64,000 nt of DNA, taken from IMG/VR virus record IMGVR_UViG_2974569193_000001, positions 44,702-108,701 of that record, one strand, 5' to 3'. The number at the start of each line of letters is the position of its first letter. Positions within the stretch are counted from its first letter, which is position 1. This stretch comes from a virus (taxonomy: Duplodnaviria; Heunggongvirae; Uroviricota; Caudoviricetes). Below the pieces are notes generated by a model. It saw only the letters and a list, made by a program, of their open reading frames with translations. It was not told where the DNA came from and ran no database searches. Made by a program: the position numbers and the translations under genes. Shown here one piece after another: positions 1 to 64,000 of the stretch.

Positions 1-2
1 AG

Positions 3-683
3 AACCGCATCCGCTACCGCCGCAACAACACGGCGGGGCATGCTCCCGCGACCCTGCTGCCCAACGAGATCGCGCTCAACGAGACTGACGGCCTGCTGTT
101 TACCCGCGATGGAGCCGGCGCGGTCAAGTCCACGCCGTTGGGCTTCCTGCACGGCGAAGGCCTGCCGCCGCCGGCCACGGACGATGGCAAGGTGCTGTCG
201 GGCGGCATGTCCTGGGAAACGCCGTTCACCCAGTACCTGCTTCCGGTGCGCAATGCTCCGCCGGCCGGCGCGCGCATCGCCCTGGCCGAGGGTGTGGTGG
301 GCTCCACGACCTTCACGCCGACGCTCGACGTCACCTACACCCGCCCGTTCTTCGTGGCCAAGACCATCGACATCCAGGCGCTGTCGATCGAGGTCGTGGG
401 CACGGCCGTCGCAACGGCCGAACTAGGCCTGATCGGTTGGTCGCTCGCCGGAACGCCGGGCGCGGCGATCGTCACTGGAACGGTGAGCACCAGCACGGCG
501 GGCGTCAAGTCCGCCGCTGGCACCGCCACGATCTTGACGCCGGGCTGGTACGCCGCCACCTTCAAGGTCACCGGCGCGGCGGGGGCTTCGTTCCGGGCTC
601 CCACTACCCCGACGGCGATCGCGCCGGACTTCACCACCGCGCCGGGCGCGCCCGCGCCGGTCATGGCGACCCTGGAGACCTAA
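3..683 (+). CDS. putative virion structural protein, 5'-truncated by window edge (paralogue 1 of 3)
   Basis: Frame of ORF 138-683 is open back to nt 3 (NRIRYRRNNTAGHAPATLLPNEIALNETDGLLF...). N-terminal LxxxE(I/L)xxNxxDxxL motif is shared with the next two ORFs. Confidence 0.7.
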   Translation, partial: NRIRYRRNNTAGHAPATLLPNEIALNETDGLLFTRDGAGAVKSTPLGFLHGEGLPPPATDDGKVLSGGMSWETPFTQYLLPVRNAPPAGARIALAEGVVGSTTFTPTLDVTYTRPFFVAKTIDIQALSIEVVGTAVATAELGLIGWSLAGTPGAAIVTGTVSTSTAGVKSAAGTATILTPGWYAATFKVTGAAGASFRAPTTPTAIAPDFTTAPGAPAPVMATLET

Positions 684-686
684 GGC

Positions 687-1355
687 ATGTCGACCGACAT
701 CACCATGCCGCCTGACACGACGGTGTTCGCTGACGTCAAGATCAATGGCGGCGCCGGCGCGCCCGTCGATCTGGCTGACGGCGAACTCTACATCGACGAG
801 GCGGGGCGCACGCTCTATGTCGAGACCGTGGTCGGCGTCCAACCGATCCCGCTCGACGTCGGCTATATCCCGCGCCGGCCCAGCGGTACGCCGCTCGACC
901 ACGTGGTCACCAAGACCCCCACCGGAGCCGAGTGGGGTCCGCTCCAGGGCGGCGCGGGCGGCTCGCCGTTCGATGCGGCAGAGTTCCGCGTGCCGGGCCT
1001 CGCGCCCACGGGCCTGGACACGGTCGTACTGCCGGGCGCGTCCGGTGGCATGGCTCTCTTCGAGATGCCGCTCCAGGACGTCCTCCTGAGCGTGCGTGTA
1101 CACGCCTCCGCCGGCGCCGGCGCGGTGACCCTGGGGCTCTACCCGTTCAACGGCTCCCTGGGCTCGGAAATCTTCGCCCAGACCCTGACGTTTACCGCGC
1201 CCGAGACCCAACTGGTGCCTGTCTCCCTGGCCCTGACGCCGGGGGTGTACGCCTGGGTCTGGACGGGGGCGTCCTCCGTGACCCTGGACGCGGTCAAGGG
1301 CTCCCTGCCCTGGGCGACGAGCGAGCAGGTCCATCCCGTGGCGATGAAGTTCTAA
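687..1355 (+). CDS. putative virion structural protein (paralogue 2)
   Basis: 222 aa, phage-like codon usage, motif LADGELYIDEAGRTLY. Stop overlaps next start (TAATG). Confidence 0.75.
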   Translation: MSTDITMPPDTTVFADVKINGGAGAPVDLADGELYIDEAGRTLYVETVVGVQPIPLDVGYIPRRPSGTPLDHVVTKTPTGAEWGPLQGGAGGSPFDAAEFRVPGLAPTGLDTVVLPGASGGMALFEMPLQDVLLSVRVHASAGAGAVTLGLYPFNGSLGSEIFAQTLTFTAPETQLVPVSLALTPGVYAWVWTGASSVTLDAVKGSLPWATSEQVHPVAMKF

Positions 1356-2131
1356 TGGCCATCCAGAACCCCCACTCCACCACGCCGGGCGTCATGCCCC
1401 ACCTGACGCCGGGCGAGATCGGCGTCAACAAGGCCGACGACATCCTCTGGTTCCGGTCCGAGGGCCGCCGCGTGCCGATCATCCTGAGCGATCTGGATCG
1501 GGCTCCGCCGCTCGACGGCCTGACGGGCGCGCCGCTGACCCTGGAAGGCGGACAGCCGATCTGGAACGCGCATCTGGCCCCGTCCTCCGTGGTCAATGGT
1601 CAGGTCAAGGTCGATCTGCCGCCGGCGACGGGCCTGCACGCCATGCCCAGCGTCCTGCTGCAAGGCCTGGGCGCCGATCGCGCCCTGGCGGCCAACGATC
1701 TGGACCTCTCGCCCTTCTACGTCCGGTCCGACTCCATCACCCTGACCCAGTTGGCGTTCAGCGTGCGCTCGGCCGGCGCGCCGGCGATGCGGGTGGGGAT
1801 CGTCGACAGCTTCGGTGTGGTCCAGGCCGACATTCTCGTCGCCGCGCCCGTGGTCGGGGCCAATGTGGTCAATCTCTCGCCGGTGCTGACGCTCCAGCGC
1901 GGGGTCTACCGCACGATCCTGGCGACCACCGGCGCGGTGACGATCGGCGTGGTCACGGGCGCGCGCATGGAGCAGGGCTGGGACATCATCGGGGACACGC
2001 CGTCCTTCATCCACGGCTACAGCGGCTCGAAGAACACCGGCGGCGGGATCGGCAGCTTGCCGGGCCTGACCGCGCGTCGCTCCGGTGTGCCGGGGCAGGA
2101 TCATGCGGTTCTGATGCGCTGGACGGCGTAG
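1355..2131 (+). CDS. putative virion structural protein (paralogue 3)
   Basis: ATG at 1355 inside listed ORF 932-2131; motif LTPGEIGVNKADDILWF; C-terminal beta-rich region resembles that of ORF 3-683. Confidence 0.75.
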   Translation: MAIQNPHSTTPGVMPHLTPGEIGVNKADDILWFRSEGRRVPIILSDLDRAPPLDGLTGAPLTLEGGQPIWNAHLAPSSVVNGQVKVDLPPATGLHAMPSVLLQGLGADRALAANDLDLSPFYVRSDSITLTQLAFSVRSAGAPAMRVGIVDSFGVVQADILVAAPVVGANVVNLSPVLTLQRGVYRTILATTGAVTIGVVTGARMEQGWDIIGDTPSFIHGYSGSKNTGGGIGSLPGLTARRSGVPGQDHAVLMRWTA

Positions 2132-2233
2132 CGGGGAGAACCTGATGGGGCTTTGTATCGCCGGAGGGCGAGGGACGGGTCGCTCCCCGGCGGCCCACCC
2201 GCTTCCTATAGACCGGCTCGCCTCGGCCCGCAA

Positions 2234-2248
2234 GACGTGAATCTTGAC
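2234..2248 (+). promoter_or_regulatory. GTCGTGAATCTTGAC-family promoter element (variant GACGTGAATCTTGAC)
   Basis: 14/15 match to the recurrent motif; upstream of ORF 2303 and the first tRNAs. Confidence 0.65.
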
Positions 2249-2302
2249 ATGGTGGAAGATCGAGGTTAACCTACGCGCTAATCTGGAGTTTCGAGCGCCA
2301 CC

Positions 2303-2572
2303 ATGGCCGAGCTTGTCCGCATCTATCACCCCGAGACGAACGAGCCGTTCGACGTGATTCCGTCGACCGCCGAACGTCTGCGCCTGGGTGATGGGCACGA
2401 CGGGCTGGTCTGGCTCTCGCAGCCCTTCGAGCGCGTCGCCGTCGAAGCCGCGCCGGAAGCCCCCAAGGGGCGAGGTCGTAAGCGCGTCAGCGCGATCGTC
2501 GAGGCGGAAGACGCCGAATCCGACGGGTCGTGGCGTGATGCGCCGACCGAGGAAGACCTCGAAGCCGCGTAA
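2303..2572 (+). CDS. hypothetical protein, acidic C-terminus
   Basis: 89 aa ORF, GGAG SD-like sequence upstream, downstream of the promoter motif. Confidence 0.75.
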   Translation: MAELVRIYHPETNEPFDVIPSTAERLRLGDGHDGLVWLSQPFERVAVEAAPEAPKGRGRKRVSAIVEAEDAESDGSWRDAPTEEDLEAA

Positions 2573-2616
2573 GGCGCTTCGACTTCCACTCTGCTGAAAT
2601 TCGGTCTCAGTCCCAT

Positions 2617-2692
2617 GTCGGTCTAGCTCATGGGGTAGAGCGGCGGTCTCCAAAACCGCGCGTGGCAGGTTCGAGTCCTGCGTCCGGCGCCA
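2617..2692 (+). tRNA. tRNA-Trp(CCA)
   Basis: Anticodon arm GCGGT-CTCCAAA-ACCGC; T arm GCAGG-TTCGAGT-CCTGC; encoded CCA. Confidence 0.9.
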
Positions 2693-2696
2693 TTTC

Positions 2697-2771
2697 GCAT
2701 CCGTAGTATATAGGTGATTACAGCGCGTTGCCAACGCGTAGAGTCGGGTTCGAGTCCCGACGGATGCTCCA
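2697..2771 (+). tRNA. tRNA-Gly(GCC)
   Basis: Loop TTGCCAA; acceptor GCATCCG/CGGATGC; TCCA end. Confidence 0.9.
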
Positions 2772-2777
2772 ATCCAT

Positions 2778-2851
2778 GCGGGTATAGCTCAAAGGGAGAG
2801 CTACTGCCTTCCAAGCAGAAGATGCGAGTTCGAGCCTCGCTATCCGCTCCA
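2778..2851 (+). tRNA. tRNA-Gly(TCC)
   Basis: Loop CTTCCAA; canonical D and T arms; TCCA end. Confidence 0.92.
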
Positions 2852-2855
2852 AACT

Positions 2856-2951
2856 CGTGGTGAGGTGAGAACGCCCTCCTCATGCACCGCTTCGGCGGTA
2901 AAGTAGGCTCCGGCCGAAGAGATGCGGGAACAGGGGACCCCGCCACCACGA
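2856..2951 (+). ncRNA. candidate multibranch structured RNA
   Basis: Closing stem TCGTGGTG/CACCACGA; inner ACCGC-TTCG-GCGGT and GCGGG/CCCGC hairpins; no ORF. Confidence 0.45.
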
Positions 2952-2955
2952 ACGA

Positions 2956-3099
2956 AGTGCGCCCCAGGTGCGCCTCTGACCGAGAAAGCCCGCTGGCCGT
3001 GGGTGAAGCGTAGGGTCAAGCGTCTGGGTCCCCGTCCTCCAGGACCGGCGAAGGCCATATGCGCCGAATTCCTGGTCAGGATCGCATGAGGGGAGCGCT
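2956..3099 (+). ncRNA. candidate long-hairpin RNA
   Basis: AGTGC..CCCC..GTGCG..CTGACC pairs with GGTCAG..CGCAT..GGGG..GCGCT; contains TAGGGTCAAGCGTC, which recurs at 57373. Confidence 0.45.
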
Positions 3100-3159
3100 G
3101 GCGCCGGCCCAGCAGGGGAGGGTTAAAAGCCCAGCCGGCATTTTTCTTCAACAACAAGC

Positions 3160-3186
3160 TTGACAGCCGTCGAGTTTCGTGAGAGC
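3160..3186 (+). promoter_or_regulatory. sigma70-type promoter A
   Basis: TTGACA-N13-GTGAGAGC, same layout as the promoter at 3776. Confidence 0.6.
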
Positions 3187-3198
3187 CTCTTCAACATT

Positions 3199-3261
3199 AT
3201 GACGCACCTCCTGACCCGTTACGAACGCGAGGCCACCGGCCTCGATACCACCACCGCCTAA
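3199..3261 (+). CDS. candidate leader peptide A (MTHLLTRYEREATGLDTTTA)
   Basis: 20-codon ORF just after promoter A; overlaps alternative hairpins (3228-3244 vs 3238-3282); precedes tRNA-Glu and tRNA-Asp. Confidence 0.45.
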   Translation: MTHLLTRYEREATGLDTTTA

Positions 3262-3293
3262 AAGCGGTTTTGGTCCGAGGCCTCTTGTCATGT

Positions 3294-3371
3294 GGCCCGG
3301 TCGTCTAGCGGTTTGCAGGATACCTGACTTTCAATCAGGTGAGCGGAGTTCGAGTCTCCGTCGGGCTTCCA
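3294..3371 (+). tRNA. tRNA-Glu(TTC)
   Basis: CCTGA-CTTTCAA-TCAGG; T arm CGGAG/CTCCG; CCA. Confidence 0.92.
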
Positions 3372-3392
3372 TCCCCAACTCCTTCTGAGCTT

Positions 3393-3467
3393 GGTGCGTT
3401 CGTATATCGGTTAATACTCCCGCCTGTCGAGCGGAGAAGAGGGGTTCGACTCCCCTACGCACCGCCA
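3393..3467 (+). tRNA. tRNA-Asp(GTC)
   Basis: Loop CTGTCGA; acceptor GGTGCGT/ACGCACC; G73; CCA. Confidence 0.92.
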
Positions 3468-3534
3468 GCTTCCCTCGTATCAATCCAGGTTCCCAGCGCC
3501 GGCTTTTCCGCGCGCCTGGATGCACGAGGCTTCC

Positions 3535-3756
3535 ATGTTCTTCGATACCTCCTCGCAGTCGAGCGCCGCGCTCCTGCGTCACGTCTCCACCCAATCTCCG
3601 TATGCGGAAGCGGCTCGCACCGAGTTGCTGTCCCGAGGCCTCGTTCCGCTCCTGACGCGGTTCAACGGCTGGCGCCTCGCCCCGAGCGTGCCGTTTCCGC
3701 AGCACCTCATCCCGCGCCCCGATCCGCTCGCGAAGTTCACGTGGCGGGCGGGATGA
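3535..3756 (+). CDS. small hypothetical protein
   Basis: Within listed ORF 3520-3756; GAGG precedes ATG 3535; 73 aa. Confidence 0.5.
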   Translation: MFFDTSSQSSAALLRHVSTQSPYAEAARTELLSRGLVPLLTRFNGWRLAPSVPFPQHLIPRPDPLAKFTWRAG

Positions 3757-3775
3757 AAAATATTCACCACGACAC

Positions 3776-3802
3776 TTGACATCCGTTGGGAGTTGTGAGA
3801 GC
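3776..3802 (+). promoter_or_regulatory. sigma70-type promoter B
   Basis: TTGACA-N13-GTGAGAGC. Confidence 0.6.
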
Positions 3803-3897
3803 TTATGGACTGTCACGGATCACGACACTCCTCGGAGTGCAAAAGCGTGATCCTTCGTTATTCACGGCCGCCAGCGGGTGGCCAGTCGAGAGTTGTC

Positions 3898-4035
3898 ATG
3901 TTCGCCTTGTCGCATCTCAGCCTGAGCACGAAAGCCGCCTCCCCGGCGTCGCTTTCGCTTGCCCTGCTGGCGACGGCCACGAAGCCCTCGACCAAGCCGA
4001 CCACCTCGGCCTCGCACTCGACGGAAACCCTCTAG
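3898..4035 (+). CDS. attenuator leader peptide B, 45 aa (MFALSHLSLSTKAASPASLSLALLATATKPSTKPTTSASHSTETL)
   Basis: GAGAG SD-like sequence upstream. 42 of 45 residues are A/L/S/H/T/K/P, the amino acids of the 14 downstream tRNAs. Confidence 0.75.
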   Translation: MFALSHLSLSTKAASPASLSLALLATATKPSTKPTTSASHSTETL

Positions 4036-4138
4036 GGTTTTTCGTCTCGGGTGCAGGCCTTGGAGCCGCACCCGCTACCTACATCCTGTAGACCTAGCGC
4101 AAGGCGGCTCCTCACCAGGGAGACCGCCTTTTCTTTTT
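4008..4138 (+). terminator. attenuator B: alternative hairpins plus intrinsic terminator (4101-4138)
   Basis: Terminator AAGGCGGCTCC..GGAGACCGCCTT+TTCTTTTT. Antiterminator GGAGCCGC(4062-69):GCGGCTCC(4104-11). Sequestering hairpin CGGGTGC(4048-54):GCACCCG(4067-73). Leader 4008-4026 can pair with 4040-4059. Confidence 0.75.
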
Positions 4139-4150
4139 CGCGTTGATCAT

Positions 4151-4226
4151 CGGGGTGTAGCTCAGTCGGTAGAGCGCTCGGTTCGGGACCGAGAGGCCGT
4201 GGGTTCAAGTCCCGCCACCCAGACCA
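4151..4226 (+). tRNA. tRNA-Pro(CGG)
   Basis: CTCGG-TTCGGGA-CCGAG; canonical D arm. Confidence 0.92.
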
Positions 4227-4233
4227 ACGCCAT

Positions 4234-4310
4234 CGGGATGTAGCTCAGTTTGGGAGAGCGCGCGGCTGGGGGCCGCGAGGCCGCAGGTTCAAGTCCTGCC
4301 ACCCCGACCA
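4234..4310 (+). tRNA. tRNA-Pro(GGG)
   Basis: CGCGG-CTGGGGG-CCGCG; canonical arms. Confidence 0.92.
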
Positions 4311-4315
4311 ACAAC

Positions 4316-4388
4316 GCTGTTGCGCGTGGTTTCGCGCCCACCCCTTGGTATGGGGTGGTAGAAGGTTCAATTCCTTCCAGCAGCACCA
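4316..4388 (+). tRNA. tRNA-Thr(GGT), atypical (D arm abuts acceptor stem)
   Basis: Acceptor GCTGTTG/CAGCAGC; CACCCC-TTGGTAT-GGGGTG; T arm GAAGG-TTCAATT-CCTTC; ACCA. Confidence 0.75.
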
Positions 4389-4393
4389 GCAAC

Positions 4394-4463
4394 GCCGATG
4401 CCTCTGGGAGGACGCGCCTTTCGTAAGGGTGCGAGGTGGGTTCAATCCCCACTTTCGGCTCCA
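4394..4463 (+). tRNA. tRNA-Thr(CGT), atypical (shrunken D arm)
   Basis: Thr-like acceptor start GCCGAT; loop TTCGTAA; D arm CCTC-TGG-GAGG; TCCA; 70 nt. Confidence 0.7.
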
Positions 4464-4504
4464 GCATAGCGAGATCAAGGAGAAATCGCAAGCAGACAGA
4501 ACAT

Positions 4505-4587
4505 GGATCGGGAACGTAAAGCTAGGCCGGGCCAGCAGTGGGCTCTTAATCCACGCGTAAGGGGTTCGACTCCCTCCCGATTCTCCA
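4505..4587 (+). tRNA. tRNA-Lys(CTT), atypical (long 8/9 connector and D arm)
   Basis: GTGGG-CTCTTAA-TCCAC; acceptor GGATCGG/CCGATTC; TCCA. Confidence 0.75.
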
Positions 4588-4592
4588 ACAAT

Positions 4593-4682
4593 GCACAAGT
4601 GACCCGAGCGGCGAAGGGCGTCGACTTTTAATCGACTAGGCGTCCAGCCTCACCGAGGGTTCGAGTCCCTCCTTGTGCTCCA
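4593..4682 (+). tRNA. tRNA-Lys(TTT) with long variable arm (Tyr-like body)
   Basis: GTCGA-CTTTTAA-TCGAC; V arm AGGC-GTCCA-GCCT; D region CCCGAGCGGCGAAGGG; perfect acceptor stem; TCCA. Confidence 0.85.
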
Positions 4683-4685
4683 TGT

Positions 4686-4772
4686 GCGAATGTGGCGGAA
4701 CTGGTAGACGCGCCGGCCTCAGGTGCCGGTACCCTTCGGGGCGTGTGGGTTCGAGTCCCACCTTTCGTACCA
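4686..4772 (+). tRNA. tRNA-Leu(CAG)
   Basis: CCGGC-CTCAGGT-GCCGG; class II body; ACCA. Confidence 0.92.
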
Positions 4773-4779
4773 ACGACAT

Positions 4780-4867
4780 GCCTTGCTGGCGGAAGTGGTA
4801 GACGCACTGTTCTCAAAAAGCAGGCCGGGCGACCGGGCTCTGGGTTCGATCCCCAGGTGAGGCACCA
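4780..4867 (+). tRNA. tRNA-Leu(CAA)
   Basis: CTGTT-CTCAAAA-AGCAG; class II body; ACCA. Confidence 0.92.
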
Positions 4868-4874
4868 AGACTGA

Positions 4875-4962
4875 TGCGAAGTGGCGGAAACTGGTAGACG
4901 CACCGGCATGAGAGGCCGGCGCCCTTCGGGGCGTGAGGGTTCGAGTCCCTTCTTCGCGACCA
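4875..4962 (+). tRNA. tRNA-Leu(GAG)
   Basis: CCGGC-ATGAGAG-GCCGG; class II body; ACCA. Confidence 0.9.
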
Positions 4963-4964
4963 AT

Positions 4965-5030
4965 GTCCCGATCGGGAAGATTCCAGGCGGCGCGGCGCGC
5001 GCGACACCGGAATCGTCCCGATCGGGAAGA
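4965..5030. repeat. direct repeat of 16 nt GTCCCGATCGGGAAGA (palindromic core TCCCGATCGGGA)
   Basis: Copies at 4965-4980 and 5015-5030, flanking a GC-rich spacer. Confidence 0.8.
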
Positions 5031-5042
5031 CGACGAGATTAT

Positions 5043-5113
5043 GCTGATCGCCGCTGGGCGGGGAGCGGGTTGTGTCCCCGCTAGGCACGGTTCGATCCCG
5101 TGGGTCAGTACCA
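5043..5113 (+). tRNA. tRNA-His(GTG), no G-1, A73, small D arm
   Basis: AGCGGG-TTGTGTC-CCCGCT; T arm CACGG/CCGTG; acceptor GCTGATC/GGTCAGT; ACCA. Confidence 0.75.
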
Positions 5114-5118
5114 GATAC

Positions 5119-5189
5119 GGGGTATGCGCAGGGCGCAGCCATCCTTTGCAAGGACGGCGGGGTGGGTTCGAGTCCCACATACTCCACCA
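5119..5189 (+). tRNA. tRNA-Ala(TGC)
   Basis: Loop TTTGCAA; G3-U70 pair; ACCA. Confidence 0.85.
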
Positions 5190-5193
5190 ACAT

Positions 5194-5283
5194 GGAAGGT
5201 CAACCGGACAGGCGCGCCGGGACTGCCTCGAAAGCAGATCGCACTCTCCGGGGTGTGGGGATCGAGACCTCGGCCTTCCTCCA
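5194..5283 (+). tRNA. tRNA-Ser(CGA)
   Basis: Loop CTCGAAA; long V arm; atypical D and T loops. Confidence 0.8.
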
Positions 5284-5287
5284 ACAT

Positions 5288-5377
5288 GGTGAGCGAACGG
5301 GACAGGCGTGCCCGGTCCGCCTGGAAAGCGCGACGCACTCTCCGGGGTGTGGGATTCGAGTTCTCCGCTCACCGCCA
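5288..5377 (+). tRNA. tRNA-Ser(GGA)
   Basis: Loop CTGGAAA; long V arm shared with the neighbouring Ser tRNAs; GCCA. Confidence 0.8.
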
Positions 5378-5381
5378 ACAT

Positions 5382-5471
5382 GGTAGGCGAACCGGACAGG
5401 CGTGCCGGCGCCGTTTGCTAAACGAGCGGCACTCTCCGGGGTGTGGGATTCAAGCTCTCCGCCTACCGCCA
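5382..5471 (+). tRNA. tRNA-Ser(GCT)
   Basis: Loop TTGCTAA; long V arm; GCCA. Confidence 0.8.
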
Positions 5472-5479
5472 TTTTGATG

Positions 5480-5508
5480 TTGACGCCGGCCCCTGCCGAT
5501 GTCATACG
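5480..5508 (+). promoter_or_regulatory. putative promoter
   Basis: TTGACG-N17-CATACG. Confidence 0.5.
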
Positions 5509-5516
5509 TCACGACA

Positions 5517-5727
5517 GAGCGAACGCCCTTGGCCGGGTTGGTGGATGTGCCGGTTGCATCACGCCCCGTCGAGCCCTAGTAGCTCTTGAGTGGAGTTTTC
5601 CGCCTCCCTCCCTAACAAGGAGGCGGACCCCAACATCGCGATCCAGTGATCGTCGGCGACGGGCGCCGTTAGAGCCCCCTTGCGCGCGGAAACGCTGCGG
5701 AGGGGATCGTCCCGACCACATTCGCTC
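5517..5727 (+). ncRNA. candidate structured RNA (~210 nt)
   Basis: Closing stem GAGCGAA/TTCGCTC; inner stems CCCGTCG/CGACGGG and TCCGCCTCC/GGAGGCGGA; GAAA-capped hairpin; follows a promoter; no credible ORF. Confidence 0.5.
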
Positions 5728-5763
5728 GCCGGCAAAAATCTTCGCCGGCGTTAACTTTTCTTC

Positions 5764-5792
5764 TTGACCTTTGAAAGGTCCTGGTGTAGTTT
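5764..5792 (+). promoter_or_regulatory. sigma70-type promoter C
   Basis: TTGACC-N17-TAGTTT; predicted start ~5799-5800, so the leader ORF would be leaderless. Confidence 0.7.
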
Positions 5793-5799
5793 CCCCGTC

Positions 5800-5895
5800 A
5801 TGAGCAAGTCGTACCGCCAATTCGTGCAGATTCAGGTCGTCCGGAATTTCCGGGCGGGCCGTTCGCGCATGGATGATGGCGGGACCTTTATCTAG
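5800..5895 (+). CDS. attenuator leader peptide C, 31 aa (MSKSYRQFVQIQVVRNFRAGRSRMDDGGTFI)
   Basis: Core YRQFVQIQVVRNFR uses exactly the seven amino acids of the 12 downstream tRNAs. Confidence 0.8.
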   Translation: MSKSYRQFVQIQVVRNFRAGRSRMDDGGTFI

Positions 5896-5960
5896 GTCCA
5901 GACACCTCAACCCAATTCGCGAAAGGCCCGCCTGGACACCCAGGCGGGCCTTTTTCTTTT
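5849..5960 (+). terminator. attenuator C: antiterminator 5849-5867:5918-5936 and intrinsic terminator 5922-5960
   Basis: Terminator AAAGGCCCGCCTGG-ACAC-CCAGGCGGGCCTTT+TTCTTTT. TCCGGGCGGGCCGTTCGCG pairs with CGCGAAAGGCCCGCCTGGA (18 bp with one G-U, plus one mismatch). Confidence 0.85.
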
Positions 5961-6016
5961 CCGTTTCGCTGATCCGAGGAGATCGCAGATGAACAACGGG
6001 GGCTAGTCCTCCACAT

Positions 6017-6101
6017 GGATGCTTAAAGCTGGAGGGCTCCAGCCGGGGGCTGTAAACCCCCTCTCTTCGGAGGAGTGGTTCGATCCCACAAGCATCCACC
6101 A
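6017..6101 (+). tRNA. tRNA-Tyr(GTA), over-long D stem
   Basis: GGGG-CTGTAAA-CCCC; V arm with TTCG loop; ACCA. Confidence 0.85.
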
Positions 6102-6102
6102 T

Positions 6103-6177
6103 GGTCATGTAGCTGAGACAGATTAGCGCCGGCGTGAAATCCCGGAGACGAGGATGCGAGCACCTCCTAGACCACCA
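6103..6177 (+). tRNA. tRNA-Phe(GAA), degenerate T arm and acceptor stem
   Basis: Loop GTGAAAT; D arm GCT..AGC; non-canonical T loop; ACCA. Confidence 0.6.
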
Positions 6178-6182
6178 ACAAC

Positions 6183-6258
6183 GCCCGATGAGCCAGATGG
6201 GAAGGCACCGCTTTGACATGGCGGCATTGAGAAGGTTCGATTCCTTCATCAGGCACCA
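6183..6258 (+). tRNA. tRNA-Val(GAC)
   Basis: Loop TTGACAT; T arm GAAGG/CCTTC; ACCA. Confidence 0.88.
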
Positions 6259-6263
6259 ACCAC

Positions 6264-6339
6264 GCAAGTGTAGCTCAGTTGGTAGAGCAGCGGACCGATA
6301 ATCCGCCCGTCCCTGGTTCGAGTCCAGGCATTTGCACCA
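6264..6339 (+). tRNA. tRNA-Ile(GAT), C33
   Basis: GCGGA-CCGATAA-TCCGC; canonical arms. Confidence 0.88.
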
Positions 6340-6346
6340 TTTCTGA

Positions 6347-6421
6347 TGTGGCATAGCTCAGGGGTAGAGCGTCCGCTTGATAAGCGGGAGGTCGTGGGTT
6401 CGAAACCCCCTGCCACTACCA
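6347..6421 (+). tRNA. tRNA-Ile(GAT)
   Basis: Loop TTGATAA; canonical D arm; ACCA. Confidence 0.88.
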
Positions 6422-6452
6422 ATTCCAGGCCGGCGGAGAGAGCCGGTCCTGT

Positions 6453-6526
6453 AGGCGATTAGCTCAATGGTAGAGCGGGGGTGCCACAAACCTCAGGCGT
6501 AGGTTCGATTCCTACATCGCCCACCA
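6453..6526 (+). tRNA. tRNA-Val(CAC), C33
   Basis: GGGGT-GCCACAA-ACCTC; canonical D and T arms. Confidence 0.8.
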
Positions 6527-6531
6527 ATTGT

Positions 6532-6605
6532 TGAGGGTTCGTCTAATGGTAGGACGCCTGGGTCTGGTCCAGGTAATCTAGGTTCGAGTCCTAGCTCCTC
6601 ATCCA
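6532..6605 (+). tRNA. tRNA-Gln(CTG)
   Basis: CCTGG-GTCTGGT-CCAGG; U1-A72. Confidence 0.9.
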
Positions 6606-6611
6606 AGTTGT

Positions 6612-6685
6612 TCTCGGGTGGTCTAATGGTAGGACGGCTGGTTTTGGTCCAGCAGGTTGGGGTTCGATTCCTTGGCCGAGAGCCA
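6612..6685 (+). tRNA. tRNA-Gln(TTG)
   Basis: GCTGG-TTTTGGT-CCAGC; U1-A72; G73. Confidence 0.9.
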
Positions 6686-6702
6686 ACTGCTTTTGAGTTT
6701 AT

Positions 6703-6777
6703 TCCAGTCAATGCACAAGGTGTGCAGCGGCACTGTTAATGCCTGTGAGCCCGGTTCGATTCCGGGGTCTGGAGCCA
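6703..6777 (+). tRNA. tRNA-Asn(GTT)
   Basis: GGCA-CTGTTAA-TGCC; G73; CCA. Confidence 0.9.
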
Positions 6778-6802
6778 ACACGCCGGCCTAGGCCGGTCAT
6801 GC

Positions 6803-6885
6803 GCCCTGGTAACCGAGGGGGATTACGAATCCCTTAGTCGTAGCAGGAGTTGAAAAGGGTGGTTCGAATCCACTCCAGGGTGCCA
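6803..6885 (+). tRNA. tRNA-Arg(ACG)-like, D arm absent, ~22-nt extra region
   Basis: Acceptor GCCCTGG/CCAGGGT; GGGGA-TTACGAA-TCCCT; T arm GGTGG-TTCGAAT-CCACT; GCCA. Confidence 0.6.
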
Positions 6886-6892
6886 AATCTAT

Positions 6893-6975
6893 AGCGCGCA
6901 GGCCGAGCAGGATCATCGTCAGGCGTCGCCCTCCGAAGGCGAAGAGGCCCGGTTCGAGTCCGGGGCGCGCTGCCA
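6893..6975 (+). tRNA. tRNA-Arg(CCG), enlarged D loop
   Basis: TCGCC-CTCCGAA-GGCGA; perfect acceptor stem; GCCA. Confidence 0.85.
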
Positions 6976-6978
6976 CAT

Positions 6979-7056
6979 GCGCGGGTAGCTCAATGGAGCC
7001 AGAGCAGCCGTCTTCTACACGGTGGGTTGGGGGTTCGAGTCCCTCCCCGCGTGCCA
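6979..7056 (+). tRNA. tRNA-Arg(TCT)
   Basis: CCGT-CTTCTAC-ACGG; canonical arms; GCCA. Confidence 0.9.
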
Positions 7057-7393
7057 AACTTGACGGGCGATGCCGAATCGCTCAACGTCGACCCTGGCTC
7101 TCGGTGGGCCACGATTGCACGTCGCCGGTGCCCTGGCCGTACACCCAGGGAGCAGCCCGGCGGCGTTCCAACACGGTTTCTGGACGATCTTCGAACGCGG
7201 CTTGCCGTGGAGGGGTGCTGGATGGGGCCGAGGTAGGAGGAACCATCGAGCATCTCCTCATCCTGGACTGGGCCTCCTGGGGGCTCCTCCGGGTCAAACA
7301 GGGCCTGACCCGACCCCGGAGATGCGCCGACCTTGATCACCCAGGATCGCTGGGTCGGTGGAAAGGGTCTGAAATTTTTCTGGCTCTTATGTG

Positions 7394-7521
7394 TTGACAC
7401 GCATTTCAGAGCCGGCTACAACCCTCCTCGTAGAGCGGCGCTGGGGCCAGGAGGCCCCGTCGTTGAGCCTCTGCGTTGTCGTCAGAAACGGCCCGCCGGC
7501 TTCCCGCCGCGCGGGCCGTTT
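7394..7521 (+). ncRNA. promoter plus candidate ~95-nt sRNA ending in a terminator-like hairpin
   Basis: TTGACA-N17-TACAAC (7394-7422); hairpin GGGGCC/GGCCCC; stem AAACGGCCCGC/GCGGGCCGTTT (7486-7521). Confidence 0.5.
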
Positions 7522-7562
7522 CGTCATGGGCGTCATGCGACCTTGAGTCCACCGTGGGTAGT

Positions 7563-7577
7563 GTCGTGAATCTTGAC
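7563..7577 (+). promoter_or_regulatory. GTCGTGAATCTTGAC promoter element
   Basis: Exact motif, upstream of ORF 7647. Confidence 0.7.
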
Positions 7578-7646
7578 TTTCGACCACCTTTCCGGTAGCT
7601 TCCCCTTCATCACCAACGCTCATAAGTCGGGGACTAGAGAGCCGCA

Positions 7647-8045
7647 ATGTCGCAAGACCACACCGGCTCCGCAACGCAGGGCCAAGAACACATCTTCCGT
7701 AAGCTGGATGAGCTTGGCGCAATGCACATGCGTACCCGCGAGGACATGGCCGAGGTCAAGGAGAAGGTGAAGACCATCGCCTCCTCTCAGGAGCGCTTTG
7801 AGCGCGACGTCTGGCGTGAAATGGATATTCGCCACACCGAGACCAAGCAGGCCCTGGCCGATATCAAGGATCACACCAACGAGCGGATCAGCGAGATCGA
7901 GTCCAAGGTGAACACCATCCGCGAGGAGCGGATCGCCGAAAAAGCCCAATGGCGCGGCCCCGAAAAGGTCATCGCCGCCATCGTCGCCCTGGCGGGCGGC
8001 GTCACGGCGATCGGCGTGCTCTGGAGCATCTTCAAGCCGCACTAA
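7647..8045 (+). CDS. hypothetical protein, coiled coil plus C-terminal TM segment
   Basis: 132 aa; VIAAIVALAGGVTAIGVLWSIF. Confidence 0.8.
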   Translation: MSQDHTGSATQGQEHIFRKLDELGAMHMRTREDMAEVKEKVKTIASSQERFERDVWREMDIRHTETKQALADIKDHTNERISEIESKVNTIREERIAEKAQWRGPEKVIAAIVALAGGVTAIGVLWSIFKPH

Positions 8046-8148
8046 TCCTACAGTCAAGCTTGTTCCCCTGCGGCCAGAAGTCGCGCTTCTTGACACCCCT
8101 GGTCGGCCCGAGCTAACCATATGCCATCTGTTCCTGGGGAGTTCCTAG

Positions 8149-8370
8149 ATGGCTGCTGCGCTTACCCTCGTCTCGCGTGAGACGGATTATTCGACCACCA
8201 CGGAAATCGATCCGGACGCGGCGCATCAGCGCCTCATCCTGGTCCTGAACACCGCCGCAGAAGCGGGCCTTGGTGACATGACGTTGGAAGTCAAAGAGGA
8301 GATCGAGGCCCTGCTCAAGCAGGCGTCTATCGAACTCTCGAATTGCCGGATCGTGGGGGGAGTTCCTTAA
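8149..8370 (+). CDS. hypothetical protein
   Basis: 73 aa; GGGAG SD. Confidence 0.7.
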   Translation: MAAALTLVSRETDYSTTTEIDPDAAHQRLILVLNTAAEAGLGDMTLEVKEEIEALLKQASIELSNCRIVGGVP

Positions 8371-8392
8371 TCGCCATCCCAGAGGGAGCGAC

Positions 8393-9259
8393 GTGTCCGA
8401 GTCTTCCGAATTCAACCCGCTCGACGAAACCCAGTTCCCTCCTCGCCTCACCAAGGCGGCTGCGCGGCAAGCGCGGCGCCTGGAGAAAAGCCAGAAAAAG
8501 GACCCCACGGCGAACAAGCCGAACTACAAGGCGCTCGAAGCCAAGACTGAACGCCAGAAGCGCTACATCCAGGCGCTGAAGGCCGGCGAGAGCGCCATCG
8601 CTATCGGTGGGGCCGGCACGGGAAAGACCTACATCCCGTCCCGGCTCTTCGCCAAGAAGCTGATCGAAGGCAAGACCGAACGCCTGATCATCGCCCGCGT
8701 TACCGCCTCGCGGGCCAAACACGCCCTGGGCTTCCTGCCCGGCAAGCTCGAAGCCAAGCTGGCCCCCTGGCTGGTCCCGGTGATCGAGGGCGTCAAGGCG
8801 GAAATGAACGCCCAGACCTACACGCAGTTGCAAGAGGCCGGCAAGATCGAGTTCGCCTCCTTCGAGCACATGCGTGGCCGGACCTTCGGCGAGTGCTGCG
8901 TCCTCCTGGACGAGGCGCAGAACGCCGACTACAAGGACCTGAAGATGGTCCTGACCCGCTGGGGTGAAAACGCCCAGTACGCGGTCACCGGCGACGTCGA
9001 CCAGATCGACGTGGACGACTCCGGGCTGGACACGGTCATCGACATCGTCGAGGCCAACGACATCCCCATCCACGTCATTGAGTTCACCGACGAGGACGTC
9101 GTGCGCTCGCCCATGGCTAAGGCCTGGGTCAAGGCCTTCTCCGCCCATGAGGGCAAGGACGGCCGCCCCCGGCGCTTCCACCGCCCGGCTGTCAGGAATC
9201 TTGACGCTTTGCCGGTGTTCATCGATAATGGCCATGTCACGAAATCCGTGGCATCGTGA
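8393..9259 (+). CDS. phoH: PhoH-family ATPase
   Basis: GGAGTGKT Walker A, HMRGRTF, LLDEAQN, TGDVDQID, VVRS. Confidence 0.95.
   Translation: MSESSEFNPLDETQFPPRLTKAAARQARRLEKSQKKDPTANKPNYKALEAKTERQKRYIQALKAGESAIAIGGAGTGKTYIPSRLFAKKLIEGKTERLIIARVTASRAKHALGFLPGKLEAKLAPWLVPVIEGVKAEMNAQTYTQLQEAGKIEFASFEHMRGRTFGECCVLLDEAQNADYKDLKMVLTRWGENAQYAVTGDVDQIDVDDSGLDTVIDIVEANDIPIHVIEFTDEDVVRSPMAKAWVKAFSAHEGKDGRPRRFHRPAVRNLDALPVFIDNGHVTKSVAS
9191..9205 (+). promoter_or_regulatory. promoter motif variant GTCAGGAATCTTGAC inside the phoH 3' end
   Basis: 13/15 match, ahead of the head-tail operon. Confidence 0.55.
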
Positions 9260-9276
9260 CAAAGACGTAGAGCACC

Positions 9277-9798
9277 ATGGCCTTCACCTTCGTTGTTGAG
9301 ACCGGCGCCGGCGACCCGGCCGCGAACTCGTACTGCGATGTGCAGTTCGCGGACGACTACATCTACGCCAACGTCTACTCGAACACCGCCTGGGCCGCCT
9401 TGGAGGACGAGGACAAGGAACGCTTCCTTGTCCGCGCCTCCAAGTACCTGGACCGGACGGTGCAATGGGCGGGGGAGAAGGTCGAGGAGGACTCCGGCCT
9501 GCGCTGGCCGCGCGCCGGGGTCTACGATGTCGATGGCTTCCTGATCCCCAGCGATGCCATCCCGCAGCAGTTGATGGAGGCCACCGCCGAAATGGCGGCG
9601 GCGCTCCTCAACAACGACTGGACGTCGCCGCAGACCACGCGCGGCATGAAGGAAATCCAGGTCGACGTCATCGAACTGAAGTTCGACACCGAGGTCCAGC
9701 GCGGCTCGATGCCGGACATCGTCATGCAAATCCTGGAGGGCCTGGGCGTGGTCAAGACCGGCCAGCGCCCGGCCTTCAAGAAGATCATCCGTCACTAA
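9277..9798 (+). CDS. head-tail adaptor/connector (DnaT-like fold family)
   Basis: ANSY..FADDY..WAAL..LVRASKYLD..LRWPR pattern; position. Confidence 0.7.
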   Translation: MAFTFVVETGAGDPAANSYCDVQFADDYIYANVYSNTAWAALEDEDKERFLVRASKYLDRTVQWAGEKVEEDSGLRWPRAGVYDVDGFLIPSDAIPQQLMEATAEMAAALLNNDWTSPQTTRGMKEIQVDVIELKFDTEVQRGSMPDIVMQILEGLGVVKTGQRPAFKKIIRH

Positions 9799-10190
9799 TG
9801 GCGCTCGAAGCGTTCATCCAGTCGCAGGTCCTGGTCGCCTTCAACCAGCTTGACGACCTCTGCAAGCGCTGGACCTACGTCCAGCGTTCGGGAGTCGGGG
9901 TGCGCGACATCGAGAGCGGCAAGACGACCTATCCGACCACCGAGATCGACATCCCCAAGGCGGTCCGGGTGCGCTTCAAGAAGGACGAGAAGGACAAGAC
10001 CGGGCAGGTCCTGGTCGGCGAGAAGCTCCTCTTCCCGCGCGTCTATCTGCCCAAGGCCTTCGAAACCAAGACGTCCGACTACCTGATCGACGAAGCCGGC
10101 GTGGTCTGGGAGATCATGAGCGACCTGTCGGACCCGGCCAAGGCCGTGGCGATCCTCCAGGTGCGGTCCTCGCGGATCGTGACGCCGTGA
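9798..10190 (+). CDS. head closure/neck protein (putative)
   Basis: ATG overlaps the previous TAA; 130 aa; synteny. Confidence 0.65.
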   Translation: MALEAFIQSQVLVAFNQLDDLCKRWTYVQRSGVGVRDIESGKTTYPTTEIDIPKAVRVRFKKDEKDKTGQVLVGEKLLFPRVYLPKAFETKTSDYLIDEAGVVWEIMSDLSDPAKAVAILQVRSSRIVTP

Positions 10191-10659
10191 AGGTTGGCGG
10201 CGCCAAGCTGAACTTCTACACCGACGGGAACCTGGAGGCGGCCTTCAAGCGCTTCTTCGCCACCGCCGAGAAGCGTTACGACGAGCGCGCCGACCGGCTG
10301 CTGATCCGGCTGAACGAATTGATCCTCTCGCGGACCCCGGTGTGGGAAGGCGATACGATCCACAACTGGCGCTGGTCCACCCGCGCGCCCGACATGCGTC
10401 ACGAAGACCCGGTTGGGGCGTTGATCCCGGCCGGACGAGCGAGATGCCCCTGGGCACCGAACCTCGTCGCCATGCCAACGAGACCCGCCCCCGTCAATCG
10501 CTGGCCGGCGCTCTGCGCGCCAAGGAGCCGATCGACATCTACCTGACCAACACCGCCGAGAGCGCCGTTGATCTGGAATATGGCCTGCTGCCGACCAAGG
10601 CCCAGAGCCGTAACAGCATGGGGATGGTTCGAATCTCGGTTAAAGAGGTGTTCGGGTGA
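10187..10659 (+). CDS. tail completion/neck protein, split by an apparent 1-nt frameshift near 10410-10420
   Basis: Coding-like frame of ORF 10187 (..MRHEDPVG) continues in the frame of ORF 10342 (VDPGRTSEMPLG..SVKEVFG) across GGTTGGGGCG. Confidence 0.6.
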
Positions 10660-10730
10660 TCCCCGCGTTCATCATTCTGCCGCGCGTCTATCTCGCGGCG
10701 TGGCTTTCGTTCTGGCTCGGGGAGGACTAG
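10656..10730 (+). CDS. 24-aa hydrophobic micro-ORF (MIPAFIILPRVYLAAWLSFWLGED)
   Basis: GTGA overlap with the upstream stop; its TAG abuts the next ATG; fills the gap exactly. Confidence 0.5.
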   Translation: MIPAFIILPRVYLAAWLSFWLGED

Positions 10731-11186
10731 ATGCTCGAACATGACATGCTCCGTCAAGTCCTGGAGCAGCAGGCGATCGCCGCCGCTGTCCTGGCCAGCC
10801 TCGACCTGAAGTTCGACAATTCCGAGTTCGTGCAGCCCGCCGACGGCCGCCATTGGGCCGAGTTTTGGCATCGCACCGGCGCGACCAAGGCCTGCGAGGT
10901 CGCCGGACCGAAGGGCTACGAAAAGACCGCCGGGCTGTTGCAGTTCACCCTAAAGGCTCCCGAGGAAGAGGGCAATGGCGCGATCATCCGCGCCGGCGGC
11001 CTCGTCAAGCGGGCACTGAACCGCAAGCAGTTGGTGATTCCGCCCGACGGCTGGGTCACGCTCGATCCGATCTCGGTCGACGCCCACGGCAAGCCGATCG
11101 ACGGCTTCTTCAACGTCATCGTCTGGGCGACGTTCGATTTCTACCACCGCGATCCCGACGCGCCCGATCATTGGCTCCGGGGTTGA
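10731..11186 (+). CDS. tail terminator-like protein
   Basis: 151 aa; GGAG SD; immediately before the major tail gene. Confidence 0.65.
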   Translation: MLEHDMLRQVLEQQAIAAAVLASLDLKFDNSEFVQPADGRHWAEFWHRTGATKACEVAGPKGYEKTAGLLQFTLKAPEEEGNGAIIRAGGLVKRALNRKQLVIPPDGWVTLDPISVDAHGKPIDGFFNVIVWATFDFYHRDPDAPDHWLRG

Positions 11187-11210
11187 CGGCAGCGCTTCAC
11201 GGCTGCTATA

Positions 11211-11225
11211 GTCGTGAATCTTGAC
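11211..11225 (+). promoter_or_regulatory. GTCGTGAATCTTGAC promoter element
   Basis: Exact motif, upstream of the major tail gene. Confidence 0.7.
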
Positions 11226-11331
11226 ATTCCGCGAAGTCTAGGGTAGGTTCACCACACTTGCGATGCAGGGCCGGGTCGGCGCGCTCGCTACCCTTCCTTT
11301 TGTCACAAAACCCTGGATTGGTGACCTGCAC

Positions 11332-13164
11332 ATGGCTGCATCGTTCTTCGCCGACTCCAACCGCGCGCGGATGCGCTACATCAAGGAAAACAACGTCATC
11401 TGGGGTGTCACCCCGGCGACGGGCGTTTCCCGCGAACTGCGGTACACCGGCTCCACCGTCAACGCCCAGAAGGACACGACCCTCTCGGAAGAAATCCGTG
11501 CTGACCGCATGGTGTCCGAGATCGTCGAGGTCGCTGCGCGCACCACTGGCGAAATCAACGTCGAATTCTCGGCTGGCTCGCATGACGACCTGCTCGAAGC
11601 CTTCATGTACGGCGCGTGGACGCGCCCGATGACCTTCGACTCGGTCCAAGGCGTTTCGCTCGAATGGTCCGACACCGACACCCTGTACGTCAAGGGCAAG
11701 GACGTCACCCCCTACTTCTTCGCCGGCCGCCGTGTCCGCACCCAAGGCTTCGTCAACGTCGCCAACAACGGCTACTGGCAGATCGCCTCGATCACGTTCA
11801 ATGCCGGCGCCAACCGCACCGAACTGAACATGAGCGCGTCGACGGCCGTCGCCGAGCGCGGCACCGCCTACTCGGCGATGTACGACGCCAACGACGTCAT
11901 CGTCCTGAACAACACCGCCATCCGGGCGGGCACCTCGGGCGAAGCCGCGTTCGACTCCAACGGCACCAACGCCTTCGCCGCCGCGATCGCCGCTGGCCAA
12001 CTGCTGGTCGGCCAGAAGATTTTCGTCGAGGGCCTGGGCTTCGAGACGGGCACCGTCACCCTGGCGGACCTGCCGACGGCCGGCGCGCGCGTCAAGGTCG
12101 CCGACGGCGCCAAGGACGTCACCTTCCAGTTCGGCGGCAGCGCCTCGCAGCCGATCGTCGTCGTGCCCCTGGGCACCGACGAAGTCGACACCGCCCAGAA
12201 CCTCGCTGACGCCATCAACAAGCTGCGCGTCCGCAAGCAGATCGAAGTGGGGGCCTCGGCCGCCGCCGGCGTCGTGACGCTGCGCAACCTGCTGTCGACC
12301 GGCGGCTCGATCACCGAGGCCGTCAACGACGCCAACGTGACCGTCGCCAACTTCTCGGGCGGCAACGCCACGGTGCGCGGCATCTTCACCATCGAGTCGC
12401 TGACCGATGACAAGATCGGCGTCAACCCGGCTCCGACCACGCTGAACAACACGACGGCCAAGGTCAACATCAAGGCCTCGACGCTCCGCAACCCGTCCGA
12501 CCCGGACGTCATCACGGCGCAGTCGTTCACCTTCGAGACCGGCTTCGAAGACGTCGACCAATACTACCTCGCCGACGGCATGCGGATCGGCACGATCGCG
12601 CTGAACATCGCGGCCAACTCGATCCTGACGGGCTCCTACGGCCTGCAAGGTCGCGCCTCGACCCGCCAGAACGAGTCCAAGCTGGGCGCCTCGCCCTACG
12701 TTGCGCTCCAGACGACCGCGACCCCGGTGGCCAACGCCACGGTCAACGTCGGCAAGATCGCGATGAACGGCGAAGAACTCTCGACGGCCGTCCAGTCGAT
12801 CGCCATCAACGGCACGAACAACCTGCGCGACCAGATGGCCGTGGGCTACAAGTTCCCCGCCGGCATCGGCGCGGGCCGGATGGAAATCTCGGGCTCGCTG
12901 GTCGCCTACTTCGCCGACGGCAACCTGTGGGACAAGTTCATCAACCACGAGACCGTGTCCGTCAGCTTCCCGCTGACCGACGTGCTGGGCAACCACTACG
13001 AGTTCACGATCCCGGCGGCGAACTTCTCCACCGATACCGTGAACCCGGCCGGCGGCAACCAGGACATCATGGAGAACCTGGAATACACCGCCAAGCGCGA
13101 CCCGGTCACCGACTGCCAGTTCCAGATCGACCGCTACTCCTCGATCTTCGCGAACACGAACTAA
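11332..13164 (+). CDS. major tail (tube) protein
   Basis: LRYTGSTV..SEEIRADRMV..GEINVEFS pattern; position before chaperones and TMP; likely start MAASFF at 11332. Confidence 0.85.
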   Translation: MAASFFADSNRARMRYIKENNVIWGVTPATGVSRELRYTGSTVNAQKDTTLSEEIRADRMVSEIVEVAARTTGEINVEFSAGSHDDLLEAFMYGAWTRPMTFDSVQGVSLEWSDTDTLYVKGKDVTPYFFAGRRVRTQGFVNVANNGYWQIASITFNAGANRTELNMSASTAVAERGTAYSAMYDANDVIVLNNTAIRAGTSGEAAFDSNGTNAFAAAIAAGQLLVGQKIFVEGLGFETGTVTLADLPTAGARVKVADGAKDVTFQFGGSASQPIVVVPLGTDEVDTAQNLADAINKLRVRKQIEVGASAAAGVVTLRNLLSTGGSITEAVNDANVTVANFSGGNATVRGIFTIESLTDDKIGVNPAPTTLNNTTAKVNIKASTLRNPSDPDVITAQSFTFETGFEDVDQYYLADGMRIGTIALNIAANSILTGSYGLQGRASTRQNESKLGASPYVALQTTATPVANATVNVGKIAMNGEELSTAVQSIAINGTNNLRDQMAVGYKFPAGIGAGRMEISGSLVAYFADGNLWDKFINHETVSVSFPLTDVLGNHYEFTIPAANFSTDTVNPAGGNQDIMENLEYTAKRDPVTDCQFQIDRYSSIFANTN

Positions 13165-13170
13165 GGGCTA

Positions 13171-13196
13171 TGTCACGATTCCCCCGAATCGTGACA
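13171..13196. repeat. inverted repeat TGTCACGATTC-CCCC-GAATCGTGACA
   Basis: Perfect 11-bp arms, each containing GANTC. Confidence 0.75.
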
Positions 13197-13317
13197 GCCC
13201 CACCCAGCTTCCCCCGATAGACGAAGGTCCCCAGGACAGTTGTCTCAGCGCTGAGCACGGGCCGCCCGGAAATCGGGGCCGGGCGGCCCACCCTCCCCGA
13301 TACATGGACTCCCCGAA

Positions 13318-13746
13318 ATGACCGACAAGATCAAGATCGACATGCTGGACCTCTTCTCGACCGACCGCGAGTCGGAAGAAGCCGGCACCTGGATTTTCCT
13401 GGACGAGGCCGAGGAAGTCGGCTTCAAGATTCGCGCTCTGGGCGCCAAGGCCGTCCTGGACCTGCGCGACGACCTCACCAAGAAGTACCAGTCCCTGCTC
13501 CGGGCCGGCGGCAAGCTGCCCGACGAGAAGGTCGAGGAAATCAACCTGAAGGTCATCGCCGGCGGCGTGCTGGCGGACTGGAAGGGCATCGTGGTCGGTG
13601 GGGAGGAAATCCCCTACAGCGCCGACAACGCCTACGCGGTCCTGAGCAACCCGAAGCTGGGCAAGATGGCCGGCTTCATCGCCCAGCACTCGACGGACGC
13701 CCAGAACTATCGTGACGGCACCCGCGAGGACGCCGCAAAAAACTAA
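13318..13746 (+). CDS. tail assembly chaperone (gpG-like)
   Basis: 142 aa between major tail and TMP; ends at slippery A AAA AAC TAA. Confidence 0.85.
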   Translation: MTDKIKIDMLDLFSTDRESEEAGTWIFLDEAEEVGFKIRALGAKAVLDLRDDLTKKYQSLLRAGGKLPDEKVEEINLKVIAGGVLADWKGIVVGGEEIPYSADNAYAVLSNPKLGKMAGFIAQHSTDAQNYRDGTREDAAKN

Positions 13747-14198
13747 CGGCGGCTCTTGAGTTCGCGCTGAACCAGAAGCAGGGCGGCGGCGGCCGGGTCA
13801 AATCGGCCGCCAAGTCCAACGAGTCCACCGACGAATGGCTCGCCCGCATCAAGCAGCAGAAGGCCTCGGGACCTAACCCCGAAGAGGAGGCCGAGAACGT
13901 CGAGCCGCAGGGGGTTCAGCCCTATCCCGACCTCATGTGGGTCTGGGATGGCTTCTGGCGCCTCTCCAACAAACGCCCCCAGGGCATGGGTGGCCCGGCG
14001 CGGGTTCCGACCTCGGAGATCGAGGCCTTCACGAGAATCCGCCGCTGGGGCTACGCCAAGAGCAACGAGTTCCTCTACTTCGTTGACCTGATGGATGAGG
14101 TCTACATGGCCTACGTCGCCAAGGTCCTCGAAGAGCAGGAGCGGCAAAGAGAAACCGCCAACCAGAAGCCCCAGACCCATAGACGGGGCCGCCGATAG
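13318..14198 (+). CDS. tail assembly chaperone gpGT-like, -1 programmed frameshift product
   Basis: Heptamer AAAAAAC at 13737-13743; the -1 frame (CTA ACG GCG..) is open through ORF 13935-14198. Confidence 0.8.
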
Positions 14199-14203
14199 GA
14201 CCA

Positions 14204-17200
14204 ATGGACAGCGAAGCCCTCAAGCTTAAGATCGACTCTTCGCAGGCGCGCCAGGACCTGGACGCGCTTGCGAAGAGCCTCGACCGTGCTTCCAAGGCCG
14301 CCGGCTCCATGCAGTCGAACCTCGCCAAGGGGGTCGACAAATCCAACGACGCGCTGGTGCGCGGCGCTAAGAACATCGAGAAGTTCGCTCGCGTCACCGC
14401 CGAACTCTCGAAGGTCAAGCTGTCGGGCGATCCCGCCAAGCAGTTGACCGAATTCGCCAACGCCGTCTCGGCCGTGGCGCGCGCGCGGGAAATCTCCGCC
14501 GCCAAGCTGACCGGCCTGTCGAAGTTTGTCCAGGTCGGCGCCCAAATCTCCAAGCTCAAGTTCAGCGCCGAGTCGTTCTCTGGGCTGCGCGCCTTCACCC
14601 AGGCGATGGATGAGGCTGGCCGCGCGCGCGCCGTCTCGGGCGCCAAGCTGAAGGCCTGGGTCGACTTCATCGACGTGTCGGCGCGCGCCTCGCGCCTGCG
14701 CTTCCCCTCGCAGACCACCGCATCGATCAAGGCCCTGGCCGAAGCCATGGACGCCGTCGCCAAGGTGCGCACGCTCAGCCCCGCGCGGCTGGCCTCGATC
14801 AAGGACATGTTCACCGTCCTGGCCTCGGCCAAGGGTATCAACGGCGCCAACGGCATCGCCCGTGATCTCGACGCCATCGCCGGCGCGGCGACGCGCGCGG
14901 CCAAGGCGATGAACGAACTGAAGGGCGCGCGCTCGGGCATGGGCTCCTCGCGCGGCTCGGGCGGTGGCGGCGGGATCAGCGCCGGCTCGGCCGCCACGGT
15001 CAAGCGCTTCAACGAGGAGGTCGCCAAGACCTCCCAGCACACCGACACCGCCAAGAAGGGCATCGCGGGCCTGGGCGAGGGCCTCAAGGGGCTGTCTGGC
15101 CGCTTCAACCTCGCCTATCAGGCCGGGACGCTGTTCAGCGCCATCTTCTCCTCGTTCACCTTCGGCGGCCTGATCAAGGGCATTTACGACACCTCGGTCT
15201 CGTTCCAGAAGCTGAACAAGGCCATGCTGTTCGTCACCGGCACCTATGATGGGGCCAAGAAGGCGTCTCAGGACTTCATCGACATCTCGGTGCAACTGGG
15301 CGCGTCCGTCGAGGACAACGCCGACGCCTACTCGCGCTTCGCCATCTCGTCGGCCGCCGCCGGCCTGAAGCTGAACGACGTCAACAAAATCTACAAGTCG
15401 ACCCAACTCGCCCTGACCGCCGTCGGCGCCAACAGCGAGCAGGTCGGCTATGCCTTCTACGGCCTGTCGCAAGCCATGGCCAAGGGCAAGATTTCTTCCG
15501 AAGAATTCAACCGCCAGATCGGCGAGCAAATCCCCGGCAACGCCCAGGCGGGGGCGCGCGCCCTGTCGAAGCTGACGGGCCAGCAGAAGTCGGTCGCCGA
15601 CCTGTTCGACGAGATGCGCAAGGGCACGCTCCAGTCCGCGCCGTTCCTCAAAGCCTGGGCCGACGAAGTCAGCCGCATGTTCGCGCCGCTGCTGCCCGAA
15701 GCCGAGAAGCGTCCCGACTTCCAACTGAACAAGGTCAAGACCGCCTTCTCCCTGTGGAAGAAGGAAGTGGGCCAGTCGCAGTTCATCGGCGCCCTGACCT
15801 CGCAGTTCAAGCACCTGTCGGACATGCTGATCGTCGTCAAGGACGATCACTACGTCCTGACCGAGCGCGGCAAGAAGCTGGCGGACTCGTTCGGCAAGGG
15901 TCTGGCCCAGGCCGTCAACGTCCTGGGTAACGCCCTGGCGTGGCTGGCGGACAACCTGGACAAGGTCGTCTCGGTGATCAAGATCATCGGCGCCCTGGCG
16001 ATCGGCAACGAGTTCGCCAAGTGGGGCCGGCAGGTCGCCGCGTTCGCCGACAACATGCTGGGCGTCAAGAAGGCGATCGAGGAAGTCTCGGCCGCCGAGA
16101 CCACCGCCCAGGGCAAGCGTGCGATCACCGGCAAGGCGGGAGCCGTCAACGCCGTCTCCTCGCTGGCGACCGACCGCATGGCCATGGCGACCAATCGTAG
16201 CCGCGACGCGGTCATGGGCGGCACCTTCGTGGGCTCGGCAACCGCGCCGGCCGTCCGGCAAGCCCCCGCCTTCTCGCAACTGTCCTACCTGACCGGCGCC
16301 CCGACCGAGTCCGTGCGCGGGCGCGCGACGTTTGGCCAGCGCCAGCCCTACACCGGCAATTCGACCTTCGACGCGCGCCCCGCCGCACGCGGCAACCTGC
16401 TGGGCGGCCTGATGGGCGCGGCCGGCGCGGGCGCTGCCTCGGCGGCGACCACCGCGTTCGGCGGCCTGCGTAAGGCCATCAACATCCTGCCGGGTGTGGC
16501 GCTGGGCGCTGCCGTCGCCCTGGCGATCTTCGGCAACAGCATCACCAAGCTGAACGACAAGGCCGTCTCCTACAACAACATCGCCGCCGGCGCCCTGGGC
16601 ACGGCGGGCGACTCGATCGGCAGCGGCCTTACCGGTCTCTTCAACGGCATCCGTGGGCTTCTGGGGGCCGAGCAGAAGGCCTCCGGCACCGGCGACTGGT
16701 TGGTCGACCTCTCGGCTTCGATCATCGTCTTCGGCAAGGCGGTCTTCACGCTGGCCTCGACGGTGGGCAAGGTGCTGGGCACCCTGGTCGCCAACACCAT
16801 CATTCCCTGGATCGAACTGGGCCAGAAGGTCGCCTCGGGCGACCTCAAGGGCGCCGCTGGCAAGGCTGGCGAAGTCCTGATGGGTCAAATCGGCAAGGGC
16901 AACCGCGATCGCTGGGCCGAACTGGGCAAGACGCTGAACCAGGACTGGGGCAAGGCCCTGGACTATGCCGGCACGCGCCAGTCGATCGTCAACGGCGCTC
17001 TGAAGTCGGCGGCGGGCGACACGGCCGCCACGCAAGGCGCCAACGCCGCCCAGAAGCTGACCGAAGCCGCCCTCGCCCAGATGAAGGCCGCCGATGATCA
17101 GGCCCTGGCCGCCGCCGATCTGAAGGACGCCACGGCGAACTTCAAGAAGGACCTCGCGCCGCTCAACTTCAACGACCTCTTCAAGCGCGCCCAGGCCCTG

Positions 17201-20200
17201 GCCGATGGCACCTTCCAGCGCACGGCCGCCGCCTCCAAGCCCGGCAGCGCGCTGATGGCTCCGTCGCCGGCGCAGACCCAGGCCAATGCCGCCGCCGTCA
17301 AGGCGACCATCGCCTCCATGGGCGATCGCGTGTACGCGACGGCGGGTCAGCACCTGGGCCAGACCGAGAGCAAGGACGCCGCGTCGCTGCAAGCCTACTT
17401 CAAGGCCAACGGCGTCACCATCGACCCCAAGAAGCTGTCCTGGTGCGCGGCCTTCGTCAACGCCGTTCTGAACCAGAACGGTTTGGCGGGCACGGGCGAC
17501 CTGCGCGCCTCCTCGTTCAAGGATTACGGCTCGGAAGTTTCGCGCCAGGACGCCCGCAAGGGCGACATCGTCGTGCTCAAGCCCCAGGCTCCGGGCGCGA
17601 CCGGTCATGTGGGCTTCCTCGACAGCTTCGACAAGAACGGTCGCGTCAACATCCTGGGCGGCAACCAAAGCGATTCGGTCAAGGTCTCGTCGTTTGCCGC
17701 CGATCAGGTCGTGTCGTTCCGTCGCACGGGCTCGGGCGGCGCAGCCGGCGGCATGGACCCCAACTTCCTGGGCGGCGCGATCAAGGACGGCCAGGGCGAA
17801 GAGGGCGGCTCGCGCTACGAGCGCCGCATGAACGCCTTCAAGTCGCTCGGCACCATCACCGGGCAGGCCTCCCCGGCGGCCGATGCCCTGGCCGACTACC
17901 AGAGCAACCTCGAAAAGCTGCGCGACATCATCGTCTCGGAAGAGAAGCTGATGAAGGACGTCGGCGGCGACGGGGAGTCGTTCTTCAACAAGACCAACCT
18001 GGAGGCGCTGGCCGCCGCCCAGAAGAAGTGGAACCGGTCGATCACCGAGGCGCTGAACCCGATCGCCAAGGAAGCCCGCACCCTGGCGGAAGGCAATGAC
18101 GTCCTGGAACTGCGCGCCAAGGGCCTGTCGCAGGAAGCCGACTGGCAAGAGCGCCTGACGGAACTGCGCAACTCCGGCCTGAACGTCGACCTCATGCAGG
18201 ACGAGGCCAAGTGGACCCAGTACCTGAACGAGTTGAAGAAGCAGGGCCTGGAGATCGACGTCAAGGCCCTGCAACTGAAGCCGGACGAACTGCGCTACCA
18301 GCAGGGCCGCCAGGACGCGCTCCAGGCTGAACTCGACCTGACCAAGGCGCTGAACGACGCCAAGCAGGCTCAGGTCGCGCGCACCGGCTCCAGCTACGAT
18401 CGGACCCTGTCGGGCCTGATCGGCGGCAAGAGCAAGGACGGCGAAAGCCTGATGCAAACCCAACAGCGTCTGGCCGGCTCCGTCGGTTCGGACGGCCGTA
18501 ACGCCCTGGAGGCTCTGCAAGAGACCGCCGGCGTGATGGAAAGCTCGCGCTTGGCCGACGCCAAGGCCAGCATGCAGTCGCAGCTTCAGATCATGCGCGA
18601 AAGCGCGCGCCTGAACAACAGCCAGCGCGGCGTCTACGAGGACTATCGCAACATCCTGGGCGAACTGCTCAACAAGCAGGGCGCCTCGCTGAAGGAACTG
18701 CTCGACTCCGCCGACGAGCAGACCAAGCAGCTTGCCCAATCGTTCGTCAAGGCCAAGCAGGAGTTCGAGAACCCGCCGGGCTTCCAGAAGTGGGCGGACG
18801 CCCTGGAGCCGCTCGACAAGCGCCTCCAGGACATCAAGTCGCAGTTCATGGACGATCTGGGCGGCGGCATCACCGACGCGCTGCTCGGCGAGAAGGTTGA
18901 TTGGCGCGGCATGCTCCACGAGACCTTCAAGAAGCAGCTTCGCGCTCAGGTCGACGAAGGCTTGAAGAACGTCACCTACCTGCTGACCGGCCAGGACCCC
19001 AACGCGGCTGCGGCCAAGACGCCGGAAGCCCAGGCCCTGGTCTCGGCGGCCGACGTCCAGAAGCAGGCTGGTGACACGCTTCAGCAGGCCGCCAATAGCC
19101 TGCTCCAGGTCGCTCAGGGCGGAACGCCCGGCGCGCCGGGCATGATGCCGGGCGCCACGGGTCCCATGGGGGCGATGACCTCGGCGATCCAGCCGGGCAT
19201 GACCCCGATGCAGGGCCTCGCCGCGCAAGGCATCAACAGCGCGGTCCAGGGCGTGGGCTCGCTGATCGGCGGCGACCCGACCCAGCACACCGGCGCGCGC
19301 AGCTTCGGCCAGCGCGTGGGCGGCATCCTGTCGAGCGTCGGCAGCATGTTCGGCTTTGGCGGCGGCCGTCCCACGGCGATCGCGCCGGGCGGGCTGGGCG
19401 CCATTGGCGAGACCAAGACCTCGGGCGGGCTCTTCGGTGCCTTCATGAAGGCCAACAACGGCATCACCGGGTTCCAGAAGACCTCGACCCCGGTCGGCGG
19501 CATCTCTTCGGCTGGCGGCTCGACCGCGATCTCCGACGCCCTGACCATGGGCGGCGACCTGTCGCGCAACGCGGGCATGTCCAACGCGCTGTCGATCGGC
19601 AGCGCCACCATCTCGATCGGCAGCGCCAACATCTCCGGCGGCGGCCTGGGTGGTGGCGGCGGTGGAGCCGGCGGCGCGGGTGGTGCTCCGGGCGGCATGG
19701 GCATGATGGGCGGCGGCGGCCTGGGCGGGCTGCTGGGCAACCTCAACACCAGCACCGTGGGCGTCGGCGACAACATGCTGAGCGCCCTGACCATGGACGG
19801 CTCGGGCGGACCGGGCTTCATGCCCGCCGGCTCGGGCCTTATGAACCTGTTCGGCGGCGGCGGCGGCGGTGGCTTTGGCGGCGGCGCGGACCTGTCGGGC
19901 CTGACCAACAATGCCGTCGGCATCGGCGACAACATGCTGACCCCGTTCATGATGGACGGCTCGGGCGGTCCCGGCTTCCAGGCGGCGGGCACTGCCCTGC
20001 AAAACCTGAACATCGGCGGCCAGGGCGGCGGCTTCATGAGCATGCTGTCGAACTTCGGTCCCATGCTGCAAGGCGCGATGAGCTTTGCCGGCCCGCTGCT
20101 GGGTGCCCTGCTGACGGGCGGCAAGAAGCGCAACAACGCTCCGGACACTTATCGCACGCCCAACGGCGTGTTCGGTCAGGCCAGCCAGAACGCCGTCACC

Positions 20201-20701
20201 GGGCGCCTGCTCGGCCCGCGCAAGAACATCTTCGGCGAGATCGCCAACATGGCGTTCCAGGCGTTCACGGGCGGCATGGGCGGCATGGGCGGCGGCGGTC
20301 CGATGTCGATGATGAGTATGTTCGGTGGCGGCGGCGGCGGCGGGTTCATGGGCTTCAAGGAGGGCGGCTACACCAACGCCCCGGTGACCCACTACTCGGC
20401 CGCGTCGCTGTTCGCGGGCGCCCCGCATTACGCCGAGGGTACGCCCAACACCAGCCTCGCTAATGGCGGTATGCCGGCCATCGTTCACCCGGACGAAGCC
20501 GTGATCCCGCTGTCGCGCGGCCGGAACATCCCGGTCGAATTGAACGGCGCCGGCGGCGGCCATTCCACGACGGTGATCTCGCCGATCACGGTCTACGCCA
20601 ACGACGCCGACAGCTTCCGCCCGGCCCAGGCTCAGATCGCCCGCAAGCAGAACAAGACCCTGCGCCGCGCGGCCCTGCGCAACGCCACCATGGCGGCCTA
20701 A
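14204..20701 (+). CDS. tail tape measure protein with internal CHAP/NlpC-like (TIGR02594-like) domain
   Basis: 2165 aa, Ala/Gly-rich; tape-measure core (EEFNRQIGEQIPG); WCAAFV..GDIVVL..GHVGF..ILGGNQ near 17.4-17.7 kb. Confidence 0.92.
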   Translation: MDSEALKLKIDSSQARQDLDALAKSLDRASKAAGSMQSNLAKGVDKSNDALVRGAKNIEKFARVTAELSKVKLSGDPAKQLTEFANAVSAVARAREISAAKLTGLSKFVQVGAQISKLKFSAESFSGLRAFTQAMDEAGRARAVSGAKLKAWVDFIDVSARASRLRFPSQTTASIKALAEAMDAVAKVRTLSPARLASIKDMFTVLASAKGINGANGIARDLDAIAGAATRAAKAMNELKGARSGMGSSRGSGGGGGISAGSAATVKRFNEEVAKTSQHTDTAKKGIAGLGEGLKGLSGRFNLAYQAGTLFSAIFSSFTFGGLIKGIYDTSVSFQKLNKAMLFVTGTYDGAKKASQDFIDISVQLGASVEDNADAYSRFAISSAAAGLKLNDVNKIYKSTQLALTAVGANSEQVGYAFYGLSQAMAKGKISSEEFNRQIGEQIPGNAQAGARALSKLTGQQKSVADLFDEMRKGTLQSAPFLKAWADEVSRMFAPLLPEAEKRPDFQLNKVKTAFSLWKKEVGQSQFIGALTSQFKHLSDMLIVVKDDHYVLTERGKKLADSFGKGLAQAVNVLGNALAWLADNLDKVVSVIKIIGALAIGNEFAKWGRQVAAFADNMLGVKKAIEEVSAAETTAQGKRAITGKAGAVNAVSSLATDRMAMATNRSRDAVMGGTFVGSATAPAVRQAPAFSQLSYLTGAPTESVRGRATFGQRQPYTGNSTFDARPAARGNLLGGLMGAAGAGAASAATTAFGGLRKAINILPGVALGAAVALAIFGNSITKLNDKAVSYNNIAAGALGTAGDSIGSGLTGLFNGIRGLLGAEQKASGTGDWLVDLSASIIVFGKAVFTLASTVGKVLGTLVANTIIPWIELGQKVASGDLKGAAGKAGEVLMGQIGKGNRDRWAELGKTLNQDWGKALDYAGTRQSIVNGALKSAAGDTAATQGANAAQKLTEAALAQMKAADDQALAAADLKDATANFKKDLAPLNFNDLFKRAQALADGTFQRTAAASKPGSALMAPSPAQTQANAAAVKATIASMGDRVYATAGQHLGQTESKDAASLQAYFKANGVTIDPKKLSWCAAFVNAVLNQNGLAGTGDLRASSFKDYGSEVSRQDARKGDIVVLKPQAPGATGHVGFLDSFDKNGRVNILGGNQSDSVKVSSFAADQVVSFRRTGSGGAAGGMDPNFLGGAIKDGQGEEGGSRYERRMNAFKSLGTITGQASPAADALADYQSNLEKLRDIIVSEEKLMKDVGGDGESFFNKTNLEALAAAQKKWNRSITEALNPIAKEARTLAEGNDVLELRAKGLSQEADWQERLTELRNSGLNVDLMQDEAKWTQYLNELKKQGLEIDVKALQLKPDELRYQQGRQDALQAELDLTKALNDAKQAQVARTGSSYDRTLSGLIGGKSKDGESLMQTQQRLAGSVGSDGRNALEALQETAGVMESSRLADAKASMQSQLQIMRESARLNNSQRGVYEDYRNILGELLNKQGASLKELLDSADEQTKQLAQSFVKAKQEFENPPGFQKWADALEPLDKRLQDIKSQFMDDLGGGITDALLGEKVDWRGMLHETFKKQLRAQVDEGLKNVTYLLTGQDPNAAAAKTPEAQALVSAADVQKQAGDTLQQAANSLLQVAQGGTPGAPGMMPGATGPMGAMTSAIQPGMTPMQGLAAQGINSAVQGVGSLIGGDPTQHTGARSFGQRVGGILSSVGSMFGFGGGRPTAIAPGGLGAIGETKTSGGLFGAFMKANNGITGFQKTSTPVGGISSAGGSTAISDALTMGGDLSRNAGMSNALSIGSATISIGSANISGGGLGGGGGGAGGAGGAPGGMGMMGGGGLGGLLGNLNTSTVGVGDNMLSALTMDGSGGPGFMPAGSGLMNLFGGGGGGGFGGGADLSGLTNNAVGIGDNMLTPFMMDGSGGPGFQAAGTALQNLNIGGQGGGFMSMLSNFGPMLQGAMSFAGPLLGALLTGGKKRNNAPDTYRTPNGVFGQASQNAVTGRLLGPRKNIFGEIANMAFQAFTGGMGGMGGGGPMSMMSMFGGGGGGGFMGFKEGGYTNAPVTHYSAASLFAGAPHYAEGTPNTSLANGGMPAIVHPDEAVIPLSRGRNIPVELNGAGGGHSTTVISPITVYANDADSFRPAQAQIARKQNKTLRRAALRNATMAA

Positions 20702-20718
20702 CGACATCACCCACGACT

Positions 20719-20733
20719 GTCGTGAATCTTGAC
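20719..20733 (+). promoter_or_regulatory. GTCGTGAATCTTGAC promoter element
   Basis: Exact motif in the TMP / distal-tail gap. Confidence 0.7.
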
Positions 20734-20785
20734 GTCCCTGGATGGTCGTGGCATCCAGGGACTCCCTTCTCGCATGGTTAACGTG

Positions 20786-21442
20786 ATGCCGAACTACAGC
20801 TTCCACGACGTGCTGTTCCCCGAGACCATCAGCTACGGCTCGTCGGGCGGTCCGAAGTTCAAGACCACGATCTTCCAGGCCGACTCGGGCTACGAGCAGC
20901 GCAACAAGGACTGGAGCGACGTGCGGCACGAGTACGATGTCGCCCAGTCGATCCGCTCGACCGAGGACATGGAAGAACTGCGAGCCTTCTTCATGGCCCG
21001 CAACGGCCGCGCCCACGGCTTCCGCTACAAGGACTGGGGCGACTTCCGCCTGAAGAACCAGTTGATCGGCGTCGGCGACGGCGTCACCAAGACCTTCCAG
21101 ATCGTCAAGACCTACACCAGCACCGGGCACGACGGCACCGACTACACCTATACTCGCAACATCCGCAAGCCCAAGTGGGACTCGATCGCCGGCGTCAAAG
21201 TCGGGCCGGTCGTCCAGGTGGCTCCGACCAACTACGAGGTCGACTATTCGACCGGCCTGATGACCTTCGTCAACGCGCCCGCGCCCGACGCGCCAGTCAC
21301 CATTGGCCTGGGCGAGTTTCACGTCCCCGTGCGCTTCGACACGGACATGATGGACGTGACCCAGGAATTCTGGATGCGCGAGACGTGGCCCAACATCGCC
21401 ATCGTCGAAATCCGCGACTATCAGGAGATCATCCTCCCGTGA
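20786..21442 (+). CDS. distal tail protein (DUF2460/TIGR02217-like)
   Basis: FHDVLFP..ISYGSSGGPKFKTTI..FFMARNGRAHGFRYKDW..VPVRFDTD. Confidence 0.88.
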   Translation: MPNYSFHDVLFPETISYGSSGGPKFKTTIFQADSGYEQRNKDWSDVRHEYDVAQSIRSTEDMEELRAFFMARNGRAHGFRYKDWGDFRLKNQLIGVGDGVTKTFQIVKTYTSTGHDGTDYTYTRNIRKPKWDSIAGVKVGPVVQVAPTNYEVDYSTGLMTFVNAPAPDAPVTIGLGEFHVPVRFDTDMMDVTQEFWMRETWPNIAIVEIRDYQEIILP

Positions 21443-23064
21443 AATCCGTCCCGCCGCTCCTGATGGAGCACATCCAGCAGGAGGTGACGACGCTGGCGAC
21501 CTGCATCACGATCGTGCGGCAGGACGGCAAGGCCTTCTTCTTGACCGACCACGACCGGCCGATCCTGTTCGAGAACCAGCACTTCGTCCCCTACGACTCC
21601 TACCAGCGCACCTCGATCCTGATGTCGTCGGAACTCGAAGTCGACACCGCCGACATCACCGCCTTCCTGACCTCCGATGGCGTCACCCGCGACGACGTGG
21701 CCTCAGGCCTGTTCGACTATGCCGCGATCAAGGTGCAGTTGCTCAACTACACCAGCCCGCAGGACGGCGCGATCCTGCTGCGCAAGGGCACCTTCGGCGA
21801 AGTGGTGATGAATCAGGACGAGACGTTCACGGCCGAAATTCGCGGCCTGACCCAGGTCCTGACCTATCGGGTGGGCGAGTCCTACGCGCCCGAGTGTCGC
21901 GCCGACCTGGGCGATCGCCGCTGCAAGATCGGCCTGATGCCTGCGGAATGGCAGGGCAACACCTATTACGCCACCAGCACCTGCGTGCTGGGCGAGGTCT
22001 CGGCCGCCAACTCCTTCGTCAACCTCGACGTCATCAACTGGAGCTTCGAGTCCGGCGACCTCAACACCGTCGTCACCGCGCCGGCGGGCTGGGTGGCCTA
22101 TGGCGATCCGACCAGCCGCTGGGTCTACAAGCACGACTGGTACAACCTTTTTCGCCCGCAACTGGGTGACAAGTTCATCGCCGCCACCCGCACGTCGATC
22201 GACGACAAGCAGGAGATCGCCGGCATGTTCCAGGACATCAGCCTCCTCAGTGCTGGCGTCTCCGAAGAAGACCTCGATTCGGGCCTCTGCCGCGTCCGCT
22301 ACAAGTCGTTCGTCGCGTGCCTCAACAACCGCGCCCAGTCGCGCGAGCGCCTGACCTGCATCAAGGTCGACGGGTCGGTCGAGACGATCTGGGACACCGG
22401 CGAGAAGAAGTACCCCGAGGACCGCTGGGTCGCCGTCAACGCCGACGACGTCCTTATCCCGGCCGGCACCCGAACCCTGCGCATCGACCTGTGGTCCAAG
22501 AAGCGCAATGTCCACGAAGAGGGCGTCGCCTACGACGGCATCAAGGCCTCGATCAACCTGCCCGACGGCACGGCCGGCAATGCCGACGTCTATGGTGGGG
22601 TGATGTTCAAGTGCATCCAGGCGGGCGTCAGCGGCGACACGCCTCCCGAATGGACCAACGAGATCGGCGCCACCTTCAACGACGGCACCGTCATCTGGCA
22701 GTGCGTCACCAACTACAAGCGCGTGGGCACGGTCGACACGGTCGACTCCAACAAGTCCTTCACCCCTGAGGGTATCGGCGAGCAGGGCGGCTTCTACGAC
22801 GGCGGCGTTCTCTACTGGGAGACCGGGCGCAACGCCGGCCGCGCCCAGGAGATCAAGCTCTGGTCGGGCGGGGTCTTCACGCTCTTCCAGCGTACCTACT
22901 ACCCGATCACCGAGGGCGACCGCTTCGTGGTCTATCCCGGCTGCGACAAGCGTCGCAGCACCTGCGGCGACAAGTTCAACAACATCCTCAACTTCCGCGC
23001 CGAGCCCGACGTGCCCGGCCAGGACATCTACTATCGCACGCCCAACGCGCCGGAGCAGGAATGA
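21439..23064 (+). CDS. baseplate hub protein (DUF2163/BR0599-like) with inserted domain
   Basis: CRADLGDRRC; C-terminal PGCDK..TC.DKFNNILNFRAEP; GTG start overlaps the previous stop. Confidence 0.88.
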   Translation: MKSVPPLLMEHIQQEVTTLATCITIVRQDGKAFFLTDHDRPILFENQHFVPYDSYQRTSILMSSELEVDTADITAFLTSDGVTRDDVASGLFDYAAIKVQLLNYTSPQDGAILLRKGTFGEVVMNQDETFTAEIRGLTQVLTYRVGESYAPECRADLGDRRCKIGLMPAEWQGNTYYATSTCVLGEVSAANSFVNLDVINWSFESGDLNTVVTAPAGWVAYGDPTSRWVYKHDWYNLFRPQLGDKFIAATRTSIDDKQEIAGMFQDISLLSAGVSEEDLDSGLCRVRYKSFVACLNNRAQSRERLTCIKVDGSVETIWDTGEKKYPEDRWVAVNADDVLIPAGTRTLRIDLWSKKRNVHEEGVAYDGIKASINLPDGTAGNADVYGGVMFKCIQAGVSGDTPPEWTNEIGATFNDGTVIWQCVTNYKRVGTVDTVDSNKSFTPEGIGEQGGFYDGGVLYWETGRNAGRAQEIKLWSGGVFTLFQRTYYPITEGDRFVVYPGCDKRRSTCGDKFNNILNFRAEPDVPGQDIYYRTPNAPEQE

Positions 23065-23486
23065 CCCGCGACGACATCGTGACCGAAGCGCGCCGCTATG
23101 TGGCGCTCCAAACCCCCTGGCGCCATCGGGGTCGCACCGAACGCGGCCTCGACTGCATCGGGCTGGCGGTGATGATCTTCGAGAAGTACAACCTGGAGTA
23201 CATGGATCAGGATGGCTACGCGCGCACGCCCGACGGCGAGCGGTTCGTCGATGTGATCAAGGCCCACATGACCCTGGCCGACCCCACCGACCTCAAGCCC
23301 GGCATGTTGGTCCTGTTCAACGACGATGCCCGGCCCTGCCATGTGGGCATCCTGGCCCAGAAGCATGGGGTCATGACCCTGATCCACGCGACCGCCGATA
23401 AGAAGCGCACGGTCGAAGAAATCTATGATCGCCGCTACGCCGCCCGGTTCCGGATGGCGTTCGATTTCCCCGGCGTTGAGGACTAA
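23061..23486 (+). CDS. NlpC/P60 tail-associated peptidase
   Basis: WRHRGR..GLDCIGL..HVGI..IHA. Confidence 0.92.
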   Translation: MTRDDIVTEARRYVALQTPWRHRGRTERGLDCIGLAVMIFEKYNLEYMDQDGYARTPDGERFVDVIKAHMTLADPTDLKPGMLVLFNDDARPCHVGILAQKHGVMTLIHATADKKRTVEEIYDRRYAARFRMAFDFPGVED

Positions 23487-23488
23487 GC

Positions 23489-26400
23489 ATGGGCGCAGCT
23501 ATTGCTCTTCCGATCGTCTCGGCCATTGTCAGTACGGCGATCAGCTACATCTTCCCGGACGAAGGTCCGCGCCTGCGCGACACCAAGGTCTCGGCCTCGA
23601 CCTACGGCAACGTGATTCCCGAAATCTTCGGGACCGCGCGCGTGGCCGGCAACATGATCTGGTCCAAGCCCTTCACCGAGAAGAAGAAGAAGAAGCGCGC
23701 CGGCAAGGGCGGCTCCTACTACAACCAGTACACCTACTTCTGCGACTTCGCGATGGGCTTCTGCAAGGGTCCGGTCAAGGAGGTGCGGCGCATCTGGGCC
23801 GACGGCAAGGTGATCTACGACACCACCGGCGGCTCGGAGGTCGTCGATAACAACAAGTACCGCTTCCGCTTCTACGCCGGCGATGAAGAGCAGCTTCCCG
23901 ACAGCCTCGTTTCGGAAGACAAGGGCCTGGACTACGCGCCGGCCTATCGCGGGCTCTGCTACGTCGTGTTCGACGACTTCGCCCTGGCCGATTTCGGCAA
24001 CCGCATCCCCCAGATCATGGCCGAGGTCTATGCCGGCGACGAGGGCGGCACGGCGATCACCGACGTCACCTCGCTCGGCGACGACACGCCCCAACCGGGC
24101 GGCTCCTTCGCCCTGGACCAGTGCATCATCGACACCGACCGGGGCTATTTCTACCTCGTCGACCAAATCTCCGACCCGCGTGGCGGCGTGCTGCGCCGCT
24201 TCCTGCTGTCGAACGGCAAGGAAGATCGGCGCGAACTGGTGCAGGTGGCGCCCAAGACGTCGCCGTCGGTCTACGACAGCCCGGCCCTGACCTCCGTGCG
24301 CGGCTTGACGTCGAAGGGCGAACTGCTCTGCGTGTTCGGCGGCATCAACAACTACATGCGGATCGAGAAGCTCGATCCCTATTCCTGGACCTCGCTGGGG
24401 ACGGTGGGGCGCAGCTTCCCGTTCGAAAATCCCGACCGCCCCGACTTTAGCCTGGAGTTCTCGAACGCCGACTTCAAGACCTCGCGCGACGACAAGGGCA
24501 ACTACCTGACCCTGACGCTGGGCATCTTCGGCGAGTACAACATCTTCGACCCGACCAGTATGACCTACGTGTCCAAGGGGCACATGGCTGGCTGGAATGG
24601 TCCAGGCACGCCGATGTACATTACCGCGCGCCAGGGCGGCTCGCCGAGCGCGCGCCGCTTCTATCACGTCACCTACGACGGCGGCCCGACTCTGTCGGTG
24701 TGCAGCCTGGGTGAGACCCTCTACCATCACCCCCTGCCTCATCCGGGGCCGGCCGGCGCGACCGGCTGGGCCTTCTGGGACGAGGGTGATCCGGGCGTGG
24801 TCTTCTTCTACACCGACGGCAACCAGGATCGCTATCTGGCCAAGTGGTCGGAGACGACCGGCGCCCTGGCGTGGCAGACCCAACTCCGCAACAGCGACCC
24901 GGTCTGCGGCTATCCGGTCTGGGGCATGGACGCGCGGATCAAGGACAACGAACTCCACTGGGTCTATATCGACCACCTGTTCTCGATCAACACCTCGACG
25001 GGCAAGTGGATCGACCGCACCTTCGACCAGGACTTCTACAAGACCACGAACGACAAAACCGCCGACCAAGTCAATGACGGCGATCGCGGCCAGTTGCTGT
25101 CCCGCGAGGTCGCCTACGACCACGTCATCTACGACCCGCGCCGCAACATCGTCATCGGCCTGGGCAACCCCCAGGTCACCAACGGCATCGTGCATGTCGG
25201 GGCCTATACCGGGCAGAAGACCAACGTCGGCCGCATCGTCGAGCAGTTGCTGGTCACCACGGGGCAGTTGACCTCCAACGACTACGACCTGACGCCGCTC
25301 TACGAAATCCCCGTGCGCGGCTACGGCTATGCGACCTCGACCGACGTCAAGTCGATCATCTCCGAACTGCGCAACCTGTTCATGTTCGACCTCGTCGAAA
25401 GCGACGGCAAGCTGGTGGCGCGCGTGCGCGGCGACCAGGAGGCGGACGCCGAGGTCCCCTGGCAGCTTCTCGGCTCCCAGAGCGGCCCCAGCGACGACAA
25501 GGCCGAATACTGGAAGGAGACGCGGATGTCGGAGTCCGATCTCCCGTCCGCGATCGACCTGACCTACATGAACATCGACGACGACTACAACCCGTCGACG
25601 GCCAAGTCCAAGCGCATCTCCTCGCCGGTGGCGACCATGATGTCGCGCCAGCAGGTCAAGACCGAGTGCAACCTCGTCATGGACGCGACCGAGGCCAAGA
25701 ACCGCGTCAACATCATGCTCTACACCCAGTGGGACGAGCGCACCCAGCACAACACCGCCCTGCCCTGGGCGTTCGCGCACCTGGACGCCTCCGACCTCAT
25801 CTCGGTGACCATGGAGGACGGCCGCAACTACTTCGACCGCATCGGCTCGATCGAGTTCGGTGCCGACTTCTCCTCGCGCCTGGAGACCTACGGCACCGAC
25901 AGCGGCGCCTACCTGTCCGAGAAGGTCGGTGACGGCGGCGGCGCGGGTCGCCCGACCGTGGTTCATGCGCCCAAGCCGGTCGTGGGCTTCATCATGAACC
26001 TGCCGCTGCTGCGCGACACCCACGACACCGGCGCCAACTTCTCCAACTGGTACAGCGCCATCGGCCAGGGCGCGCCGGGCACCTTCTATGGCGGGACGAT
26101 GTTCAAGTCCGCCAACAGCCAGGACTACGTCGATCTCTACCAGGAGACCGAGAGCGCCGAGTGGGGCACCGTCAAGGGGATCGTCCCGCCGGCCTCGCGC
26201 GGCTGGTTCGCGCTGGACTGGGAGACCAAGATCACCATCGTCCCGGCGGTCGAGTTCTTCGAACTGGAGTCGATCACCGACGACGAACTGTGGGAAGGCC
26301 AGAACGGCTTCGTGGTCGGTAACGAGGTCATGCAGTTCCGCGACGCGGTTGAGAACGCCGACGGGACCTGGACGATCTGGAACCTGCTGCGCGGCCGGCG

Positions 26401-26971
26401 CGGGACGCAGTACGCCTGCGACACCCACGTCGCGGGCGAGAAGTTCATCTTCCTGGACGAGCGCTCGCTCGAACTCCAGGCCGAGAACCTCGACACCGCC
26501 GGGCAGAACCGCTGGTACAAGGCGGTCGGCTCGGGCATGTCGCTGTTCGAGACCGACGCCACCCAGATCAACTACCAGCCGCGCGACCTCATGCCCTACC
26601 GGCCGTCGGACATCCGCCGCGCGATCGCCGGCGGGGACGTGACGGTCACCTGGAAGCGCCGCACGCGCTTCACCGCCACCATGAAGGACGGCACGGGCGT
26701 GGTTCCGGTCAACGAGGGCAGCGAAGCCTACGAGGCCTATGTGCTGGCCACGGCGTTCACGGGTGACCCTTCGCGTCAGGACGCGCCGGCGACTTTCGTG
26801 CGGAAATACGACCTGACGAGCCCCACCTTCACCTATACGGCGGCCGAGCAGACGGCCGATGGATTTGACGTGAATCTTGACACTCTCCACGTCGTGATCT
26901 ATCAGTTGAGTTCGGCTGTTGGTCGGGGTTTCCCCGGCGCTCGCTCGATCGAGTCCTGGCAGGACTTCTAA
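23489..26971 (+). CDS. tail tip / host-specificity protein (J-like)
   Basis: YGNVIPEIFGTARVAGNMIW, PAYRGLCYVVF, GNRIPQI, LLRGRRGT, TWKRRTR. Confidence 0.9.
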   Translation: MGAAIALPIVSAIVSTAISYIFPDEGPRLRDTKVSASTYGNVIPEIFGTARVAGNMIWSKPFTEKKKKKRAGKGGSYYNQYTYFCDFAMGFCKGPVKEVRRIWADGKVIYDTTGGSEVVDNNKYRFRFYAGDEEQLPDSLVSEDKGLDYAPAYRGLCYVVFDDFALADFGNRIPQIMAEVYAGDEGGTAITDVTSLGDDTPQPGGSFALDQCIIDTDRGYFYLVDQISDPRGGVLRRFLLSNGKEDRRELVQVAPKTSPSVYDSPALTSVRGLTSKGELLCVFGGINNYMRIEKLDPYSWTSLGTVGRSFPFENPDRPDFSLEFSNADFKTSRDDKGNYLTLTLGIFGEYNIFDPTSMTYVSKGHMAGWNGPGTPMYITARQGGSPSARRFYHVTYDGGPTLSVCSLGETLYHHPLPHPGPAGATGWAFWDEGDPGVVFFYTDGNQDRYLAKWSETTGALAWQTQLRNSDPVCGYPVWGMDARIKDNELHWVYIDHLFSINTSTGKWIDRTFDQDFYKTTNDKTADQVNDGDRGQLLSREVAYDHVIYDPRRNIVIGLGNPQVTNGIVHVGAYTGQKTNVGRIVEQLLVTTGQLTSNDYDLTPLYEIPVRGYGYATSTDVKSIISELRNLFMFDLVESDGKLVARVRGDQEADAEVPWQLLGSQSGPSDDKAEYWKETRMSESDLPSAIDLTYMNIDDDYNPSTAKSKRISSPVATMMSRQQVKTECNLVMDATEAKNRVNIMLYTQWDERTQHNTALPWAFAHLDASDLISVTMEDGRNYFDRIGSIEFGADFSSRLETYGTDSGAYLSEKVGDGGGAGRPTVVHAPKPVVGFIMNLPLLRDTHDTGANFSNWYSAIGQGAPGTFYGGTMFKSANSQDYVDLYQETESAEWGTVKGIVPPASRGWFALDWETKITIVPAVEFFELESITDDELWEGQNGFVVGNEVMQFRDAVENADGTWTIWNLLRGRRGTQYACDTHVAGEKFIFLDERSLELQAENLDTAGQNRWYKAVGSGMSLFETDATQINYQPRDLMPYRPSDIRRAIAGGDVTVTWKRRTRFTATMKDGTGVVPVNEGSEAYEAYVLATAFTGDPSRQDAPATFVRKYDLTSPTFTYTAAEQTADGFDVNLDTLHVVIYQLSSAVGRGFPGARSIESWQDF
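26867..26881 (+). promoter_or_regulatory. promoter motif variant GACGTGAATCTTGAC inside the tail-tip 3' end
   Basis: 14/15 match, upstream of the tail fibre genes. Confidence 0.55.
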
Positions 26972-27042
26972 GCTCCCTTTCCACAATCCCACCGATCCCG
27001 GAGCGATCCGGGATCGGCCCTTGTCATAAAAGCCGTGGAACG

Positions 27043-27888
27043 ATGACCGACTACACGCCGATCCTGGGCATCCCCGAAGTCGCGCCCAACCAGAACCAAA
27101 AAGAAGACACGATCAACACCGGCTTCGCGATTCTGGAGGCGGCGCAGAACGACGACGTCCAGATCACGGTGACGTCCGGGACCTACAACGTCACCGCCGA
27201 CCAGTTCACCAAGGCCTTCGTGCATCGGTATTCGGGGCACGCCGACGCCACCGTGGTCGCGGTGATCCCGACCTCCGCCCGCTGGTTTGCCCTGTCGAAC
27301 GAAGGCGGGTTCGCCATGGGTCTGAAGGTCTTCGGGCAGGTGCCCGTCGTGACCATCCAGCCGGGCAAGATCGTCCTCTTCCAGTCCGACGGCGTCACCC
27401 TGCGCGCAGTGTCCGAGGGTGTCAGCCGCATCTTCGATCTCTCCGACGTCGACGGCTCCGATACGCCCTCCAACGGCCAGACCCTGGTCTGGAACTCGAC
27501 CTCCGGTCAGTTCGAGCCGGCCGATCTCCCGGCCGACGTCGATTTCTGGACGAGCGGGGCCACGGCCGGCAGCGGCGTGGTTCTGCGCAAGCTCTTCCTG
27601 CGGCCGGTGCGCTTCCTGGCCGATTTCCTGGGCTCGATCGCTAAGGCGGGCGTCGCCGCCACCGGCAGCGCCGTCTTCACGGTCAAGAAGACCACGGGCG
27701 TGACGACCACCAACGTCGGCACCATCACCTTCACCGGAACCACCGCCACCTTCTCCACCGATGTCGGGGCGGGTTCGGTCACCGTCAATTTCGGCGCCGG
27801 CGACATCATGACCATCACCGGTCCCGCCTCCGCCAACGCCACCCTCGCTGACATCGTCGCTTCCCTCAAGGGCGTCATCCTGCAATGA
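27043..27888 (+). CDS. short tail fibre/spike protein (DUF2793-like N-terminus)
   Basis: MTDYTPILGIPEVAPNQNQKEDTINT N-terminus shared with the next ORF. Confidence 0.75.
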   Translation: MTDYTPILGIPEVAPNQNQKEDTINTGFAILEAAQNDDVQITVTSGTYNVTADQFTKAFVHRYSGHADATVVAVIPTSARWFALSNEGGFAMGLKVFGQVPVVTIQPGKIVLFQSDGVTLRAVSEGVSRIFDLSDVDGSDTPSNGQTLVWNSTSGQFEPADLPADVDFWTSGATAGSGVVLRKLFLRPVRFLADFLGSIAKAGVAATGSAVFTVKKTTGVTTTNVGTITFTGTTATFSTDVGAGSVTVNFGAGDIMTITGPASANATLADIVASLKGVILQ

Positions 27889-30800
27889 CCGACTACACGC
27901 CGATCCTGAAGCTGCCTGAGGTCGCGCCGAACCAGAACCAGAAGGAAGACACGATCAACACCGCGCTCGCCATCCTGGAGAGCGCGATGAACAACGTGAA
28001 GCCCTACACCCTGTCGGGCGCGGGTCCGTTCGCCCTGACCGACGACGACTTCACTCGCTACTTCCTGCACCGCTTCTCGGGCCAGACCGCCGCCTACGAG
28101 ATCACCGTCCCCGCTGGCCAGCCGCGTTGGTTCGCCGTCGAGAACGCCGGCAGCTTCGCGATCACCGTGCGCTGCTTCGGCGTGGTCGGCGGCCTGCCGT
28201 TCGAGGTCCCCTCCGGCAAGATTGGCCTCGTGGTCTCCGACGGCGCGGACCTGCGCACGGTCGTGCCGCAGTCGGGCATGGGCCTGCTCCAGGACCTTTC
28301 CGACGTCTCGGGCGTGCCCACCGACAAGCAGGTCCTGCGCTATGATGCGCCGACGAACCTGTGGAAGCCCTCGACCTTCCTGATCTCGTTTGGCGAACTG
28401 ACCGACACGCCCAACAACTACTTCGGAGCCAACGGCAAGATCGTCGCGGTCAACGCTGCGGGCGATGGCCTGGAGTTCGTCTCCTCGGCCGCCAACGTCA
28501 ACTCCTTCGTCGACCTCGACGACACGCCCAGCAGCTACTCGGGCGCCGCCGGCCTGACCGTCAAGGTCTCCTCGGGCGGCACCGGCCTGATCTTCGCCGC
28601 CCCGACCTTCCTCGAAGCCGCTGACACGCCCAACAGCTACGTCGGGCAGGCCAAGAAGTACCTGCGCGTCAAGTCCGACTTCTCGGGCCTGGAGTTCTTC
28701 GGCGTCGCCTTGACCGACCTCACCGACGGACCCGGCAGCTACTCGGGCGCGGCCGGCAAGTTCGTGCGCGTCAAGTCCGACGGCACCGGCTTTGAGTTCA
28801 ACAATGGCTCGGGCGGGCCGGACAACTTCCTGGACCTGACCGACACGCCTGACGCGTACACGGGTCAGGGGAGCAAGGCCGTTCGCGTCAAGTCTGACGT
28901 CAGCGGCCTGGAGTTCTATACCCCCACGCTGCTGGGCCTGGGCGACACGCCGGCCAACTACACCGGCGCGGCCAACAAGGTCCTGCGGGTCAACGGCTCG
29001 GGTAACGCGGTCGTCTTCAGCACCCTGGCCTTCGGCGACTTGTCGAACGTCCCGCTGCCGGAGGCCAACAAGTGGCTGCGCTGGAGCCCGACGGGCACGG
29101 CGATCGTCAACGACACCCCTACCTTCCTGGGGCTGCTGGACACCCCCAACGCCTATGCGGGCAACGAGGGCAAGTACGTCTACGTCAAGGGTGACGGTTC
29201 GGGCCTGGGCTTTGCCGCCTCGTCGGTCAACCTGTCGTTCCTGGAACTGAACGACGCGATCGATACCACCTACGACAGCAAGACCGACATGGTGCCGATC
29301 GTCACGATCGTCACCGGCACGCCGGTGCTCAAGCTGGGCTACTACGCCTTCAATAAGCTGGCGGGCGTCAGCCTCTCCTCGCCCACCGAAGGGCAAATCC
29401 TCGGCTATGATGCCGACCTGGGCCTGTGGACCAATATCGACGCGCCCGAGGGCGGCGGCGGCGGCTCGATCGGCGTGCCCTCCTATGGCGAACACGCCTA
29501 CTGGCGCCTGCTGCTGCACGCCACCGATGGCAGCACCGTCCAATACGGCATCCAGGAAATCCAGTTCAAGCACTCCAAGACCGGCGGGGACTTGGCCAAC
29601 GGCGGTACGGCCTCGGCCAGCAGCGATGAGTTCGGCACCGTCTCGGGCGCCTTCGACAATGTCATCTCCGGCGCGTGGTTCTCCAGCACCGCCAGCGACG
29701 GGGAGTGGATCGCCTACCACTTCGCCACCCCGGCTGACGTGCGTTATGTGACGCTTCAGGGCTCGCAATCTCAGCCCAACACTTCGCCCAGCGCGTTCTC
29801 CGTCCAATACAGCGACGACGGTACCGTCTACACCACCGCCTGGGAAGTCACGGGGCAGAACGGCTGGGCGCCGGGCCAGACCCGCGAGTTCCATGCGCCG
29901 ATCGACCTCTTCTTCACCGATCTGGCCGACGCCCCGCCCAGCTATATCGGGCAGGCGCTCAAGGTCCTGCGGGTCAATGCTGGCGAAACCGCGCTCGAAC
30001 TCTTCACCCTGCCGTCGATCCCGACCAAGCTCGATGACCTGACCGATGTCCAGGTCACGGGGACTCCGGTCGACGGGCAGGTCCTGGCCTGGGACGACGC
30101 AACGGGGGTCTTCAAGCCCACGTCCGTTCCGGGCATTACGCCGACCGCCTTCACGGACCTGACCGACGCGCCCACCTCCTACGCGGGCGAGGGCGGTAAC
30201 GCCGTGCGCGTCAAGATGACCGAGGACGGCCTGGAGTTCTACACGCCGGGCACGGGTGGCGGCGGCAGCGGCGGCAGCTATCGCGGGACTTGGGCGTCGG
30301 GCTCCGAGCAGGTCATCCTCAACTTCGAGAGCGGTGAACTCAACCCCGCCTTCACCTACGACGCGGCCGGGTTCAACGTCGTCATCCAGCCTGACGCGGT
30401 CTCCGGCACCACCCTGGCCCTGAAGTTCCGTCCGATCGGCAACGGCGGCCTCTGCTACTGCGAACTGCCCGTCGTGGATGCGGTGGGCATCGCCAACTTC
30501 AAGGTCCGCTACAAGGTTTCCTCCGAAGGCCCGGACTTGTTCCGGGTCATCCAGGATGGCACCACCACGCTGTTGACCGACAGCGGCAACACCGGGCTCT
30601 ATGAGGAGGGCTCCTTCCCGGTCACCGGCGACCACACCCTGCGCTTCCAGTACACCAAGGATGGTTCGCTGGCGGTTGGTGACGACACCGTCTACATCTC
30701 TCAGATCACCTATTTCAAGACCCTGACCAACCCCTATGTCTATGGGGACACGATCACCTATGCCGGGTCCTATTGGCTCTGCCGCGTCAGCGGCACCTCC

Positions 30801-32621
30801 GAGCAGCCGGGCGTGGGTGACGATTGGATCAAGCTGCCCGACAAGCTGGCGCTCCTGACGGACGTCGACCTTTCGATTCCTCCGTCGCCCGGACAGGCCC
30901 TGGTCTTCGACGGGGCGTCCTCGAAGTTCAAGGCCGGCGATGTCGCCGGCGGATCGGGCGGGACCACCAAGTATAACGCCGGTGTCACCCCGCGCACGCG
31001 CCTGCATCGTGCCGCGACGCAGTCGATCGCCTCGTCGACCTGGACGGCCGTCCAGTGGGACACCGAGGCCGAGGATGCGATCAACGCCTTCAACAGCGCG
31101 GCCAATACCCGCATCACCATCCCGAACGGCATCAAGGCCGCGCGCGTGACGGCCTACGCCAACTGGGTGTCTCCGGTGTCGGGCGCCACGGTGGGTATGG
31201 CCTTGCGCCGTAACGGCATTGAAATCGGGGTCGGCGGCGGTTCGCCGATCGTGGCTTCGCGCGATGGCCTCTATCAGAGCCATCTCAATTTCACGTCCGA
31301 ATGGTTCCCCGTGACGCCTGGGGACTACTATGAGGTGTTCGTTCTCCAGGCCACCGGCAGCACCGCCAATCTCAACGGGCCGGTCACGAACTATGGGGAA
31401 AACACCTACGTCCAGTTCGAGTGGGATGAAGGCACCACGGCCTCGACGGCGGTCGCCGGCGACTTTCACGCCGCCCACCAGGGCTGGCGGGTTCTGACCC
31501 TCGACAGCCAGACGGGCACCTACGCGACGTTCTCGGAACTGAAGTTCTATGACCGCACCGGCGTCCAGATCGCCACGACGGGCGGGAAGCTCTTCGACAC
31601 CAACTCCCATGCCTCCTATCCGGTCCAGCAGGCGTTCGATGGTAACACCTCCACCTACTGGTCGTCGCTCCAGCAGACCTCGACGGGCCAGCTTGCTGGT
31701 CCTGGCTACATCTTCGCCACGCCTGTCGACGTGGGGTCGATCAAGCTGACCTCGACGGGGACCGACTTCAACACCACCAACTCGCCCAAGAATTTCGTCA
31801 TCCAGTACACCGATGATGGCGGCGCGTCTTGGCTCACCTATGCCACCTTCAGCAACCAGACGGCCTGGGGTGATAAGGAAGAGCGCACCTTCGTCCTGCC
31901 TCTCAGCGGGATCGCGCGGGTTGGCGGCGCGCGGGCGCTCGGCGAACTCAACGACGTCACGATCGGCACGCCGAAGAACGGCGACGTGCTGACCTACGAC
32001 GACGCGGCGTCGACCTGGAAGCAGAAGAGCCGCTGGGGCTATGCGCCGCCTAAGGTGGCCGACTTCCCTACCGCCGTGGGTACCGTCCCCCTGACCCTGT
32101 CGTATGACGACGAGGCCGGCCTGATGGTCGACTGCGGGGCCAGCGCCTCCGGGGATATCCAACGCGGCGTCTTCAAGGCTCTGCCCTCGGGGGACTGGTC
32201 TTTGACGGCCAAGATCGCCGACCATCTAGCGCCGGTCTACTACAACGCCGTCGGGGTCATGCTGCGTGAGTCGTCGACCAGCAAGATCGTGCTGTTCGGC
32301 TGCGAAGTCGCTGGTTCGAGCTTCTCCGTCCCCATGCGCCAAGTGCGCTTTTCCCGCCTTCCGGGCCTGTCGGGCTTCACGGCCAACGACTACGCCCGGC
32401 CGTCTCCGTCGCTGCCGCAGTGGTATCGCCTCTCCCTGACGGGCAGCACGCTGAAGGCCGAGGTGTCGGTTGACGGCAAGTTCTGGCGCACCGTGGTCTC
32501 GCAGGCCGTGACCACGGGGTTCACGGTCAAGCCCGACCAGATCGGGCTCGGCTGCTCGCTCAACTACACCGACAGCCAGAGCGCGATGTTCTCGGTCCCC
32601 TACTGGAGCCAGTCCTGGTAA
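27885..32621 (+). CDS. long tail fibre: ~30-aa DTPxxYxG..GLEF repeats, discoidin-like and C-terminal lectin-like domains
   Basis: 1578 aa; about 9-10 repeats; YWRLL..EIQF..AFD and WSS..AFD discoidin-like segments. Confidence 0.82.
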   Translation: MTDYTPILKLPEVAPNQNQKEDTINTALAILESAMNNVKPYTLSGAGPFALTDDDFTRYFLHRFSGQTAAYEITVPAGQPRWFAVENAGSFAITVRCFGVVGGLPFEVPSGKIGLVVSDGADLRTVVPQSGMGLLQDLSDVSGVPTDKQVLRYDAPTNLWKPSTFLISFGELTDTPNNYFGANGKIVAVNAAGDGLEFVSSAANVNSFVDLDDTPSSYSGAAGLTVKVSSGGTGLIFAAPTFLEAADTPNSYVGQAKKYLRVKSDFSGLEFFGVALTDLTDGPGSYSGAAGKFVRVKSDGTGFEFNNGSGGPDNFLDLTDTPDAYTGQGSKAVRVKSDVSGLEFYTPTLLGLGDTPANYTGAANKVLRVNGSGNAVVFSTLAFGDLSNVPLPEANKWLRWSPTGTAIVNDTPTFLGLLDTPNAYAGNEGKYVYVKGDGSGLGFAASSVNLSFLELNDAIDTTYDSKTDMVPIVTIVTGTPVLKLGYYAFNKLAGVSLSSPTEGQILGYDADLGLWTNIDAPEGGGGGSIGVPSYGEHAYWRLLLHATDGSTVQYGIQEIQFKHSKTGGDLANGGTASASSDEFGTVSGAFDNVISGAWFSSTASDGEWIAYHFATPADVRYVTLQGSQSQPNTSPSAFSVQYSDDGTVYTTAWEVTGQNGWAPGQTREFHAPIDLFFTDLADAPPSYIGQALKVLRVNAGETALELFTLPSIPTKLDDLTDVQVTGTPVDGQVLAWDDATGVFKPTSVPGITPTAFTDLTDAPTSYAGEGGNAVRVKMTEDGLEFYTPGTGGGGSGGSYRGTWASGSEQVILNFESGELNPAFTYDAAGFNVVIQPDAVSGTTLALKFRPIGNGGLCYCELPVVDAVGIANFKVRYKVSSEGPDLFRVIQDGTTTLLTDSGNTGLYEEGSFPVTGDHTLRFQYTKDGSLAVGDDTVYISQITYFKTLTNPYVYGDTITYAGSYWLCRVSGTSEQPGVGDDWIKLPDKLALLTDVDLSIPPSPGQALVFDGASSKFKAGDVAGGSGGTTKYNAGVTPRTRLHRAATQSIASSTWTAVQWDTEAEDAINAFNSAANTRITIPNGIKAARVTAYANWVSPVSGATVGMALRRNGIEIGVGGGSPIVASRDGLYQSHLNFTSEWFPVTPGDYYEVFVLQATGSTANLNGPVTNYGENTYVQFEWDEGTTASTAVAGDFHAAHQGWRVLTLDSQTGTYATFSELKFYDRTGVQIATTGGKLFDTNSHASYPVQQAFDGNTSTYWSSLQQTSTGQLAGPGYIFATPVDVGSIKLTSTGTDFNTTNSPKNFVIQYTDDGGASWLTYATFSNQTAWGDKEERTFVLPLSGIARVGGARALGELNDVTIGTPKNGDVLTYDDAASTWKQKSRWGYAPPKVADFPTAVGTVPLTLSYDDEAGLMVDCGASASGDIQRGVFKALPSGDWSLTAKIADHLAPVYYNAVGVMLRESSTSKIVLFGCEVAGSSFSVPMRQVRFSRLPGLSGFTANDYARPSPSLPQWYRLSLTGSTLKAEVSVDGKFWRTVVSQAVTTGFTVKPDQIGLGCSLNYTDSQSAMFSVPYWSQSW

Positions 32622-32622
32622 T

Positions 32623-32637
32623 GTCGTGAATCTTGAC
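32623..32637 (+). promoter_or_regulatory. GTCGTGAATCTTGAC promoter element
   Basis: Exact motif, upstream of the lysis cassette. Confidence 0.7.
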
Positions 32638-32698
32638 ATCGGCACAAATCCGGGCCATGGTCAAGACCTGATTTTCAGCACTTCCGGAATTCTCCCAC

Positions 32699-33337
32699 AT
32701 GCGTGTCTCTGACGCCGGTCTGAAGCTCATCCAGGCCTGGGAAGGTCTCGGTGACGGCAACCCCGCCACCGTCGACCTCGAACCCTACATCTGCCCGGCC
32801 AAGGTTTGGACCGTCGGCTGGGGGCACGCCCTGAAGACGCCGACCGGTCAGATCATCGACGTCGACGTCTTCGGCGCGGCCAGGGCCAAGGCCCTGGCCG
32901 CCGAATCCATGCAGCGCAAGTTCGGCAAGGGCGCCATCACCAAGGCCCAGGCCGTGGACCTCGTGCGCGAGGACGTGACCTTCTTCGAGCGGCAGGTCGA
33001 AAAGCTGGTCGCGGGCAATGCGGCCCAGTGCGAATTCGATGCCCTGGTGTCGTTCGCCTTCAACTGCGGCGTCGCCAACCTCCAGTCCTCGACCCTGCTG
33101 CGGATGCACAACGCCGGCAAGCGTAAGGTCGGCGACGTCTCGCTCTCGGACCTCTGCCAGAAGAGCAAGCTCACCACCCCGATCGATAACCCGGCCGTCG
33201 CGTTCGTCCGCTGGAATAAGTTCAACGGCAAGTGGGCGCTGGGGCTGTTCCGTCGGCGTCTGTCGGAGGCCTTGGTCTACGGCGGTCACGATCCTGACGA
33301 GGCGGTGAAGACCGCCCAAGCCTTCAAGGGCTGCTGA
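32699..33337 (+). CDS. endolysin, GH24 lysozyme
   Basis: IQAWEG..PYICPAKVWTVGWGH..QCEFDALVSFAFNCG..F.RW..GLFRRR. Confidence 0.92.
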   Translation: MRVSDAGLKLIQAWEGLGDGNPATVDLEPYICPAKVWTVGWGHALKTPTGQIIDVDVFGAARAKALAAESMQRKFGKGAITKAQAVDLVREDVTFFERQVEKLVAGNAAQCEFDALVSFAFNCGVANLQSSTLLRMHNAGKRKVGDVSLSDLCQKSKLTTPIDNPAVAFVRWNKFNGKWALGLFRRRLSEALVYGGHDPDEAVKTAQAFKGC

Positions 33338-33338
33338 C

Positions 33339-33827
33339 ATGAGCCTCTTCGGGATCATCGCCCTGACCGTGAAGTTCTTGATGAACCCGGCCGTCATGGG
33401 CGTCGTCTTCGCCACGATCGCGGCCCTGACCGGCCTGTGGTTCCTCGGCGGCCCGGCGCTGTTCTGGAAGGTGATCCGCGACGCGCGTCTTTGGCTGCTC
33501 GTCGCCGTGGCTTCGGTGGTCTTCGGCTACGCCCATCTCCAGGCCAAGCTCGAAAAGACCGAGCAGCGCCTGGAGCAGGTCGAGCAACAGAAGCAGGCTC
33601 ACGACGACGGCCAGGAGGTCGTCAAGAACAACATCAAAAAGCAGGTTAAGCGCGCCCAGCAGGGGGCCAAGTACCAAGAGGTTATCCACAATGCCCCGAC
33701 TGGCGAAAAGCTCGATGCTCTCCTCGACGAGTTCGCGCGCGATCAAGGCGTTCCTGATCCCCGCCCTCCTGCTGCTCTGCCTGACCCTGACGGCGTGTCA
33801 AAGTCTCCCGGTCGGATTCTCCCCTGA
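33339..33827 (+). CDS. inner-membrane spanin (i-spanin)
   Basis: N-terminal TM segments plus coiled-coil periplasmic tail; overlaps a lipoprotein ORF. Confidence 0.75.
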   Translation: MSLFGIIALTVKFLMNPAVMGVVFATIAALTGLWFLGGPALFWKVIRDARLWLLVAVASVVFGYAHLQAKLEKTEQRLEQVEQQKQAHDDGQEVVKNNIKKQVKRAQQGAKYQEVIHNAPTGEKLDALLDEFARDQGVPDPRPPAALPDPDGVSKSPGRILP

Positions 33828-34077
33828 CGATCTCTACCCGAAGGAACTGCGCACCTGCGCGCCTTCGCCTCAGGTCCCGCCGCGCCCCGCCCCCGATGCC
33901 CCGCGCTCGGAGGACGCCAAGGCCGGCTACATCAAGGATGACCACCTCGCCGGCGCCGACTGCCGCGACAAGGTCGAGTCCTGGAACGAGCGCGCCGTCA
34001 AGTACGAAGCCCAGTACAAGGCCATGAACGCCGGCCCGGTCGGCAAGCTGTTTGGCAAGCTGAAGGGGAAGCACTGA
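33691..34077 (+). CDS. outer-membrane lipoprotein spanin (o-spanin); start may be 33715
   Basis: Signal peptide with lipobox LTAC, Pro-rich; overlaps the i-spanin 3' end in another frame. Confidence 0.8.
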   Translation: MPRLAKSSMLSSTSSRAIKAFLIPALLLLCLTLTACQSLPVGFSPDDLYPKELRTCAPSPQVPPRPAPDAPRSEDAKAGYIKDDHLAGADCRDKVESWNERAVKYEAQYKAMNAGPVGKLFGKLKGKH

Positions 34078-34553
34078 TGCCGCCCTGGGCCGCCGCGCCG
34101 CTGCGGGTCTGCGGCAACTTCTTCCGCTGGGTCCGCCTGACCCTGGACAATCTCTGTGATCGGCCGGACCACCTTCAGCGCCTGTCGATCATCGGCTCGG
34201 GCATGGCGGCCTTCCCGCTGATCCTGCTGATCATCCACATCCTCGTCTACTTCGGGCTCCACGGTCCGGACACGGCCGCCGCCCTGGCGGTCATCCCGAT
34301 CATCGGCAACATGGGCTATGGGGCCTTGGCGCTCTATGCGCTGTCCCAGGTTGCGCTCCTTGGGATCATCAAGGGCATCCGGATCGCCGCGCCCGGCGGC
34401 GTCAACGTCGCCATCGAGACCACGGCGGGCAATGGCGATGGCCTGTCCGACGACAACGACGACGATCATGGACACGGCCGCTGGCGCGGACGCGACCACG
34501 ATGGTCCACCCAATCCCTCTGCCGGCTCTGGCGCCGGCGCTATCACGGAGTAG
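34077..34553 (+). CDS. holin (putative)
   Basis: 2-3 TM segments, charged C-terminus, within the lysis cassette. Confidence 0.65.
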   Translation: MPPWAAAPLRVCGNFFRWVRLTLDNLCDRPDHLQRLSIIGSGMAAFPLILLIIHILVYFGLHGPDTAAALAVIPIIGNMGYGALALYALSQVALLGIIKGIRIAAPGGVNVAIETTAGNGDGLSDDNDDDHGHGRWRGRDHDGPPNPSAGSGAGAITE

Positions 34554-34558
34554 GGACC

Positions 34559-34723
34559 ATGCGCGAAGGCTTCATGCTGGAAGGCTACGGCGGGCTGAAG
34601 ATCGGTCCCGGCGGCGGCGGTGGGGGCGGCGGCCTGGGTGATGGCGGCTCGGCCGGCATCATCCCGGTCAAGGACGACATCAATACCGGCTTCCCGGACG
34701 GCGACGCGCTCGACTACGGCTAG
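34559..34723 (+). CDS. 54-aa Gly-rich small protein (MREGFMLEGYGGLKIGPGGGGG..DALDYG)
   Basis: GGAG/GGGA SD-like sequence; phage-like codon usage; below the ORF-track cutoff. Confidence 0.55.
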   Translation: MREGFMLEGYGGLKIGPGGGGGGGGLGDGGSAGIIPVKDDINTGFPDGDALDYG

Positions 34724-34744
34724 GCATGCGACATCCGGTCGCAT

Positions 34745-34783
34745 GTCGTGATCCTTGACATATCGACGTTCTTGCATTATGGT
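34745..34783 (+). promoter_or_regulatory. motif variant GTCGTGATCCTTGAC with TTGACA-N17-TATGGT promoter
   Basis: -35 at 34755-60, -10 at 34778-83. Confidence 0.65.
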
Positions 34784-34789
34784 CGCGCT

Positions 34790-35052
34790 TCTTCGACGGC
34801 ATCCCACCGTCCAACATGGCTCGCGACCCACCGTTCGCAGGGACACGATCGCGACCAAGGCGGTAGCCGGAACGATGCTAGGCTGCAAAGCCAAGCCTCC
34901 GGAACACGCAGTAGCCGGCTGGAACGCTAGGCTCCTATGTCCAAACGGGGTACGGACTTCCTGAGCCTCCGGGCGATAGACCCCACCACCTCGCAAGAGG
35001 TTCACGCGTGATGCGGAGAAGGGCTGAAAAGCCCAAGTGTCTGGAAGGACAG
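34790..35052 (+). ncRNA. candidate structured RNA (~260 nt)
   Basis: Lies between a promoter and a terminator; CCTC-GCAA-GAGG and GGGCT-GAAA-AGCCC tetraloop hairpins; repeated GTAGCCGG..GCTAGGCT; no convincing ORF. Confidence 0.45.
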
Positions 35053-35086
35053 AAGGCCCCGCCGGAGCGATCCGGCGGGCCTTTTT
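35053..35086 (+). terminator. intrinsic terminator (probably bidirectional)
   Basis: AAGGCCCCGCCGGA-GCGA-TCCGGCGGGCCTTTTT at the convergence of the + and - gene blocks. Confidence 0.8.
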
Positions 35087-35109
35087 CCGTTGGGGCGGAG
35101 GAAGTCCCC

Positions 35110-35904
35110 TTAGGCGTGGGCGCGGACGCGAACCTTGGACGTGACCGGCAGCGTCGGCGCCAGGGCGCCCACCTTGCCGACCACCTTGCCCAGGATGACG
35201 ATCTTGCCGGCGTCGACGTCGACGTGATCCTTCAGGTCCGCGTCGTAGATGCGGTAGGGGCCGGTCTTGCTTGGGCGGGTGATGTGCGCCACCTGCATGG
35301 CCTTGTTGAGCCCGTAGACGAACTCGCCGCCGGCCGCGTTGGGCTCGACGTCGCGGCGGACCACCGCCATGTCGCCCGGATTGAGGCCAGGGGCGAAGTC
35401 GTGGATCGCCGCCAGGGCCAGATCGGTGGGCTCGGCCTCGAAGCGCTCACGCAGCCAGTCCGGATCGAGGTTCCAGGTCCGCAGACGCTGGAACTCGCCG
35501 GCGCGAGGCTTGAAGGTCAGTTCCTCGACCGGGTTGGGCGAGCCGACCCCGAAGGTGATGTACTCGGGCGTGGTCTTCAGGACGTGGGCGATCTGCTCCA
35601 ACACGTCGATGTGCGGCTTGACGCTGTCGGACTCGTACATGATGTACGCAGTGCGGGCCAGGGGCCGGCGCTCACCAGCCTGCTTCGGCTCCCAGCCGGG
35701 CTTGGTGCTGACGTCCTTGCGGGAATTGCTCTGCTGGGTCAGATAGACCCGCGAGGCGACTTGCTCCTGGGTCAGGCCCAGGCCCATGCGACAGGCGGTA
35801 ATCCGCTGGCCGATGGTGCGAGGATGCGCGAGGTCGGCATCCTTGTGGATCAGGGAACGAGACCGGTGCGGAACACCCGGCTTCATCTCGATCACGGCTT
35901 GCAT
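35110..35904 (-). CDS. XRE-family HTH regulator with S24-like C-terminal domain
   Basis: IGQRITACRMGLGLTQEQVA..YIMYESD..LEQIAHVLKTTPEYITFG; GDMAVVRR. Confidence 0.8.
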   Translation of the reverse strand: MQAVIEMKPGVPHRSRSLIHKDADLAHPRTIGQRITACRMGLGLTQEQVASRVYLTQQSNSRKDVSTKPGWEPKQAGERRPLARTAYIMYESDSVKPHIDVLEQIAHVLKTTPEYITFGVGSPNPVEELTFKPRAGEFQRLRTWNLDPDWLRERFEAEPTDLALAAIHDFAPGLNPGDMAVVRRDVEPNAAGGEFVYGLNKAMQVAHITRPSKTGPYRIYDADLKDHVDVDAGKIVILGKVVGKVGALAPTLPVTSKVRVRAHA

Positions 35905-36090
35905 TTTGTTCTCCTCCGTCCGTTGAGAACCGCGTCATTGGGTGTCGGTGTAACCCATGACATTCGCGATGGTTCCCAGACGCAACGTCTGTTTGCCAAT
36001 GTTGACAAAGAGGGATTTACACCCTCTTTGGCAACACATCAAGGCCAGAGAAGAAAAAAGTTGACAGGTCGGCTTAAGGGTGCGGCTGCA

Positions 36091-36773
36091 CTAATTCCCG
36101 GTAGAGCCAAAACCCCCGCCCCGCGCTCGGTCGAGACGAGGTCATCGACCTCGACGACGGGCACGATCAGGCATTGTTCGAGGATGATCTGAGCGATGCG
36201 GTCGCCCGGATTGATCTCCACGGTCTCGCGGAAGGACGGCCCACCGAAGACGTCCGTTTGCCGGCCGTGGTGGGTCAGGATGACCTTGACCTCGCCGGTG
36301 TAGTCCTCGTCCACCACGCCGGCCAGGACGCCCAGGCCCTTGACGCCCAGCCCCGAGCGCGGCGCGACGCGGGCATAGGTGCCCTCGGGCGCGGTGATCG
36401 CCAGCCCTGTCGACAGCAGAGCGCGCTCCCCAGGGTGCAGCCGCACCTTCTCGGTCCCGTCGTAGTAGACGTCCAGGCCGGCGGCCTTGGGCGAGCCGCG
36501 CGTCGGCAGCTTGGCGGTCTGCGTCAGGCGCTTGACCTTCAGAACGGGCTCGTCGCTCTTCATGCGCGTCAACTCCAAAGCCTCCGACCAGGAGACGAAC
36601 TTCACGTCGCGCGTGAACCGGCCGTAGAGTTCGACGTCCTGGCCCGGCCCGACCTTGACCTCCGCCTCGATGCCCGACGCCGCCAGGGTGTCGGCCAGGG
36701 CGTAGGCCTGCTCGGCTTGCGCAGTCCGTTGGTAGAAGACGACAGCTTTGCTGTAAAGGCGGGTCGGGGGCAT
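36091..36773 (-). CDS. dut: dUTPase; motif V displaced by an apparent 1-nt deletion near 36113-36118
   Basis: AAGLD, RVAPRSG, GVVDEDYTGE, GDRIAQ. Adding one G restores RGAGGFGSTGN*. The dUTPase domain may start at ATG 36563. Confidence 0.9.
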
Positions 36774-36790
36774 TATTTTCGGGCCTCTGG

Positions 36791-38155
36791 TTAACGGGGA
36801 ATGTCGAGATGGTCGGCCAGATCGTCGGCGCCGCCGATGAAGGCCTCTTCGGAGCCGTCGTCCGCGTCCAGCAGGAAGATCATCGGCGAGGAGTTCCAGG
36901 CCGGATGACCCCAGGTGTTGCGGACCTCCTCGAACTTTGCGCGGCGGCCGGCATCGCTCGGCTGGACCGCCTCATAGGGGATGCCCAGGTCGTCGAGATA
37001 GGCCTTGGCCCGGTCGCAGTGCGGGCAGTCCTTCTTGGTGTAGACGCGGTACGCCGTCACGTCCGGATCGTAGGTCTTCTCGGCCGACACCGCCGGGCGC
37101 GCGACGCTCCAGTAGCGCAGCGGCTCGGGCAGTTCGCAGACCGCCTCGTCGGTGCAGCCGCCGCCGGCGTAAGGCGTCCAGATCGGGCGCTGGAGGAAGG
37201 CGAAGGCGGTGTTCCAGCCGGCGACCTCGCCCTTGCCGTACTCGGTCGAGCGCTGCTCGAAGAAGTTGGCGTGGGTCGGGGCGTTCATGATCCAGTCGAG
37301 CCAGTCGAAGGGGTTTTCCTTCTGGCCGTAGTTGGGCTTCATGCCCAGTTGCAGCCACCGGCGGTCGGCGATGTAGCGGATGTACTTCTTGGTGTCCTCG
37401 GGCGTGACGCCGTCGACCTCGCCCAGGGCGAAGGCTTGGTCGATGAACGCATCCTCCAGGTCGACCATCCGCCGGCCGGCGTCGTAGATGCGCTTCTTGG
37501 TCTCGTCGTTCCAGGCGCGCGGGTGCTCCTTGATCAACTCGTGCAGGAGCTTGATCATGCTCTCGACGTGGTGGGTCTCGTCGCGGATCGACCACTCGAC
37601 GATCGTGGTCATGCCCTTCATCAGCCCGCGCCGCTGGTAGTTCATCAGCAGGGCGAACGAGGAGAAAAGCTGCATGCCTTCGCCGAAGGCCGAGAACACG
37701 GCGATGTCGACGATCAGGTCGGCGATCGACGTGCCGCTCTCGCGCTCGAACATGTACTCGTGCTTCTCGCGCATCGCCTGATAGTCCAGGAAGGCGCGGA
37801 ACTCGACCTCGGGCAGGCCCAGAGTGTCGATCAGGGTGGCGTAGGCGTCGATGTGATTGGCTTCGGCCGCCATGAACGCCGCCAGCATCATCCGCACTTC
37901 CGGGTGCGGGAAGCGCGGGCCGTACTTTTCGAAGTAGCCGCGCGCCACGTCCACGTCGGCTTGCGTGAAGAAACGGAAGAGTTGCGTGAGTTGGTTCTTC
38001 TCGCTGGGCTTGAGTTTCTCGTTCCAGTCCTGGATGTCGGTGTCCATCGGCGCCTCGTGGGGGAGCCAGTGGAGCGACTGCATGATCCGGTAGGCGTCGT
38101 AGGCCCAGGGGTAGGCGAAGGGCTTGTAGTAGTCGCGCGGCTTGAGCAGGGACAT
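36791..38155 (-). CDS. nrdB: class I ribonucleotide reductase beta subunit with C-terminal glutaredoxin domain
   Basis: HWLPHE, FFTQADVDV, EANHIDAY, DETHH, NFFEQR, then VYTKKDCPHCDRAK. Confidence 0.93.
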   Translation of the reverse strand: MSLLKPRDYYKPFAYPWAYDAYRIMQSLHWLPHEAPMDTDIQDWNEKLKPSEKNQLTQLFRFFTQADVDVARGYFEKYGPRFPHPEVRMMLAAFMAAEANHIDAYATLIDTLGLPEVEFRAFLDYQAMREKHEYMFERESGTSIADLIVDIAVFSAFGEGMQLFSSFALLMNYQRRGLMKGMTTIVEWSIRDETHHVESMIKLLHELIKEHPRAWNDETKKRIYDAGRRMVDLEDAFIDQAFALGEVDGVTPEDTKKYIRYIADRRWLQLGMKPNYGQKENPFDWLDWIMNAPTHANFFEQRSTEYGKGEVAGWNTAFAFLQRPIWTPYAGGGCTDEAVCELPEPLRYWSVARPAVSAEKTYDPDVTAYRVYTKKDCPHCDRAKAYLDDLGIPYEAVQPSDAGRRAKFEEVRNTWGHPAWNSSPMIFLLDADDGSEEAFIGGADDLADHLDIPR

Positions 38156-38209
38156 GTGTGGGAGGTCTCGAAAGGAGGGATGGAGGAGGTGAAGGGCGCC
38201 AGCGGCGCC

Positions 38210-41041
38210 CTAGCCCTCGCAGGCCACGCAGGTGGAGTCGGACGTCGGGTTCAGGGCCAGCAGCGCGGCCTCTTCAGCAGACCCCGTGGTCGGGGCCTCC
38301 CCCATGTCGATCTGCTTGCGCTCGACCTTGGTGTTGGTGTTCTCGGCCCGCTTGGGCGTCGTCGACCGCAGGTAGTACATCGACTTGACGCCGTACCCCT
38401 CGTTCCAGGCCAGGAAGGTGACTTCCGACAGCGTCTCGGCCGTGGCGTCGTGCGGGTGGAACACGTTCAGGGACTGGCCCTGGCAGATGTCCTCGGTCCG
38501 CCCGACCGCCAGCCGCACGACCCAGCGCTGGTCGAGTTCCATCGCCGTCTTGTAGACGCGCTTCTTATGCTCCAGGACCGCCGGGTCGACGTCGATGCCC
38601 AGGGCCTCGAAGAACTCGACCGAGAAGTGCTGGATCGAGCCCTCGTTAGCGACGATGGTCTTCCAGACCTCATCGGTGTCGGCGCCCAGGCTGGCCAGCC
38701 ACGCGCGCAGCCAGCGGTTCTTGACCTGGAACGAGCCCGAGAGGGTCTTGTGCAGGAAGGTGTTGGCGCGGTTGGGCTCAATCGACGGCGAGGCGCCGCC
38801 GCAGAGGATCGACGAGGAGGCGTTGGGGGCCACCGCCAGCTTGTGGGCGAAACGCTCGCCCGAGCCTTCCATGTCCGGAGCTTCGCCGCGCTCGGCGCCC
38901 AGGATCAGCGACGCCGCGTCGGCCTTGCGGCGCATGTGGCGGAAGATGGTCTTGTTGAGCGTCTCGGCCGCCATGCTCTCGAATGGGATGTCGAGCGACT
39001 GGAGCAGCGAGTGGAAGCCCAGCAGGCCCAGGCCGACCGACCGCTCGCGCACGGCGCTGTAGGAGGCCCGGTGCATCTCGTCCGGCGCGTTGTCGATGAA
39101 CACCTGGAGGCAGTTGTCCAGCATGCGCATCAGGTCTTCGATGAAGGTCGGGTGATCCTTCCACTCGACCCACTTCTCGGCGTTGACGCTCGACAGGCAG
39201 CAGACGGCCGTGCGCATCTTGCCGAACACGTCGCGGCCGGTACCCAGCATGATCTCCGAGCAGTTGCCCGTCAGGTAGCCATTGAACACCAGCCGGTTGC
39301 GCTTGGGCTCGGTGGCGCAGAAGACGTCGGCCTTGTGGGCGAGCGGATGCACACTGGCGACCGTGGCGGCCAGCTTCGGCGCGACCTCGATCTGGTGGGC
39401 CGCGTCGATTTGCTCGGCGGTTTTGGACAGCACCGCGCCGATCTTCGACAGGTAGGCCACGTCCCAGGCCGACAGCGAGAAGGCGCTGACCGTGTCGGTC
39501 AGGCGGATGCGCGGGTGCAGGCCCGACTCGATGGCCAGCAGGCGCATCTCGCGGATCAGGTCCGCATCGGTCGAGCCGACCGTCAGCCAGCGCACGCCGT
39601 CGATCTCGACCCATTCGCCGGCCGCGTCCAGCGCCCCGCCCAGCCATGCCAGACGGCGGCTCGGGGTGTGGTGGAACGGCACGACGCCGGTGTTGATCGT
39701 CAGCGGGTCGTAGCGCAGGGTGGTGCCCGCCTCGTCGCCTTCCAGGTTCAGCGACAGAGCCGACAGGGTCTTGAGCACCGCGTCGGGCAGGCCGACCGGC
39801 ACGAAGGCCGACAGGCGGTTCTTGTCACTGAAGCCGGCGAAGGTCGTCCAGCCAGCCGTGTAGGCGACCTCCAGCGGCGGGCTGGCGTCGCTCACGCCCT
39901 CGGTGACCGGCACGTTGGCTTTGGCCAGCACCGTGCCGTCCTTCAGTTCACCGGCCCGGACTTCGACGCCGGCCTCGGTGTAGAACTTGTGGTAGGGGGT
40001 GCAGTCGACAAAGTCGCCGTCCTCGAACCAGACGCGGACCAGTTCGGCCTTCTCGTCGGTGGCGTTGGTCTGGTGGATCAGGACGTTGCTGAATTCGACG
40101 CCGTTCCAGACGTCATGGAAGCCGCCGGCCAGCGAGGCGATCGGCAGGTGCCCGTTGCGGGTCAGGATTTCGGTCTCGCCCGCCACGCAGAGGTTCGACT
40201 GGCGAACGCTCAGGCCGAGCTTCTTCTGCCGGTCCGGGAAGTGGCGGTTGGAGGTGTCGATGAAGTGGATGTAGGGCTCGCCCGTCTGCACGCGCGTCTC
40301 GATCAGCAGGCGCCACAGGTCGCGCGCCCGCTCCATGCGGATCACCTCGCCCGTCTTGGGCGAGCGCAGGGCGAAGTCGGTGTCGTCGCGCACTGCGATC
40401 ATGAACTCGTCGGTGACGTTGACCGCGTTGTGCAGGTTGGTGATCTTGCGGTTGTGGTCGCCGCCGGTCGGCTTGCGGGCGGTGATGAACTCGCGGATTT
40501 CCGGGTGATGGATGTCCAGGTAGACGGCGTTGGAGCCCCGGCGAGTGCCGCCCTGGCTGACGGCCAGGATCAGACGGTCGTCCACGGCCATGAACGGGAT
40601 GACGCCGGTCGACTGCGAGCCCTTGGAGGTCTTTTCGCCCAGGGCGCGCAAGGCACCATAGTAGGAGCCGATGCCGCCGCCCATCGACGAGAGCCAGATG
40701 ACCTCGTCATAGTGCTCGGAGATCGACTCGCGGCTGTCCTCGATCGCGGTGAGGAAGCAGGAGATCGGCAGGCCACGGGCCGAGCCGCCATTCGACAGCA
40801 GCGGGGTGGCGTACATGAACCAGAGGTTGGAGACGTAGTCGTACAGACGCTGGCCGTGCTCGGCGTCATCCGCAAAGGCCGCACTCGCGCGCGCGAAGGC
40901 CTCCTGGGGAGACGTTTCCCCAGGCAGCAGATAGCGTTCACGGAGGGTCTGGAGGGTGAAGTCGTCGAGCAGGGCGTCGCGGGTGAGATCGATCTTGATT
41001 TCGTGCGTTGCGACAGCCATGGGGTCTCGTTTTCGCGTCAA
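38210..41041 (-). CDS. nrdA: class I ribonucleotide reductase alpha subunit, intein-containing
   Basis: ATPLLSN, PISCF, GGGIG, SNL|C..EI, VAPNASSS, KSMYYLRS, C-terminal CVAC. Confidence 0.95.
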   Translation of the reverse strand: MTRKRDPMAVATHEIKIDLTRDALLDDFTLQTLRERYLLPGETSPQEAFARASAAFADDAEHGQRLYDYVSNLWFMYATPLLSNGGSARGLPISCFLTAIEDSRESISEHYDEVIWLSSMGGGIGSYYGALRALGEKTSKGSQSTGVIPFMAVDDRLILAVSQGGTRRGSNAVYLDIHHPEIREFITARKPTGGDHNRKITNLHNAVNVTDEFMIAVRDDTDFALRSPKTGEVIRMERARDLWRLLIETRVQTGEPYIHFIDTSNRHFPDRQKKLGLSVRQSNLCVAGETEILTRNGHLPIASLAGGFHDVWNGVEFSNVLIHQTNATDEKAELVRVWFEDGDFVDCTPYHKFYTEAGVEVRAGELKDGTVLAKANVPVTEGVSDASPPLEVAYTAGWTTFAGFSDKNRLSAFVPVGLPDAVLKTLSALSLNLEGDEAGTTLRYDPLTINTGVVPFHHTPSRRLAWLGGALDAAGEWVEIDGVRWLTVGSTDADLIREMRLLAIESGLHPRIRLTDTVSAFSLSAWDVAYLSKIGAVLSKTAEQIDAAHQIEVAPKLAATVASVHPLAHKADVFCATEPKRNRLVFNGYLTGNCSEIMLGTGRDVFGKMRTAVCCLSSVNAEKWVEWKDHPTFIEDLMRMLDNCLQVFIDNAPDEMHRASYSAVRERSVGLGLLGFHSLLQSLDIPFESMAAETLNKTIFRHMRRKADAASLILGAERGEAPDMEGSGERFAHKLAVAPNASSSILCGGASPSIEPNRANTFLHKTLSGSFQVKNRWLRAWLASLGADTDEVWKTIVANEGSIQHFSVEFFEALGIDVDPAVLEHKKRVYKTAMELDQRWVVRLAVGRTEDICQGQSLNVFHPHDATAETLSEVTFLAWNEGYGVKSMYYLRSTTPKRAENTNTKVERKQIDMGEAPTTGSAEEAALLALNPTSDSTCVACEG
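39263..40189 (-). mobile_element. intein (309 aa) with degenerate LAGLIDADG-like domain
   Basis: CVAGETEILT..FNGYLTGN inserted between SNL and CSEI; internal LGGALDAAG. Confidence 0.9.
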
Positions 41042-41125
41042 GGCGCGATGCGTTAAAAGCCCTGAGAAATCAGGGCCTTAAGATGAAAGCAAAGGATGGT
41101 TAAGATAGCCTGAGGGGTCCCGAAA

Positions 41126-41140
41126 GTCAAGATTCACGAC
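41126..41140 (-). promoter_or_regulatory. GTCGTGAATCTTGAC promoter element (minus strand)
   Basis: Exact; TTGACT-N17-TATCTT upstream of nrdA. Confidence 0.7.
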
Positions 41141-41181
41141 AGTCGCGAGCCCCTCAAAGATTCCTTGACAGACCCTGGGAT

Positions 41182-41433
41182 TTACTCGTCGGCGAACTTC
41201 ATCCCGGCCGCCTTCAGGATGTCCTTGGTATTGCAAGGCTTTCCGTCCAGCAGGAAGCAGGTCTTGGTTTCCCGGACCCGGTCGCCCAGGGCCGCCATCG
41301 CCCGCTCCAGGATGGTGAGCCCATCGCCGAGCGGCGCGATCAGGGCGCCGGTTTCGCGGGGAAGGCGAGGACCGCTGGTGCTCACCTTCTCGGGTTTCTT
41401 GGCGCGCTTAGCGGACAACGCCCTGGACCCCAA
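41182..41433 (-). CDS. hypothetical protein (start may be TTG 41418)
   Basis: Phage-like codon usage; contiguous with neighbours. Confidence 0.6.
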   Translation of the reverse strand: MGSRALSAKRAKKPEKVSTSGPRLPRETGALIAPLGDGLTILERAMAALGDRVRETKTCFLLDGKPCNTKDILKAAGMKFADE

Positions 41434-41758
41434 CGATGCTGCGGAACTTGTCGAGGGCGGCGTCGACGTCCTGGCCGCTGGCGATCTGGGCCGACAGGTC
41501 CGAGACGGCGGTGTTGATCTTGTCGACTTCAGCCTTGAACACGTCGGGCGTGTCCTTCAGGATGTTGACCAGGGCCAGGATCACGATGTCGACCACCGGG
41601 ATGCGAATGGTCTCGCCGTCGGCTTCGTTGAACGAGGCCAGCGACAGGCCGATGGTGAAGCCGCCGGGATTGGTGGGGCTCTCGGTCAGGGCGAGCACCG
41701 ACTGGGCGGTGATCACCTCTTCGCGGACCGGGATGAAATCTTCAGTGGGGGAGGTCAT
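41408..41758 (-). CDS. hypothetical protein
   Basis: 116 aa; AGGA SD. Confidence 0.7.
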   Translation of the reverse strand: MTSPTEDFIPVREEVITAQSVLALTESPTNPGGFTIGLSLASFNEADGETIRIPVVDIVILALVNILKDTPDVFKAEVDKINTAVSDLSAQIASGQDVDAALDKFRSIVGVQGVVR

Positions 41759-42041
41759 GGGATTCCTGCTGCATGAGGAGGGCGATGCGGTTGACGGCGT
41801 CGACTTCGTTGATCGGGCCGGCGGCGAGCAGGGCCTCGATCGTGTCGGCGATCACCCCCTGCTGGTCGAGGGTCATGATCGCGAGGCCGTAGAGAAGCGC
41901 CTGGGAGGCGTGCCGGCGGATGCTCGGGACGGTGTTGTGGATGATGAGGTCGACCTCGCCACGGTCGCCATCGGCCGGCACGTAGGCCGCGAGGGAGAAC
42001 TGCGGCTCCAGGTCTTCGGGGATGGCGAGCGGGGCGTTCAT
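41742..42041 (-). CDS. hypothetical protein
   Basis: MNAPLAIPEDLE start within listed ORF 41742-42104; GGAG SD. Confidence 0.7.
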   Translation of the reverse strand: MNAPLAIPEDLEPQFSLAAYVPADGDRGEVDLIIHNTVPSIRRHASQALLYGLAIMTLDQQGVIADTIEALLAAGPINEVDAVNRIALLMQQESHDLPH

Positions 42042-42080
42042 GGGCGGCTCCGGGGGATGTCGTGTCTCCCGACAAGACAT

Positions 42081-42095
42081 GTCAGGATTCACGAC
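42081..42095 (-). promoter_or_regulatory. promoter motif variant (GTCGTGAATCCTGAC on minus strand)
   Basis: 14/15 match. Confidence 0.55.
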
Positions 42096-42133
42096 ATCGG
42101 TCAACGTGGTTAATGGGCGGGTGCGCGCTTTTG

Positions 42134-43069
42134 TCAGGCGTCCCAGACCGCCTCGCCCGGCACGAACTTGCGGAACTGCTGGAAGCCCCGGAAATTGCCC
42201 TGGAACTGGCTATTGAGCCCCGCCGGCCGCGCTTGGTGTTCGAGCGGGGAGGCGTGGACCGGCTGGGAGCCGGCGAGCTTCAGGAAGGTGCCGACGTCGC
42301 GCTCGATCGCGGCCTTGGAGCCGTCGAAGTCACGATAGCTGGCGCGGGCGCAGCGGGCCGCCGAGGAGACGATCAGCAGGCGCTCGACGAGCGGCAGGTT
42401 CGGAAGATTCTTGAACGCGAAGTCGACCTGCCCTGCCAGGGCCATGAAGAGGTCGGATTGATCGCGCATCATCCGCAAGACGTCGTCGAGATCGGCTTCC
42501 AGGTCGACGAACGGCAGGTGCCATTCGTTCGGCCCCAGCAGGCGCGGCGTCTGGGCTTCGAGATCGGCCTTGATCCTGCGGGCCAGGACCTGGATTTCGT
42601 CCTGGGCGCCGGCGTCGTCGCGCAGGGTCAGGAAATTGATCCAGTCGGTGGCCGAGACCACCACCGAGATGTAGCCGAAGAACTCGGTCGCGCGGTTCAC
42701 CCACTGCTTGTGGATGTTCAGGCCGCCCTCGGCGCGCGGCAGGCCCAGCTTGGCGACGCCGGCGCGCACCGCGTCGGCCATCTCCAACCAGATCGCCTCG
42801 GCCGCTTTCTGGTCGGCGTTGGAGAGGTATTCGCCCGGCTGCATGCCCGGCTGGTTCTCGCGGAACAGCGGCACGTAGGGCGCGTCCAGCAGCATCTTCT
42901 TGAGCGGGATGGCCCGGCTCGAAGAGGCGTTGCGACTGAACACCCGGTGGGTCATGAAGTCGGCATGGACCATGCGCGGATAGCGCAGGAGCAGGCTGTC
43001 CAGGCGCTTGCCGTCATGGGTGATCGACGACGCCAGGGGCGTCGTCTGCACGAAGTCGAGGGTAGGCAT
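42134..43069 (-). CDS. thyX: flavin-dependent thymidylate synthase-like protein
   Basis: THRVFSRNASSSRAIP, HKQWVNR, NFLTLR, HASPLEH; neighbours are nucleotide-metabolism genes. Confidence 0.82.
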   Translation of the reverse strand: MPTLDFVQTTPLASSITHDGKRLDSLLLRYPRMVHADFMTHRVFSRNASSSRAIPLKKMLLDAPYVPLFRENQPGMQPGEYLSNADQKAAEAIWLEMADAVRAGVAKLGLPRAEGGLNIHKQWVNRATEFFGYISVVVSATDWINFLTLRDDAGAQDEIQVLARRIKADLEAQTPRLLGPNEWHLPFVDLEADLDDVLRMMRDQSDLFMALAGQVDFAFKNLPNLPLVERLLIVSSAARCARASYRDFDGSKAAIERDVGTFLKLAGSQPVHASPLEHQARPAGLNSQFQGNFRGFQQFRKFVPGEAVWDA

Positions 43070-43075
43070 GGGGGA

Positions 43076-43612
43076 TTAGTCCTGGTCTTCGGGGAGCACG
43101 ATCATGCCGATCGCGTTGTGGAGGTCGTGGATCGTCCGGTCGTTGACGATGGTCCAGTCGGGGACGATTTTCTCCATCTCCAGTTCGGAGGCGTGCTGCG
43201 ACGCCGCGTCCGTGGAGACCTTGCGCGGATCGTCGACGCGGATGATCATCCCGCCCAGGGCGCGCACGGCGTCGGCCTCGTTCAGGAACCGGCAGTCCGA
43301 GCAGACCACCAGCTTGTAATCGCCGGCCGAGCGCTTGAAGGCCTCGATCCAGGTGTCCTCGGCGTAGGAGCGGAACATCTCGGTCCCGATCTTCTGAAGG
43401 ATGTCGCGAGGGCTCTTGAAGGGGTAGCGATCCAGCACCTTCTCCTTCAGGATCGGGTCCAGCATCTCCTCCATCGTCACCCCGTAGGCGACGCGGGCGA
43501 TCTCGCGCAGCGGATCGGCGAAGTTGATGTGCTTGTAGCCGGCTTGCTCCAGGCGGGCGGCGGCGGTCGACTTGCCGTGCCCCCGCTTGCCGGTGATGGC
43601 GACGAGTTCCAT
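43076..43612 (-). CDS. deoxynucleoside monophosphate kinase
   Basis: ITGKRGHGKST, FADPLR, RDILQKIGTE, DCRFLNE, HASE. Confidence 0.9.
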   Translation of the reverse strand: MELVAITGKRGHGKSTAAARLEQAGYKHINFADPLREIARVAYGVTMEEMLDPILKEKVLDRYPFKSPRDILQKIGTEMFRSYAEDTWIEAFKRSAGDYKLVVCSDCRFLNEADAVRALGGMIIRVDDPRKVSTDAASQHASELEMEKIVPDWTIVNDRTIHDLHNAIGMIVLPEDQD

Positions 43613-43622
43613 GGTCTGCTCC

Positions 43623-44957
43623 CTAGCGAAGGACGGTGAGGGTTTCGGCCGCGCGGGTGACGGCCGTGTAGAGCCACTTGTCCTCGTCGGCGCGGAAGCA
43701 GCCGGACTCGTCGATCACGACGACGTCCTTCCACTGCGAGCCCTGCGAGGCGTGGCAGGTGATGGCGTAGGCCCAGTCGGCGACGATCGAGTTCTTCAGC
43801 GCCCGCCACGCCTTCTGCTCGGGCGCGGTGTAGCCCTTGGGCGTGCGCGAGAAGTGCTCCTCGAACATGCCCTGGAACATCATCTTGTCGTGGTGCTCGA
43901 CTCCGCTCTCCTCCTGGAACGAGCCCATGAAGGTGGCGTCGCCTTTGGTGAAGCTGACGTCCTTGATCGAGGTGACCTCGGTGCCGTTGGTCAGGTCCGG
44001 GTTGTCGCGGACGTTCTTGCGGATCATCAGCGGCTCACCCTTCTGGGGGCCGACGCGCTCGCCGGGATATTCGACGAAGCCGAACTCCGAGCGCAGTTGC
44101 TGGTTGGTGTTCCAGCGCGTCTTGTTGCGGCCGACGATGAACTGCGGGCGGTCCTCGAAATCGAAGACCTCCTCGTACTCCTGGCGCCGCATCACCTTCA
44201 CGCCGCTGCCGTAGTCGCGGTACGGCAGGTCCTTGCCTTCGCGCGCCAGGGTCGACAGGTGGATGATCGGATTGTCCTTGGCCTGACGGTGGATTTCCGA
44301 CAGGAAGAAGTCAGGGTCGTTCGCCAGCAGGCCTGCGGAGTCCTCGACCGGCGGAAGCTGACCGGGATCGCCCATTGCGAAGATCGGCACGCCGAATTCC
44401 ATCAGGTCGTCGGTCATGCGCCGGCCGACCATGGAGGCTTCGTCGACCACGATCAGGCTGGCCAGTTGGATGGCGCTGTCGGGGTTGAGTTGGAAGTTGA
44501 TCTTGTCCTCGCGGTACGCGGCGCTGAGTTCGGCCTCCAGGCGCGTGATCAGCTTGCGTTGCGTGAAGATGTGCTGATCCTTGTCGGGATCGCCGCCGTC
44601 CATGGCCAAGATGTACATCGCCTCCGAGAGCGCTTCCCGGTGGTTTTCCAGGTCGGTTTCCAGTTGCGAGATCGGCGCGGGCTTGGCGCGATAGATGGAC
44701 GAGTGGATCGTGCCGGCGTTGGTGTTCGGGTAGCCCTGGGCCTTGAGCTTGGTGCGCATGACCTTGGCGGCCTTGCCCGTCGGGGCGACGAAGGCCACGG
44801 TCTCGGGCGCGATGCCGAGGGTGTCGAGGATGAAGGGTAGGATGGTCGACTTGCCCGAGCCGGCGAAGCCGGTCATGGTCGTCAGAGGCTGGCCGTCCTT
44901 GATCTTCTCAACGACGACCTTGCGGCACTTGTCCTGTTGATCGCTGAGAGTGGTCAT
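43623..44957 (-). CDS. RecD/Dda-like SF1 helicase
   Basis: GFAGSGKST, APTGKAA, TIHS, VDEASMV, GDPGQLPPV, YAITCHASQGSQW, LYTAVTRA. Confidence 0.92.
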   Translation of the reverse strand: MTTLSDQQDKCRKVVVEKIKDGQPLTTMTGFAGSGKSTILPFILDTLGIAPETVAFVAPTGKAAKVMRTKLKAQGYPNTNAGTIHSSIYRAKPAPISQLETDLENHREALSEAMYILAMDGGDPDKDQHIFTQRKLITRLEAELSAAYREDKINFQLNPDSAIQLASLIVVDEASMVGRRMTDDLMEFGVPIFAMGDPGQLPPVEDSAGLLANDPDFFLSEIHRQAKDNPIIHLSTLAREGKDLPYRDYGSGVKVMRRQEYEEVFDFEDRPQFIVGRNKTRWNTNQQLRSEFGFVEYPGERVGPQKGEPLMIRKNVRDNPDLTNGTEVTSIKDVSFTKGDATFMGSFQEESGVEHHDKMMFQGMFEEHFSRTPKGYTAPEQKAWRALKNSIVADWAYAITCHASQGSQWKDVVVIDESGCFRADEDKWLYTAVTRAAETLTVLR

Positions 44958-45029
44958 CGGGGTCTTTCGGGCACGAGCGAGGTAACCCGCCCGGACAAGC
45001 CGGGCGGGTTGGTCGAAGCAGAGAGGTGC

Positions 45030-46118
45030 TTAGAAGCGCCCGCGCGTGGTGCGCGGCTTGTCCTCGTCCTCGTCGTCGCGGCTCGAACGACGGGTCGAAC
45101 GCTCTTCACGTTCGTCGCGGTCGTCACGATCGTCGTCGCGCGAGCGGCGGGCCGGACGCTCATCCTCGTCGTCGCGGCTCGAACGACGCGCCGGGCGCTC
45201 TTCGTCCTCGTCACGCGAACGGCGGGCCGGGCGTTCCTCGCGGTCGTCCTTGGCCTTGTCGTCCTCGTCGTCGCGGCTCGAACGGCGGGTCGAACGCTCT
45301 TCACGCTCGTCCTCGTCACGGGCCGGGCGGCGGGTCGAACGCTCTTCGCGCTCGTCCTCGTCGCGCGAGGTGCGCTTGTCCTCGTCGCCGCGCGCGCGGC
45401 GGGCCGGACGCTCGTCTTCGTCCTCGCGACCACGGCGCGAGCCGCGCTTGTCTTCGAGGGCCTTGCCCTTGCCGGCTTCGTAGTCTTCCTGCGAGCCCTC
45501 GACCAGGGAGGCGAGGTCCTTCTCGGCCATCCAGTCGACGATCTTGAACTTGGGCGCGTACTTGGTGACCTTACGGCCGCCCTTGGTCTTGCCCTCGAAC
45601 TCGTTGGAGTCCAGTTCGATGATCGGCAGTTCGCCGGGGTGGTTGCGGAAGCTGTTGCCGAAGTCCTTCAGGAACGCGGCCAGCGCGCGGCGCTTGGACA
45701 CGTTGTTGGCCTGGAAGACCATCTCGACATAGGGCTCGTCGATCAGACGGAAGTCGATCGTGTACTGCTCGACCGGGCCGTCTTCTTCGCCGTAGGGGCC
45801 GTGGTCCGGCAGGCTACCCTTGGTGGGCTGCGGGCCGTCCGCCAGGGCGACCATTTCTTCGTAGACGACCTTGCCGTCCACCCAGATCACCCAGCCGCGC
45901 TTGTAGGAGCGCAGGTTCGCGGCCATCCGCGTGCCCGTCTTCAGCGGCTCGTCTTCGGCGCCGTAGGAATACGAGCCGTCGTTGCCGTCGAACTTCATGA
46001 AGGCCTTGCCGTCGCCGCCGCCCTTGAGGTTGTTGGCCTCGGTGGCGATCATGGCGTAGAAATCGTCGTTCGAGGTCAGATAGCCGCCGCTCGAACGGGT
46101 GGTCACTTCGTTACCCAT
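45030..46118 (-). CDS. putative ssDNA-binding/annealing protein with charged repetitive C-terminal tail
   Basis: Globular N-terminus, then repeats such as EDEERPARRSSRDDED; replication-module context. Confidence 0.6.
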   Translation of the reverse strand: MGNEVTTRSSGGYLTSNDDFYAMIATEANNLKGGGDGKAFMKFDGNDGSYSYGAEDEPLKTGTRMAANLRSYKRGWVIWVDGKVVYEEMVALADGPQPTKGSLPDHGPYGEEDGPVEQYTIDFRLIDEPYVEMVFQANNVSKRRALAAFLKDFGNSFRNHPGELPIIELDSNEFEGKTKGGRKVTKYAPKFKIVDWMAEKDLASLVEGSQEDYEAGKGKALEDKRGSRRGREDEDERPARRARGDEDKRTSRDEDEREERSTRRPARDEDEREERSTRRSSRDDEDDKAKDDREERPARRSRDEDEERPARRSSRDDEDERPARRSRDDDRDDRDEREERSTRRSSRDDEDEDKPRTTRGRF

Positions 46119-46229
46119 AGTGCTGATGCCTATTTTCTGGGAGTTCCCCGGAAGCGAGATTGCCTCCGGGGCTGTTTCTAGGACTAGACTGAGACTAGCT
46201 AGGACTAAGTGAAGAGAACCGAAGTAGAG

Positions 46230-47366
46230 CTATTCCTCGTCCGCCTTCTGAGCACCCTTTTCAGAGATGTTCAGGCGGCCGTGGCCTTCGCCTTCCTTCA
46301 TGTAATCTTCGATATTGAGACCATGTTCAGCCAGCGCCTCGCGAACCGCGCTGGTGTCGAGGGTCTTGCGACCCTTGATCCAGGAAATGGAGCCCTTGAT
46401 CTTGCCGTCCGCAGACTTCGCGACCCGGACCCCGGTATTCGTGAACCACTGCTTCAGAGCCTCCGAAGCAGCTTTGTGGCCCACTTCGGCGGCCTTTTTC
46501 GCAGCCGAGGCGCACCGCTCCTCGACCACAAGGCGTTCGAACTCAGCCAGGATGGGCAGCGGCGTCTCCTTGGAGTTCGCCTCGCCCTTCGTGGGGGTGG
46601 ACTTTTTGATGGTCTGCGCGCACGCGACCTTGTAGGGGCAGTAGGTGCAGGAACTGTCGATCTTGCCCTCGGCCATGATCTCGCTCGGGTCTTCGATCTC
46701 GAAGACGTCCCGCGAGCGCTGCATGGCCACGTCGAAGGCCTTCTGGTCGAAGGGCACCACGAAGATTTCGATGTCGTCGAAGAAGCTGGCGTCGACGTAG
46801 ATGATCACCGCGTAGTTCGGTCGCCACGACGAAAGCTGACGGGTAAGGCCCATCTGGACGATCGTCTGGCCCCGATGGATGGCCTTTTCCTCCTTCAGAT
46901 TCACGCGGGGATCGACCGATTTGATCTCCACGTTGAAGCAGTTGGAGGGGTGCTCGACATCCTTGCGCGAGCCGCCCAGCGAGGCGATCCCGTAGTTGGC
47001 CAGGGCGTCGTCGTCGGCGTAGATCACCAGCCCGTCGGGCGTGGCCGACAGCGGGGCCTCAGGCGAGATGAGGGTCTTCTGGTTGGCGCCGCCCCAGATC
47101 AGTTGGGCGTCGCGCGTCAGGTTCTCGGTGATCCACTGCACGCCGGGCTCGACGAAGTGGTTCTCGATCATGTCCCCGCGCTGGAGCGCGCCCCAGGACT
47201 GCTCATAGTCGGGGTCCTTGGGGGCGTCGTGCTTGGCGTACCAGACCTTGCGCAGGCACCCAAAAGCCTCGGACGCGCCCACGGACTTGGTCCGGTCGTG
47301 CTTCCAGACCTTCTGGCGGGAGTTCACCCACTTGTCGAAGCCGTCTTTGAAATCGATCGCAGCCAT
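46230..47366 (-). CDS. PD-(D/E)XK (Cas4/YqaJ-like) exonuclease
   Basis: VGASEAFGCLRK, SATPDG, VEIKS, Q..QMG, C-terminal CxYCPY...C. Confidence 0.85.
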   Translation of the reverse strand: MAAIDFKDGFDKWVNSRQKVWKHDRTKSVGASEAFGCLRKVWYAKHDAPKDPDYEQSWGALQRGDMIENHFVEPGVQWITENLTRDAQLIWGGANQKTLISPEAPLSATPDGLVIYADDDALANYGIASLGGSRKDVEHPSNCFNVEIKSVDPRVNLKEEKAIHRGQTIVQMGLTRQLSSWRPNYAVIIYVDASFFDDIEIFVVPFDQKAFDVAMQRSRDVFEIEDPSEIMAEGKIDSSCTYCPYKVACAQTIKKSTPTKGEANSKETPLPILAEFERLVVEERCASAAKKAAEVGHKAASEALKQWFTNTGVRVAKSADGKIKGSISWIKGRKTLDTSAVREALAEHGLNIEDYMKEGEGHGRLNISEKGAQKADEE

Positions 47367-47441
47367 TAGCGTACCGCCGTCATAAAATCCTGGTTTCGTG
47401 ACTAGGGTTCATCCAGGGTCACGGGCCTGGGGACGCGGGCG

Positions 47442-47525
47442 CTAGGTCCGGTCGAGCCGGTTGCGCAACCAGATCAGGCCGCCGATCGCGGCGACGACGA
47501 AGAGGGTCAGGATGACGTCGTTCAC
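47442..47525 (-). CDS. 27-aa single-TM micropeptide (MNDVILTLFVVAAIGGLIWLRNRLDRT)
   Basis: GTGA overlap with the exonuclease stop; GGAG upstream. Confidence 0.55.
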   Translation of the reverse strand: MNDVILTLFVVAAIGGLIWLRNRLDRT

Positions 47526-48151
47526 GCCGTCTTCTCCTGGAGCTTGGCCGCCACCATGTCCTGCATGGCGTAGTAGCAGCGGCGCGTGGCCTGGACGTCG
47601 GCGATTGCGGTGTGGGCGTCTTCGAAGCCTTCGCCGGTCAGGTGCTTGTGCAGGTCGATCAGCTTGGGCTTGCGATAGCCGCCCTGGCGCGAGGGCAGCT
47701 TCATCAGCGGCGTGCCCGCCACGATGGTGTCAAACATCGACTTGCCTTCGAACGGGTCGGCGTCGGGCCGGCCCATGACGCGGCGCACCACGTTGGTCAC
47801 GATCTTGTTGTCGAAGGAGATGTGGTTGTGCCCCACGATCACGTCGGCGACGGCGACGAGGTCCATGAAGGCCTCGATCGCGATGGCCTCGGTCATGCCG
47901 ATCTTCTCGGAGATTTCCGGCGAGACGCCGTGGATGGCGGCGGCGCCGCCCTTGCCGTCGCGGCCAATCGTCCAATCGCTCAAGACGCTGGTCGGGACCG
48001 TCCCCAGGCTCAGGATCGTGTCGAGGCGGGCGGCCTCGCGGCGATCGGGATAGGCCAGGATCGCACCCAGTTGGACGATGCGGGGTTGCTCGTCCAGGGG
48101 CTTCTTGCCGTCCGGAAAACCGGTGGTCTCGGTGTCGTAAAAAAGGATCAT
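47522..48151 (-). CDS. DEDDh 3'-5' exonuclease (DNA pol III epsilon-like)
   Basis: FYDTETTG, VGHNHISFD, AHTAIADV. Confidence 0.9.
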   Translation of the reverse strand: MILFYDTETTGFPDGKKPLDEQPRIVQLGAILAYPDRREAARLDTILSLGTVPTSVLSDWTIGRDGKGGAAAIHGVSPEISEKIGMTEAIAIEAFMDLVAVADVIVGHNHISFDNKIVTNVVRRVMGRPDADPFEGKSMFDTIVAGTPLMKLPSRQGGYRKPKLIDLHKHLTGEGFEDAHTAIADVQATRRCYYAMQDMVAAKLQEKTA

Positions 48152-48200
48152 CGGGGCGATCTCGTTCGGGAGTGTCTTGTTAACCAAGTTCCGGATGGGT

Positions 48201-48215
48201 GTCAAGATTCACGAC
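48201..48215 (-). promoter_or_regulatory. GTCGTGAATCTTGAC promoter element (minus strand)
   Basis: Exact motif. Confidence 0.7.
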
Positions 48216-48223
48216 ATCAAAAG

Positions 48224-48886
48224 TCACGAAGGATGACGCACGGCCTTGATGATTTCGTAGACGCGCTGCACCGACAGGCCCAGGTCCGCCGCGATCGACG
48301 ACACCGGCTCGCCGTCGGCGTAGCGCTTCTCGGTCCAGGCGTAGTGCGCCTTCTTGGTCTCCTCGCGCTTGGCCTTGGCCTCGGGCGCGTGGCGGTCGAT
48401 GAAGCGGTAGATCGCGATCCGCGAGACGCCGTATTGCTCGGCGATGAACGGCACGGGCGCGAAGCTGGTGAATTGCAGGACGATGTCGTCGGCGTGGTCG
48501 GCGAGGGCCATGTTGTGCTCCAGGGTATCGAGGGCGCGGTCGATCACCACCGCCGCGCGCTTGGAAGGCTGTTTGGTCAGGAAGCCGCAGGGGCGGCCGG
48601 CGGCGTAGGGCGGCTCGCACCCTTCGATGAGGTATTGTTCGGCGGTAGGGTCCAGCCGCTGGCCGGCCGCGTTCGCCAGCCACCAGTGGGTGCCGCCGTC
48701 GGGGTCGGGCGCGACCATGGGCCGCCAGGGGCCGTCGCGCCCGCCGGACAGATGCCAGAGCGCCTCGGAGGCGACATAGCAGTGCCCGGCGGTCGGGTTC
48801 GAAGCCGTGTACGCGGAACGGTAGGGCTCGCGCAGAAGCTCGGGTGTAAGGGCGCGCTGCACCGCTCTGAGGGTCTCGATGTCCAT
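48224..48886 (-). CDS. hypothetical protein with C-terminal tandem HTH; possible internal start 48511
   Basis: Real coding part of listed ORF 48224-51022; ATG overlaps the polymerase TGA; IAEQYGVSRIAIYR and IAADLGLSVQRVYE. Confidence 0.7.
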   Translation of the reverse strand: MDIETLRAVQRALTPELLREPYRSAYTASNPTAGHCYVASEALWHLSGGRDGPWRPMVAPDPDGGTHWWLANAAGQRLDPTAEQYLIEGCEPPYAAGRPCGFLTKQPSKRAAVVIDRALDTLEHNMALADHADDIVLQFTSFAPVPFIAEQYGVSRIAIYRFIDRHAPEAKAKREETKKAHYAWTEKRYADGEPVSSIAADLGLSVQRVYEIIKAVRHPS

Positions 48887-51132
48887 CAGTGCGTCTCGGC
48901 CCAGGTGCGGCCCCACTTTACGTCCACGTCGACCGGCAGGCGGAAGTCGAACCGGTGCCCGGCTTCCTTCGCCGCGTCGACGATGTTGCGGCGGCAGATT
49001 TCCTTGATCGCAGGGTCGTCGCGCACGGCGACTTGCATTTCGTCGTGGACCCAGGCCAGCACCGCGTAGTCGCCGTCCCAGCCGTGGACGAGGCCGTCGT
49101 CTTCGTTGAAGGTCTCGAAGTTGACGCACCAGCCCTTGGCGATGGTCGCGCCCGCGCCCTGGAGCTTGGTGTTGAGCGCCGAGTGCTTGGCCCGCACATA
49201 GAGCAGGCGCCCGTCGAGCGCGTCGACATAGCCGCGCTTGGCCTCCCGCTGCACGGCCTTGACGACCTGTTGTAGCGCGGGGATGCGCGTCATAATGCGG
49301 CGGCGCATTTCCGAGCCCAGGGCCTTGGCCTTGGCGACGTTCATCGTCAGGGTCGGATCGACGGTGCAGCCCAGCTTGTAGTCCTGAGCGCCGTAGATCA
49401 TGGCGTAGATGAAGGTCTTGGCGGTGTCGCGCGACTCCATTTCCATGGCGGCTTGGTGGACGCCGTGGACATCGCCATCCAGGACGATCTTGCCGTACTG
49501 GCCGTTGTCGAACTCCGCCATGAAGTGCGCAAGACAGCGCAGTTCGATGCCCGCTTGGTCGGCGCCCATGAGGACCCAGCCCTCGGGCACGTAGAAGAGG
49601 TCGCGGCTGTCCCAGCCGTGGTCGCCCTCGCGGCCCTTCATCAGGACCTTCTTGGTGACCACCTCGCCCTTCTCGTTGAGCGTGAACTCGCCCTCGGGCG
49701 TCAGCACCGGCCGGCCCCGGATTTGCTTGCCGTCCGGGCCGAGCAGCGGGACCTTCTTGGCCTCGTCCTGCCATTGCGGCGGCGACTTGAAGACGACGCG
49801 GGGGACCTGGGCGATGTTGGGATTGGAGTGCGAGGCGCGGTTGGTCACCGTGCCGCCCACGTTGACGCGGCCGTGAATCTTGCCGTCGCCGTTCCATTCC
49901 TCGCACTTGGCGAGCCAGCCGTTCTTGCCGTCGACCAGTTGTCCCAGGCGCTTCTTGTAGTAGAAGATTTCCGCCAGGGTCTCGCAGATCGGGATGACCA
50001 GCTTCTTGGTGTTCTCGTCCTCGGCCTTGGCCAGATCGCGCAGCACCTCGTCGTCGACGACGGGGGCGTTGTTCTCGGTGAACTCCTGGGGCTCCCAGCC
50101 GTAGACCTTGGTCAGGCGGTCGACGATCTGCTGGCGCGAGTTCGGGTTGAACTCGGTCAGCTTCACCGGGCAGAACGGGGCGCCGGCGGTGCGGTCGCCC
50201 TTCATCGGGTCCTTGTACTTGACGTCGCGCGTGGGCACCGTCACCTCGGCCCAGTGCTCGCGCGTGTCGTCCTCGCCGAACTCCGGGCGCGGACGATAGG
50301 AGACCTGATCCTTCTCGGGCTTGCCGGTCTCGGGCGAGCAGTAGGTGGTCGACTTGTTGCGCTTCAACCACTTGCCCGGAACCCACCAGGAGCCGAAGTG
50401 CTCGATCGCCTCGTCCGACATCTTGGTGTGGGCCGTGCGCAGTTCGTCTTCCAGGCGGCGCGCGCGCTCGCGGTGGAACGGGAAGCCGTTGCGCTGCACC
50501 CGCTCCATCATGTCGTGAACCATGTGTTCGAGCGTGATCGCGGTCTTGGACCACGGCCGGCTCTCGATCTTGCGCCACAGGGCCTCGGTGACCTCGACGT
50601 CCTGGATGGCGTAGTCTTCCATGTCCTGGTTCCAGGAGCCCCAGACGTAGCGGCTGATTTCCGCCTTGTCGGTGATGCCCTTGGCCTTGGCCTCTTCCTC
50701 GGCGACGTCGGCATAGTCGCCCTTGGGGAAGCCCAGGCGCTGGCCCCAGGCCCCCAGTTCGTGCGAGCCGATGTAGCCGCCGTAGAGGTCGCCGCGCTTC
50801 CACATCCGGAAGTCGTCGTCCTTCAGGTCGGCGAACAGCATCCGCGTCATCACCAGGGTGTCGCGCAGGATGCCTTGCGGGTTGAACTTGTCGCCGTAGA
50901 CCTTCTTGAGGGCCTCGCAGTCGAAGCCCACGATGTTGTGGCCGATCAACATCTCGGCCTCGTTCAGCATCTTGATGCCTTCGAGGATGTTGTCCTCGCG
51001 CTTGTTGCGGTGGAAGACCCACCGCTGGCGCGTGTCGGCGTCCTTGATCACCAGGATGTGGATGCGCGTGAGTTGCAGTAGCAGCCCATCGGTTTCCAAG
51101 TCGAAGAGGAGGCGGCGCTTACGCAGCTTCAT
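48886..51132 (-). CDS. family A DNA polymerase with 3'-5' exonuclease (T7-like)
   Basis: FDLETDG, GHNIVGFD, GADQAGIELR, AKTFIYAMIYG, WVHDE. Confidence 0.96.
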   Translation of the reverse strand: MKLRKRRLLFDLETDGLLLQLTRIHILVIKDADTRQRWVFHRNKREDNILEGIKMLNEAEMLIGHNIVGFDCEALKKVYGDKFNPQGILRDTLVMTRMLFADLKDDDFRMWKRGDLYGGYIGSHELGAWGQRLGFPKGDYADVAEEEAKAKGITDKAEISRYVWGSWNQDMEDYAIQDVEVTEALWRKIESRPWSKTAITLEHMVHDMMERVQRNGFPFHRERARRLEDELRTAHTKMSDEAIEHFGSWWVPGKWLKRNKSTTYCSPETGKPEKDQVSYRPRPEFGEDDTREHWAEVTVPTRDVKYKDPMKGDRTAGAPFCPVKLTEFNPNSRQQIVDRLTKVYGWEPQEFTENNAPVVDDEVLRDLAKAEDENTKKLVIPICETLAEIFYYKKRLGQLVDGKNGWLAKCEEWNGDGKIHGRVNVGGTVTNRASHSNPNIAQVPRVVFKSPPQWQDEAKKVPLLGPDGKQIRGRPVLTPEGEFTLNEKGEVVTKKVLMKGREGDHGWDSRDLFYVPEGWVLMGADQAGIELRCLAHFMAEFDNGQYGKIVLDGDVHGVHQAAMEMESRDTAKTFIYAMIYGAQDYKLGCTVDPTLTMNVAKAKALGSEMRRRIMTRIPALQQVVKAVQREAKRGYVDALDGRLLYVRAKHSALNTKLQGAGATIAKGWCVNFETFNEDDGLVHGWDGDYAVLAWVHDEMQVAVRDDPAIKEICRRNIVDAAKEAGHRFDFRLPVDVDVKWGRTWAETH

Positions 51133-52192
51133 GGAGCACCTTGAGAATCTGGTCGCCGATCCAGTCCACCATCGGGACGATCAAGCTGTTGCCGATGATG
51201 GTCCGGCGCTCGGTGTCGGAGAGGCCGGGCACGTCGGTATGGGTCCCCGACATCCCCATCAGGCGCTCGCACTCGGACACCGAATGGTTGCGGAGACGCC
51301 AGTCCTCGCCCTCCTTGACCAGGAGCATGCCGATGCTGGAGCCGCCGGCGGCGGTGCGCAGGCAGTTGGCGATCTGCCCGCCTTCTTCGATCTGCTGACC
51401 CGAGAAGCCGTTGATCACCCGCCCCCGGACGGCGACGGTGCGAGCCCGAAAGACAGGGCGGCCATCAATTCCGGGGACAACGTCCGCCCCGCGCTCAAAG
51501 CATTGCTCAAGAGCGTCGCACGGCGCGACGGGCTCATGTACAATCCGGCGGGGATCGAACCCGGAGCGTCGAGTACACGCGACAACGACAAGCCGCCGGC
51601 GGGACTGCGGGATTCCGAACTCAGGGCCGTCGAAGACGCGCCAAGCGATGGCGCGACGGGGTCCCAGCACGAAACCACAGTCCGGCCACCGACGCCCTGC
51701 CGCGTCGTCGTCACCTTCGGGCTTTCCGTAGGGGTAGAGGGGCTCGCGCTCTCCGGCGAGACGGCCGAGGAACTGTCCAAAGGCGTTGTCCTTGTTGGTG
51801 AGGAGCTTCGGGACGTTCTCGAAGCAGAAGATCGGAGGATCGACCTCGTCGACCACGCGCAGCCCCGAGAGCGTCAACTGCCCGCGCGGGTCATCCAGGC
51901 CCAGGCCCTTGCCGGCCTCGCTATAGGGCTGGCACGGGAACGAGGCCCACAGGACGTCGACCTCGCCCTCGTGGGCCGTGCCGTCGATCTGTTCGAGGTC
52001 CCCCAGGTTGGGGACGCTCGACCAGTGGTGCTTCAGCAGCCGGATCGGCGCCGAGGCGATTTCGCTGAAGAAGCGGGCCTTGCCGCCCTTACGCTCCCAG
52101 GCGTAGGACGGGACGTCCGCGCCGGAGCAAAGGGTCGCAAAGGTCCACGGCTGGACGTCGGGGACGTCCGCCTGGGGAGGGATCGAGGGCAT
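51119..52192 (-). CDS. DNA (cytosine-5) methyltransferase
   Basis: LCSGA, FPCQPYS, FENVP, PQSRRR, ECERLMG, GNS. Confidence 0.9.
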   Translation of the reverse strand: MPSIPPQADVPDVQPWTFATLCSGADVPSYAWERKGGKARFFSEIASAPIRLLKHHWSSVPNLGDLEQIDGTAHEGEVDVLWASFPCQPYSEAGKGLGLDDPRGQLTLSGLRVVDEVDPPIFCFENVPKLLTNKDNAFGQFLGRLAGEREPLYPYGKPEGDDDAAGRRWPDCGFVLGPRRAIAWRVFDGPEFGIPQSRRRLVVVACTRRSGFDPRRIVHEPVAPCDALEQCFERGADVVPGIDGRPVFRARTVAVRGRVINGFSGQQIEEGGQIANCLRTAAGGSSIGMLLVKEGEDWRLRNHSVSECERLMGMSGTHTDVPGLSDTERRTIIGNSLIVPMVDWIGDQILKVLHEAA

Positions 52193-52210
52193 GAGGTATG
52201 GTTAACCGAT

Positions 52211-52225
52211 GTCGTGAATCACGTC
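52211..52225. promoter_or_regulatory. divergent motif variant GTCGTGAATCACGTC
   Basis: Keeps GTCGTGAATC; upstream of the methyltransferase, next to TTAACCAT. Confidence 0.45.
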
Positions 52226-52246
52226 AAGAAATGTCGTCAGGGACGA

Positions 52247-53053
52247 CTACTTCTGACCGTTGGCGGCGGCGATCTCGGCATCCGTCAGCAGACGGCGGCC
52301 GGTGGTCTTGACCTCGCCGCGCCAGACGCGGTCGGCCATCTTCAGGAAGGCCTTGGCGACCTTCTGCTTGTTCTCGTGGCCGATGTGACGCACCATCGAC
52401 AGCGGCCAGCGCGGGGGAAGGGCGTAGAAGAACATCACCCCCGGCTTGGTGTAGGCGTCGACGACGAAGTCGCCGGCCATCCGCTTGTTGACCGAGAACG
52501 ACTGGTCGCCCAGGATCGCGGTGTTGGTGTCGTCGTAGTAGCCGATGCCCAGCCTGATCTTGTCGATCGCGCTGTCGTAGGCCAGCCAGATGAGGCGCCC
52601 GTCACCCAGGCTCACCTCGTCGACCTTCCAGTCCTCAGGGTGGCCCCAGACGGCGTCGTGCGCCATCCGGATGGCCTCGGCCAGCAGGGTGCGTTTCATG
52701 GGCGCGGGCTTGATCAGTTCCCTGGTCGGCCGGCCTTCTGCGTCGGTGCCTTCGAGGTAGTACGCCATCCCCGGACCCTCGCCGCTCAGGTCGAACGCTT
52801 CCAGGCCGTTGAACATCGGGGCCAGCCGCCCCGTCTTCAGGCGGATGCCTTCGCGCTCGATCTGGTCGGCGATCTCGTAGGCGAAACCCGGCTTGAGATT
52901 CATGGTCATGACGTGCGTCATGTTGAGGCCCGTGGGGGACTCATGGCCCACGCCGATCTGGATCGACTGGGTTTCGTCGGTGACCAGGGCGTAGAGGAAG
53001 CCGCCCTTGGGGCTCGTGTCCATGGGGACGCGGCGGGAGACGAGAAGGGTCAT
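52247..53053 (-). CDS. hypothetical protein
   Basis: 268 aa; GAGG SD; phage-like codon usage. Confidence 0.75.
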   Translation of the reverse strand: MTLLVSRRVPMDTSPKGGFLYALVTDETQSIQIGVGHESPTGLNMTHVMTMNLKPGFAYEIADQIEREGIRLKTGRLAPMFNGLEAFDLSGEGPGMAYYLEGTDAEGRPTRELIKPAPMKRTLLAEAIRMAHDAVWGHPEDWKVDEVSLGDGRLIWLAYDSAIDKIRLGIGYYDDTNTAILGDQSFSVNKRMAGDFVVDAYTKPGVMFFYALPPRWPLSMVRHIGHENKQKVAKAFLKMADRVWRGEVKTTGRRLLTDAEIAAANGQK

Positions 53054-53065
53054 GGAGGGTCCTCG

Positions 53066-54772
53066 TTACAGGCGCCAGCGGCGGCCGTGGAAAGTGACGA
53101 GCGCGCGCTTGCCGTTCGGGTACTGCACGCAATGGGTGTGCGCCCAGGACGAGGGGCCGGTGTTGTAGCCCATGTCCAGCTTCGAGGTCGTGCCGGTGTT
53201 GTAGGCGCTCTCGAAGATGCCCGGCGAGTGGGTGTGCCCGAACGTCACCTTGGGGCCGATCTTGGCGAACTGCTGGATGTTGCCACGCGAGCCATTGGCC
53301 CCGTTGTGACCGTGGTTCGAGTGCTCGACGCCCCCGATGACGCAGCTTTCGTCCTCGCGCAGGAAGCGCACGCCCTCACAGGCCCAGGGCGTGAAGGCGT
53401 TGCGCATCACCTCCTCGAAGATCGAGAAGCCGCGTTCGCCCGTCCGGATGGCGGCATAGACCGCCTGCTGGCACTTGAGGAAGAACTCGGCATTGACCGG
53501 GTCCTGGCGGTAGTCGGCGGTCTTCAGCCACTTGTTGAGGGCCAGATCATGGTTGCTCTCGACCACCGTGATCTCGGTATCGAAGCGGTCGCGCGCCAGG
53601 ATCGACAGGAACATCGCCACCTCGCGCAGTTCGTGCTCGACGCTTTCGGTCCCCTTGACGTACAGACGGAAGCGGTCATGCGGGTCGGCGATGTTGTGGT
53701 GGTTGCGCGCCCGGAAGTCGGAGACGTCGTGGACGAAGACGTGCTCGGGCCGCAGGACGTCGATCATCGACGGGGTCGCCACGCTGGCCCAGACCCGGCT
53801 CCCGTCCGACGACTTCTGCTCGGTCGGATAGAAGCCGAACGTCGCGGCCGAGACCTCGGGGTCGATCTGGGCGACATGGACGTCGCCGGGCGTGATGCAG
53901 GCCACGCGCTGGCCCTCGGTCACGACCCCATCCTTGACCAGGACGTCGAGGTCGTAGAACGAGCCATCGTGGACATCGCCCAGGAGGTGGCGACAGAAGA
54001 ACGCGCCATCCTCGTCGACCTCGACCAGGACCGCGCCCAGTTGGTGGTGGAAGCTGGCCTTGATGCCGGCCTTCTTGGGCACGTAGTTGGGCTTGGTGAC
54101 CGCGCCGGTCGTCATGACCTGCTTGGACGGGGTGTGCTTCATCGTCGGAACGCTGACGAGTTGCACCTTGGCGTGAGGGAAGATGCCCCAGCGCTCGCGC
54201 GTGTAGGAGTGGAAGCCCGACAGCGGGTTCTCGGCGGTCGGCAGGGTGTTCATCTCGCCGCAGAAGTCGACCCGGTCGGCGATCCGGATGCGCTCGTTCA
54301 CGAGGTACTGCATCACCCGCTTGTGGAAGAACGCCGCGTGCTTGGCGTGATCCTCGAACAGGCGCTTGGAGTAGGTGAAGCCGGCGATCATGATCTCGCA
54401 CGGGGCATCGCGCCGCAGGTGCTCGGCGTAGGCTTCCAGGTTGTCGACGAACTCCTCGTGGATGTGCGTGGAGTCCTGGGCCGACGACAGGATGAAGCGG
54501 CGCCGGCCGGTCTCGACGCTGACTTCGATCTCACGCGCTGCGGGAGCCGGGCGGTGCGACAACGGGTCCTTGCGCATCGCGTAGAGGCGGTTCTGGAGCG
54601 TGGTGCGCTTGACGCCGTACTTACGCGAGAACGCCCGCTGGCCGCCGGCCTTCTTGACCATCGCGTTGAGGTCCTCGGGCGACACCGAGTAGATGTCGAA
54701 CGGGCCGTCCGGCGGGAGATCGACCTTGGACTTCTTGCGCGCCTGGGACGCGTGTTCGAACTCAGCCGGCAT
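53066..54772 (-). CDS. T5 A1-like protein (HTH plus metallophosphoesterase-like)
   Basis: PHAKVQL, TTGAVT..NY..KAG.KA.FHH, GDVH, VESNHD, HGH, FGHTHSPG, SSWAH; family assignment from memory. Confidence 0.7.
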   Translation of the reverse strand: MPAEFEHASQARKKSKVDLPPDGPFDIYSVSPEDLNAMVKKAGGQRAFSRKYGVKRTTLQNRLYAMRKDPLSHRPAPAAREIEVSVETGRRRFILSSAQDSTHIHEEFVDNLEAYAEHLRRDAPCEIMIAGFTYSKRLFEDHAKHAAFFHKRVMQYLVNERIRIADRVDFCGEMNTLPTAENPLSGFHSYTRERWGIFPHAKVQLVSVPTMKHTPSKQVMTTGAVTKPNYVPKKAGIKASFHHQLGAVLVEVDEDGAFFCRHLLGDVHDGSFYDLDVLVKDGVVTEGQRVACITPGDVHVAQIDPEVSAATFGFYPTEQKSSDGSRVWASVATPSMIDVLRPEHVFVHDVSDFRARNHHNIADPHDRFRLYVKGTESVEHELREVAMFLSILARDRFDTEITVVESNHDLALNKWLKTADYRQDPVNAEFFLKCQQAVYAAIRTGERGFSIFEEVMRNAFTPWACEGVRFLREDESCVIGGVEHSNHGHNGANGSRGNIQQFAKIGPKVTFGHTHSPGIFESAYNTGTTSKLDMGYNTGPSSWAHTHCVQYPNGKRALVTFHGRRWRL

Positions 54773-55463
54773 AGAGAAGCTCCGGTTTGGCGCTGACGGG
54801 CTTGGACCAGTCCCAGACGAACCACGCGTAAGCGAAGCGCGGCGCGCCCTTGGTCCCCTCGATCCAGCGGGGGCGATGGCGAAGAGTGACCTTCGCGGCG
54901 AAAGCAGGGTGATCGAAGAGGTCCGAGCGCGAGCGCGCGGCGTCCCATTCGTGGCGGCAGAGGAAGGCGACGAAGCCCTTGTCGGCTTCCATCAGCTTGA
55001 GGGCGTGGCGGGCGGCGCGCTCGGCGTCCTTGCCGTAGGGCGGGTTGGAGATGATGGCGTCCGGGCGCGCCGGCAGCGGAGTGACCTTGCGCTCCTTGCC
55101 CTCGTCATCGATCACCGTCTCGGGGCGGGCCTTCAGCGCGCCCAGGCGATCGAGATCGTCCGGGGTCAGCTTGAAGAAGTCCTCGACCGCGTCGACGTCG
55201 AAGCCCTCGTAGCGATGGATGTCTGTGGAAAGGACCTCCTGCACGTAGGGCCGCAGCGGGTTGGCAATCGCGCCGTTGCCGGCGAAGGGCTCCCAGGCGA
55301 AGAAGCCGGCGAACTCGTCGCCCATGGCCTCAATCAGCGCGTCGAACGCGGGACGAGGCGTCGGATAGAAATCCAAGGGGTTCCTGGCATAGCCCGAGGC
55401 GCCCAGCATGGAGGGGTCTTTGCGACCGGCATCGGAGAGAGACATGGCCTGGAGGGATGTCAT
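54762..55463 (-). CDS. SAM-dependent amino-DNA methyltransferase (m6A/m4C type, putative)
   Basis: DFYPTP, WEPFAGNGAI, IISNPPY. Confidence 0.8.
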   Translation of the reverse strand: MTSLQAMSLSDAGRKDPSMLGASGYARNPLDFYPTPRPAFDALIEAMGDEFAGFFAWEPFAGNGAIANPLRPYVQEVLSTDIHRYEGFDVDAVEDFFKLTPDDLDRLGALKARPETVIDDEGKERKVTPLPARPDAIISNPPYGKDAERAARHALKLMEADKGFVAFLCRHEWDAARSRSDLFDHPAFAAKVTLRHRPRWIEGTKGAPRFAYAWFVWDWSKPVSAKPELLYAG

Positions 55464-55477
55464 GGTTAACGAAGGGT

Positions 55478-55522
55478 GTCAAGATTCACGACATTGACTG
55501 TCGTGACGCACCACGCTAGATA
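55478..55522. promoter_or_regulatory. divergent promoters: minus-strand motif (55478-92) and plus-strand TTGACT-N17-TAGATA
   Basis: Exact GTCAAGATTCACGAC; plus-strand -35 at 55494-99 and -10 at 55517-22. Confidence 0.65.
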
Positions 55523-55528
55523 CCCTCG

Positions 55529-55790
55529 ACGAGGCGGTCTCCTGCTCCTAGCGCGTGCCCTCCAGCCTTTCCGAAGGCAATGCGCCGGATCGCTGAGCGT
55601 GGGAATCCAGAGCGAGGCAGCGCTCTGCTCCCCAAAGAGTGGGCCAAGCGGTGCGGGCGGAAAGGCTCAGGGTCCGTGGCTCCATCCAATGCGCAGGAGA
55701 GGCCGTGCTCCTTCTGACGCAGCGGGCGCCCGACGTTGCGGGTTGTGAGGCGGGACTGGCCGAGATGATCAACGGTCCGGGGCGGGAGGG
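55529..55790 (+). ncRNA. candidate structured RNA
   Basis: Closing stem TCTCCTGC(55538-45)/GCAGGAGA(55693-700); hairpins GCCTT-TCCG-AAGGC and AGAGCG/CGCTCT; promoter upstream. Confidence 0.45.
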
Positions 55791-55792
55791 GC

Positions 55793-55821
55793 TTGACCTC
55801 TCCCGCGTCCGCCTCTAGCGT
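55793..55821 (+). promoter_or_regulatory. putative promoter
   Basis: TTGACC-N17-TAGCGT. Confidence 0.6.
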
Positions 55822-55827
55822 AGCCAG

Positions 55828-56180
55828 ACATTTAGGCGCAGCACTGCCCTAAGGATGCGGGTCAAGTTCGGGCCGGTCTAGGGCTTGGAAGTCTACCCTT
55901 GGAGCAGGACTGCCTCTGCGACTTGGACGGCCTGGGCGACGCACCCGACCCATGAGGCGAACGCCGGCCAAGACATGGCACTAGGCGTGACGGGGACCAG
56001 AGGTCCCGCCCATTCGCCGCGCCGGCGGCAGCAAAGCTCATTGAGCGGATGGTGGCACGGGCGCGAGCCCGATTTTGAGAGCCAGCGGAGAGCCACCTTC
56101 CTCCCTGGCCCGGCGACGACGAAAGCTGGGTGGCTGTAACCGCTCGTCTGAGGGATGCGTCCCCAAGATCATCAAGACGC
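55828..56180 (+). ncRNA. candidate large structured RNA (~350 nt)
   Basis: Bounded by a promoter and a terminator; GGGAC/GTCCC, GGGC-GCGA-GCCC, GGATGGTGGC/GCCACCTTCC, GGGA-TGCG-TCCC; no credible ORF. Confidence 0.55.
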
Positions 56181-56181
56181 A

Positions 56182-56211
56182 AAAGGCCCCGATCTCGCGA
56201 TCGGGGCCTTT
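56182..56211. terminator. bidirectional intrinsic terminator
   Basis: AAAGGCCCCGAT-CTCGCG-ATCGGGGCCTTT between convergent RNA genes. Confidence 0.8.
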
Positions 56212-56218
56212 CAAAATC

Positions 56219-56307
56219 TGGAGCTACGGGAGGGACTCGAACCCTCATAGGTGTCGCCACCAGCAGAGCTTTGCAGGCCCGCGCCTAACCTCTCGGACCA
56301 CCGTAGC
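56219..56307 (-). tRNA. tRNA-Cys(GCA) with long variable arm
   Basis: Reverse complement: GCTACGG..CTGCAAA..GGTG-GCGA-CACC..GAGGG-TTCGAGT-CCCTC-CCGTAGC-T-CCA. Confidence 0.85.
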
Positions 56308-56309
56308 AA

Positions 56310-56488
56310 AATCAGGACTGGCGCCCGAAGGCCCAGCCCCGATCCCGACGATCCAAGGGAGGGCCATAGCTGTCCCAAGGAGCACCGTGACGGCGTGGCA
56401 GGCGACTGAAGCCGTCAAGTCGAAGGGCTTCCGGCGCCGGTCACCCTAACCTCCGGGCTCTTTCGAGCGCGAGTGAGGTCCTCCTACG
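56310..56488 (-). ncRNA. candidate structured RNA co-transcribed ahead of tRNA-Cys
   Basis: Minus-strand promoter TTGCGG-N17-TATAAG (56523-56495); GCTC-GAAA-GAGC and GCC-TTCG-GGC tetraloops read correctly only on the minus strand. Confidence 0.45.
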
Positions 56489-56555
56489 CCGATCCTTATA
56501 GCGGAGCCTTCACGTGTCCGCAACGAAAAATGTGTCGTGAGCGACGACTTTTCTC

Positions 56556-56584
56556 TTGACAGTCCCGATTGGGCTCTGGTAGAG
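56556..56584 (+). promoter_or_regulatory. putative tmRNA promoter
   Basis: TTGACA-N17-GTAGAG. Confidence 0.55.
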
Positions 56585-56589
56585 AACAG

Positions 56590-56950
56590 GCATCGTTGTA
56601 ATTCGGACAACGGAAACGGCGGCAAGACAGGGGTGCGATTCCCCTCGCCTCCACCATGAGCCCCTGGCGCTGGGAGTACGCGACTCCTGGGCGGGGAGCG
56701 TTACCCCGACGGGATGCGTCCCGAGCAAAGGTGTAGCCAGGGTCTCATGATGGGGGCGATCAGTTTCGATTGGCGCATGTGACTGGAAGACGCAACGGTG
56801 GGTGACCTCCAGGCCAGCTTGCTGGTGATCGGGTCAGTGCAACAGAAATGTCGCATCGAACGACAACGACGTCGTGGCTTACGCCTCGGCTCGTGAAGCC
56901 ATCGCCGCCTAATAAGCGGTAGAGGCGTGTCCCGGCGGACGCGCGTGTCA
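56590..56950 (+). ncRNA. ssrA: circularly permuted (two-piece) tmRNA; outer ends approximate
   Basis: Acceptor piece ends ..CGCCTCC-ACCA (56656). Coding piece begins GGGGGCG (56752) and forms a 7-bp stem with G3-U70. Tag frame 56853-56915 reads ASNDNDVVAYASAREAIAA**. Confidence 0.9.
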
Positions 56951-57074
56951 CAAAAAGGCCCTGCATCTACGGACCGGGGCCAGTCCGCCTCCCACCTTTC
57001 GCAGGTGGGATCGTCATCATCGCGTGTCTGTCGGAAACTTCACGTAACCATTGACGATCCCATCTCCGTAAGGT

Positions 57075-57117
57075 GGTCCCATTCTGGAGCGTGGTGTGAT
57101 ATCCACGGGGACCACCA
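57075..57117 (+). ncRNA. tRNA-minihelix-like element ending in ACCA
   Basis: GGTCCC/GGGACC plus CGTGG-TGTGATAT-CCACG arm; no D or anticodon arm. Confidence 0.4.
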
Positions 57118-57123
57118 CACAAA

Positions 57124-57202
57124 CGCGGGGTAGAGGAGTCCGGTTGTCCTCGTCTGGCTCATAACCAGGAGATCGGGGGTTCAAATCCCCCTCCCGCTCC
57201 CA
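57124..57202 (+). tRNA. initiator-type tRNA-Met(CAT)
   Basis: Loop CTCATAA; 1:72 mismatch; A11-U24; CCA. Confidence 0.88.
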
Positions 57203-57330
57203 ATGCGAACGCCGGCTATTGAGAACGAAGGCGTGACAGGCTCGGAGAGAACGAGCACTGCAATCCGGGCTATGAGGCCGTGATGTAGCGGACGTCGGCG
57301 AGATCAGACGTGACACCTGGAGAGACGGGA

Positions 57331-57442
57331 CCAGTTTTCCAGGCCGCATGCTCGGCGCGCCGCGATCCGCCCTAGGGTCAAGCGTCAGGGGATGAGGCTA
57401 GTCTCCGGCTTCCGAGCTAGGGCATGCGGCTTGGAAAGCTGG
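57331..57442 (+). ncRNA. candidate long-hairpin RNA
   Basis: 21-bp stem CCAGTTTTCCAGGCCGCATGC/GCATGCGGCTTGGAAAGCTGG (two G-U pairs); contains TAGGGTCAAGCGTC. Confidence 0.55.
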
Positions 57443-57445
57443 TTT

Positions 57446-57532
57446 GGTACGGTGGCTCGACAGGTAAGGCATCGGCCTCATAAGCCGAGGGACTAGCTCC
57501 CGATCCTGGTTCAAATCCAGGTCGTACCTCCA
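57446..57532 (+). tRNA. tRNA(CAT) (Met or Ile2) with long variable arm
   Basis: TCGGC-CTCATAA-GCCGA; V arm GGGA..TCCC; acceptor GGTACGG/TCGTACC; TCCA. Confidence 0.85.
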
Positions 57533-57540
57533 AAAATCAG

Positions 57541-57571
57541 ACGGCCGCCGGGGCGATCCGGCGGCCGTTTT
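57541..57571 (+). terminator. intrinsic terminator
   Basis: ACGGCCGCCGG-GGCGAT-CCGGCGGCCGT+TTT. Confidence 0.8.
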
Positions 57572-57574
57572 GCT

Positions 57575-57589
57575 GTCGTGAATCTTGAC
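57575..57589 (+). promoter_or_regulatory. GTCGTGAATCTTGAC promoter element
   Basis: Exact motif, upstream of the cadherin-repeat gene. Confidence 0.7.
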
Positions 57590-57611
57590 ACTCCGGGTTG
57601 AGCTAGGCATT

Positions 57612-60332
57612 ATGCCGCTTGACTTTCAGGAGATTTGTGTCGTGGCTCGATCCACTCGTTCCGTCGCGTTGGCGCGCGTCGTCACGCCCGCGCAACTGAA
57701 GCGCGATATCCGTATTCGTCGCGCGGACGAACTGGCTGGGCCGAGCGGCCCCAATGGCGTGGTCCTGATCGGGATCACCAACGACCGCGTCATGGAAAAC
57801 AGCGCGCCGGGCACGCCCGTGGGCGACATCTACACGATCCCGGCCGGCGCCGACATCGAACTCGTCACCACCGGCGGCAATCGCTTCGATCTCGTCGGCT
57901 CGACCCTGGTGGTGGGCACGACGCCCCTCGACCACGAGGCCACGCCCGTCGTCAACGTCCTGGTGCATGCCGAGTACGCGGGATCGACCCTGGAAACCAA
58001 CCTGCCGATCACCATCCTCAACGAGACCGAGGTGATCGGCGTCACGCTGTCGGCCAACACCGTCCTGGAAAACTCGGCGGCCGGCGTGACGATCGGGACC
58101 TTGACCCCCAACCCGGCGGACGCGACGCTCCAGGTCGTCGGCCCCTACGCCGGCTATTTCACGGTCGCGGCCGGCAACATCCTGAAGACCGGGGCGACGC
58201 CGACCGACTACGAGACCGCACCCAACCTGACCGATCACTCCTACCCGGTGACGATCGCCGCCACCCGCCAGGGCGAGACGGCCAATTTCACCATCCCGGT
58301 CTTCGTCCTCAACCAAGTCGAGATCACCAACATCACCCTCTCGGCCAATCACATCGCCGAGGGCTCGGGTAGCGGCACGGTGGTGGGCGGCCTGACTTCC
58401 ACGCCGTCGGGCGCGACCTTCTCGCTGGTCGACAACGCCGGCTCGCGCTTCGCCCTGGCCGGCAACAACGTCGTCGCCGGCAGCGTCGCCACCAACTACG
58501 ACACCGCTACCCAGCACGACATCACCGTGCGCGGCACGATCGGCAACGAGAGCCTCAACAAGACCTTTACGATCCTGGTCGACAACGTCAACTCGATCAG
58601 CGACATCACCTTGACGGGCGCGTCGGTCAACGAGAACACTGCCGCTGGCGTTACCGTCGGGACCTTCGCCACTGTCCCGCCCGGCCTGCCGCTGACCCTG
58701 TCCGACACGGCTGGAAACCGCTTCGCCCTGGTTGGAAACACGCTCCAGACGGGCGCGGTCGCGACCAACTACGAGGTCGCCCAGACCCACCAGATCACGG
58801 CCCAGGCGACGTTCGGCAGCGACACCCTGTCGAAGAACTTCACGATCACCGTGGTCGACGTCGACGAGATCAGCGACATCACGCTCTCGGCCAACACGGT
58901 GACCGAGAATACGGCCGCCGGCGTCACCGTCGGCGCCCTGACCTCGACGCCGTCGGGCGCGACCTTCTCGATCGTTTCCCAGACGCCGGCTGGAACCTAT
59001 TTCGCTGTCAACGGGACTAACCTCCAGACGGGGGCGACGCCGACCAACTACGAGGCCAATACCAGCCATTCGGTCACGATCCGGGGCACGCGTCAGAGCG
59101 AGACCTTCGACAAGACGTTCACGATCAACGTGTCCGACGTCGACGAGATCAACAACATCACCCTGTCGGCCACGTCCTTGAACGAGAACTCGCCGCAGGG
59201 CACCACCGTTGGTACACTGACGGCCGCGCCGATTGACACCGGGGTGACCTACTCGATCGTCTCCCAGACGCCGGCTGGCAACTATCTCCAGATCAGCAGC
59301 AACACCCTCCAGGCCGGATCGACCGCGACCAACTACGAGGCCAACACCAGCCACTCGGTCACGATCCGGGGCACGCGCCTGAGCGAGACCTTCGACAAGA
59401 CGTTCACGATCACCATCAACGATCTGGTCGAACTGAGCACCATCAGCCTGTCGGGCTCGTCGATCGACGAGAACTCGGGACCGGGCACGGGGGTGGGCAC
59501 GCTCTCGTCGTCGCCGGCCGGCGCGAGCTTCAGTCTGACGGACAACGCCGGCGGGCGGTTCGCCTTGACCGGTGGCGTGAACATCGTCGCAGGCTCCGTG
59601 GGCACGGATTATGAGGCCGCCCAGTCGCACCAAATCACCGTCCAAGGTACGCGCCTGGGCGAGACCAAGAGCCAGAGCTTCACCATCACCGTCAACGACG
59701 TGAACGAAGCTCCGCCGGCGCCTGATCTGGACAGCTTCAGCCTGTCGGGCAACTCGCTACAAGAGAACTCGGCGCCGGGCACGCCAATCGGGACCTTCTC
59801 GTCTTCGCCGTCGGGGGCGAGCTATACGCTGACCGACAGCGCGGGCGGCCGGGTATCGCTGGCGGGCGCCAACCTCTCGGCGGGCTCGACCAACACCGAC
59901 TACGAGACCACGCCTTCGTTCTCGATCGGCGTCACCGCGACGCGCGGCGCGACCTCGATCCCGCAGAACTTCACGATCAACGTGGGCGACGTCTCGGAAG
60001 GCGGCGGCGGCGGAAGCCAGACCCTTTCCGTCTCGAAAAACGCCGGTAATCTGACCGGCTCGGCCGTTGGGGGTACGACCCCGCCCACTACCACCCAGAC
60101 CATCACCGCGACTGCCTCGGGCGGTACCGCTCCGTATAGCTATCAATGGGAATATGTGAGTGGCGATACGGGTTGCCTGCTCGCCAACGTTTCTGACCGT
60201 GAAGCCTACTGGTACCTCGCCAATGGTGATCGGCCGTCCAACCGCACGGCGATCTGGCGGTGTAAGGCCACCGACGCGATCGGGAACTACGGCTACACGT
60301 CGAACTCCCAGATCACGCTTACCTGGAGCTAA
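57612..60332 (+). CDS. cadherin-like repeat protein (8 repeats of ~95 aa plus C-terminal Ig-like domain); start uncertain
   Basis: Repeated LSxxxvxENxxxGxxVG..F.L..N.L......DYE....ITV......KTFTI.V.DV.E. Confidence 0.85.
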   Translation: MPLDFQEICVVARSTRSVALARVVTPAQLKRDIRIRRADELAGPSGPNGVVLIGITNDRVMENSAPGTPVGDIYTIPAGADIELVTTGGNRFDLVGSTLVVGTTPLDHEATPVVNVLVHAEYAGSTLETNLPITILNETEVIGVTLSANTVLENSAAGVTIGTLTPNPADATLQVVGPYAGYFTVAAGNILKTGATPTDYETAPNLTDHSYPVTIAATRQGETANFTIPVFVLNQVEITNITLSANHIAEGSGSGTVVGGLTSTPSGATFSLVDNAGSRFALAGNNVVAGSVATNYDTATQHDITVRGTIGNESLNKTFTILVDNVNSISDITLTGASVNENTAAGVTVGTFATVPPGLPLTLSDTAGNRFALVGNTLQTGAVATNYEVAQTHQITAQATFGSDTLSKNFTITVVDVDEISDITLSANTVTENTAAGVTVGALTSTPSGATFSIVSQTPAGTYFAVNGTNLQTGATPTNYEANTSHSVTIRGTRQSETFDKTFTINVSDVDEINNITLSATSLNENSPQGTTVGTLTAAPIDTGVTYSIVSQTPAGNYLQISSNTLQAGSTATNYEANTSHSVTIRGTRLSETFDKTFTITINDLVELSTISLSGSSIDENSGPGTGVGTLSSSPAGASFSLTDNAGGRFALTGGVNIVAGSVGTDYEAAQSHQITVQGTRLGETKSQSFTITVNDVNEAPPAPDLDSFSLSGNSLQENSAPGTPIGTFSSSPSGASYTLTDSAGGRVSLAGANLSAGSTNTDYETTPSFSIGVTATRGATSIPQNFTINVGDVSEGGGGGSQTLSVSKNAGNLTGSAVGGTTPPTTTQTITATASGGTAPYSYQWEYVSGDTGCLLANVSDREAYWYLANGDRPSNRTAIWRCKATDAIGNYGYTSNSQITLTWS

Positions 60333-60442
60333 AGTCGACCGCCCAGCAGGTTCCAGACACTTTCGATGTGCTTGACCACCGCGTCTGATCTGCTACCCTG
60401 ATCTCGGTAGGGTCCGCGTCCTTCCAGACAGCACTCAAAACC

Positions 60443-60474
60443 AAGCCGCCGAAGCCCTGCTTCGGCGGCTTTTC
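60443..60474. terminator. intrinsic terminator between convergent genes
   Basis: AAGCCGCCGAAGC-CCT-GCTTCGGCGGCTT+TT. Confidence 0.75.
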
Positions 60475-60826
60475 AGTTCTCGACGATCCGCAGTTTCCGG
60501 GCCGCGTCGGCGCGCTCCATCGCGGCGTATCGCGACACATCCTGGAGGTGGGCCTTGGCGATGAGGTCGGGCGCACCAACGGGCCGGAAGGGCACGGCTG
60601 GCGAGAGTTCGACATAGCGCCGCAGCAGCGGCTCGAACTCCAGGTCGCGGGCCTTGGCCAACCGCGACAGGGCGCCGGCGACGATGGCGACGACCAGGAC
60701 GGTGGCCGGCGTCTCCTTGGTCAGGTTCCAGACGCCGGGCAAGCTCTGACCCGGATGGAGGGGCTGACGCGCCACGTCGTCTGCGGCGGCGCGAAAGATG
60801 TTCTCGTAGGGGACGCCATCATTCAT
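60473..60826 (-). CDS. hypothetical protein
   Basis: MNDGVPYENI start within listed ORF 60473-60853. Confidence 0.6.
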   Translation of the reverse strand: MNDGVPYENIFRAAADDVARQPLHPGQSLPGVWNLTKETPATVLVVAIVAGALSRLAKARDLEFEPLLRRYVELSPAVPFRPVGAPDLIAKAHLQDVSRYAAMERADAARKLRIVEN

Positions 60827-60906
60827 GCGGGGCACATTACTCAAACCGAGCACTCTGTCTACCGCCTACCCCTGATAGTAGAAATGTCGATTTTACAACA
60901 CAGGCG

Positions 60907-61302
60907 CTAAAGCCGCCCGCCGTAGTAATCGCGCCACATCCCTTCCCAGTATGTGATATGTTCCTCGGTGCAGGGCGGGCAGTACCGGCGGTCACGGTTG
61001 GGGTCCTCGCCCTTGCCGTCCCAGTGGTAGCAGGTCATCGAGCCCACCATGTCCAGGCGCCAGAACGTGCCGCAATGCTCGCACCCGCCCAGGGCGATGT
61101 TCTGCATCAGCCGGTGGCCGTTCCACCACGCCAGGGGCCGGCGCCAGAGTTCATAGACCAGCGCCGAGCGGATGCTCGGGTACTGGTGGAGCCCGACCTG
61201 GACGACCTTGCGCTGCCCGTTAGGCGCGACCAAGCCCCCGGCCCAGCGGTAGGCCGGTTCGTGGTAGACCTTGATCTTCGGGAGCCAGCGGCGCTTCTTC
61301 AC
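60907..61302 (-). CDS. hypothetical protein with CxxC..CxxC
   Basis: GTG overlaps the helicase TGA; MKKRRWLPK..CEHC..CPPC. Confidence 0.65.
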   Translation of the reverse strand: MKKRRWLPKIKVYHEPAYRWAGGLVAPNGQRKVVQVGLHQYPSIRSALVYELWRRPLAWWNGHRLMQNIALGGCEHCGTFWRLDMVGSMTCYHWDGKGEDPNRDRRYCPPCTEEHITYWEGMWRDYYGGRL

Positions 61303-63245
61303 GTGTCCATGACCTTCGCGATATTGTCCTCCTTCTCCTTGGCGGCCTGGGCGATGCGCGCGTCGAGCGAGCCGTTGGCCACCAGGAAGAAGCACATGAT
61401 TTTCTCGGCCGTCTGCCCGATCCGGCAGGCGCGGTCCTCGGCCTGCTCGATCAGGGTCGGCGTCCAGTCCCCCTCGGCGAACGCCACGTCGTGCGCCCGC
61501 GTCATGGTGAAGCCTACACCGGCGGCCTGGAGGTTGCAAACGATGACCCGGCAGGTCTCGTCCTCCTGGAACTTGTCGACCTGAAGCTGGCGCTTGTTGA
61601 CGGGGGTCCCGCCGTAAATCATGGCGGGGTTGTAGTCGGCCAGGGCCTCGGCGAGCGCCTTGACAACGTCGGAGTGGTAGGCGAACAGGATCAGCTTGTC
61701 GCCGCCGTCCAGGAAGTTCTTGACCCACGGGATGATCGCCGGGAGCTTGGCCATCCCCAGTTCGCGGCGGACGGCGGCGATCTCCTCGAACAGCACCGCC
61801 ACGGCCGGCGGCGCGAGGCCCAGCACGGCGGCGGCATAGTCGAGGTTCAGCGCCCGCGAGTTGGGCTTGTCGGGATCGCCGTCCACGCCCACGGCCTTGT
61901 CGAAGCCGTAGGCCTCGGCCGTCTCCAGGATCGACAGACCCAGGCGGATGTCGCGCTGGTCCTCGGTCTCGTCGTCGCCGGCCAGGACCGAGGACTCGTA
62001 GAGCTTGAGCGCCTGGGAAAGCTCGTCTTCGCGGGCCACCACCTCGCGGATTTCCGGGCTGTCGAGGAGCACGACTTGCCGGAACTTCGGGGGAAGTTCG
62101 GGCAGCACCTCGCGCTTGTTGCGCCGGACCATGAAGGTCGATCGCAGGCGATAGCCTAGCTCCTCCAGGTTCGAGGCGCCGGTGAAGTTGTAGGCCCCGT
62201 TCTTGCCGCGCGTGTTGTCGAACCAGCCCTCGCAGTAGCGATAGCCGTAGTCGTTGTAGCTCTTACCCAGGCCGTCGGGGTCGAAGGCCTTGACGATCGA
62301 CCACATCTCGATCGGGCGGTTCATCATCGGCGTGCCCGACAGGAAGACCCGCCGCTTGGCGTCGACCGGGTTGAACCAGATGTCGGCCAGCACCGGCTCG
62401 CGGTTCTCGGCCTCGGCCTTCTTGATCTCGGCGGCGTTGGCCTCCTTGCGCTTCTTGCGCACGGCCGCCTTGGAGCGGGCGTCCATCTGCTCGCCGCCCA
62501 GGATGAAGATCGTTCGACCACTGTCGGGGGTCTTGATCGCGTGGCACTCGTCGCAGACCAGCAGGTCCCACGGCTGCTCGTGGATTTCCTTGGAGAAGCG
62601 CTCCAGGATGTCGTAGTTGATGATCACCACGTCGGTCTTGGGCCACCAGCGCGGGTGGACGACCTTCTTGAAGCGCGGCTTGCCGTTCTTGTAGAAGCCG
62701 TCGCGCACGGTTTCGCGGTAGCGGGTCTCGGCGATCCCCACCGTCAGGCCCTTGCTGCACCAGAGCTTCCACTCGCGACGCCAGTTCTCCTTCAGCGACG
62801 CCGGCACCACCACCAGCACGCGGCGGATTTTCTTCATCGCGTTGGAGACGCCGACCGCCTGGATCGTCTTGCCCAGGCCGGGCGGATCGGCAATGAGCGT
62901 GTCGCGCCGGCCCGGCAGGGTGGCGAAGTCGATCCCCGCACGCTGGAACGGCTTGAAGTCCCAGCCCTTGGCCTCGACCGCCTTGGAGATCGGCGGCCAG
63001 AAGTCGCAGTCGGCCTTGTAGGAAAGCTCGCGGCTGATGTTGGCCAGATGCTCGCGCCGGCTCAGTTCGTCGAGCGCGTTGGCCTTCCAGACCACGCCCG
63101 CCACCTTGAGGGCCACGGCGGGATTGTGGGTGATCAGCGCCTTGCGCGGCGGGCTCCAGCTAAAGCCGGCCTCCTGGAACCGCTTGCGGTCTTCCCATTC
63201 GGTGACGGCCCAGAAATAGCCGTCTCGGTAGTCGATAAATGCCAT
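61299..63245 (-). CDS. SNF2-family helicase
   Basis: DPPGLGKT, CDECHAIK, LSGTPMMN, VRRNK, GVGFTM, QAEDRACRIGQ. Confidence 0.92.
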   Translation of the reverse strand: MAFIDYRDGYFWAVTEWEDRKRFQEAGFSWSPPRKALITHNPAVALKVAGVVWKANALDELSRREHLANISRELSYKADCDFWPPISKAVEAKGWDFKPFQRAGIDFATLPGRRDTLIADPPGLGKTIQAVGVSNAMKKIRRVLVVVPASLKENWRREWKLWCSKGLTVGIAETRYRETVRDGFYKNGKPRFKKVVHPRWWPKTDVVIINYDILERFSKEIHEQPWDLLVCDECHAIKTPDSGRTIFILGGEQMDARSKAAVRKKRKEANAAEIKKAEAENREPVLADIWFNPVDAKRRVFLSGTPMMNRPIEMWSIVKAFDPDGLGKSYNDYGYRYCEGWFDNTRGKNGAYNFTGASNLEELGYRLRSTFMVRRNKREVLPELPPKFRQVVLLDSPEIREVVAREDELSQALKLYESSVLAGDDETEDQRDIRLGLSILETAEAYGFDKAVGVDGDPDKPNSRALNLDYAAAVLGLAPPAVAVLFEEIAAVRRELGMAKLPAIIPWVKNFLDGGDKLILFAYHSDVVKALAEALADYNPAMIYGGTPVNKRQLQVDKFQEDETCRVIVCNLQAAGVGFTMTRAHDVAFAEGDWTPTLIEQAEDRACRIGQTAEKIMCFFLVANGSLDARIAQAAKEKEDNIAKVMDT

Positions 63246-63296
63246 GGGACCGCACGTGGTTAACGCGCGGCAATGTCGCCCATCACGACGTCACGT

Positions 63297-63332
63297 GTCA
63301 AGATTCACGACTTGACCAGCGGCGTTAACCAT
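63297..63332. promoter_or_regulatory. minus-strand GTCGTGAATCTTGAC element (63297-311) plus TTAACCAT box (63325-32), in a divergent gap
   Basis: Exact motifs, between the helicase (-) and ORF 63384 (+). Confidence 0.65.
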
Positions 63333-63383
63333 GGCACGGTCGGGGTACGGCTGAGAGATCGGCCGGTCACAAGGAGAACTACC

Positions 63384-63683
63384 ATGACCCTGATCGTCAA
63401 GATCATGTCGGATGAGAACCTGCCCGACACCGACCCCTCCAAGCGCTTCTCGCTTTATGCCGGGGTGAAGTCCTTCCATCCGATCGTCCAGGAGCCTGAG
63501 GTGGCGGGTGGCAAGCCCTACTGCTACCTGCGGCTCTACATCGCCGATCCCGTCAAGACCGCTGCCGTGCCCGGCTTTGTCGAGCATGAGACCTGCGTCG
63601 ACGTGGACGGCAACGTCTACGTGATGAACGAGGCCGGCAAGACCATCGCCACCTGGACCCCGCCCTGCGGCGCGCCCAACTAG
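63384..63683 (+). CDS. hypothetical protein
   Basis: AAGGAG SD before ATG 63384; 99 aa. Confidence 0.75.
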   Translation: MTLIVKIMSDENLPDTDPSKRFSLYAGVKSFHPIVQEPEVAGGKPYCYLRLYIADPVKTAAVPGFVEHETCVDVDGNVYVMNEAGKTIATWTPPCGAPN

Positions 63684-63949
63684 GTCTTCTGCGCTTCCAG
63701 ACCCGGATCGTCTTTCCAGGCGGCCGGGTCTTTCTGCCAGCCCATCCGCTCCATGACCGCGTGGCAGTCGAGCGGCGCGCTGCCGTCCTTGGGCTCCTCG
63801 CCCAGGCAGAGGAAGACGAACCGCTTGCCCTTGCTGGCCTTGTAGCGGATGCGCAGATCGCCGTCTTCGGAGACGATCTCGCAGGCGGTCATGTTGACGA
63901 CTTCACCGGGCCTCATTGGCGGCGCCTTCCGGAAGAGGGAGGGGATCAA
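63680..63949 (-). CDS. hypothetical protein
   Basis: 89 aa listed ORF, convergent with ORF 63384. Confidence 0.6.
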   Translation of the reverse strand: MIPSLFRKAPPMRPGEVVNMTACEIVSEDGDLRIRYKASKGKRFVFLCLGEEPKDGSAPLDCHAVMERMGWQKDPAAWKDDPGLEAQKT

Positions 63950-64000
63950 GGCTCAGGGCCATGCGGGCGAGATTGCGCCAGGGGCGCTTGGAACGGATGC

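Follow-up and report, generated by a model that had tools for sequence, protein, structure and literature searches.

Leader-peptide attenuators are well known in enterobacteria. Multivalent examples are those of ilvGMEDA (Ile/Leu/Val) and thr (Thr/Ile), and related leaders are trpL, hisL, leuL and pheL. These systems share a promoter-proximal short ORF that carries a run of regulatory codons, antiterminator and terminator helices that exclude one another, and an intrinsic terminator just upstream of the regulated genes. One leader may sense several amino acids. The phage locus described here has the same features. However, it belongs to a phage, its targets are tRNA genes rather than genes for biosynthetic enzymes, and its leaders list 6-8 amino acids with nearly every isoacceptor codon of the block. 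An Rfam search revealed no sequence match between these leaders and the Rfam leader families. In the pheST attenuator and the T-boxes, as in the phage modules, the supply of charged tRNA feeds back on a decoding component via premature termination. However, pheST responds to a single amino acid and regulates a synthetase; the products of the phage modules are tRNAs. T-boxes bind uncharged tRNA directly, without translation, and the phage modules gave no T-box match in Rfam. In mycobacteria, leaderless polycysteine short ORFs are cysteine-responsive attenuators (bioRxiv 10.1101/834739). They resemble the phage leaders in the position of the ORF at the transcript 5' end, in their consecutive cognate codons and in the tuning of downstream genes by amino-acid supply, but they respond to a single amino acid and the genes concerned are bacterial, either biosynthetic or operonic; in the phage a leaderless start is suggested only by spacing. 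We found no published description of such leader-peptide control for tRNA genes in the literature. The sequence-only reading of this DNA knew of no earlier account of attenuators enumerating the codons of a tRNA operon.

The window, a 64,000-nt stretch of viral DNA, derives from a phiCbK-like Caulobacter phage that is about 94% identical to CcrRogue. Three groups of tRNA genes in it each lie behind a leader module of their own.

3294-3467, plus strand: tRNA-Glu(ttc) and tRNA-Asp(gtc) (ARAGORN, Rfam)
4151-5471, plus strand: tRNA block B, 14 genes, Pro x2, Thr x2, Lys x2, Leu x3, His, Ala, Ser x3 (ARAGORN default and relaxed, Rfam)
6010-7056, plus strand: tRNA block C, 12 genes, Tyr, Phe, Val, Ile x2, Val, Gln x2, Asn, Arg x3 (ARAGORN, Rfam, alignment)

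ARAGORN called 22 tRNAs in positions 1-12000 at default settings. Relaxed thresholds added Thr(cgt) at 4393-4462, Lys(ctt) at 4507-4583 and Ser(cga/gga/gct) at 5194-5471, and in block C Phe at 6103-6177, Arg at 6803-6885 and Arg(ccg) at 6893-6975. Tyr(gta), at about 6010-6092, was found by alignment to the tRNA-Tyr annotated in Gurke and Bajun. A call of Ile(aat) at 6703-6777 was rejected; this gene is Asn(gtt) because its anticodon loop reads CTGTTAA. Several of the block tRNAs are non-canonical and scored poorly in Rfam, and orthologues of block B are annotated in the genomes of relatives. Both tRNA sets predicted by the sequence-only reading were thus recovered, namely 14 genes for Pro, Thr, Lys, Leu, His, Ala and Ser behind leader B (default plus relaxed ARAGORN) and 12 genes for Tyr, Phe, Val, Ile, Gln, Asn and Arg behind leader C (ARAGORN, the Asn reassignment and the Tyr alignment). 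Its succession of promoter, short ORF, hairpins and U-tailed terminator was also confirmed, with the ORFs, U-tracts and folding energies located as follows.

3776-3804, plus strand: promoter-like site B, read from the sequence, TTGACA at 3776-3781, 17-nt spacer, GAGCTT
3898-4035, plus strand: leader B ORF, 45 codons, with the longest set-B run genome-wide and conserved composition
4008-4138, plus strand: module B switch, from folding, P1 4008-4059, P2 4048-4074, P3 about 4074-4098, antiterminator 4062-4069 with 4104-4111
4101-4138, plus strand: leader B terminator, from folding, hairpin 4101-4130 and U-tract 4129-4138

Promoter-like site B resembles that of module A and is kept in close relatives. 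It is followed by a 5' UTR of about 90 nt, with GAGAG 8-12 nt upstream of the ATG. Residues 3-42 of leader B (3904-4023) are exclusively A, L, S, H, T, K and P. When all six frames of the 221-kb genome were scanned, this proved to be the longest run of set-B residues (40 residues; the next longest had 23). The leader's own array can read 36 of the 45 codons, whereas no 45-codon window of 169 real genes exceeded 32, and all 14 tRNAs of block B find a cognate codon in the leader. Six of the eight Ala codons are GCC, which is unreadable for Ala(tgc) by standard wobble. Across 10 phages from six or more lineages the composition of leader B was held while its sequence diverged. In Bertelyvirus, the final gene of block B is tRNA-Trp and the leader B run includes Trp; the tail of the Bambus leader B carries Trp, although the Bambus block has no tRNA-Trp. 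Several genomes list leader B as a hypothetical protein (e.g. CbK_gp083).

Unlike the enterobacterial attenuators, module B has four competing helices, and its control codons extend over 40 codons. The energies are -32.3 kcal/mol for P1, -18.1 for P2, -27.6 for the antiterminator with P3 and -19.5 for the terminator. The stop codon lies inside the loop of P1, and the U-tract ends only 12 nt before the first tRNA. A consensus fold of seven relatives contained one compensatory pair in P3. The GCACTC/GGGTGC/GCACCC triplet is present in Bertelyvirus too, and the terminators behind leader B in Colossusvirus and Bertelyvirus showed no clear U-tract.

5764-5799, plus strand: promoter-like site C, from sequence and conservation, TTGACC at 5764-5769, 17-nt spacer, TAGTTT at 5787-5792, ATG 7 nt on
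5800-5895, plus strand: leader C ORF, 31 codons, conserved, with the longest set-C run genome-wide
5835-5960, plus strand: module C switch, from folding and covariation, helix 1:2 (5835-5845 with 5849-5860) and antiterminator 2:3 (5850-5867 with 5918-5935)
5921-5960, plus strand: leader C terminator 3:4, from folding and covariation, 5921-5935 with 5940-5954, U-tract to 5960
49745-49769 and 51465-51502 of JX100813.1: counterparts of the leader B and leader C terminators

Module C shows the classic 1:2, 2:3 and 3:4 layout of the enterobacterial attenuators. It differs from them in that its leader is apparently leaderless. The distance from TTGAC to ATG is 36-37 nt in 16 of 16 phages and only 7 nt separate the -10-like TAGTTT from the ATG; transcription therefore probably starts at the ATG, judging from promoter spacing only. 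Codons 5-18 of leader C (5812-5853) are YRQFVQIQVVRNFR. No set-C run in any of the six genomic frames is longer than these 14 residues, the next being 10. All 14 codons are readable by the phage's own array (maximum of 11 in windows of the 169 genes), and 11 of the 12 block C tRNAs have a cognate codon in the leader, Arg(tct) being the exception. The element occurs in 43 phage records, in one copy apiece, and is the sole piece of this 4-kb region detectable by megablast against Bertelyvirus genomes. Every clade retains a run of 14-15 residues that contains all seven amino acids in shuffled order. Indels within the ORF are all multiples of 3, those downstream are of mixed length, and both the ATG and the stop column are invariant.

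The three helices of leader C are mutually exclusive, and all of them carry compensatory changes. For 1:2, 2:3 and 3:4, respectively, the energies are -16.8, -35.4 (as a duplex) and -31.1 kcal/mol, pairing is kept in 90%, 83% and 95% of the cells among 15 phages, and both partners have changed in 3, 6 and 5 pairs. None of 2000 shuffles matched the observed pairing, and slid controls reached 24-67%. Linked changes extend across regions 1, 2, 3 and 4 (alignment columns 51/57/149/157 and 61/145/161). The gap between the U-tract and the first tRNA is about 50 nt.

3160-3188, plus strand: promoter-like site A, read from the sequence, TTGACA at 3160-3165 and a weak -10-like hexamer about 17 nt downstream
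3199-3261, plus strand: leader A ORF, 20 codons, conserved in all clades as an ORF of 20-21 codons
3228-3289, plus strand: module A switch, from folding, helix 1:2 (3228-3234 with 3238-3244) versus terminator-like hairpin 2:3 (3238-3282, then TCTTGTC)

Leader A, which precedes the Glu and Asp genes, is a conserved switch without a codon match to its tRNAs. Site A was not called by a scan with an E. coli-type consensus; its TTGAC-to-ATG distance is 39 nt in the window and 35-39 nt across 11 phages. The cognate codons are Glu at 3223-3225 and 3229-3231 and Asp at 3244-3246, so that E and D account for only 3 of 19 residues. The earlier proposal that each control region uses only its own set thus holds for the leader B and C runs but not for leader A. 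The energies of helix 1:2 and hairpin 2:3 are -12.8 and -26.1 kcal/mol, and the stop codon is in the apical loop of the latter. By eye, regions 1, 2 and 3 vary in step between clades (GAGGCC/GGCCTC, CGGCTC/GAGCCG, GACCC/GGGTC). This geometry provides no clear read-through upon Glu stalling.

The leaders are kept as ORFs across the Dolichocephalovirinae of Caulobacter and Brevundimonas, in which their sequence drifts and their composition is held. The distant Sphingomonadales phages XM05, vB_EliS-L02 and Lacusarx split their tRNAs differently, into {P,M,V,I,A,N}, {K,G,D,E,R,F} and {S,Y,L,T,H,Q,C,W}. The leaders of these phages are written in the same re-divided sets, with 55/74, 57/72 and 35/39 own-set residues. 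None of 200,000 permutations of the amino-acid labels reached the observed score. The check suggested by the sequence-only reading, whether leader composition follows the tRNA set in relatives, thus came out in favor of its interpretation. In these phages too the antiterminator segment is a copy of the terminator 3' arm, and GCG/CGC has changed to GTG/CAC in step. No leader was seen upstream of the Lacusarx Pro block. The conserved ORFs, the covariation in leader C and the Sphingomonadales re-division support the idea that these attenuators enumerate their tRNA block.

We consider it likely that modules B and C, and probably module A, are ribosome-mediated transcription attenuators controlling phage tRNA operons. 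Each promoter would give a transcript opening with a short ORF (apparently leaderless in C), whose codons specify amino acids carried by the downstream tRNAs and include nearly all isoacceptor codons. The RNA could then adopt either of two folds, an intrinsic terminator immediately upstream of the first tRNA or an antiterminator built with an upstream copy of the terminator 3' arm. A ribosome moving at normal speed would cause transcription to stop, in module C by covering the antiterminator segment as RNA polymerase makes the terminator, and in module B by melting the helix that protects this segment at that time. If any cognate charged tRNA were scarce, the ribosome would lag, the antiterminator would form and the whole tRNA block would be transcribed. 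Each tRNA set is probably made only upon slow reading of its codons, because the leader is spelled in the amino acids of its block and is coupled to a switchable terminator. No TTGAC motif or promoter-like site was seen by inspection between the terminator and the first tRNA in B or C; the blocks therefore depend on read-through. We infer that the leader ORFs are translated, that stalling favors read-through and that the switch is triggered when starvation depletes tRNA; depletion by an anticodon nuclease is speculation. The outcome would be a negative feedback in which decoding demand sets tRNA synthesis, with an OR gate over 7 amino acids.

It is unlikely, though less so than the other alternatives, that the modules sense translation by another logic or specificity, such as general capacity, transcription-translation coupling or a positive feedback in which stalling leads to termination. 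Equilibrium folding with a ribosome mask did not fix the direction of the switch: the terminator always won in the full-length RNA, the antiterminator won in truncated RNA unless the ribosome occupied codons 17-25 of leader C, which form region 2, and the outcome for leader B was independent of ribosome position. Leader A is mostly non-cognate. In addition, in module A and in the X2 modules of the Sphingomonadales phages a hairpin starts right after the stop codon, so that translation could favor read-through there because a terminating ribosome would prevent a post-stop hairpin. However, a general sensor needs neither a set-restricted composition nor one that tracks the re-division of the sets, and the control run of module C overlaps region 1 and precedes the antiterminator segment, an arrangement shared with trp-type attenuators. 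A positive feedback on tRNA supply would also seem to bring no evident benefit.

There is very little probability that the ORFs simply encode small proteins, for example of low-complexity Ala/Ser/Thr/Pro-rich type, followed by constitutive terminators with leaky read-through into the tRNAs. This would fit the annotation of leader B as a hypothetical protein (CbK_gp083, for example) and the Ala/Ser/Thr/Pro-rich runs of up to 23 residues elsewhere in the genome, but the conserved feature is composition rather than sequence, three different leaders match their tRNA sets under two amino-acid divisions, the competing helices extend into the ORFs and show covariation, and the tRNA blocks depend on read-through with no promoter-like site past the terminator. 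Equally improbable are untranslated RNA leaders with incidental frames, acting as protein, tRNA or metabolite switches, as signals for tRNA-precursor processing or as sources of trans-acting sRNA. The invariant ATG with its constant spacing to the -10-like site, the restriction of in-frame indels to the ORF, the fixed stop position, an amino-acid composition that tracks the tRNA sets and the lack of a T-box or other Rfam match stand against them, in spite of a strong conserved structure (fold z-scores of -5.7 and -4.9) and the precedent of rnTrpL, an attenuator-derived RNA that acts in trans in an alphaproteobacterium (PMC6614838). A trans-acting role of the terminated leader RNA could also be compatible with attenuation.

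Ribosome-mediated attenuation of tRNA operons, as proposed here, is directly testable since the system is present in cultured model phages, the phiCbK group and its relatives. Among related phages, moreover, the tRNA sets have been re-divided naturally between blocks.

The genome that contains the window is 220,934 bp long (window, 44702-108701), and the 4-kb stretch shows 93.8% identity with Caulobacter phage CcrRogue and about 85% with phiCbK. The tRNA genes of the main array are organized as follows.

2617-7056, plus strand: the entire tRNA array
2617-2851, plus strand: Trp-Gly-Gly block
3294-3467, plus strand: Glu-Asp block
4151-5471, plus strand: block B, 14 tRNAs (P, T, K, L, H, A, S)
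6010-7056, plus strand: block C, 12 tRNAs (Y, F, V, I, Q, N, R)

ARAGORN detected 22 tRNAs at default settings and, at relaxed thresholds, additionally Thr(cgt), Lys(ctt), three Ser, Phe and two Arg. Tyr(gta) at about 6010-6092 was found by alignment to the annotated tRNA-Tyr of phages Gurke and Bajun, and the "Ile(aat)" call at 6703 was assigned to Asn because its anticodon is GTT. The tRNA numbers and amino-acid sets of blocks B and C proposed in the sequence-only reading were thus confirmed by ARAGORN and orthology. Many of the array's tRNAs depart from the canonical form by a reduced D arm or an unusual T loop (4393-4583, 5194-5471, 6010-6092 and 6803-6975); these were missed by default ARAGORN and Rfam and recovered only with relaxed thresholds or orthology, and several array tRNAs have poor Rfam scores.

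Upstream of the Glu-Asp block, block B and block C lies a module composed of a promoter-like site, a leader ORF and switchable hairpins (modules A, B and C, respectively). The leader ORFs comprise 20, 45 and 31 codons.

Module A, plus strand: TTGACA at 3160; ORF 3199-3261; hairpin 3238-3282
Module B, plus strand: TTGACA at 3776; ORF 3898-4035; terminator 4101-4130; U-tract to 4138
Module C, plus strand: TTGACC at 5764; TAGTTT at 5787; ATG at 5800; ORF to 5895; terminator 5921-5954; U-tract to 5960

The terminator B hairpin (-19.5 kcal/mol) is followed by TTTTCTTTTT, with the first tRNA 12 nt further, and the terminator C hairpin (-31.1 kcal/mol) by TTTTTCTTTT, with tRNA-Tyr about 50 nt further. 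The terminator is weak or atypical in module A and in leader B of Colossusvirus and Bertelyvirus, the latter two having no clear U-tract. None of the three promoter-like sites was called in a promoter scan with the E. coli consensus. In leader C, the ATG follows TTGAC at a distance of 36-37 nt in 16/16 phages and lies 7 nt after a TAnnnn hexamer. The arrangement of -35 element, 17-nt spacer, -10-like hexamer, 7 nt and ATG is kept in these 16 phages and in the three X3 leaders of the Sphingomonadales phages described below. This fixed spacing suggests that the leader C mRNA is leaderless. Among public RNA-seq contigs of one study aligned to 3100-7100, long ones from a phiCbK-like relative cross the entire array; such contigs carry no information on transcript ends, strand or level.

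No attenuator was found upstream of the Trp-Gly-Gly block, which is directly preceded by an 89-codon ORF. A tRNA-Cys (minus strand) and two tRNA-Met(cat) are encoded well away from the main array, at 56219-57532, and inspection revealed no leader module in front of them. Several other elements were observed within the array. A skipping-rope RNA (Rfam RF02924; 2855-2951, plus strand; 48.6 bits against a gathering score of 36.7) is located directly 3' of tRNA-Gly(tcc), upstream of module A. Between tRNA-Asp and the module B promoter there is a conserved 78-codon ORF (3520-3756, plus strand), annotated in relatives as a hypothetical protein (phiCbK gp081); at this site phiCbK carries an additional 636 nt with an opposite-strand gene. 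Two copies of the palindrome TCCCGATCGGGA, at 4966-4977 and 5016-5027 (plus strand), are the only ones in the 64-kb window, against 0.03 expected. They are 50 nt apart, in the stretch from tRNA-Leu(gag) to tRNA-His, on either side of a GC-rich hairpin. Rogue, Bajun and Erythrobacter phage XM05 have the pair in their tRNA arrays too, with the same 50-nt spacing, and BL47 and CcrSC have single copies. A spacer of about 290 nt (5472-5763, plus strand) without a convincing ORF separates block B from the leader C promoter. It contains TTGACG at 5479, an 8-bp GC hairpin (CCGCCTCC...GGAGGCGG) near 5601-5627 and a hairpin with a T-run near 5730-5760, and may be a small RNA gene.

The amino-acid sets to which the leader peptides were compared were taken from the tRNAs, independently of the leaders. 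A six-frame scan of the genome for uninterrupted stretches of one set ranked leader B first for set B (40 residues, against 23 for the next stretch) and leader C first for set C (14 residues, against 10), and each is located directly upstream of its own tRNA block. Set-B residues make up 42/44 of leader B, with a single set-C residue, and set-C residues 18/30 of leader C, including a clean 14-residue run. At the codon level, 14/14 B tRNAs and 11/12 C tRNAs have a cognate codon in their own leader; the codons present cover both classes for Gln, Val, Lys, Thr and Pro, three each for Leu and Ser, and two for Arg. Block B can read 36 of the 45 codons of leader B (maximum of 32 in same-size windows of 169 real genes), and block C can read all 14 codons of the leader C run (maximum of 11 in the same genes). 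The match is broken at two points: leader B has six GCC (Ala) codons, and leader C has no AGA/AGG codon for Arg(tct). None of 200,000 permutations of the amino-acid labels reached the own-set score. The sequence-only reading held that each leader's control region draws on its own set only. This stands for the runs of leaders B and C and does not extend to leader A, in which 3/19 residues are cognate (E, E, D), a number that is not significant alone.

Leader ORFs A, B and C are all present in every clade compared, that is, in Shapirovirus, Poindextervirus, Colossusvirus, Bertelyvirus and four Brevundimonas phage lineages. The expected conservation of the leaders in relatives was therefore borne out, with composition held while the sequences of B and C drift. 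Leader B has strongly diverged, with 33-42 of 38-44 residues in the set. The lower value in Gurke (29/44) apparently arises because relaxed ARAGORN missed a Thr tRNA of this phage. In Bertelyvirus, tRNA-Trp closes block B, and Trp sits inside the leader B run. The order of the leader C run differs between clades, for example YRNNVRQIRVRQFN and YRQNVQNIRVVRFYR, and in every clade the run consists of Y, R, Q, F, V, I and N, with none of the seven missing and no other residue. The leader C element is present in one copy in each of 43 phage records, and when the 4 kb were compared with Bertelyvirus genomes by megablast, it was the sole piece detected. Its ATG and stop codon column are invariant; indels inside the ORF are all of 3 nt, and those downstream are of 1-4 nt. 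A pattern scan of IMG/VR with the conserved leader C motif returned only known relatives and two unrelated terminators. In the annotation of phiCbK the terminators are marked and leader B is a hypothetical protein.

Modules of the same type are present in more distant relatives, Erythrobacter phages XM05 and vB_EliS-L02 and Sphingobium phage Lacusarx, in which the 20 amino acids are divided differently among the tRNA blocks (X1, X2 and X3). L024 below is the XM05 sequence, and L025-L027 are further sequences of these phages.

Block X1: P, M, V, I, A, N
Leader X1: L026, 5724-5810; L025, 2228-2323 (minus strand); 17-19-residue run of V, I, A, M, N, P
Block X2: K, G, D, E, R, F
Leader X2: L026, 7315-7377; L025, 1185-1247 (minus strand); L027, 5983-6042; core like GFTKRDRREGDERGF
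Block X3: S, Y, L, T, H, Q, C, W
Leader X3: L024, 154-234; L026, 8846-8929; L027, 7310-7378; spelled in T, Q, L, H, Y, C, W, S

Compared with the window, at least ten amino acids are in another block: P and A join V, I and N; K, R, F and G join D and E; and Y, Q, W and C join S, L, T and H. The leader composition is shifted along. Own-set residues account for 55/74 (X1), 57/72 (X2) and 35/39 (X3), values that 0/200,000 label permutations reached, and the X3 leader of Lacusarx has 20/21 residues in its set; no X1 leader was seen in this phage. This re-division bears out the prediction that leader composition tracks changes in the tRNA set. By eye, the peptide ends resemble those of leaders C, A and B, which suggests that the Sphingomonadales and Caulobacter leaders share descent. 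XM05 also carries a two-piece (permuted) tmRNA gene of the alphaproteobacterial type after tRNA-Trp at the end of block X3 (L024, 1714-2118; Rfam, 99.9 and 85.2 bits). Lacusarx has an annotated tmRNA near its arrays too, and both phages have an RtcB-like tRNA ligase near the arrays.

The RNA of module C can form three mutually exclusive helices among four regions. Helix 1:2 pairs 5835-5845 with 5849-5860 (-16.8 kcal/mol), the antiterminator 2:3 pairs 5850-5867 with 5918-5935 (18 bp; duplex energy, -35.4 kcal/mol) and the terminator 3:4 pairs 5921-5935 with 5940-5954 (-31.1 kcal/mol); the 5' strand of the antiterminator is a near-copy of the 3' arm of the terminator. Across 15 phages, the proportions of paired cells are 90% (1:2), 83% (2:3) and 95% (3:4), with 3, 6 and 5 pairs, respectively, changed on both sides. 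The observed pairing was reached by none of 2000 column shuffles, and slid controls gave 24-67%. Moreover, changes are linked across regions 1-4 (alignment columns 51/57/149/157 and 61/145/161), which is expected only under selection on all three pairings. Module B is a chain of four alternative structures supported by energies and limited covariation: P1, a long hairpin whose loop holds the stop codon (4008-4059, -32 kcal/mol); its competitor P2 (4048-4074, -18 kcal/mol); an antiterminator pairing 4062-4069 with 4104-4111 and enclosing P3; and the terminator (4101-4130). The GCACTC/GGGTGC/GCACCC triplet of this module is common to Bertelyvirus. In module A, helix 1:2 (3228-3234 with 3238-3244) and the terminator-like hairpin 2:3 co-vary between clades, as judged by eye. 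In X2 and X3, the segment right after the leader stop codon is a copy of a terminator 3' arm and can bridge the first tRNA by pairing with the 5' arm (duplex energies, -14 to -16 kcal/mol); between XM05 and Lacusarx, GCG/CGC has become GTG/CAC, one change in step. The stop codon of each leader in the window (3259-3261, 4033-4035 and 5893-5895) is placed within or next to a hairpin's apical loop, as it is in other clades and in XM05-type leaders. This position may be common to the design of these leaders and serve to time ribosome release.

When a ribosome footprint was masked, equilibrium folding did not discriminate the direction of switching, since the decision must be kinetic. The terminator always won in full-length RNA. 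When the RNA was truncated before region 4, the leader C antiterminator formed except with the A site at codons 17-25, and the outcome for leader B was independent of ribosome position. We adopted the classical direction, in which slow decoding would lead to read-through, because of the geometry of module C and the Sphingomonadales X2 modules, and because negative feedback alone is functionally sensible. In module B, a ribosome arriving on time at the ORF end would melt P1, so that P2 forms, sequesters the antiterminator strand and lets the terminator form; with a late ribosome, P1 would stay intact and the antiterminator would form. This is the most economical reading and fits control codons spread over 40 codons, and we infer it rather than read it from covariation because close relatives are nearly invariant there. 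Taken together, the comparative evidence strongly supports the proposal that the sub-operons are gated by leader-peptide attenuators in the case of modules B and C; for module A the proposal is plausible but weak.

These modules share many features with attenuators of the trpL, hisL, thrL and ilvL type, namely a short 5' ORF with a conserved start (translation is predicted), a run of cognate codons (in leaders B and C, not in leader A alone), exclusive antiterminator and terminator helices coupled to the ORF and an intrinsic terminator directly before the regulated genes. As in trp-type attenuators, the control run of leader C overlaps region 1, and with this structure the modules would work like the multivalent ilv and thr attenuators. 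Unlike these, they occur in phages, a single leader enumerates 6-8 amino acids, leader C is apparently leaderless and the genes downstream are tRNA genes only, with no amino-acid biosynthesis or synthetase genes. Leaderless polycysteine short ORFs in mycobacteria are a precedent for leaderless attenuator ORFs (10.1101/834739). A cmscan of 2400-7400 with E-values up to 1 returned tRNAs, the skipping-rope RNA and chance-level hits, and no match to Trp_leader, His_leader, Thr_leader, Leu_leader or T-box (RF00230). Attenuators or leaders are unmentioned in the genome papers of phiCbK, Lacusarx and vB_EliS-L02 (PMC3556154, PMC5648845, PMC9127768), and in the literature covered, which was incomplete, no account of attenuators before tRNA genes was found. 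In two unrelated tRNA-rich phages, RcXuper and DSS3_MAL1, no such leaders were present in the gaps inspected.

The tRNA genes of phages are usually regarded as a constant supplement for codon usage or as a countermeasure to tRNA-targeting defences. To our knowledge, little has been established about the control of their expression. We consider it probable, on balance, that tRNA-rich phages generally control their tRNA operons by feedback through leader-peptide attenuators that list codons, a mode of control not described to date. Slow decoding at any cognate codon would turn on the corresponding block, shortages of tRNA arising from the phage's own codon demand, host shut-off or tRNA-cleaving defences would be sensed and repaired, and the division of amino acids among blocks would co-evolve with the leaders. 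The hypothesis is directly testable because Caulobacter crescentus, the host of the phiCbK group, is a genetic model and a stranded RNA-seq time course of phiCbK infection exists (PMC10688885). The leaders could also be put to use as small, designable sensors of how fast a chosen set of codons is decoded. If the hypothesis is true, decoding demand sets tRNA transcription through leaders that are OR gates over 6-8 amino acids, this would be the first feedback of such a type on tRNA genes, and the division of the array into blocks with fixed amino-acid sets would be explained.

Follow-up and report, generated by a model that had tools for sequence, protein, structure and literature searches.

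A candidate leader-peptide attenuator upstream of phage tRNA genes in the phiCbK group

We analyzed a 64,000-nt stretch (the window) of the 220,934-bp genome of a Caulobacter phage of the phiCbK group (IMG/VR record IMGVR_UViG_2974569193_000001, positions 44,702 to 108,701). Within the window, a predicted promoter, a 45-codon open reading frame (ORF) and an intrinsic terminator precede a block of 14 tRNA genes. We refer to this unit as leader B. Its features are as follows:

3776..3802 (+), inferred promoter of the leader B unit: TTGACA, 13 nt, GTGAGAGC
3817..3853 (+), predicted 5'-UTR hairpin 1, followed by a U-rich run
3866..3883 (+), predicted 5'-UTR hairpin 2, just upstream of the ribosome-binding region
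3888..3892 (+), weak Shine-Dalgarno-like GAGAG, 5 nt before the ATG (inferred)
3898..4035 (+), leader B ORF, 45 codons plus TAG
3904..4023 (+), putative sensing stretch, 40 codons for A/L/S/H/T/K/P only
4008..4030 (+), segment 1, the last codons of the leader, which pairs with segment 2
4035..4059 (+), segment 2, which pairs with either segment 1 or segment 3
4062..4074 (+), segment 3, the 3' half of hairpin 4048-4074, with the antiterminator strand at 4062-4069
4073..4099 (+), small hairpin enclosed by the antiterminator
4101..4138 (+), intrinsic terminator, segments 4 and 5 (hairpin 4101-4130) plus the U tract
4151..5471 (+), 14 tRNA genes: Pro x2, Thr x2, Lys x2, Leu x3, His, Ala, Ser x3

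Both promoter boxes are invariant in 10 phiCbK-type phages. The window holds only two exact copies of this promoter motif, and the other, at 3160-3186, heads a second leader (leader A). The Shine-Dalgarno-like sequence is also invariant in 10 phages, while Bajun and Gurke have AGGA / AAGGA about 10 nt before their GTG starts. Both 5'-UTR hairpins are predicted by folding. Hairpin 1 is highly conserved, and Swift, Ccr5 and Magneto carry a compensatory change on both arms of hairpin 2. An upstream in-frame ATG at 3805 was rejected as the start, as it sits at or before the predicted transcript start and is absent from most sister phages.

The 14 tRNA genes are Pro CGG, Pro GGG, Thr GGT, Thr CGT, Lys CTT, Lys TTT, Leu CAG, Leu CAA, Leu GAG, His GTG, Ala TGC, Ser CGA, Ser GGA and Ser GCT. 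ARAGORN found nine at its default setting and the other five at a relaxed threshold. Lys CTT and Ser CGA/GGA are annotated by others in sister phages. The Rfam tRNA model recognized only 5 of the 14, indicating that many are non-canonical.

The initial annotation had noted that residues 3-42 of the ORF use only the seven amino acids carried by these tRNAs, and this is confirmed. The 40-residue run is the longest from that set in any of the six frames of the whole genome, and the next longest is 23. At the proteome frequency of these residues in this phage (0.433), 40 of 40 has a probability of about 3e-15. Even given Ser/Thr/Ala/Pro richness, all 13 remaining residues being L, H or K has a probability of about 8e-10. 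The chance of a random set of 7 out of 20 amino acids matching the tRNA set is 1/77,520. His and Lys have only 2-3 codons each, so sensitivity to those tRNAs is uncertain.

The initial annotation also claimed that the leader codons match the tRNA anticodons. Every codon-to-anticodon pair it listed is real. However, these tRNAs read 97-100% of the phage's codons for six of the seven amino acids, and the codon-level match is barely beyond expectation (P = 0.07 in this phage, 0.01-0.35 in relatives). It therefore adds little to the amino-acid-level match. Interestingly, AAA makes up 5% of the phage's Lys codons and occurs only in the leaders of phages whose cluster has tRNA-Lys(UUU).

We next asked whether the ORF is conserved. 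Homologous ORFs of 39-48 codons precede the same tRNA block in four lineages of Dolichocephalovirinae: phiCbK/Rogue, Colossus/CcrPW, and the Brevundimonas phages Bajun and Gurke. Identity between lineages is only 30-45%. In the five pairs that span a phiCbK-type or Colossus-type phage, 85-92% of the differing residues stay in the set (P = 1e-7 to 1e-11), and in the sixth pair, Bajun with Gurke, 76% do (P = 7e-4). The mutational baseline is 48%. Within the phiCbK group, 13 of 15 variant residues stay in the set (P = 0.002). The alphabet is not absolute, as most phiCbK-type phages have Asn or Tyr at residue 7 and Gurke has six residues outside the set. The frame carries a coding signature, with GC by codon position of 0.46 / 0.63 / 0.89 in this phage. 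Across lineages, GC3 is 0.80-0.93 against 0.46-0.49 at position 1. An antisense ORF at 3858-4004 shares the wobble positions but is broken by two stops in Gurke.

The terminator hairpin folds at -19.5 kcal/mol. It is annotated as a rho-independent terminator in the phiCbK, Swift and Karma records, is invariant in 10 phages apart from the loop, and is present in Bajun and Gurke. Its U tract ends 12 nt before the first tRNA, which leaves no room for a promoter of that gene's own. The terminator lies between the leader promoter and the only genes that promoter can serve. However, Colossus and CcrPW keep the leader but have no canonical terminator before tRNA-Pro. A simple terminator scan found nothing at leader B in the window, Bajun, Gurke or Colossus, but it also missed the terminator annotated in sister records, presumably because of the bulge in the stem, so its silence is uninformative. 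Assembled RNA contigs from a phiCbK infection (study of PMC10688885) cover and bridge the whole region but cannot show ends, strand or levels.

The RNA pairings proposed in the initial annotation were all reproduced. Segment 1 (4008-4030) pairs with segment 2 (4035-4059), the alternative hairpin forms at 4048-4074, and 4062-4069 is a perfect 8-nt complement of the terminator's 5' arm at 4104-4111. The energy of this last duplex is -18.8 kcal/mol, compared with -12.8 +/- 2.3 for dinucleotide shuffles (P = 0.013). A segment 33-37 nt after the stop codon is likewise complementary to the terminator's 5' arm in Bajun and Gurke (P = 0.003 and 0.004), although the arm sequences differ. The inner stem of the small hairpin enclosed by the antiterminator shows a compensatory change among sister phages (CTACA/TGTAG versus CAACA/TGTTG). 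A MAFFT alignment across lineages was too rough in register for column-wise covariation counts, so helices were compared lineage by lineage.

To test whether these helices could act as a switch, we first used equilibrium folding with a ribosome footprint at the stop codon. Terminator probability shifted only modestly in the phiCbK group (0.44-0.87 to 0.96-0.98), and the terminator stayed the minority form in Bajun (0.06 to 0.01) and Gurke (0.27 to 0.43). Equilibrium folding alone therefore does not separate the states well, and the switch has to be kinetic. We then folded the RNA stepwise, an approach that partly assumes the order of events. When the leader end is free, 1:2 forms and then 3:4, and the terminator cannot close. 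When a ribosome covers the leader end, the 2:3 hairpin forms and then the terminator. The same two states appear in the window, Bajun and Gurke despite different helix sequences, and they differ by 0.8-5.5 kcal/mol. The unconstrained minimum-energy fold of phiCbK, Bajun and Gurke is the antiterminated form. The initial annotation described a four-segment switch with classical 1:2/2:3/3:4 logic. We refine this to a five-segment relay, so that the untranslated RNA is predicted to read through, unlike trp and his.

Two further leaders in the same array behave likewise. Leader C (5800-5895) has 14 consecutive residues from Y/R/Q/F/V/I/N before the tRNAs for those residues, followed by a trp-like antiterminator/terminator. 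It is conserved in phiCbK, Colossus and Bajun with a reshuffled order. Leader A (3199-3261) keeps Glu-x-Glu and Asp before tRNA-Glu and tRNA-Asp, but has its terminator arm inside the ORF, which may imply a different logic.

Taken together, these data support the interpretation of the initial annotation, and we favor with moderate confidence a model in which leader B is a multivalent, ribosome-mediated transcription attenuator gating a phage tRNA operon. In this model, transcription from the promoter at 3776 produces a leader RNA of about 330 nt that is either ended at the terminator or extended into the 14 tRNA genes, and a ribosome translating the ORF competes with RNA polymerase. Fast decoding of all 40 sensing codons brings the ribosome onto segment 1 in time, segment 2 is free to form the 2:3 hairpin, the terminator closes and no tRNA is made. 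Slow decoding at any codon for Ala, Leu, Ser, His, Thr, Lys or Pro leaves segment 1 to pair with segment 2, segment 3 captures the terminator's 5' arm, and polymerase runs into the tRNA genes. The leader would thereby sum decoding speed over the very tRNA species it controls, giving negative feedback of charged-tRNA supply on tRNA transcription. The composition, its match to the tRNA set, the terminator position and the conserved alternative helices are evident from sequence, whereas the promoter and start site, translation of the ORF, stalling and the regulatory outcome are inferred.

We considered other explanations. The leader could be translated and control the terminator as a general gauge of translation capacity or of ribosome-polymerase coupling, possibly with Rho, instead of as a specific sensor of the 14 tRNA species. 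Because read-through is predicted for untranslated RNA, any global slowing of ribosomes would switch it on. In addition, the ORF is C-rich (41% C, 25% G), as Rho entry sites are, and the lack of an intrinsic terminator in Colossus-type phages leaves room for a Rho-type mechanism. However, a general gauge needs no restricted alphabet, three leaders each use a different alphabet matched to their own cluster, and leader C is not C-rich. We therefore consider this unlikely.

About equally unlikely is that the ORF encodes a genuine small, low-complexity protein acting in trans, with the hairpin and U tract being simply a leaky terminator or a processing and stability element of the tRNA precursor, and with no sensing role for the composition. 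The ORF is annotated as a hypothetical protein in every sister record and matches PHROG 12742, of unknown function. An N-terminal motif (L-S-H-x-L/S-S-L) is conserved across lineages, which is more than composition alone would require, and leader peptides with functions in trans are known, for example peTrpL (PMC7298713). However, sequence order has diverged while the seven-letter alphabet is kept, and within the phiCbK group nonsynonymous changes outnumber synonymous ones. This explanation does not account for why leaders A and C, which are unrelated in sequence, also spell the amino acids of their own clusters, or for why the bistable helices are conserved.

Least likely is that the unit of about 330 nt is an independent structured small RNA gene with an incidental ORF and tRNAs transcribed from elsewhere: the unit does fold much better than shuffles (z = -4.8), the region downstream of the ORF is more conserved than the ORF itself, and attenuator-derived small RNAs such as rnTrpL are known (PMC6614838), but the three-base periodicity, the in-frame indels (+9 nt in Ccr10, and 39-48 codons across lineages), the conserved start codon, the lack of room for a promoter before tRNA-Pro, the otherwise unexplained composition match and the absence of a matching Rfam family all argue against it.

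A more speculative possibility is that the leaders form a closed-loop, per-cluster sensor of tRNA supply. Leader B would then be a kinetic integrator in which any one of 14 decoding steps running slowly, including after a host anticodon nuclease cleaves tRNA-Lys or another tRNA, switches on transcription of replacement phage tRNAs. Phage tRNA genes are usually explained as static aids to codon usage or as spares against host tRNA-cleaving defenses. On this tentative reading, the arrays would instead be an inducible counter-defense and homeostasis system.

We found no published attenuator of tRNA genes, and neither the phiCbK genome paper nor the phiCbK RNA-seq paper discusses the ORF. A covariance-model search of positions 1-9000 against Rfam at E <= 1 gave only tRNAs, a skipping-rope RNA and chance-level hits, with nothing at 3776-4150. 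Thus no T-box or His_leader, Thr_leader, Leu_leader or Trp_leader match was found. T-box riboswitches also attenuate transcription in response to the charging state of a specific tRNA and control translation-related genes, but they bind uncharged tRNA directly, need no ORF, and have a specifier loop and a T-box motif, whereas the sensing element here is an ORF. The hisL attenuator of enterobacteria combines a run of regulatory codons with a relay of mutually exclusive hairpins ending in an intrinsic terminator, and it senses charged tRNA rather than free amino acid (hisL has been used as a translation-speed meter, PMC4046918). It senses one amino acid and controls biosynthetic enzymes, and its untranslated leader terminates. 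Multivalent attenuators such as thrL (Thr + Ile) and ilvL of ilvGMEDA (Leu + Val + Ile) mix codons for several amino acids so that shortage of any one relieves termination, and a three-hairpin ilvBNC attenuator has been described (PMC11857589). These cover two or three amino acids, compared with seven here, and their targets are enzymes of the same pathways. Described leader-peptide attenuators control amino-acid biosynthesis, transport or aminoacyl-tRNA synthetase genes, whereas the genes behind leader B are tRNA genes. If the model is correct, leader B would be the first attenuator whose product is the very molecule it senses, in a phage group that infects the genetically tractable host Caulobacter crescentus. 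The pheM leader of the pheST operon likewise applies leader-peptide attenuation to a component of the translation apparatus, giving feedback from charged-tRNA level, but its regulated product is a protein enzyme for one amino acid, whereas here the regulated products are RNAs that decode the leader itself.

The window comes from a 220,934-bp phage genome and is 94-98% identical to Caulobacter phage CcrRogue and its kin over this region, and 83-93% identical to phiCbK, Swift, Karma, Magneto and the Ccr phages. The region 2600-7060 is the tRNA island shared by these phages. We first examined the composition of the leader B ORF (3898-4035), which encodes 45 residues. Consistent with the initial annotation, residues 3-42 use only A, L, S, H, T, K and P. 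When all six frames of the whole genome were scanned, this was by far the longest run from that alphabet, at 40 residues against 23 for the next. These seven residues make up 43% of the phage's long ORFs. Even allowing for Ser/Thr/Ala/Pro-rich low complexity, the 13 other residues are all L, H or K, where only 20% would be expected.

The tRNA block at 4151-5471 holds 14 genes for exactly these seven amino acids. ARAGORN found nine at default settings and the rest at a relaxed threshold, and Lys(CTT) and two Ser genes are annotated independently in sister records. Rfam's tRNA model recognized only five of the 14, indicating that several are structurally unusual, and their function is unproven. 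His and Ala are 71 nt with reduced D arms, Lys(UUU) at 4593-4682 has a long variable arm like a class II tRNA, and the three Ser genes and Thr(CGT) were found by ARAGORN only at relaxed thresholds. The largest gap inside the block is an 80-nt spacer between tRNA-Leu(GAG) and tRNA-His (4963-5042), which contains a direct repeat of about 15 nt (GTCCCGATCGGGAAG) flanking a GC-rich palindrome and could hold an internal signal.

The initial annotation also proposed that the codons of the leader match the anticodons of these tRNAs, with Ala matched only by wobble. The list of codon-anticodon pairs is correct. However, the phage's tRNAs read 97-100% of its codons for six of the seven amino acids. Given the peptide, the codon match is therefore close to expectation (P = 0.07 here, and 0.01-0.35 in relatives). 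Six of the eight Ala codons are GCC, which the UGC anticodon reads only by extended wobble. All four RNA pairings named in the initial annotation exist: the leader end (4008-4026) with 4040-4059, 4062-4069 with 4104-4111, the hairpin 4048-4073 and the terminator 4101-4138.

The leader B unit is organized as follows.

3776-3802: promoter-like motif (TTGACA, 13 nt, GTGAGAGC)
3817-3862: first 5' UTR hairpin, followed by a U-rich run (TTCGTTATT; TTCGTTTTT in Rogue)
3898-4035: leader B ORF, starting with ATG at 3898
4048-4074: hairpin after the ORF
4073-4099: small hairpin with a compensatory change in its stem
4101-4138: terminator
4151-5471: block of 14 tRNA genes

The boxes of the promoter-like motif are invariant in ten phages. 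The motif occurs only twice in the 64-kb window, and the other copy heads the small ORF before tRNA-Glu and tRNA-Asp. The 5' UTR carries two conserved hairpins, one supported by a compensatory change. Interestingly, the U-rich run gives the first of these hairpins a terminator or pause-site shape before the ORF is even transcribed. The start codon at 3898 and a GAGAG five bases upstream are invariant, while the in-frame ATG at 3805 is not conserved and lies at the predicted transcript start. The terminator is annotated as rho-independent in three sister records and folds at -19.5 kcal/mol. The first tRNA starts 12 nt after the U tract, and transcription of the tRNAs from this promoter therefore has to pass the terminator.

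Next, we investigated how the ORF is conserved. It is present in ten phiCbK-type phages, and Ccr10 carries an in-frame 9-nt insertion. Homologues also precede the same tRNA block in three further lineages: Colossus and CcrPW (39 codons), Brevundimonas phage Bajun (42 codons, GTG start) and Brevundimonas phage Gurke (45 codons, GTG start). In every one of these phages the cluster carries the same seven amino acids, although Thr was not detected in Gurke at the threshold used. Identity between lineages is only 30-45%. Yet in the five pairs that span a phiCbK-type or Colossus-type phage, 85-92% of the residues at differing positions stay in the seven-letter set, and in the Bajun-Gurke pair the figure is 76%. 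In comparison, only 48% of single-base nonsynonymous changes of these codons would stay in the set. Within the phiCbK group, 13 of 15 variant residues stay in the set (P = 0.002), although residue 7 is Asn or Tyr in most phiCbK-type phages. These data indicate that selection is on the alphabet more than on the order of residues. GC by codon position is 0.46 / 0.63 / 0.89. Because the antisense frame shares the wobble positions, GC3 alone cannot pick the strand. However, that antisense frame is interrupted twice in Gurke, while the sense ORF is intact everywhere.

The region 4036-4150 is almost invariant among the ten close relatives. Therefore, we tested for a conserved switch in Bajun and Gurke, whose helices have different sequences. 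In all three lineages, a segment 33-37 nt after the stop codon (segment 3) is significantly complementary to the 5' arm of that phage's own terminator (segment 4), with P = 0.013, 0.003 and 0.004 against dinucleotide shuffles. In all three, the stop codon sits in the loop of a long helix between the last leader codons (segment 1) and the following 25 nt (segment 2). This explains the conserved Glu/Asp-Thr codons at the C-terminus, which fall outside the seven-letter set. Stepwise folding gave the same two paths in each lineage. With the leader end free, helix 1:2 forms (-30 to -33 kcal/mol), then 3:4, and the terminator stays open. With the leader end covered, hairpin 2:3 forms (-14 to -23 kcal/mol), then the terminator. 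The two end states differ by 0.8-5.5 kcal/mol, as expected of a switch. The unconstrained minimum-energy fold of phiCbK, Bajun and Gurke is the antiterminated form. Equilibrium ensembles separate the states only weakly, so the decision must be kinetic. In contrast, Colossus and CcrPW keep the leader and the 1:2 and 2:3 alternatives but have no canonical terminator, that is, no hairpin plus U tract, before tRNA-Pro (L014 6385-6499 and L015 2241-2354, our handles for the Colossus and CcrPW sequences).

Leader C (5800-5895) is a 31-codon ORF that is probably leaderless, as a promoter-like TTGACC ... TAGTTT ends 7 nt before the ATG. It has 14 consecutive residues from Y/R/Q/F/V/I/N and lies ahead of a strong terminator (5921-5954) and of tRNAs for Phe, Val, Ile, Gln, Asn and Arg. 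ARAGORN called the gene at 6703-6777 Ile(AAT) on the whole window but Asn(GTT) when the gene was run alone, and Asn(GTT) agrees with the annotated tRNA-Asn at the same position in Colossus. A Tyr(GTA)-like gene at 6017-6101 could be seen only by eye, with a 7-bp acceptor stem, CTGTAAA anticodon loop, long variable arm, TTCGATC T loop and CCA. Neither ARAGORN nor Rfam calls it, but a tRNA-Tyr is annotated at the matching place in Bajun. Leader C is conserved in phiCbK, BL57, RBC57, Colossus and Bajun, with the order of residues reshuffled but the alphabet kept. Colossus, whose cluster has an annotated tRNA-Asn and two Arg(ACG) genes, has three Asn codons and CGC/CGA Arg codons in its leader. 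The conserved Ala/Thr-Gly-Arg-Ser codons that follow are a near copy of the terminator's 3' arm and are therefore an antiterminator strand, in a trp-like 1:2 / 2:3 / 3:4 layout.

Leader A (3199-3261, 20 codons, within the unit at 3160-3293) uses the same promoter motif as leader B and keeps Glu-x-Glu and Asp directly before tRNA-Glu and tRNA-Asp in all four lineages. The 5' arm of the following terminator-like hairpin lies inside the ORF, so a translating ribosome may suppress the terminator. Its logic is unclear to us, but it is possibly opposite to that of leader B. Three leaders with three different alphabets, each matching its own cluster, are hard to explain by anything other than codon sensing.

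Taken together, the composition of leader B is confirmed, and its interpretation as an attenuator is supported in silico and by comparison across four lineages. Translation and regulated termination remain inferred, without direct evidence, and the only RNA libraries found were assembled contigs that bridge the whole region. In the mechanism we infer, leader B works as a race between ribosome and polymerase. A delay at any of about 35 codons upstream of segment 1 lets 1:2 and then 3:4 form, and the tRNAs are transcribed. An unhindered ribosome melts 1:2, so 2:3 and the terminator form. Stalling need not occur on a particular segment. This layout therefore allows a long sensing stretch that can sample 14 tRNA species, whereas the trp-like leader C can sense only over about 14 codons. 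With an odd number of segments, the untranslated RNA is predicted to read through, which differs from trp and his.

On this inferred mechanism, the element works like the his attenuator, which is a multi-hairpin relay, and like the multivalent thr and ilv attenuators. In regulating the translation apparatus it resembles pheM-pheST and the T-boxes. It is not a member of any curated Rfam leader family or of T-box. It also differs in its targets, which are tRNA genes, whereas the targets of the described members are protein-coding genes of amino-acid metabolism or charging. Full-text literature searches found no description of leader-peptide attenuation of tRNA genes, and the phiCbK genome paper lists the tRNAs and predicted terminators without comment on this ORF (PMC3556154).

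phiCbK, Ccr32, Ccr34 and S2L carry an insertion of about 600 bp between the preceding ORF and the leader B transcript (window 3757-3811 versus L002 1579-2280, where L002 is a comparison sequence). The insertion holds a reverse-strand gene (gp082), and the RNA contigs of a phiCbK infection show the same 636-letter insertion. Elsewhere in the tRNA island, a skipping-rope RNA (Rfam RF02924) was detected at 2855-2951, directly after tRNA-Gly(TCC), at 48.6 bits, above the gathering score.

Follow-up and report, generated by a model that had tools for sequence, protein, structure and literature searches.

A segment of phage DNA lying among tRNA genes raises the question of whether a Caulobacter phage carries a tmRNA gene of its own, in the two-piece form, and what such a gene might do during infection. 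The DNA analyzed here (the window: 64,000 nt from a virus record of 220,934 bp that is complete and has terminal repeats) is ~90% identical at this locus to Caulobacter phages RBC8, RBC11, and CcrRogue, and the gene is that of a phiCbK-like Caulobacter phage. The first-pass annotation had described a permuted, two-piece-type phage tmRNA, a claim borne out by the match to the Rfam family tmRNA_permuted (RF04321; 82.2 bits against a cut-off of 47), by covariation, and by gene layout. Since this match (56594-56912) covers the full model (positions 1-213 of 213) with an E-value of 3e-14, it is far beyond chance. The gene is complete, occupies 56594-56989 on the plus strand (Table 1), and is ordered as a 3' acceptor half, a 95-nt spacer, and a 5' half, with CCA ending at 56656 and G1 at 56752. 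Its features comprise an encoded CCA with A73 before it, an acceptor stem containing G3:U70, a T-arm, helix P2, and a tag frame that lies between two pseudoknots and has its stop codons in a hairpin loop. The Ala-type acceptor stem proposed earlier can be read directly from the letters: it has seven pairs, G3:U70 (56754:56650) among them, and G3:U70, A73, and CCA are invariant in 12/12 phage copies. Positions previously given for the end of the acceptor piece (56656) and for GGGGGCG (from 56752) were exact on re-reading of the sequence. The gene end at 56950 was too short, because the 3' pseudoknot closes only at 56989; a conserved hairpin continues to ~57010.

Table 1. Features of the tmRNA locus (window coordinates).
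Feature	Position	Strand	Basis
Terminator-like hairpin and T-run, upstream of the tmRNA promoter	56533..56548	+	Pattern scan
Promoter-like TTGACA-N18-TAGAGA	56556..56585	+	CTTGACA (56555-61) invariant and in register in 10 Caulobacter-phage copies
Acceptor piece: P2 5' strands, T-arm 56629-56645 (loop UGCGAUU), 3' acceptor strand 56646-52, A73 56653, CCA 56654-56656	56594..56656	+	Rfam, covariation
Intervening segment, 95 nt: closing stem extending the acceptor helix, three hairpins (four-way junction)	56657..56751	+	Fold z -3.1, covariation
Coding piece 5' end: acceptor 5' strand GGGGGCG 56752-56758, D-loop analogue AUCAGUUUCGA, P2 3' strands	56752..56797	+	Rfam, covariation
Pseudoknot 1 (PK1; GGG/UCC; UGACC/GGUCA), small hairpin in loop 3	56800..56836	+	Covariation
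AAAUGUC, frame-setting region	56846..56852	+	Invariant in 12/12 phage copies
Candidate resume codon GUC	56850-52	+	Invariant; A at -4
Tag frame: GUC, GCA (56853)...GCC GCC (to 56909), UAA UAA 56910-15	56850..56915	+	Sequence reading, copy comparison
Hairpin with stop codons in loop	56905..56919	+	Fold, covariation
3' pseudoknot (PK2) with inserted hairpin	56925..56989	+	Fold, covariation
Terminal hairpin, conserved, without U-tract; possible 3' end or processing signal	56990..57010	+	Fold, comparison

Detection of this gene depends on the tool. The Rfam alpha_tmRNA model (RF01849; cut-off 50 bits), originally proposed as a check, leaves the window copy below its cut-off, and the top match within the clan is beta_tmRNA (44.3 bits); relatives PW, Bajun, and Colossus score 53-67 bits on alpha_tmRNA, and host ssrA genes score 209-245 bits. 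ARAGORN called 25 tRNAs in the window and no tmRNA. At the syntenic site, between a tRNA gene (Cys, Gly, or Lys) and two tRNA-Met genes, RF04321 scored 69-90 bits in 10/10 relatives (Rogue, RBC8, BL64, phiCbK, Swift, Karma, BL57, Colossus, PW, and Bajun), and ARAGORN called a permuted tmRNA in six of them (phiCbK, Swift, Karma, BL57, PW, and Bajun). Because Rfam agrees with these six calls, we treat the ARAGORN miss in the window as a false negative. ARAGORN made no tmRNA call across the Rogue group (Rogue, RBC8, BL64, and the window) or in Colossus, and counts of phage tmRNAs that rely on this program are therefore too low.

Other RNA features were also recorded. A tRNA-Cys(GCA) gene (56219-56307, minus strand) of 89 nt with a long extra arm is the only minus-strand tRNA, and its position beside the tmRNA is conserved in Rogue, RBC8, BL64, Colossus, and PW. 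A skipping-rope RNA (Rfam RF02924; 48.6 bits versus 36.7) lies at 2855-2951 within the large tRNA array, and the segment at 6103-6174 gives a weak Rfam tRNA match (29.5 bits, at the cut-off) and no ARAGORN call.

The full structure model has P2 in five segments, the T-arm and acceptor stem, PK1, the stop-codon hairpin, PK2, into which a hairpin is inserted, and, within the spacer, a four-way junction. When 56594-56800 was folded without constraints, the outer P2 stem and the T-arm were recovered, as was the acceptor stem together with its continuation into the spacer-closing stem (z -3.3). Pairs were counted by script on a 12-sequence alignment of phage copies, with slid partners and 500 shuffles as controls. 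In the core set of 37 pairs, 92% of cells were canonical and 12 pairs were compensatory, compared to 41-52% and 2-7, respectively, for slid partners; the full set of 92 pairs had 87% canonical cells and 35 compensatory pairs (10-15 in slid controls). For both sets, 0/500 shuffles reached the observed canonical count. The T-arm and acceptor stem were 100% canonical, with two compensatory pairs in the T-arm, while the five segments of P2, the long helix that takes the place of an anticodon arm, were 75-100% canonical and contained seven compensatory pairs. Stem 2 of PK1 was 100% canonical with two compensatory pairs (UGAUC/GAUCA and UGGCU/AGCCA in relatives), and stem 2 of PK2 reads GGCGGAC/GUCCGCC in the window, GGCGGGC/GCCCGCC in one IMG/VR relative, and GGAGGG/CCCUCC in Bajun. 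The tag frame follows PK1 and ends with Ala-Ala and a stop in a hairpin loop, after which comes the second pseudoknot. This layout agrees with the published two-piece architecture, in which PK1 and PK2 stand on either side of the tag and processing is probably performed by RNase P and tRNase Z.

The tmRNA gene is probably driven by its own host-type promoter. The TTGACA-N18-TAGAGA pattern upstream is unique within the window (0 expected), and CTTGACA is kept in all 10 Caulobacter-phage copies while neighboring bases vary. The 18-nt spacing and the TAGAGA element predict an RNA start at ~56592-94, where the Rfam model begins (56594). We infer the promoter from these features because an E. coli-type promoter and terminator scan does not call the element; it returned neither a promoter nor a terminator for the tmRNA gene. 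The hairpin upstream of the promoter may insulate the unit from upstream transcription. No intrinsic terminator was found 3' of the gene. The possibility that the downstream hairpin (56990-57010) is a repeated phage signal was dropped, as elsewhere in the window it has only chance-level matches.

The spacer is longer in the window (95 nt) and in relatives (81-118 nt) than in hosts (29-30 nt), and viral permuted tmRNAs in IMG/VR have spacers of 24-242 nt among the matches listed. Its fold is stable (z -3.1), all 11 pairs of its closing stem are compensatory, and two inner hairpins also covary. Beyond a 4-by-4 internal loop, in which ACCA faces UGAU, the closing stem prolongs the acceptor helix, an arrangement that would present both ends to tRNA-processing enzymes. 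The spacer is also the least conserved part of the gene in sequence (23-83% identity), and its architecture varies by lineage. A small gene within it was considered and rejected: the 26-aa ORF from 56656 lacks its ATG in phiCbK, Rogue, Colossus, and others.

The frame GCA UCG AAC...GCC GCC UAA UAA (56853-56915), which encodes ASNDNDVVAYASAREAIAA followed by two stops, had been read as a 19-residue tag. This length is not supported as stated, and 20 encoded residues starting from an invariant GUC (56850-52) appear more likely. The motif AAAUGUC precedes the frame in 12/12 phage copies, and what follows GUC varies: GCA UCG AAC... in the window, GCC GCC AAU... in phiCbK, GCU GCA AAU... in Rogue and Bajun, AAC GCU GCA AAC... 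in BL9 and SC, and AAC GAC AAC... in Colossus and PW. In the latter two phages, GUC occupies the exact place of the host resume codon (host UAAAU|GCG AAC GAU AAC). Miller et al. 2008 found no upstream base more conserved than the A at -4 relative to the resume codon; this A is chiefly what sets the frame, and its replacement by U or C abolishes activity. The base at -4 (the equivalent of A86 of E. coli) would be A if translation resumes at GUC 56850 and U if it resumes at GCA 56853. Since GUC has the A at -4, and since ARAGORN places the tag start of relatives at the same Val, we consider GUC (Val) the probable resume codon, which would give 20 encoded residues (VASNDNDVVAYASAREAIAA), or 21 with the RNA-carried Ala; a 19-residue tag from GCA 56853 is a realistic, if less probable, reading. 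A Val resume codon is unusual.

Several features argue that this frame is translated: tag length differences between types are 6, 9, or 12 nt (multiples of 3), every phage copy ends in Ala-Ala followed by a stop, and the stops lie within a hairpin loop. The phage tags also retain the NDN motif and terminal Ala-Ala of ordinary tags. As had been claimed, the tag is longer than and distinct from that of the host (19-20 codons versus 13, REAIAA versus FAVAA); the tag frame of Caulobacter itself, ANDNFAEEFAVAA-stop, occurs without change in 55 Caulobacteraceae genomes.

The tag and the rest of the RNA appear to have different affinities. The tag of the window copy is 92% identical to that of phiCbK and 67% to that of Rogue, its 3' segment is 38% identical to phiCbK and 99% to Rogue, and its PK1 region is 78% identical to phiCbK and 95% to Rogue; the window copy thus reads as a chimera, with a Rogue-type backbone and a phiCbK-type tag. 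Rogue and Bajun, whose hosts belong to different genera, agree at every position of a 71-nt block that starts with AAAUGUC, takes in the tag and UAA UAA, and closes with the stop hairpin (Rogue locus 2956-3026, Bajun locus 1464-1534; window equivalent 56846-56921); outside the block, their tmRNAs are 33-64% identical. A metagenomic relative has one synonymous base difference in this segment. These patterns suggest that the tag cassette is exchanged between backbones; from sequence comparison, the mRNA-like module would be either exchanged between phages or held constant at the RNA level. We found no description of tag-cassette exchange or RNA-level constancy in the literature.

Similarity to the host gene is concentrated in particular parts of the molecule. 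Compared to C. vibrioides ssrA, the window copy is identical at 26/31 positions of the T-loop/acceptor end and 15/19 positions of the D-loop analogue, and by BLASTN only 26 nt align to host ssrA, at 88%. No phage-type copy was found among the 201 Caulobacteraceae genomes searched, one of which gave a 36-nt T-arm match. On these two grounds, recent capture from the host was rejected. The G at T-loop position 55 was likewise set aside as a possible defect, as host ssrA carries the same loop. Separately, a C. vibrioides contig without ssrA has a 29-nt, 93% match to the phage T-arm/acceptor end at 149017-149045, probably in the 3' half of a tRNA. Host likeness is retained in the parts expected to contact AlaRS, EF-Tu, and SmpB, with divergence elsewhere, which is the pattern that would be expected of an old phage gene using host factors.

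We consider it likely that this is a functional permuted ssrA gene with its own promoter, two-piece processing, use of host AlaRS, SmpB, and EF-Tu, and a tag directed to host proteases. A single precursor, probably made from the gene's own host-type promoter, would be cleaved by RNase P on the 5' side of G56752, with trimming of the acceptor piece from its 3' end as far as the encoded CCA (56656). Processing would free the 95-nt spacer and leave an acceptor piece of ~63 nt base-paired to a coding piece of ~240 nt. The RNA would then be charged by host AlaRS via G3:U70 and A73 and be delivered to stalled ribosomes by host SmpB and EF-Tu. No SmpB gene was found in the complete 220,934-bp phage genome, in a search whose positive controls worked, and host SmpB would therefore have to be used; together with the host-like tRNA-like domain, this supports the presumption to that effect in the first-pass annotation. 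With GUC 56850 (or GCA 56853) as the point of resumption, the stalled chain would receive a tag with the end ...REAIAA, which host ClpXP-type proteases should recognize. Transcription, processing, charging, tagging, and benefit to the phage are all predicted here from sequence; we found no published processing, alanylation, SmpB-binding, or tagging results for these phages. An RNA-seq series of phiCbK infection is available (PMC10688885).

The benefit to the phage may be that ribosomes are kept free during infection, alongside the action of its tRNAs, Pth2, and RtcB. The phage genome encodes a Pth2-type peptidyl-tRNA hydrolase (133403-133687, minus strand) and an RtcB RNA ligase (138489-139619, minus strand), both outside the window, and the tRNAs, tmRNA, Pth2, and RtcB appear to constitute a translation-repair gene set. 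Rescue of ribosomes stalled by tRNA or mRNA cleavage is plausible and fits the context of ~25 tRNAs, Pth2, and RtcB. Caulobacter degrades its own tmRNA by RNase R during the cell cycle, and one idea is that the phage tmRNA could stay present while the host RNA is degraded.

Ordinary trans-translation with host SmpB, AlaRS, and EF-Tu is the best reading of the locus, but other roles could be imagined for such an RNA. It could be made and enter ribosomes or bind SmpB with the purpose of displacing host tmRNA, by giving tagged chains another fate with a different degron or by titrating SmpB, and not just of increasing the capacity for rescue. A tag that differs from the fixed host ANDNFAEEFAVAA on a host-like tRNA-like domain would suit this role, as would the conservation or exchange of the tag cassette as a unit (the 71-nt identical block in RNAs otherwise 33-64% identical), and a phage tmRNA consisting only of the tRNA-like domain (TLD), that of DS6A, is reported to inhibit host tmRNA (PMC4131195). 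However, the phage tags keep NDN and terminal Ala-Ala, and therefore normal proteolysis is the simplest expectation, while a pure SmpB decoy needs neither a conserved in-frame tag nor two pseudoknots; we regard displacement as improbable.

Two further explanations concern parts or origins of the gene rather than its tag. The excised spacer, with its four-way junction, could itself be a functional small RNA for which the tmRNA gene doubles as a processing scaffold: it is three times the host length, folds stably with covarying stems, and long spacers are common among viral permuted tmRNAs (24-242 nt among the matches listed). This is very unlikely, since no part of the gene is less conserved than the spacer, its architecture changes from lineage to lineage, its sole ORF is not conserved, and the covarying closing stem is simply explained by the need to present tRNA-like ends for processing. 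The ssrA gene is a frequent target of phage integration, with pieces of it often carried by phages, and the phage copy might accordingly be a decaying, functionless remnant of host ssrA acquired, for example, at an integration site. A remnant of this kind is hard to reconcile with a complete gene that has all identity elements present and covaries across four phage genera, or with the short BLASTN alignment to the host gene and its absence in phage-type form from the 201 Caulobacteraceae genomes searched; the pattern of conservation already contradicts this candidate, which we consider the least credible of the explanations weighed here. Ordinary trans-translation is retained as the preferred reading.

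A broader proposal goes beyond this reading. The tmRNAs of phiCbK-like phages may form a virus-only lineage that resumes on an invariant Val GUC and not on Ala; its AAAUGUC-tag-stop-hairpin module may recombine between backbones, so that the phage and not the host sets the degron on rescued chains; and the different 3' pseudoknot may evade the cell-cycle-timed RNase R degradation of Caulobacter tmRNA, prolonging rescue past the swarmer-cell stage that these phages infect. That all three parts hold jointly is doubtful, and we offer the proposal as speculation.

How much of this was already known? A previous analysis by Rfam found no functional RNA besides tRNAs in these phages (Gill et al. 2012), and the tmRNA is unannotated in GenBank in 10/10 Caulobacter-phage records examined. 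In the record of BL64 (PV745554), the opposite strand carries a CDS, BL64_127c, that spans the tmRNA (locus 711-1052); labeled a hypothetical protein, it is probably a spurious call. The record of Brevundimonas phage Bajun (ON529858) does annotate a tmRNA, and phage Shash has been reported with one. In an ARAGORN survey of phage genomes, Buchholz et al. 2022 (PMC9004378) arrived at 53 two-piece tmRNAs; phiCbK, Karma, Magneto, Swift, Ccr29, CcrPW, CcrSC, and CcrBL9 appear in their Table S1 as 'Permuted'. The Rogue, RBC8, BL64, CcrBL10 lineage and Colossus are absent from that table, as expected since ARAGORN misses such copies. The alpha-type T-arm/acceptor signature occurs in at least 119 viral contigs in IMG/VR, and nearly all of those listed have the permuted arrangement and a tag. 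Tags among the IMG/VR matches listed are very varied, and several share with Colossus and PW the reading V-N-D-N, in which no Ala codon follows Val.

The novelty implied earlier for the phage two-piece tmRNA is consequently not supported, given that sister phages were already tabulated as permuted and that the class is common in viral DNA. The widespread class of phage two-piece tmRNAs and the listing of sister phages are already known, and the general picture of this class is unchanged; what is new is the gene of the Rogue/CcrBL10 lineage, the probable GUC resume codon, the mosaic tag cassette, and the covarying four-way-junction spacer. For a model phage family, these results amend the existing annotation. 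Two-piece tmRNA, its cell-cycle control, and its proteolytic adaptors were elucidated in Caulobacter, and phiCbK can be manipulated genetically. This pair offers a convenient way to study the advantage of a phage-borne tmRNA, the point at which translation resumes if the first codon is not one for Ala, and whether the swapping of tag cassettes has a reason.

Among known systems, the two-piece tmRNA of C. crescentus and other alphaproteobacteria (Keiler, Shapiro and Williams 2000; RF01849) shares with the window copy the order of acceptor piece, spacer, and coding piece, an identical T-loop (UGCGAUU), G3:U70, A73, an encoded CCA, and the D-loop analogue AUCAGnnUCGA. In both, PK1 and PK2 enclose the tag, AAAU precedes its frame, and the tag has NDN close to its start and Ala-Ala at its end, with the stop in a hairpin loop. 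In contrast to the alphaproteobacterial RNA, the acceptor piece of the window copy is without a 5' hairpin, its spacer is longer (95 versus 29-30 nt), its P2 and PK1 sequences differ, its PK2 has an inserted hairpin, and its tag has the different length and end described above. The tmRNAs of sister phages (PMC9004378; Bajun ON529858) resemble it in lying at the same locus by two tRNA-Met genes, in AAAUGUC, and in a tag of the ...NDND...REAIAA family; these were found by ARAGORN and tabulated only, while the window copy combines a Rogue-type backbone with a phiCbK-type tag. The OM43 phage Melnitz and pelagimyophages (Buchholz et al. 2022) are likewise lytic phages with tRNAs and a permuted tmRNA, and early expression and use of host factors have been proposed. 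Melnitz differs in host clade and tag and has a glutamine riboswitch in the 3' domain, whereas the window has no Rfam riboswitch match. Finally, the mycobacteriophage (Bxz1 group) tmRNAs (Hudson, Lau and Williams 2014, PMC4131195) are phage-encoded and dependent on host SmpB but are one-piece and not permuted, and the TLD-only RNA of DS6A (PMC4131195) acts as an inhibitor without a tag frame, unlike the window copy, which has one.
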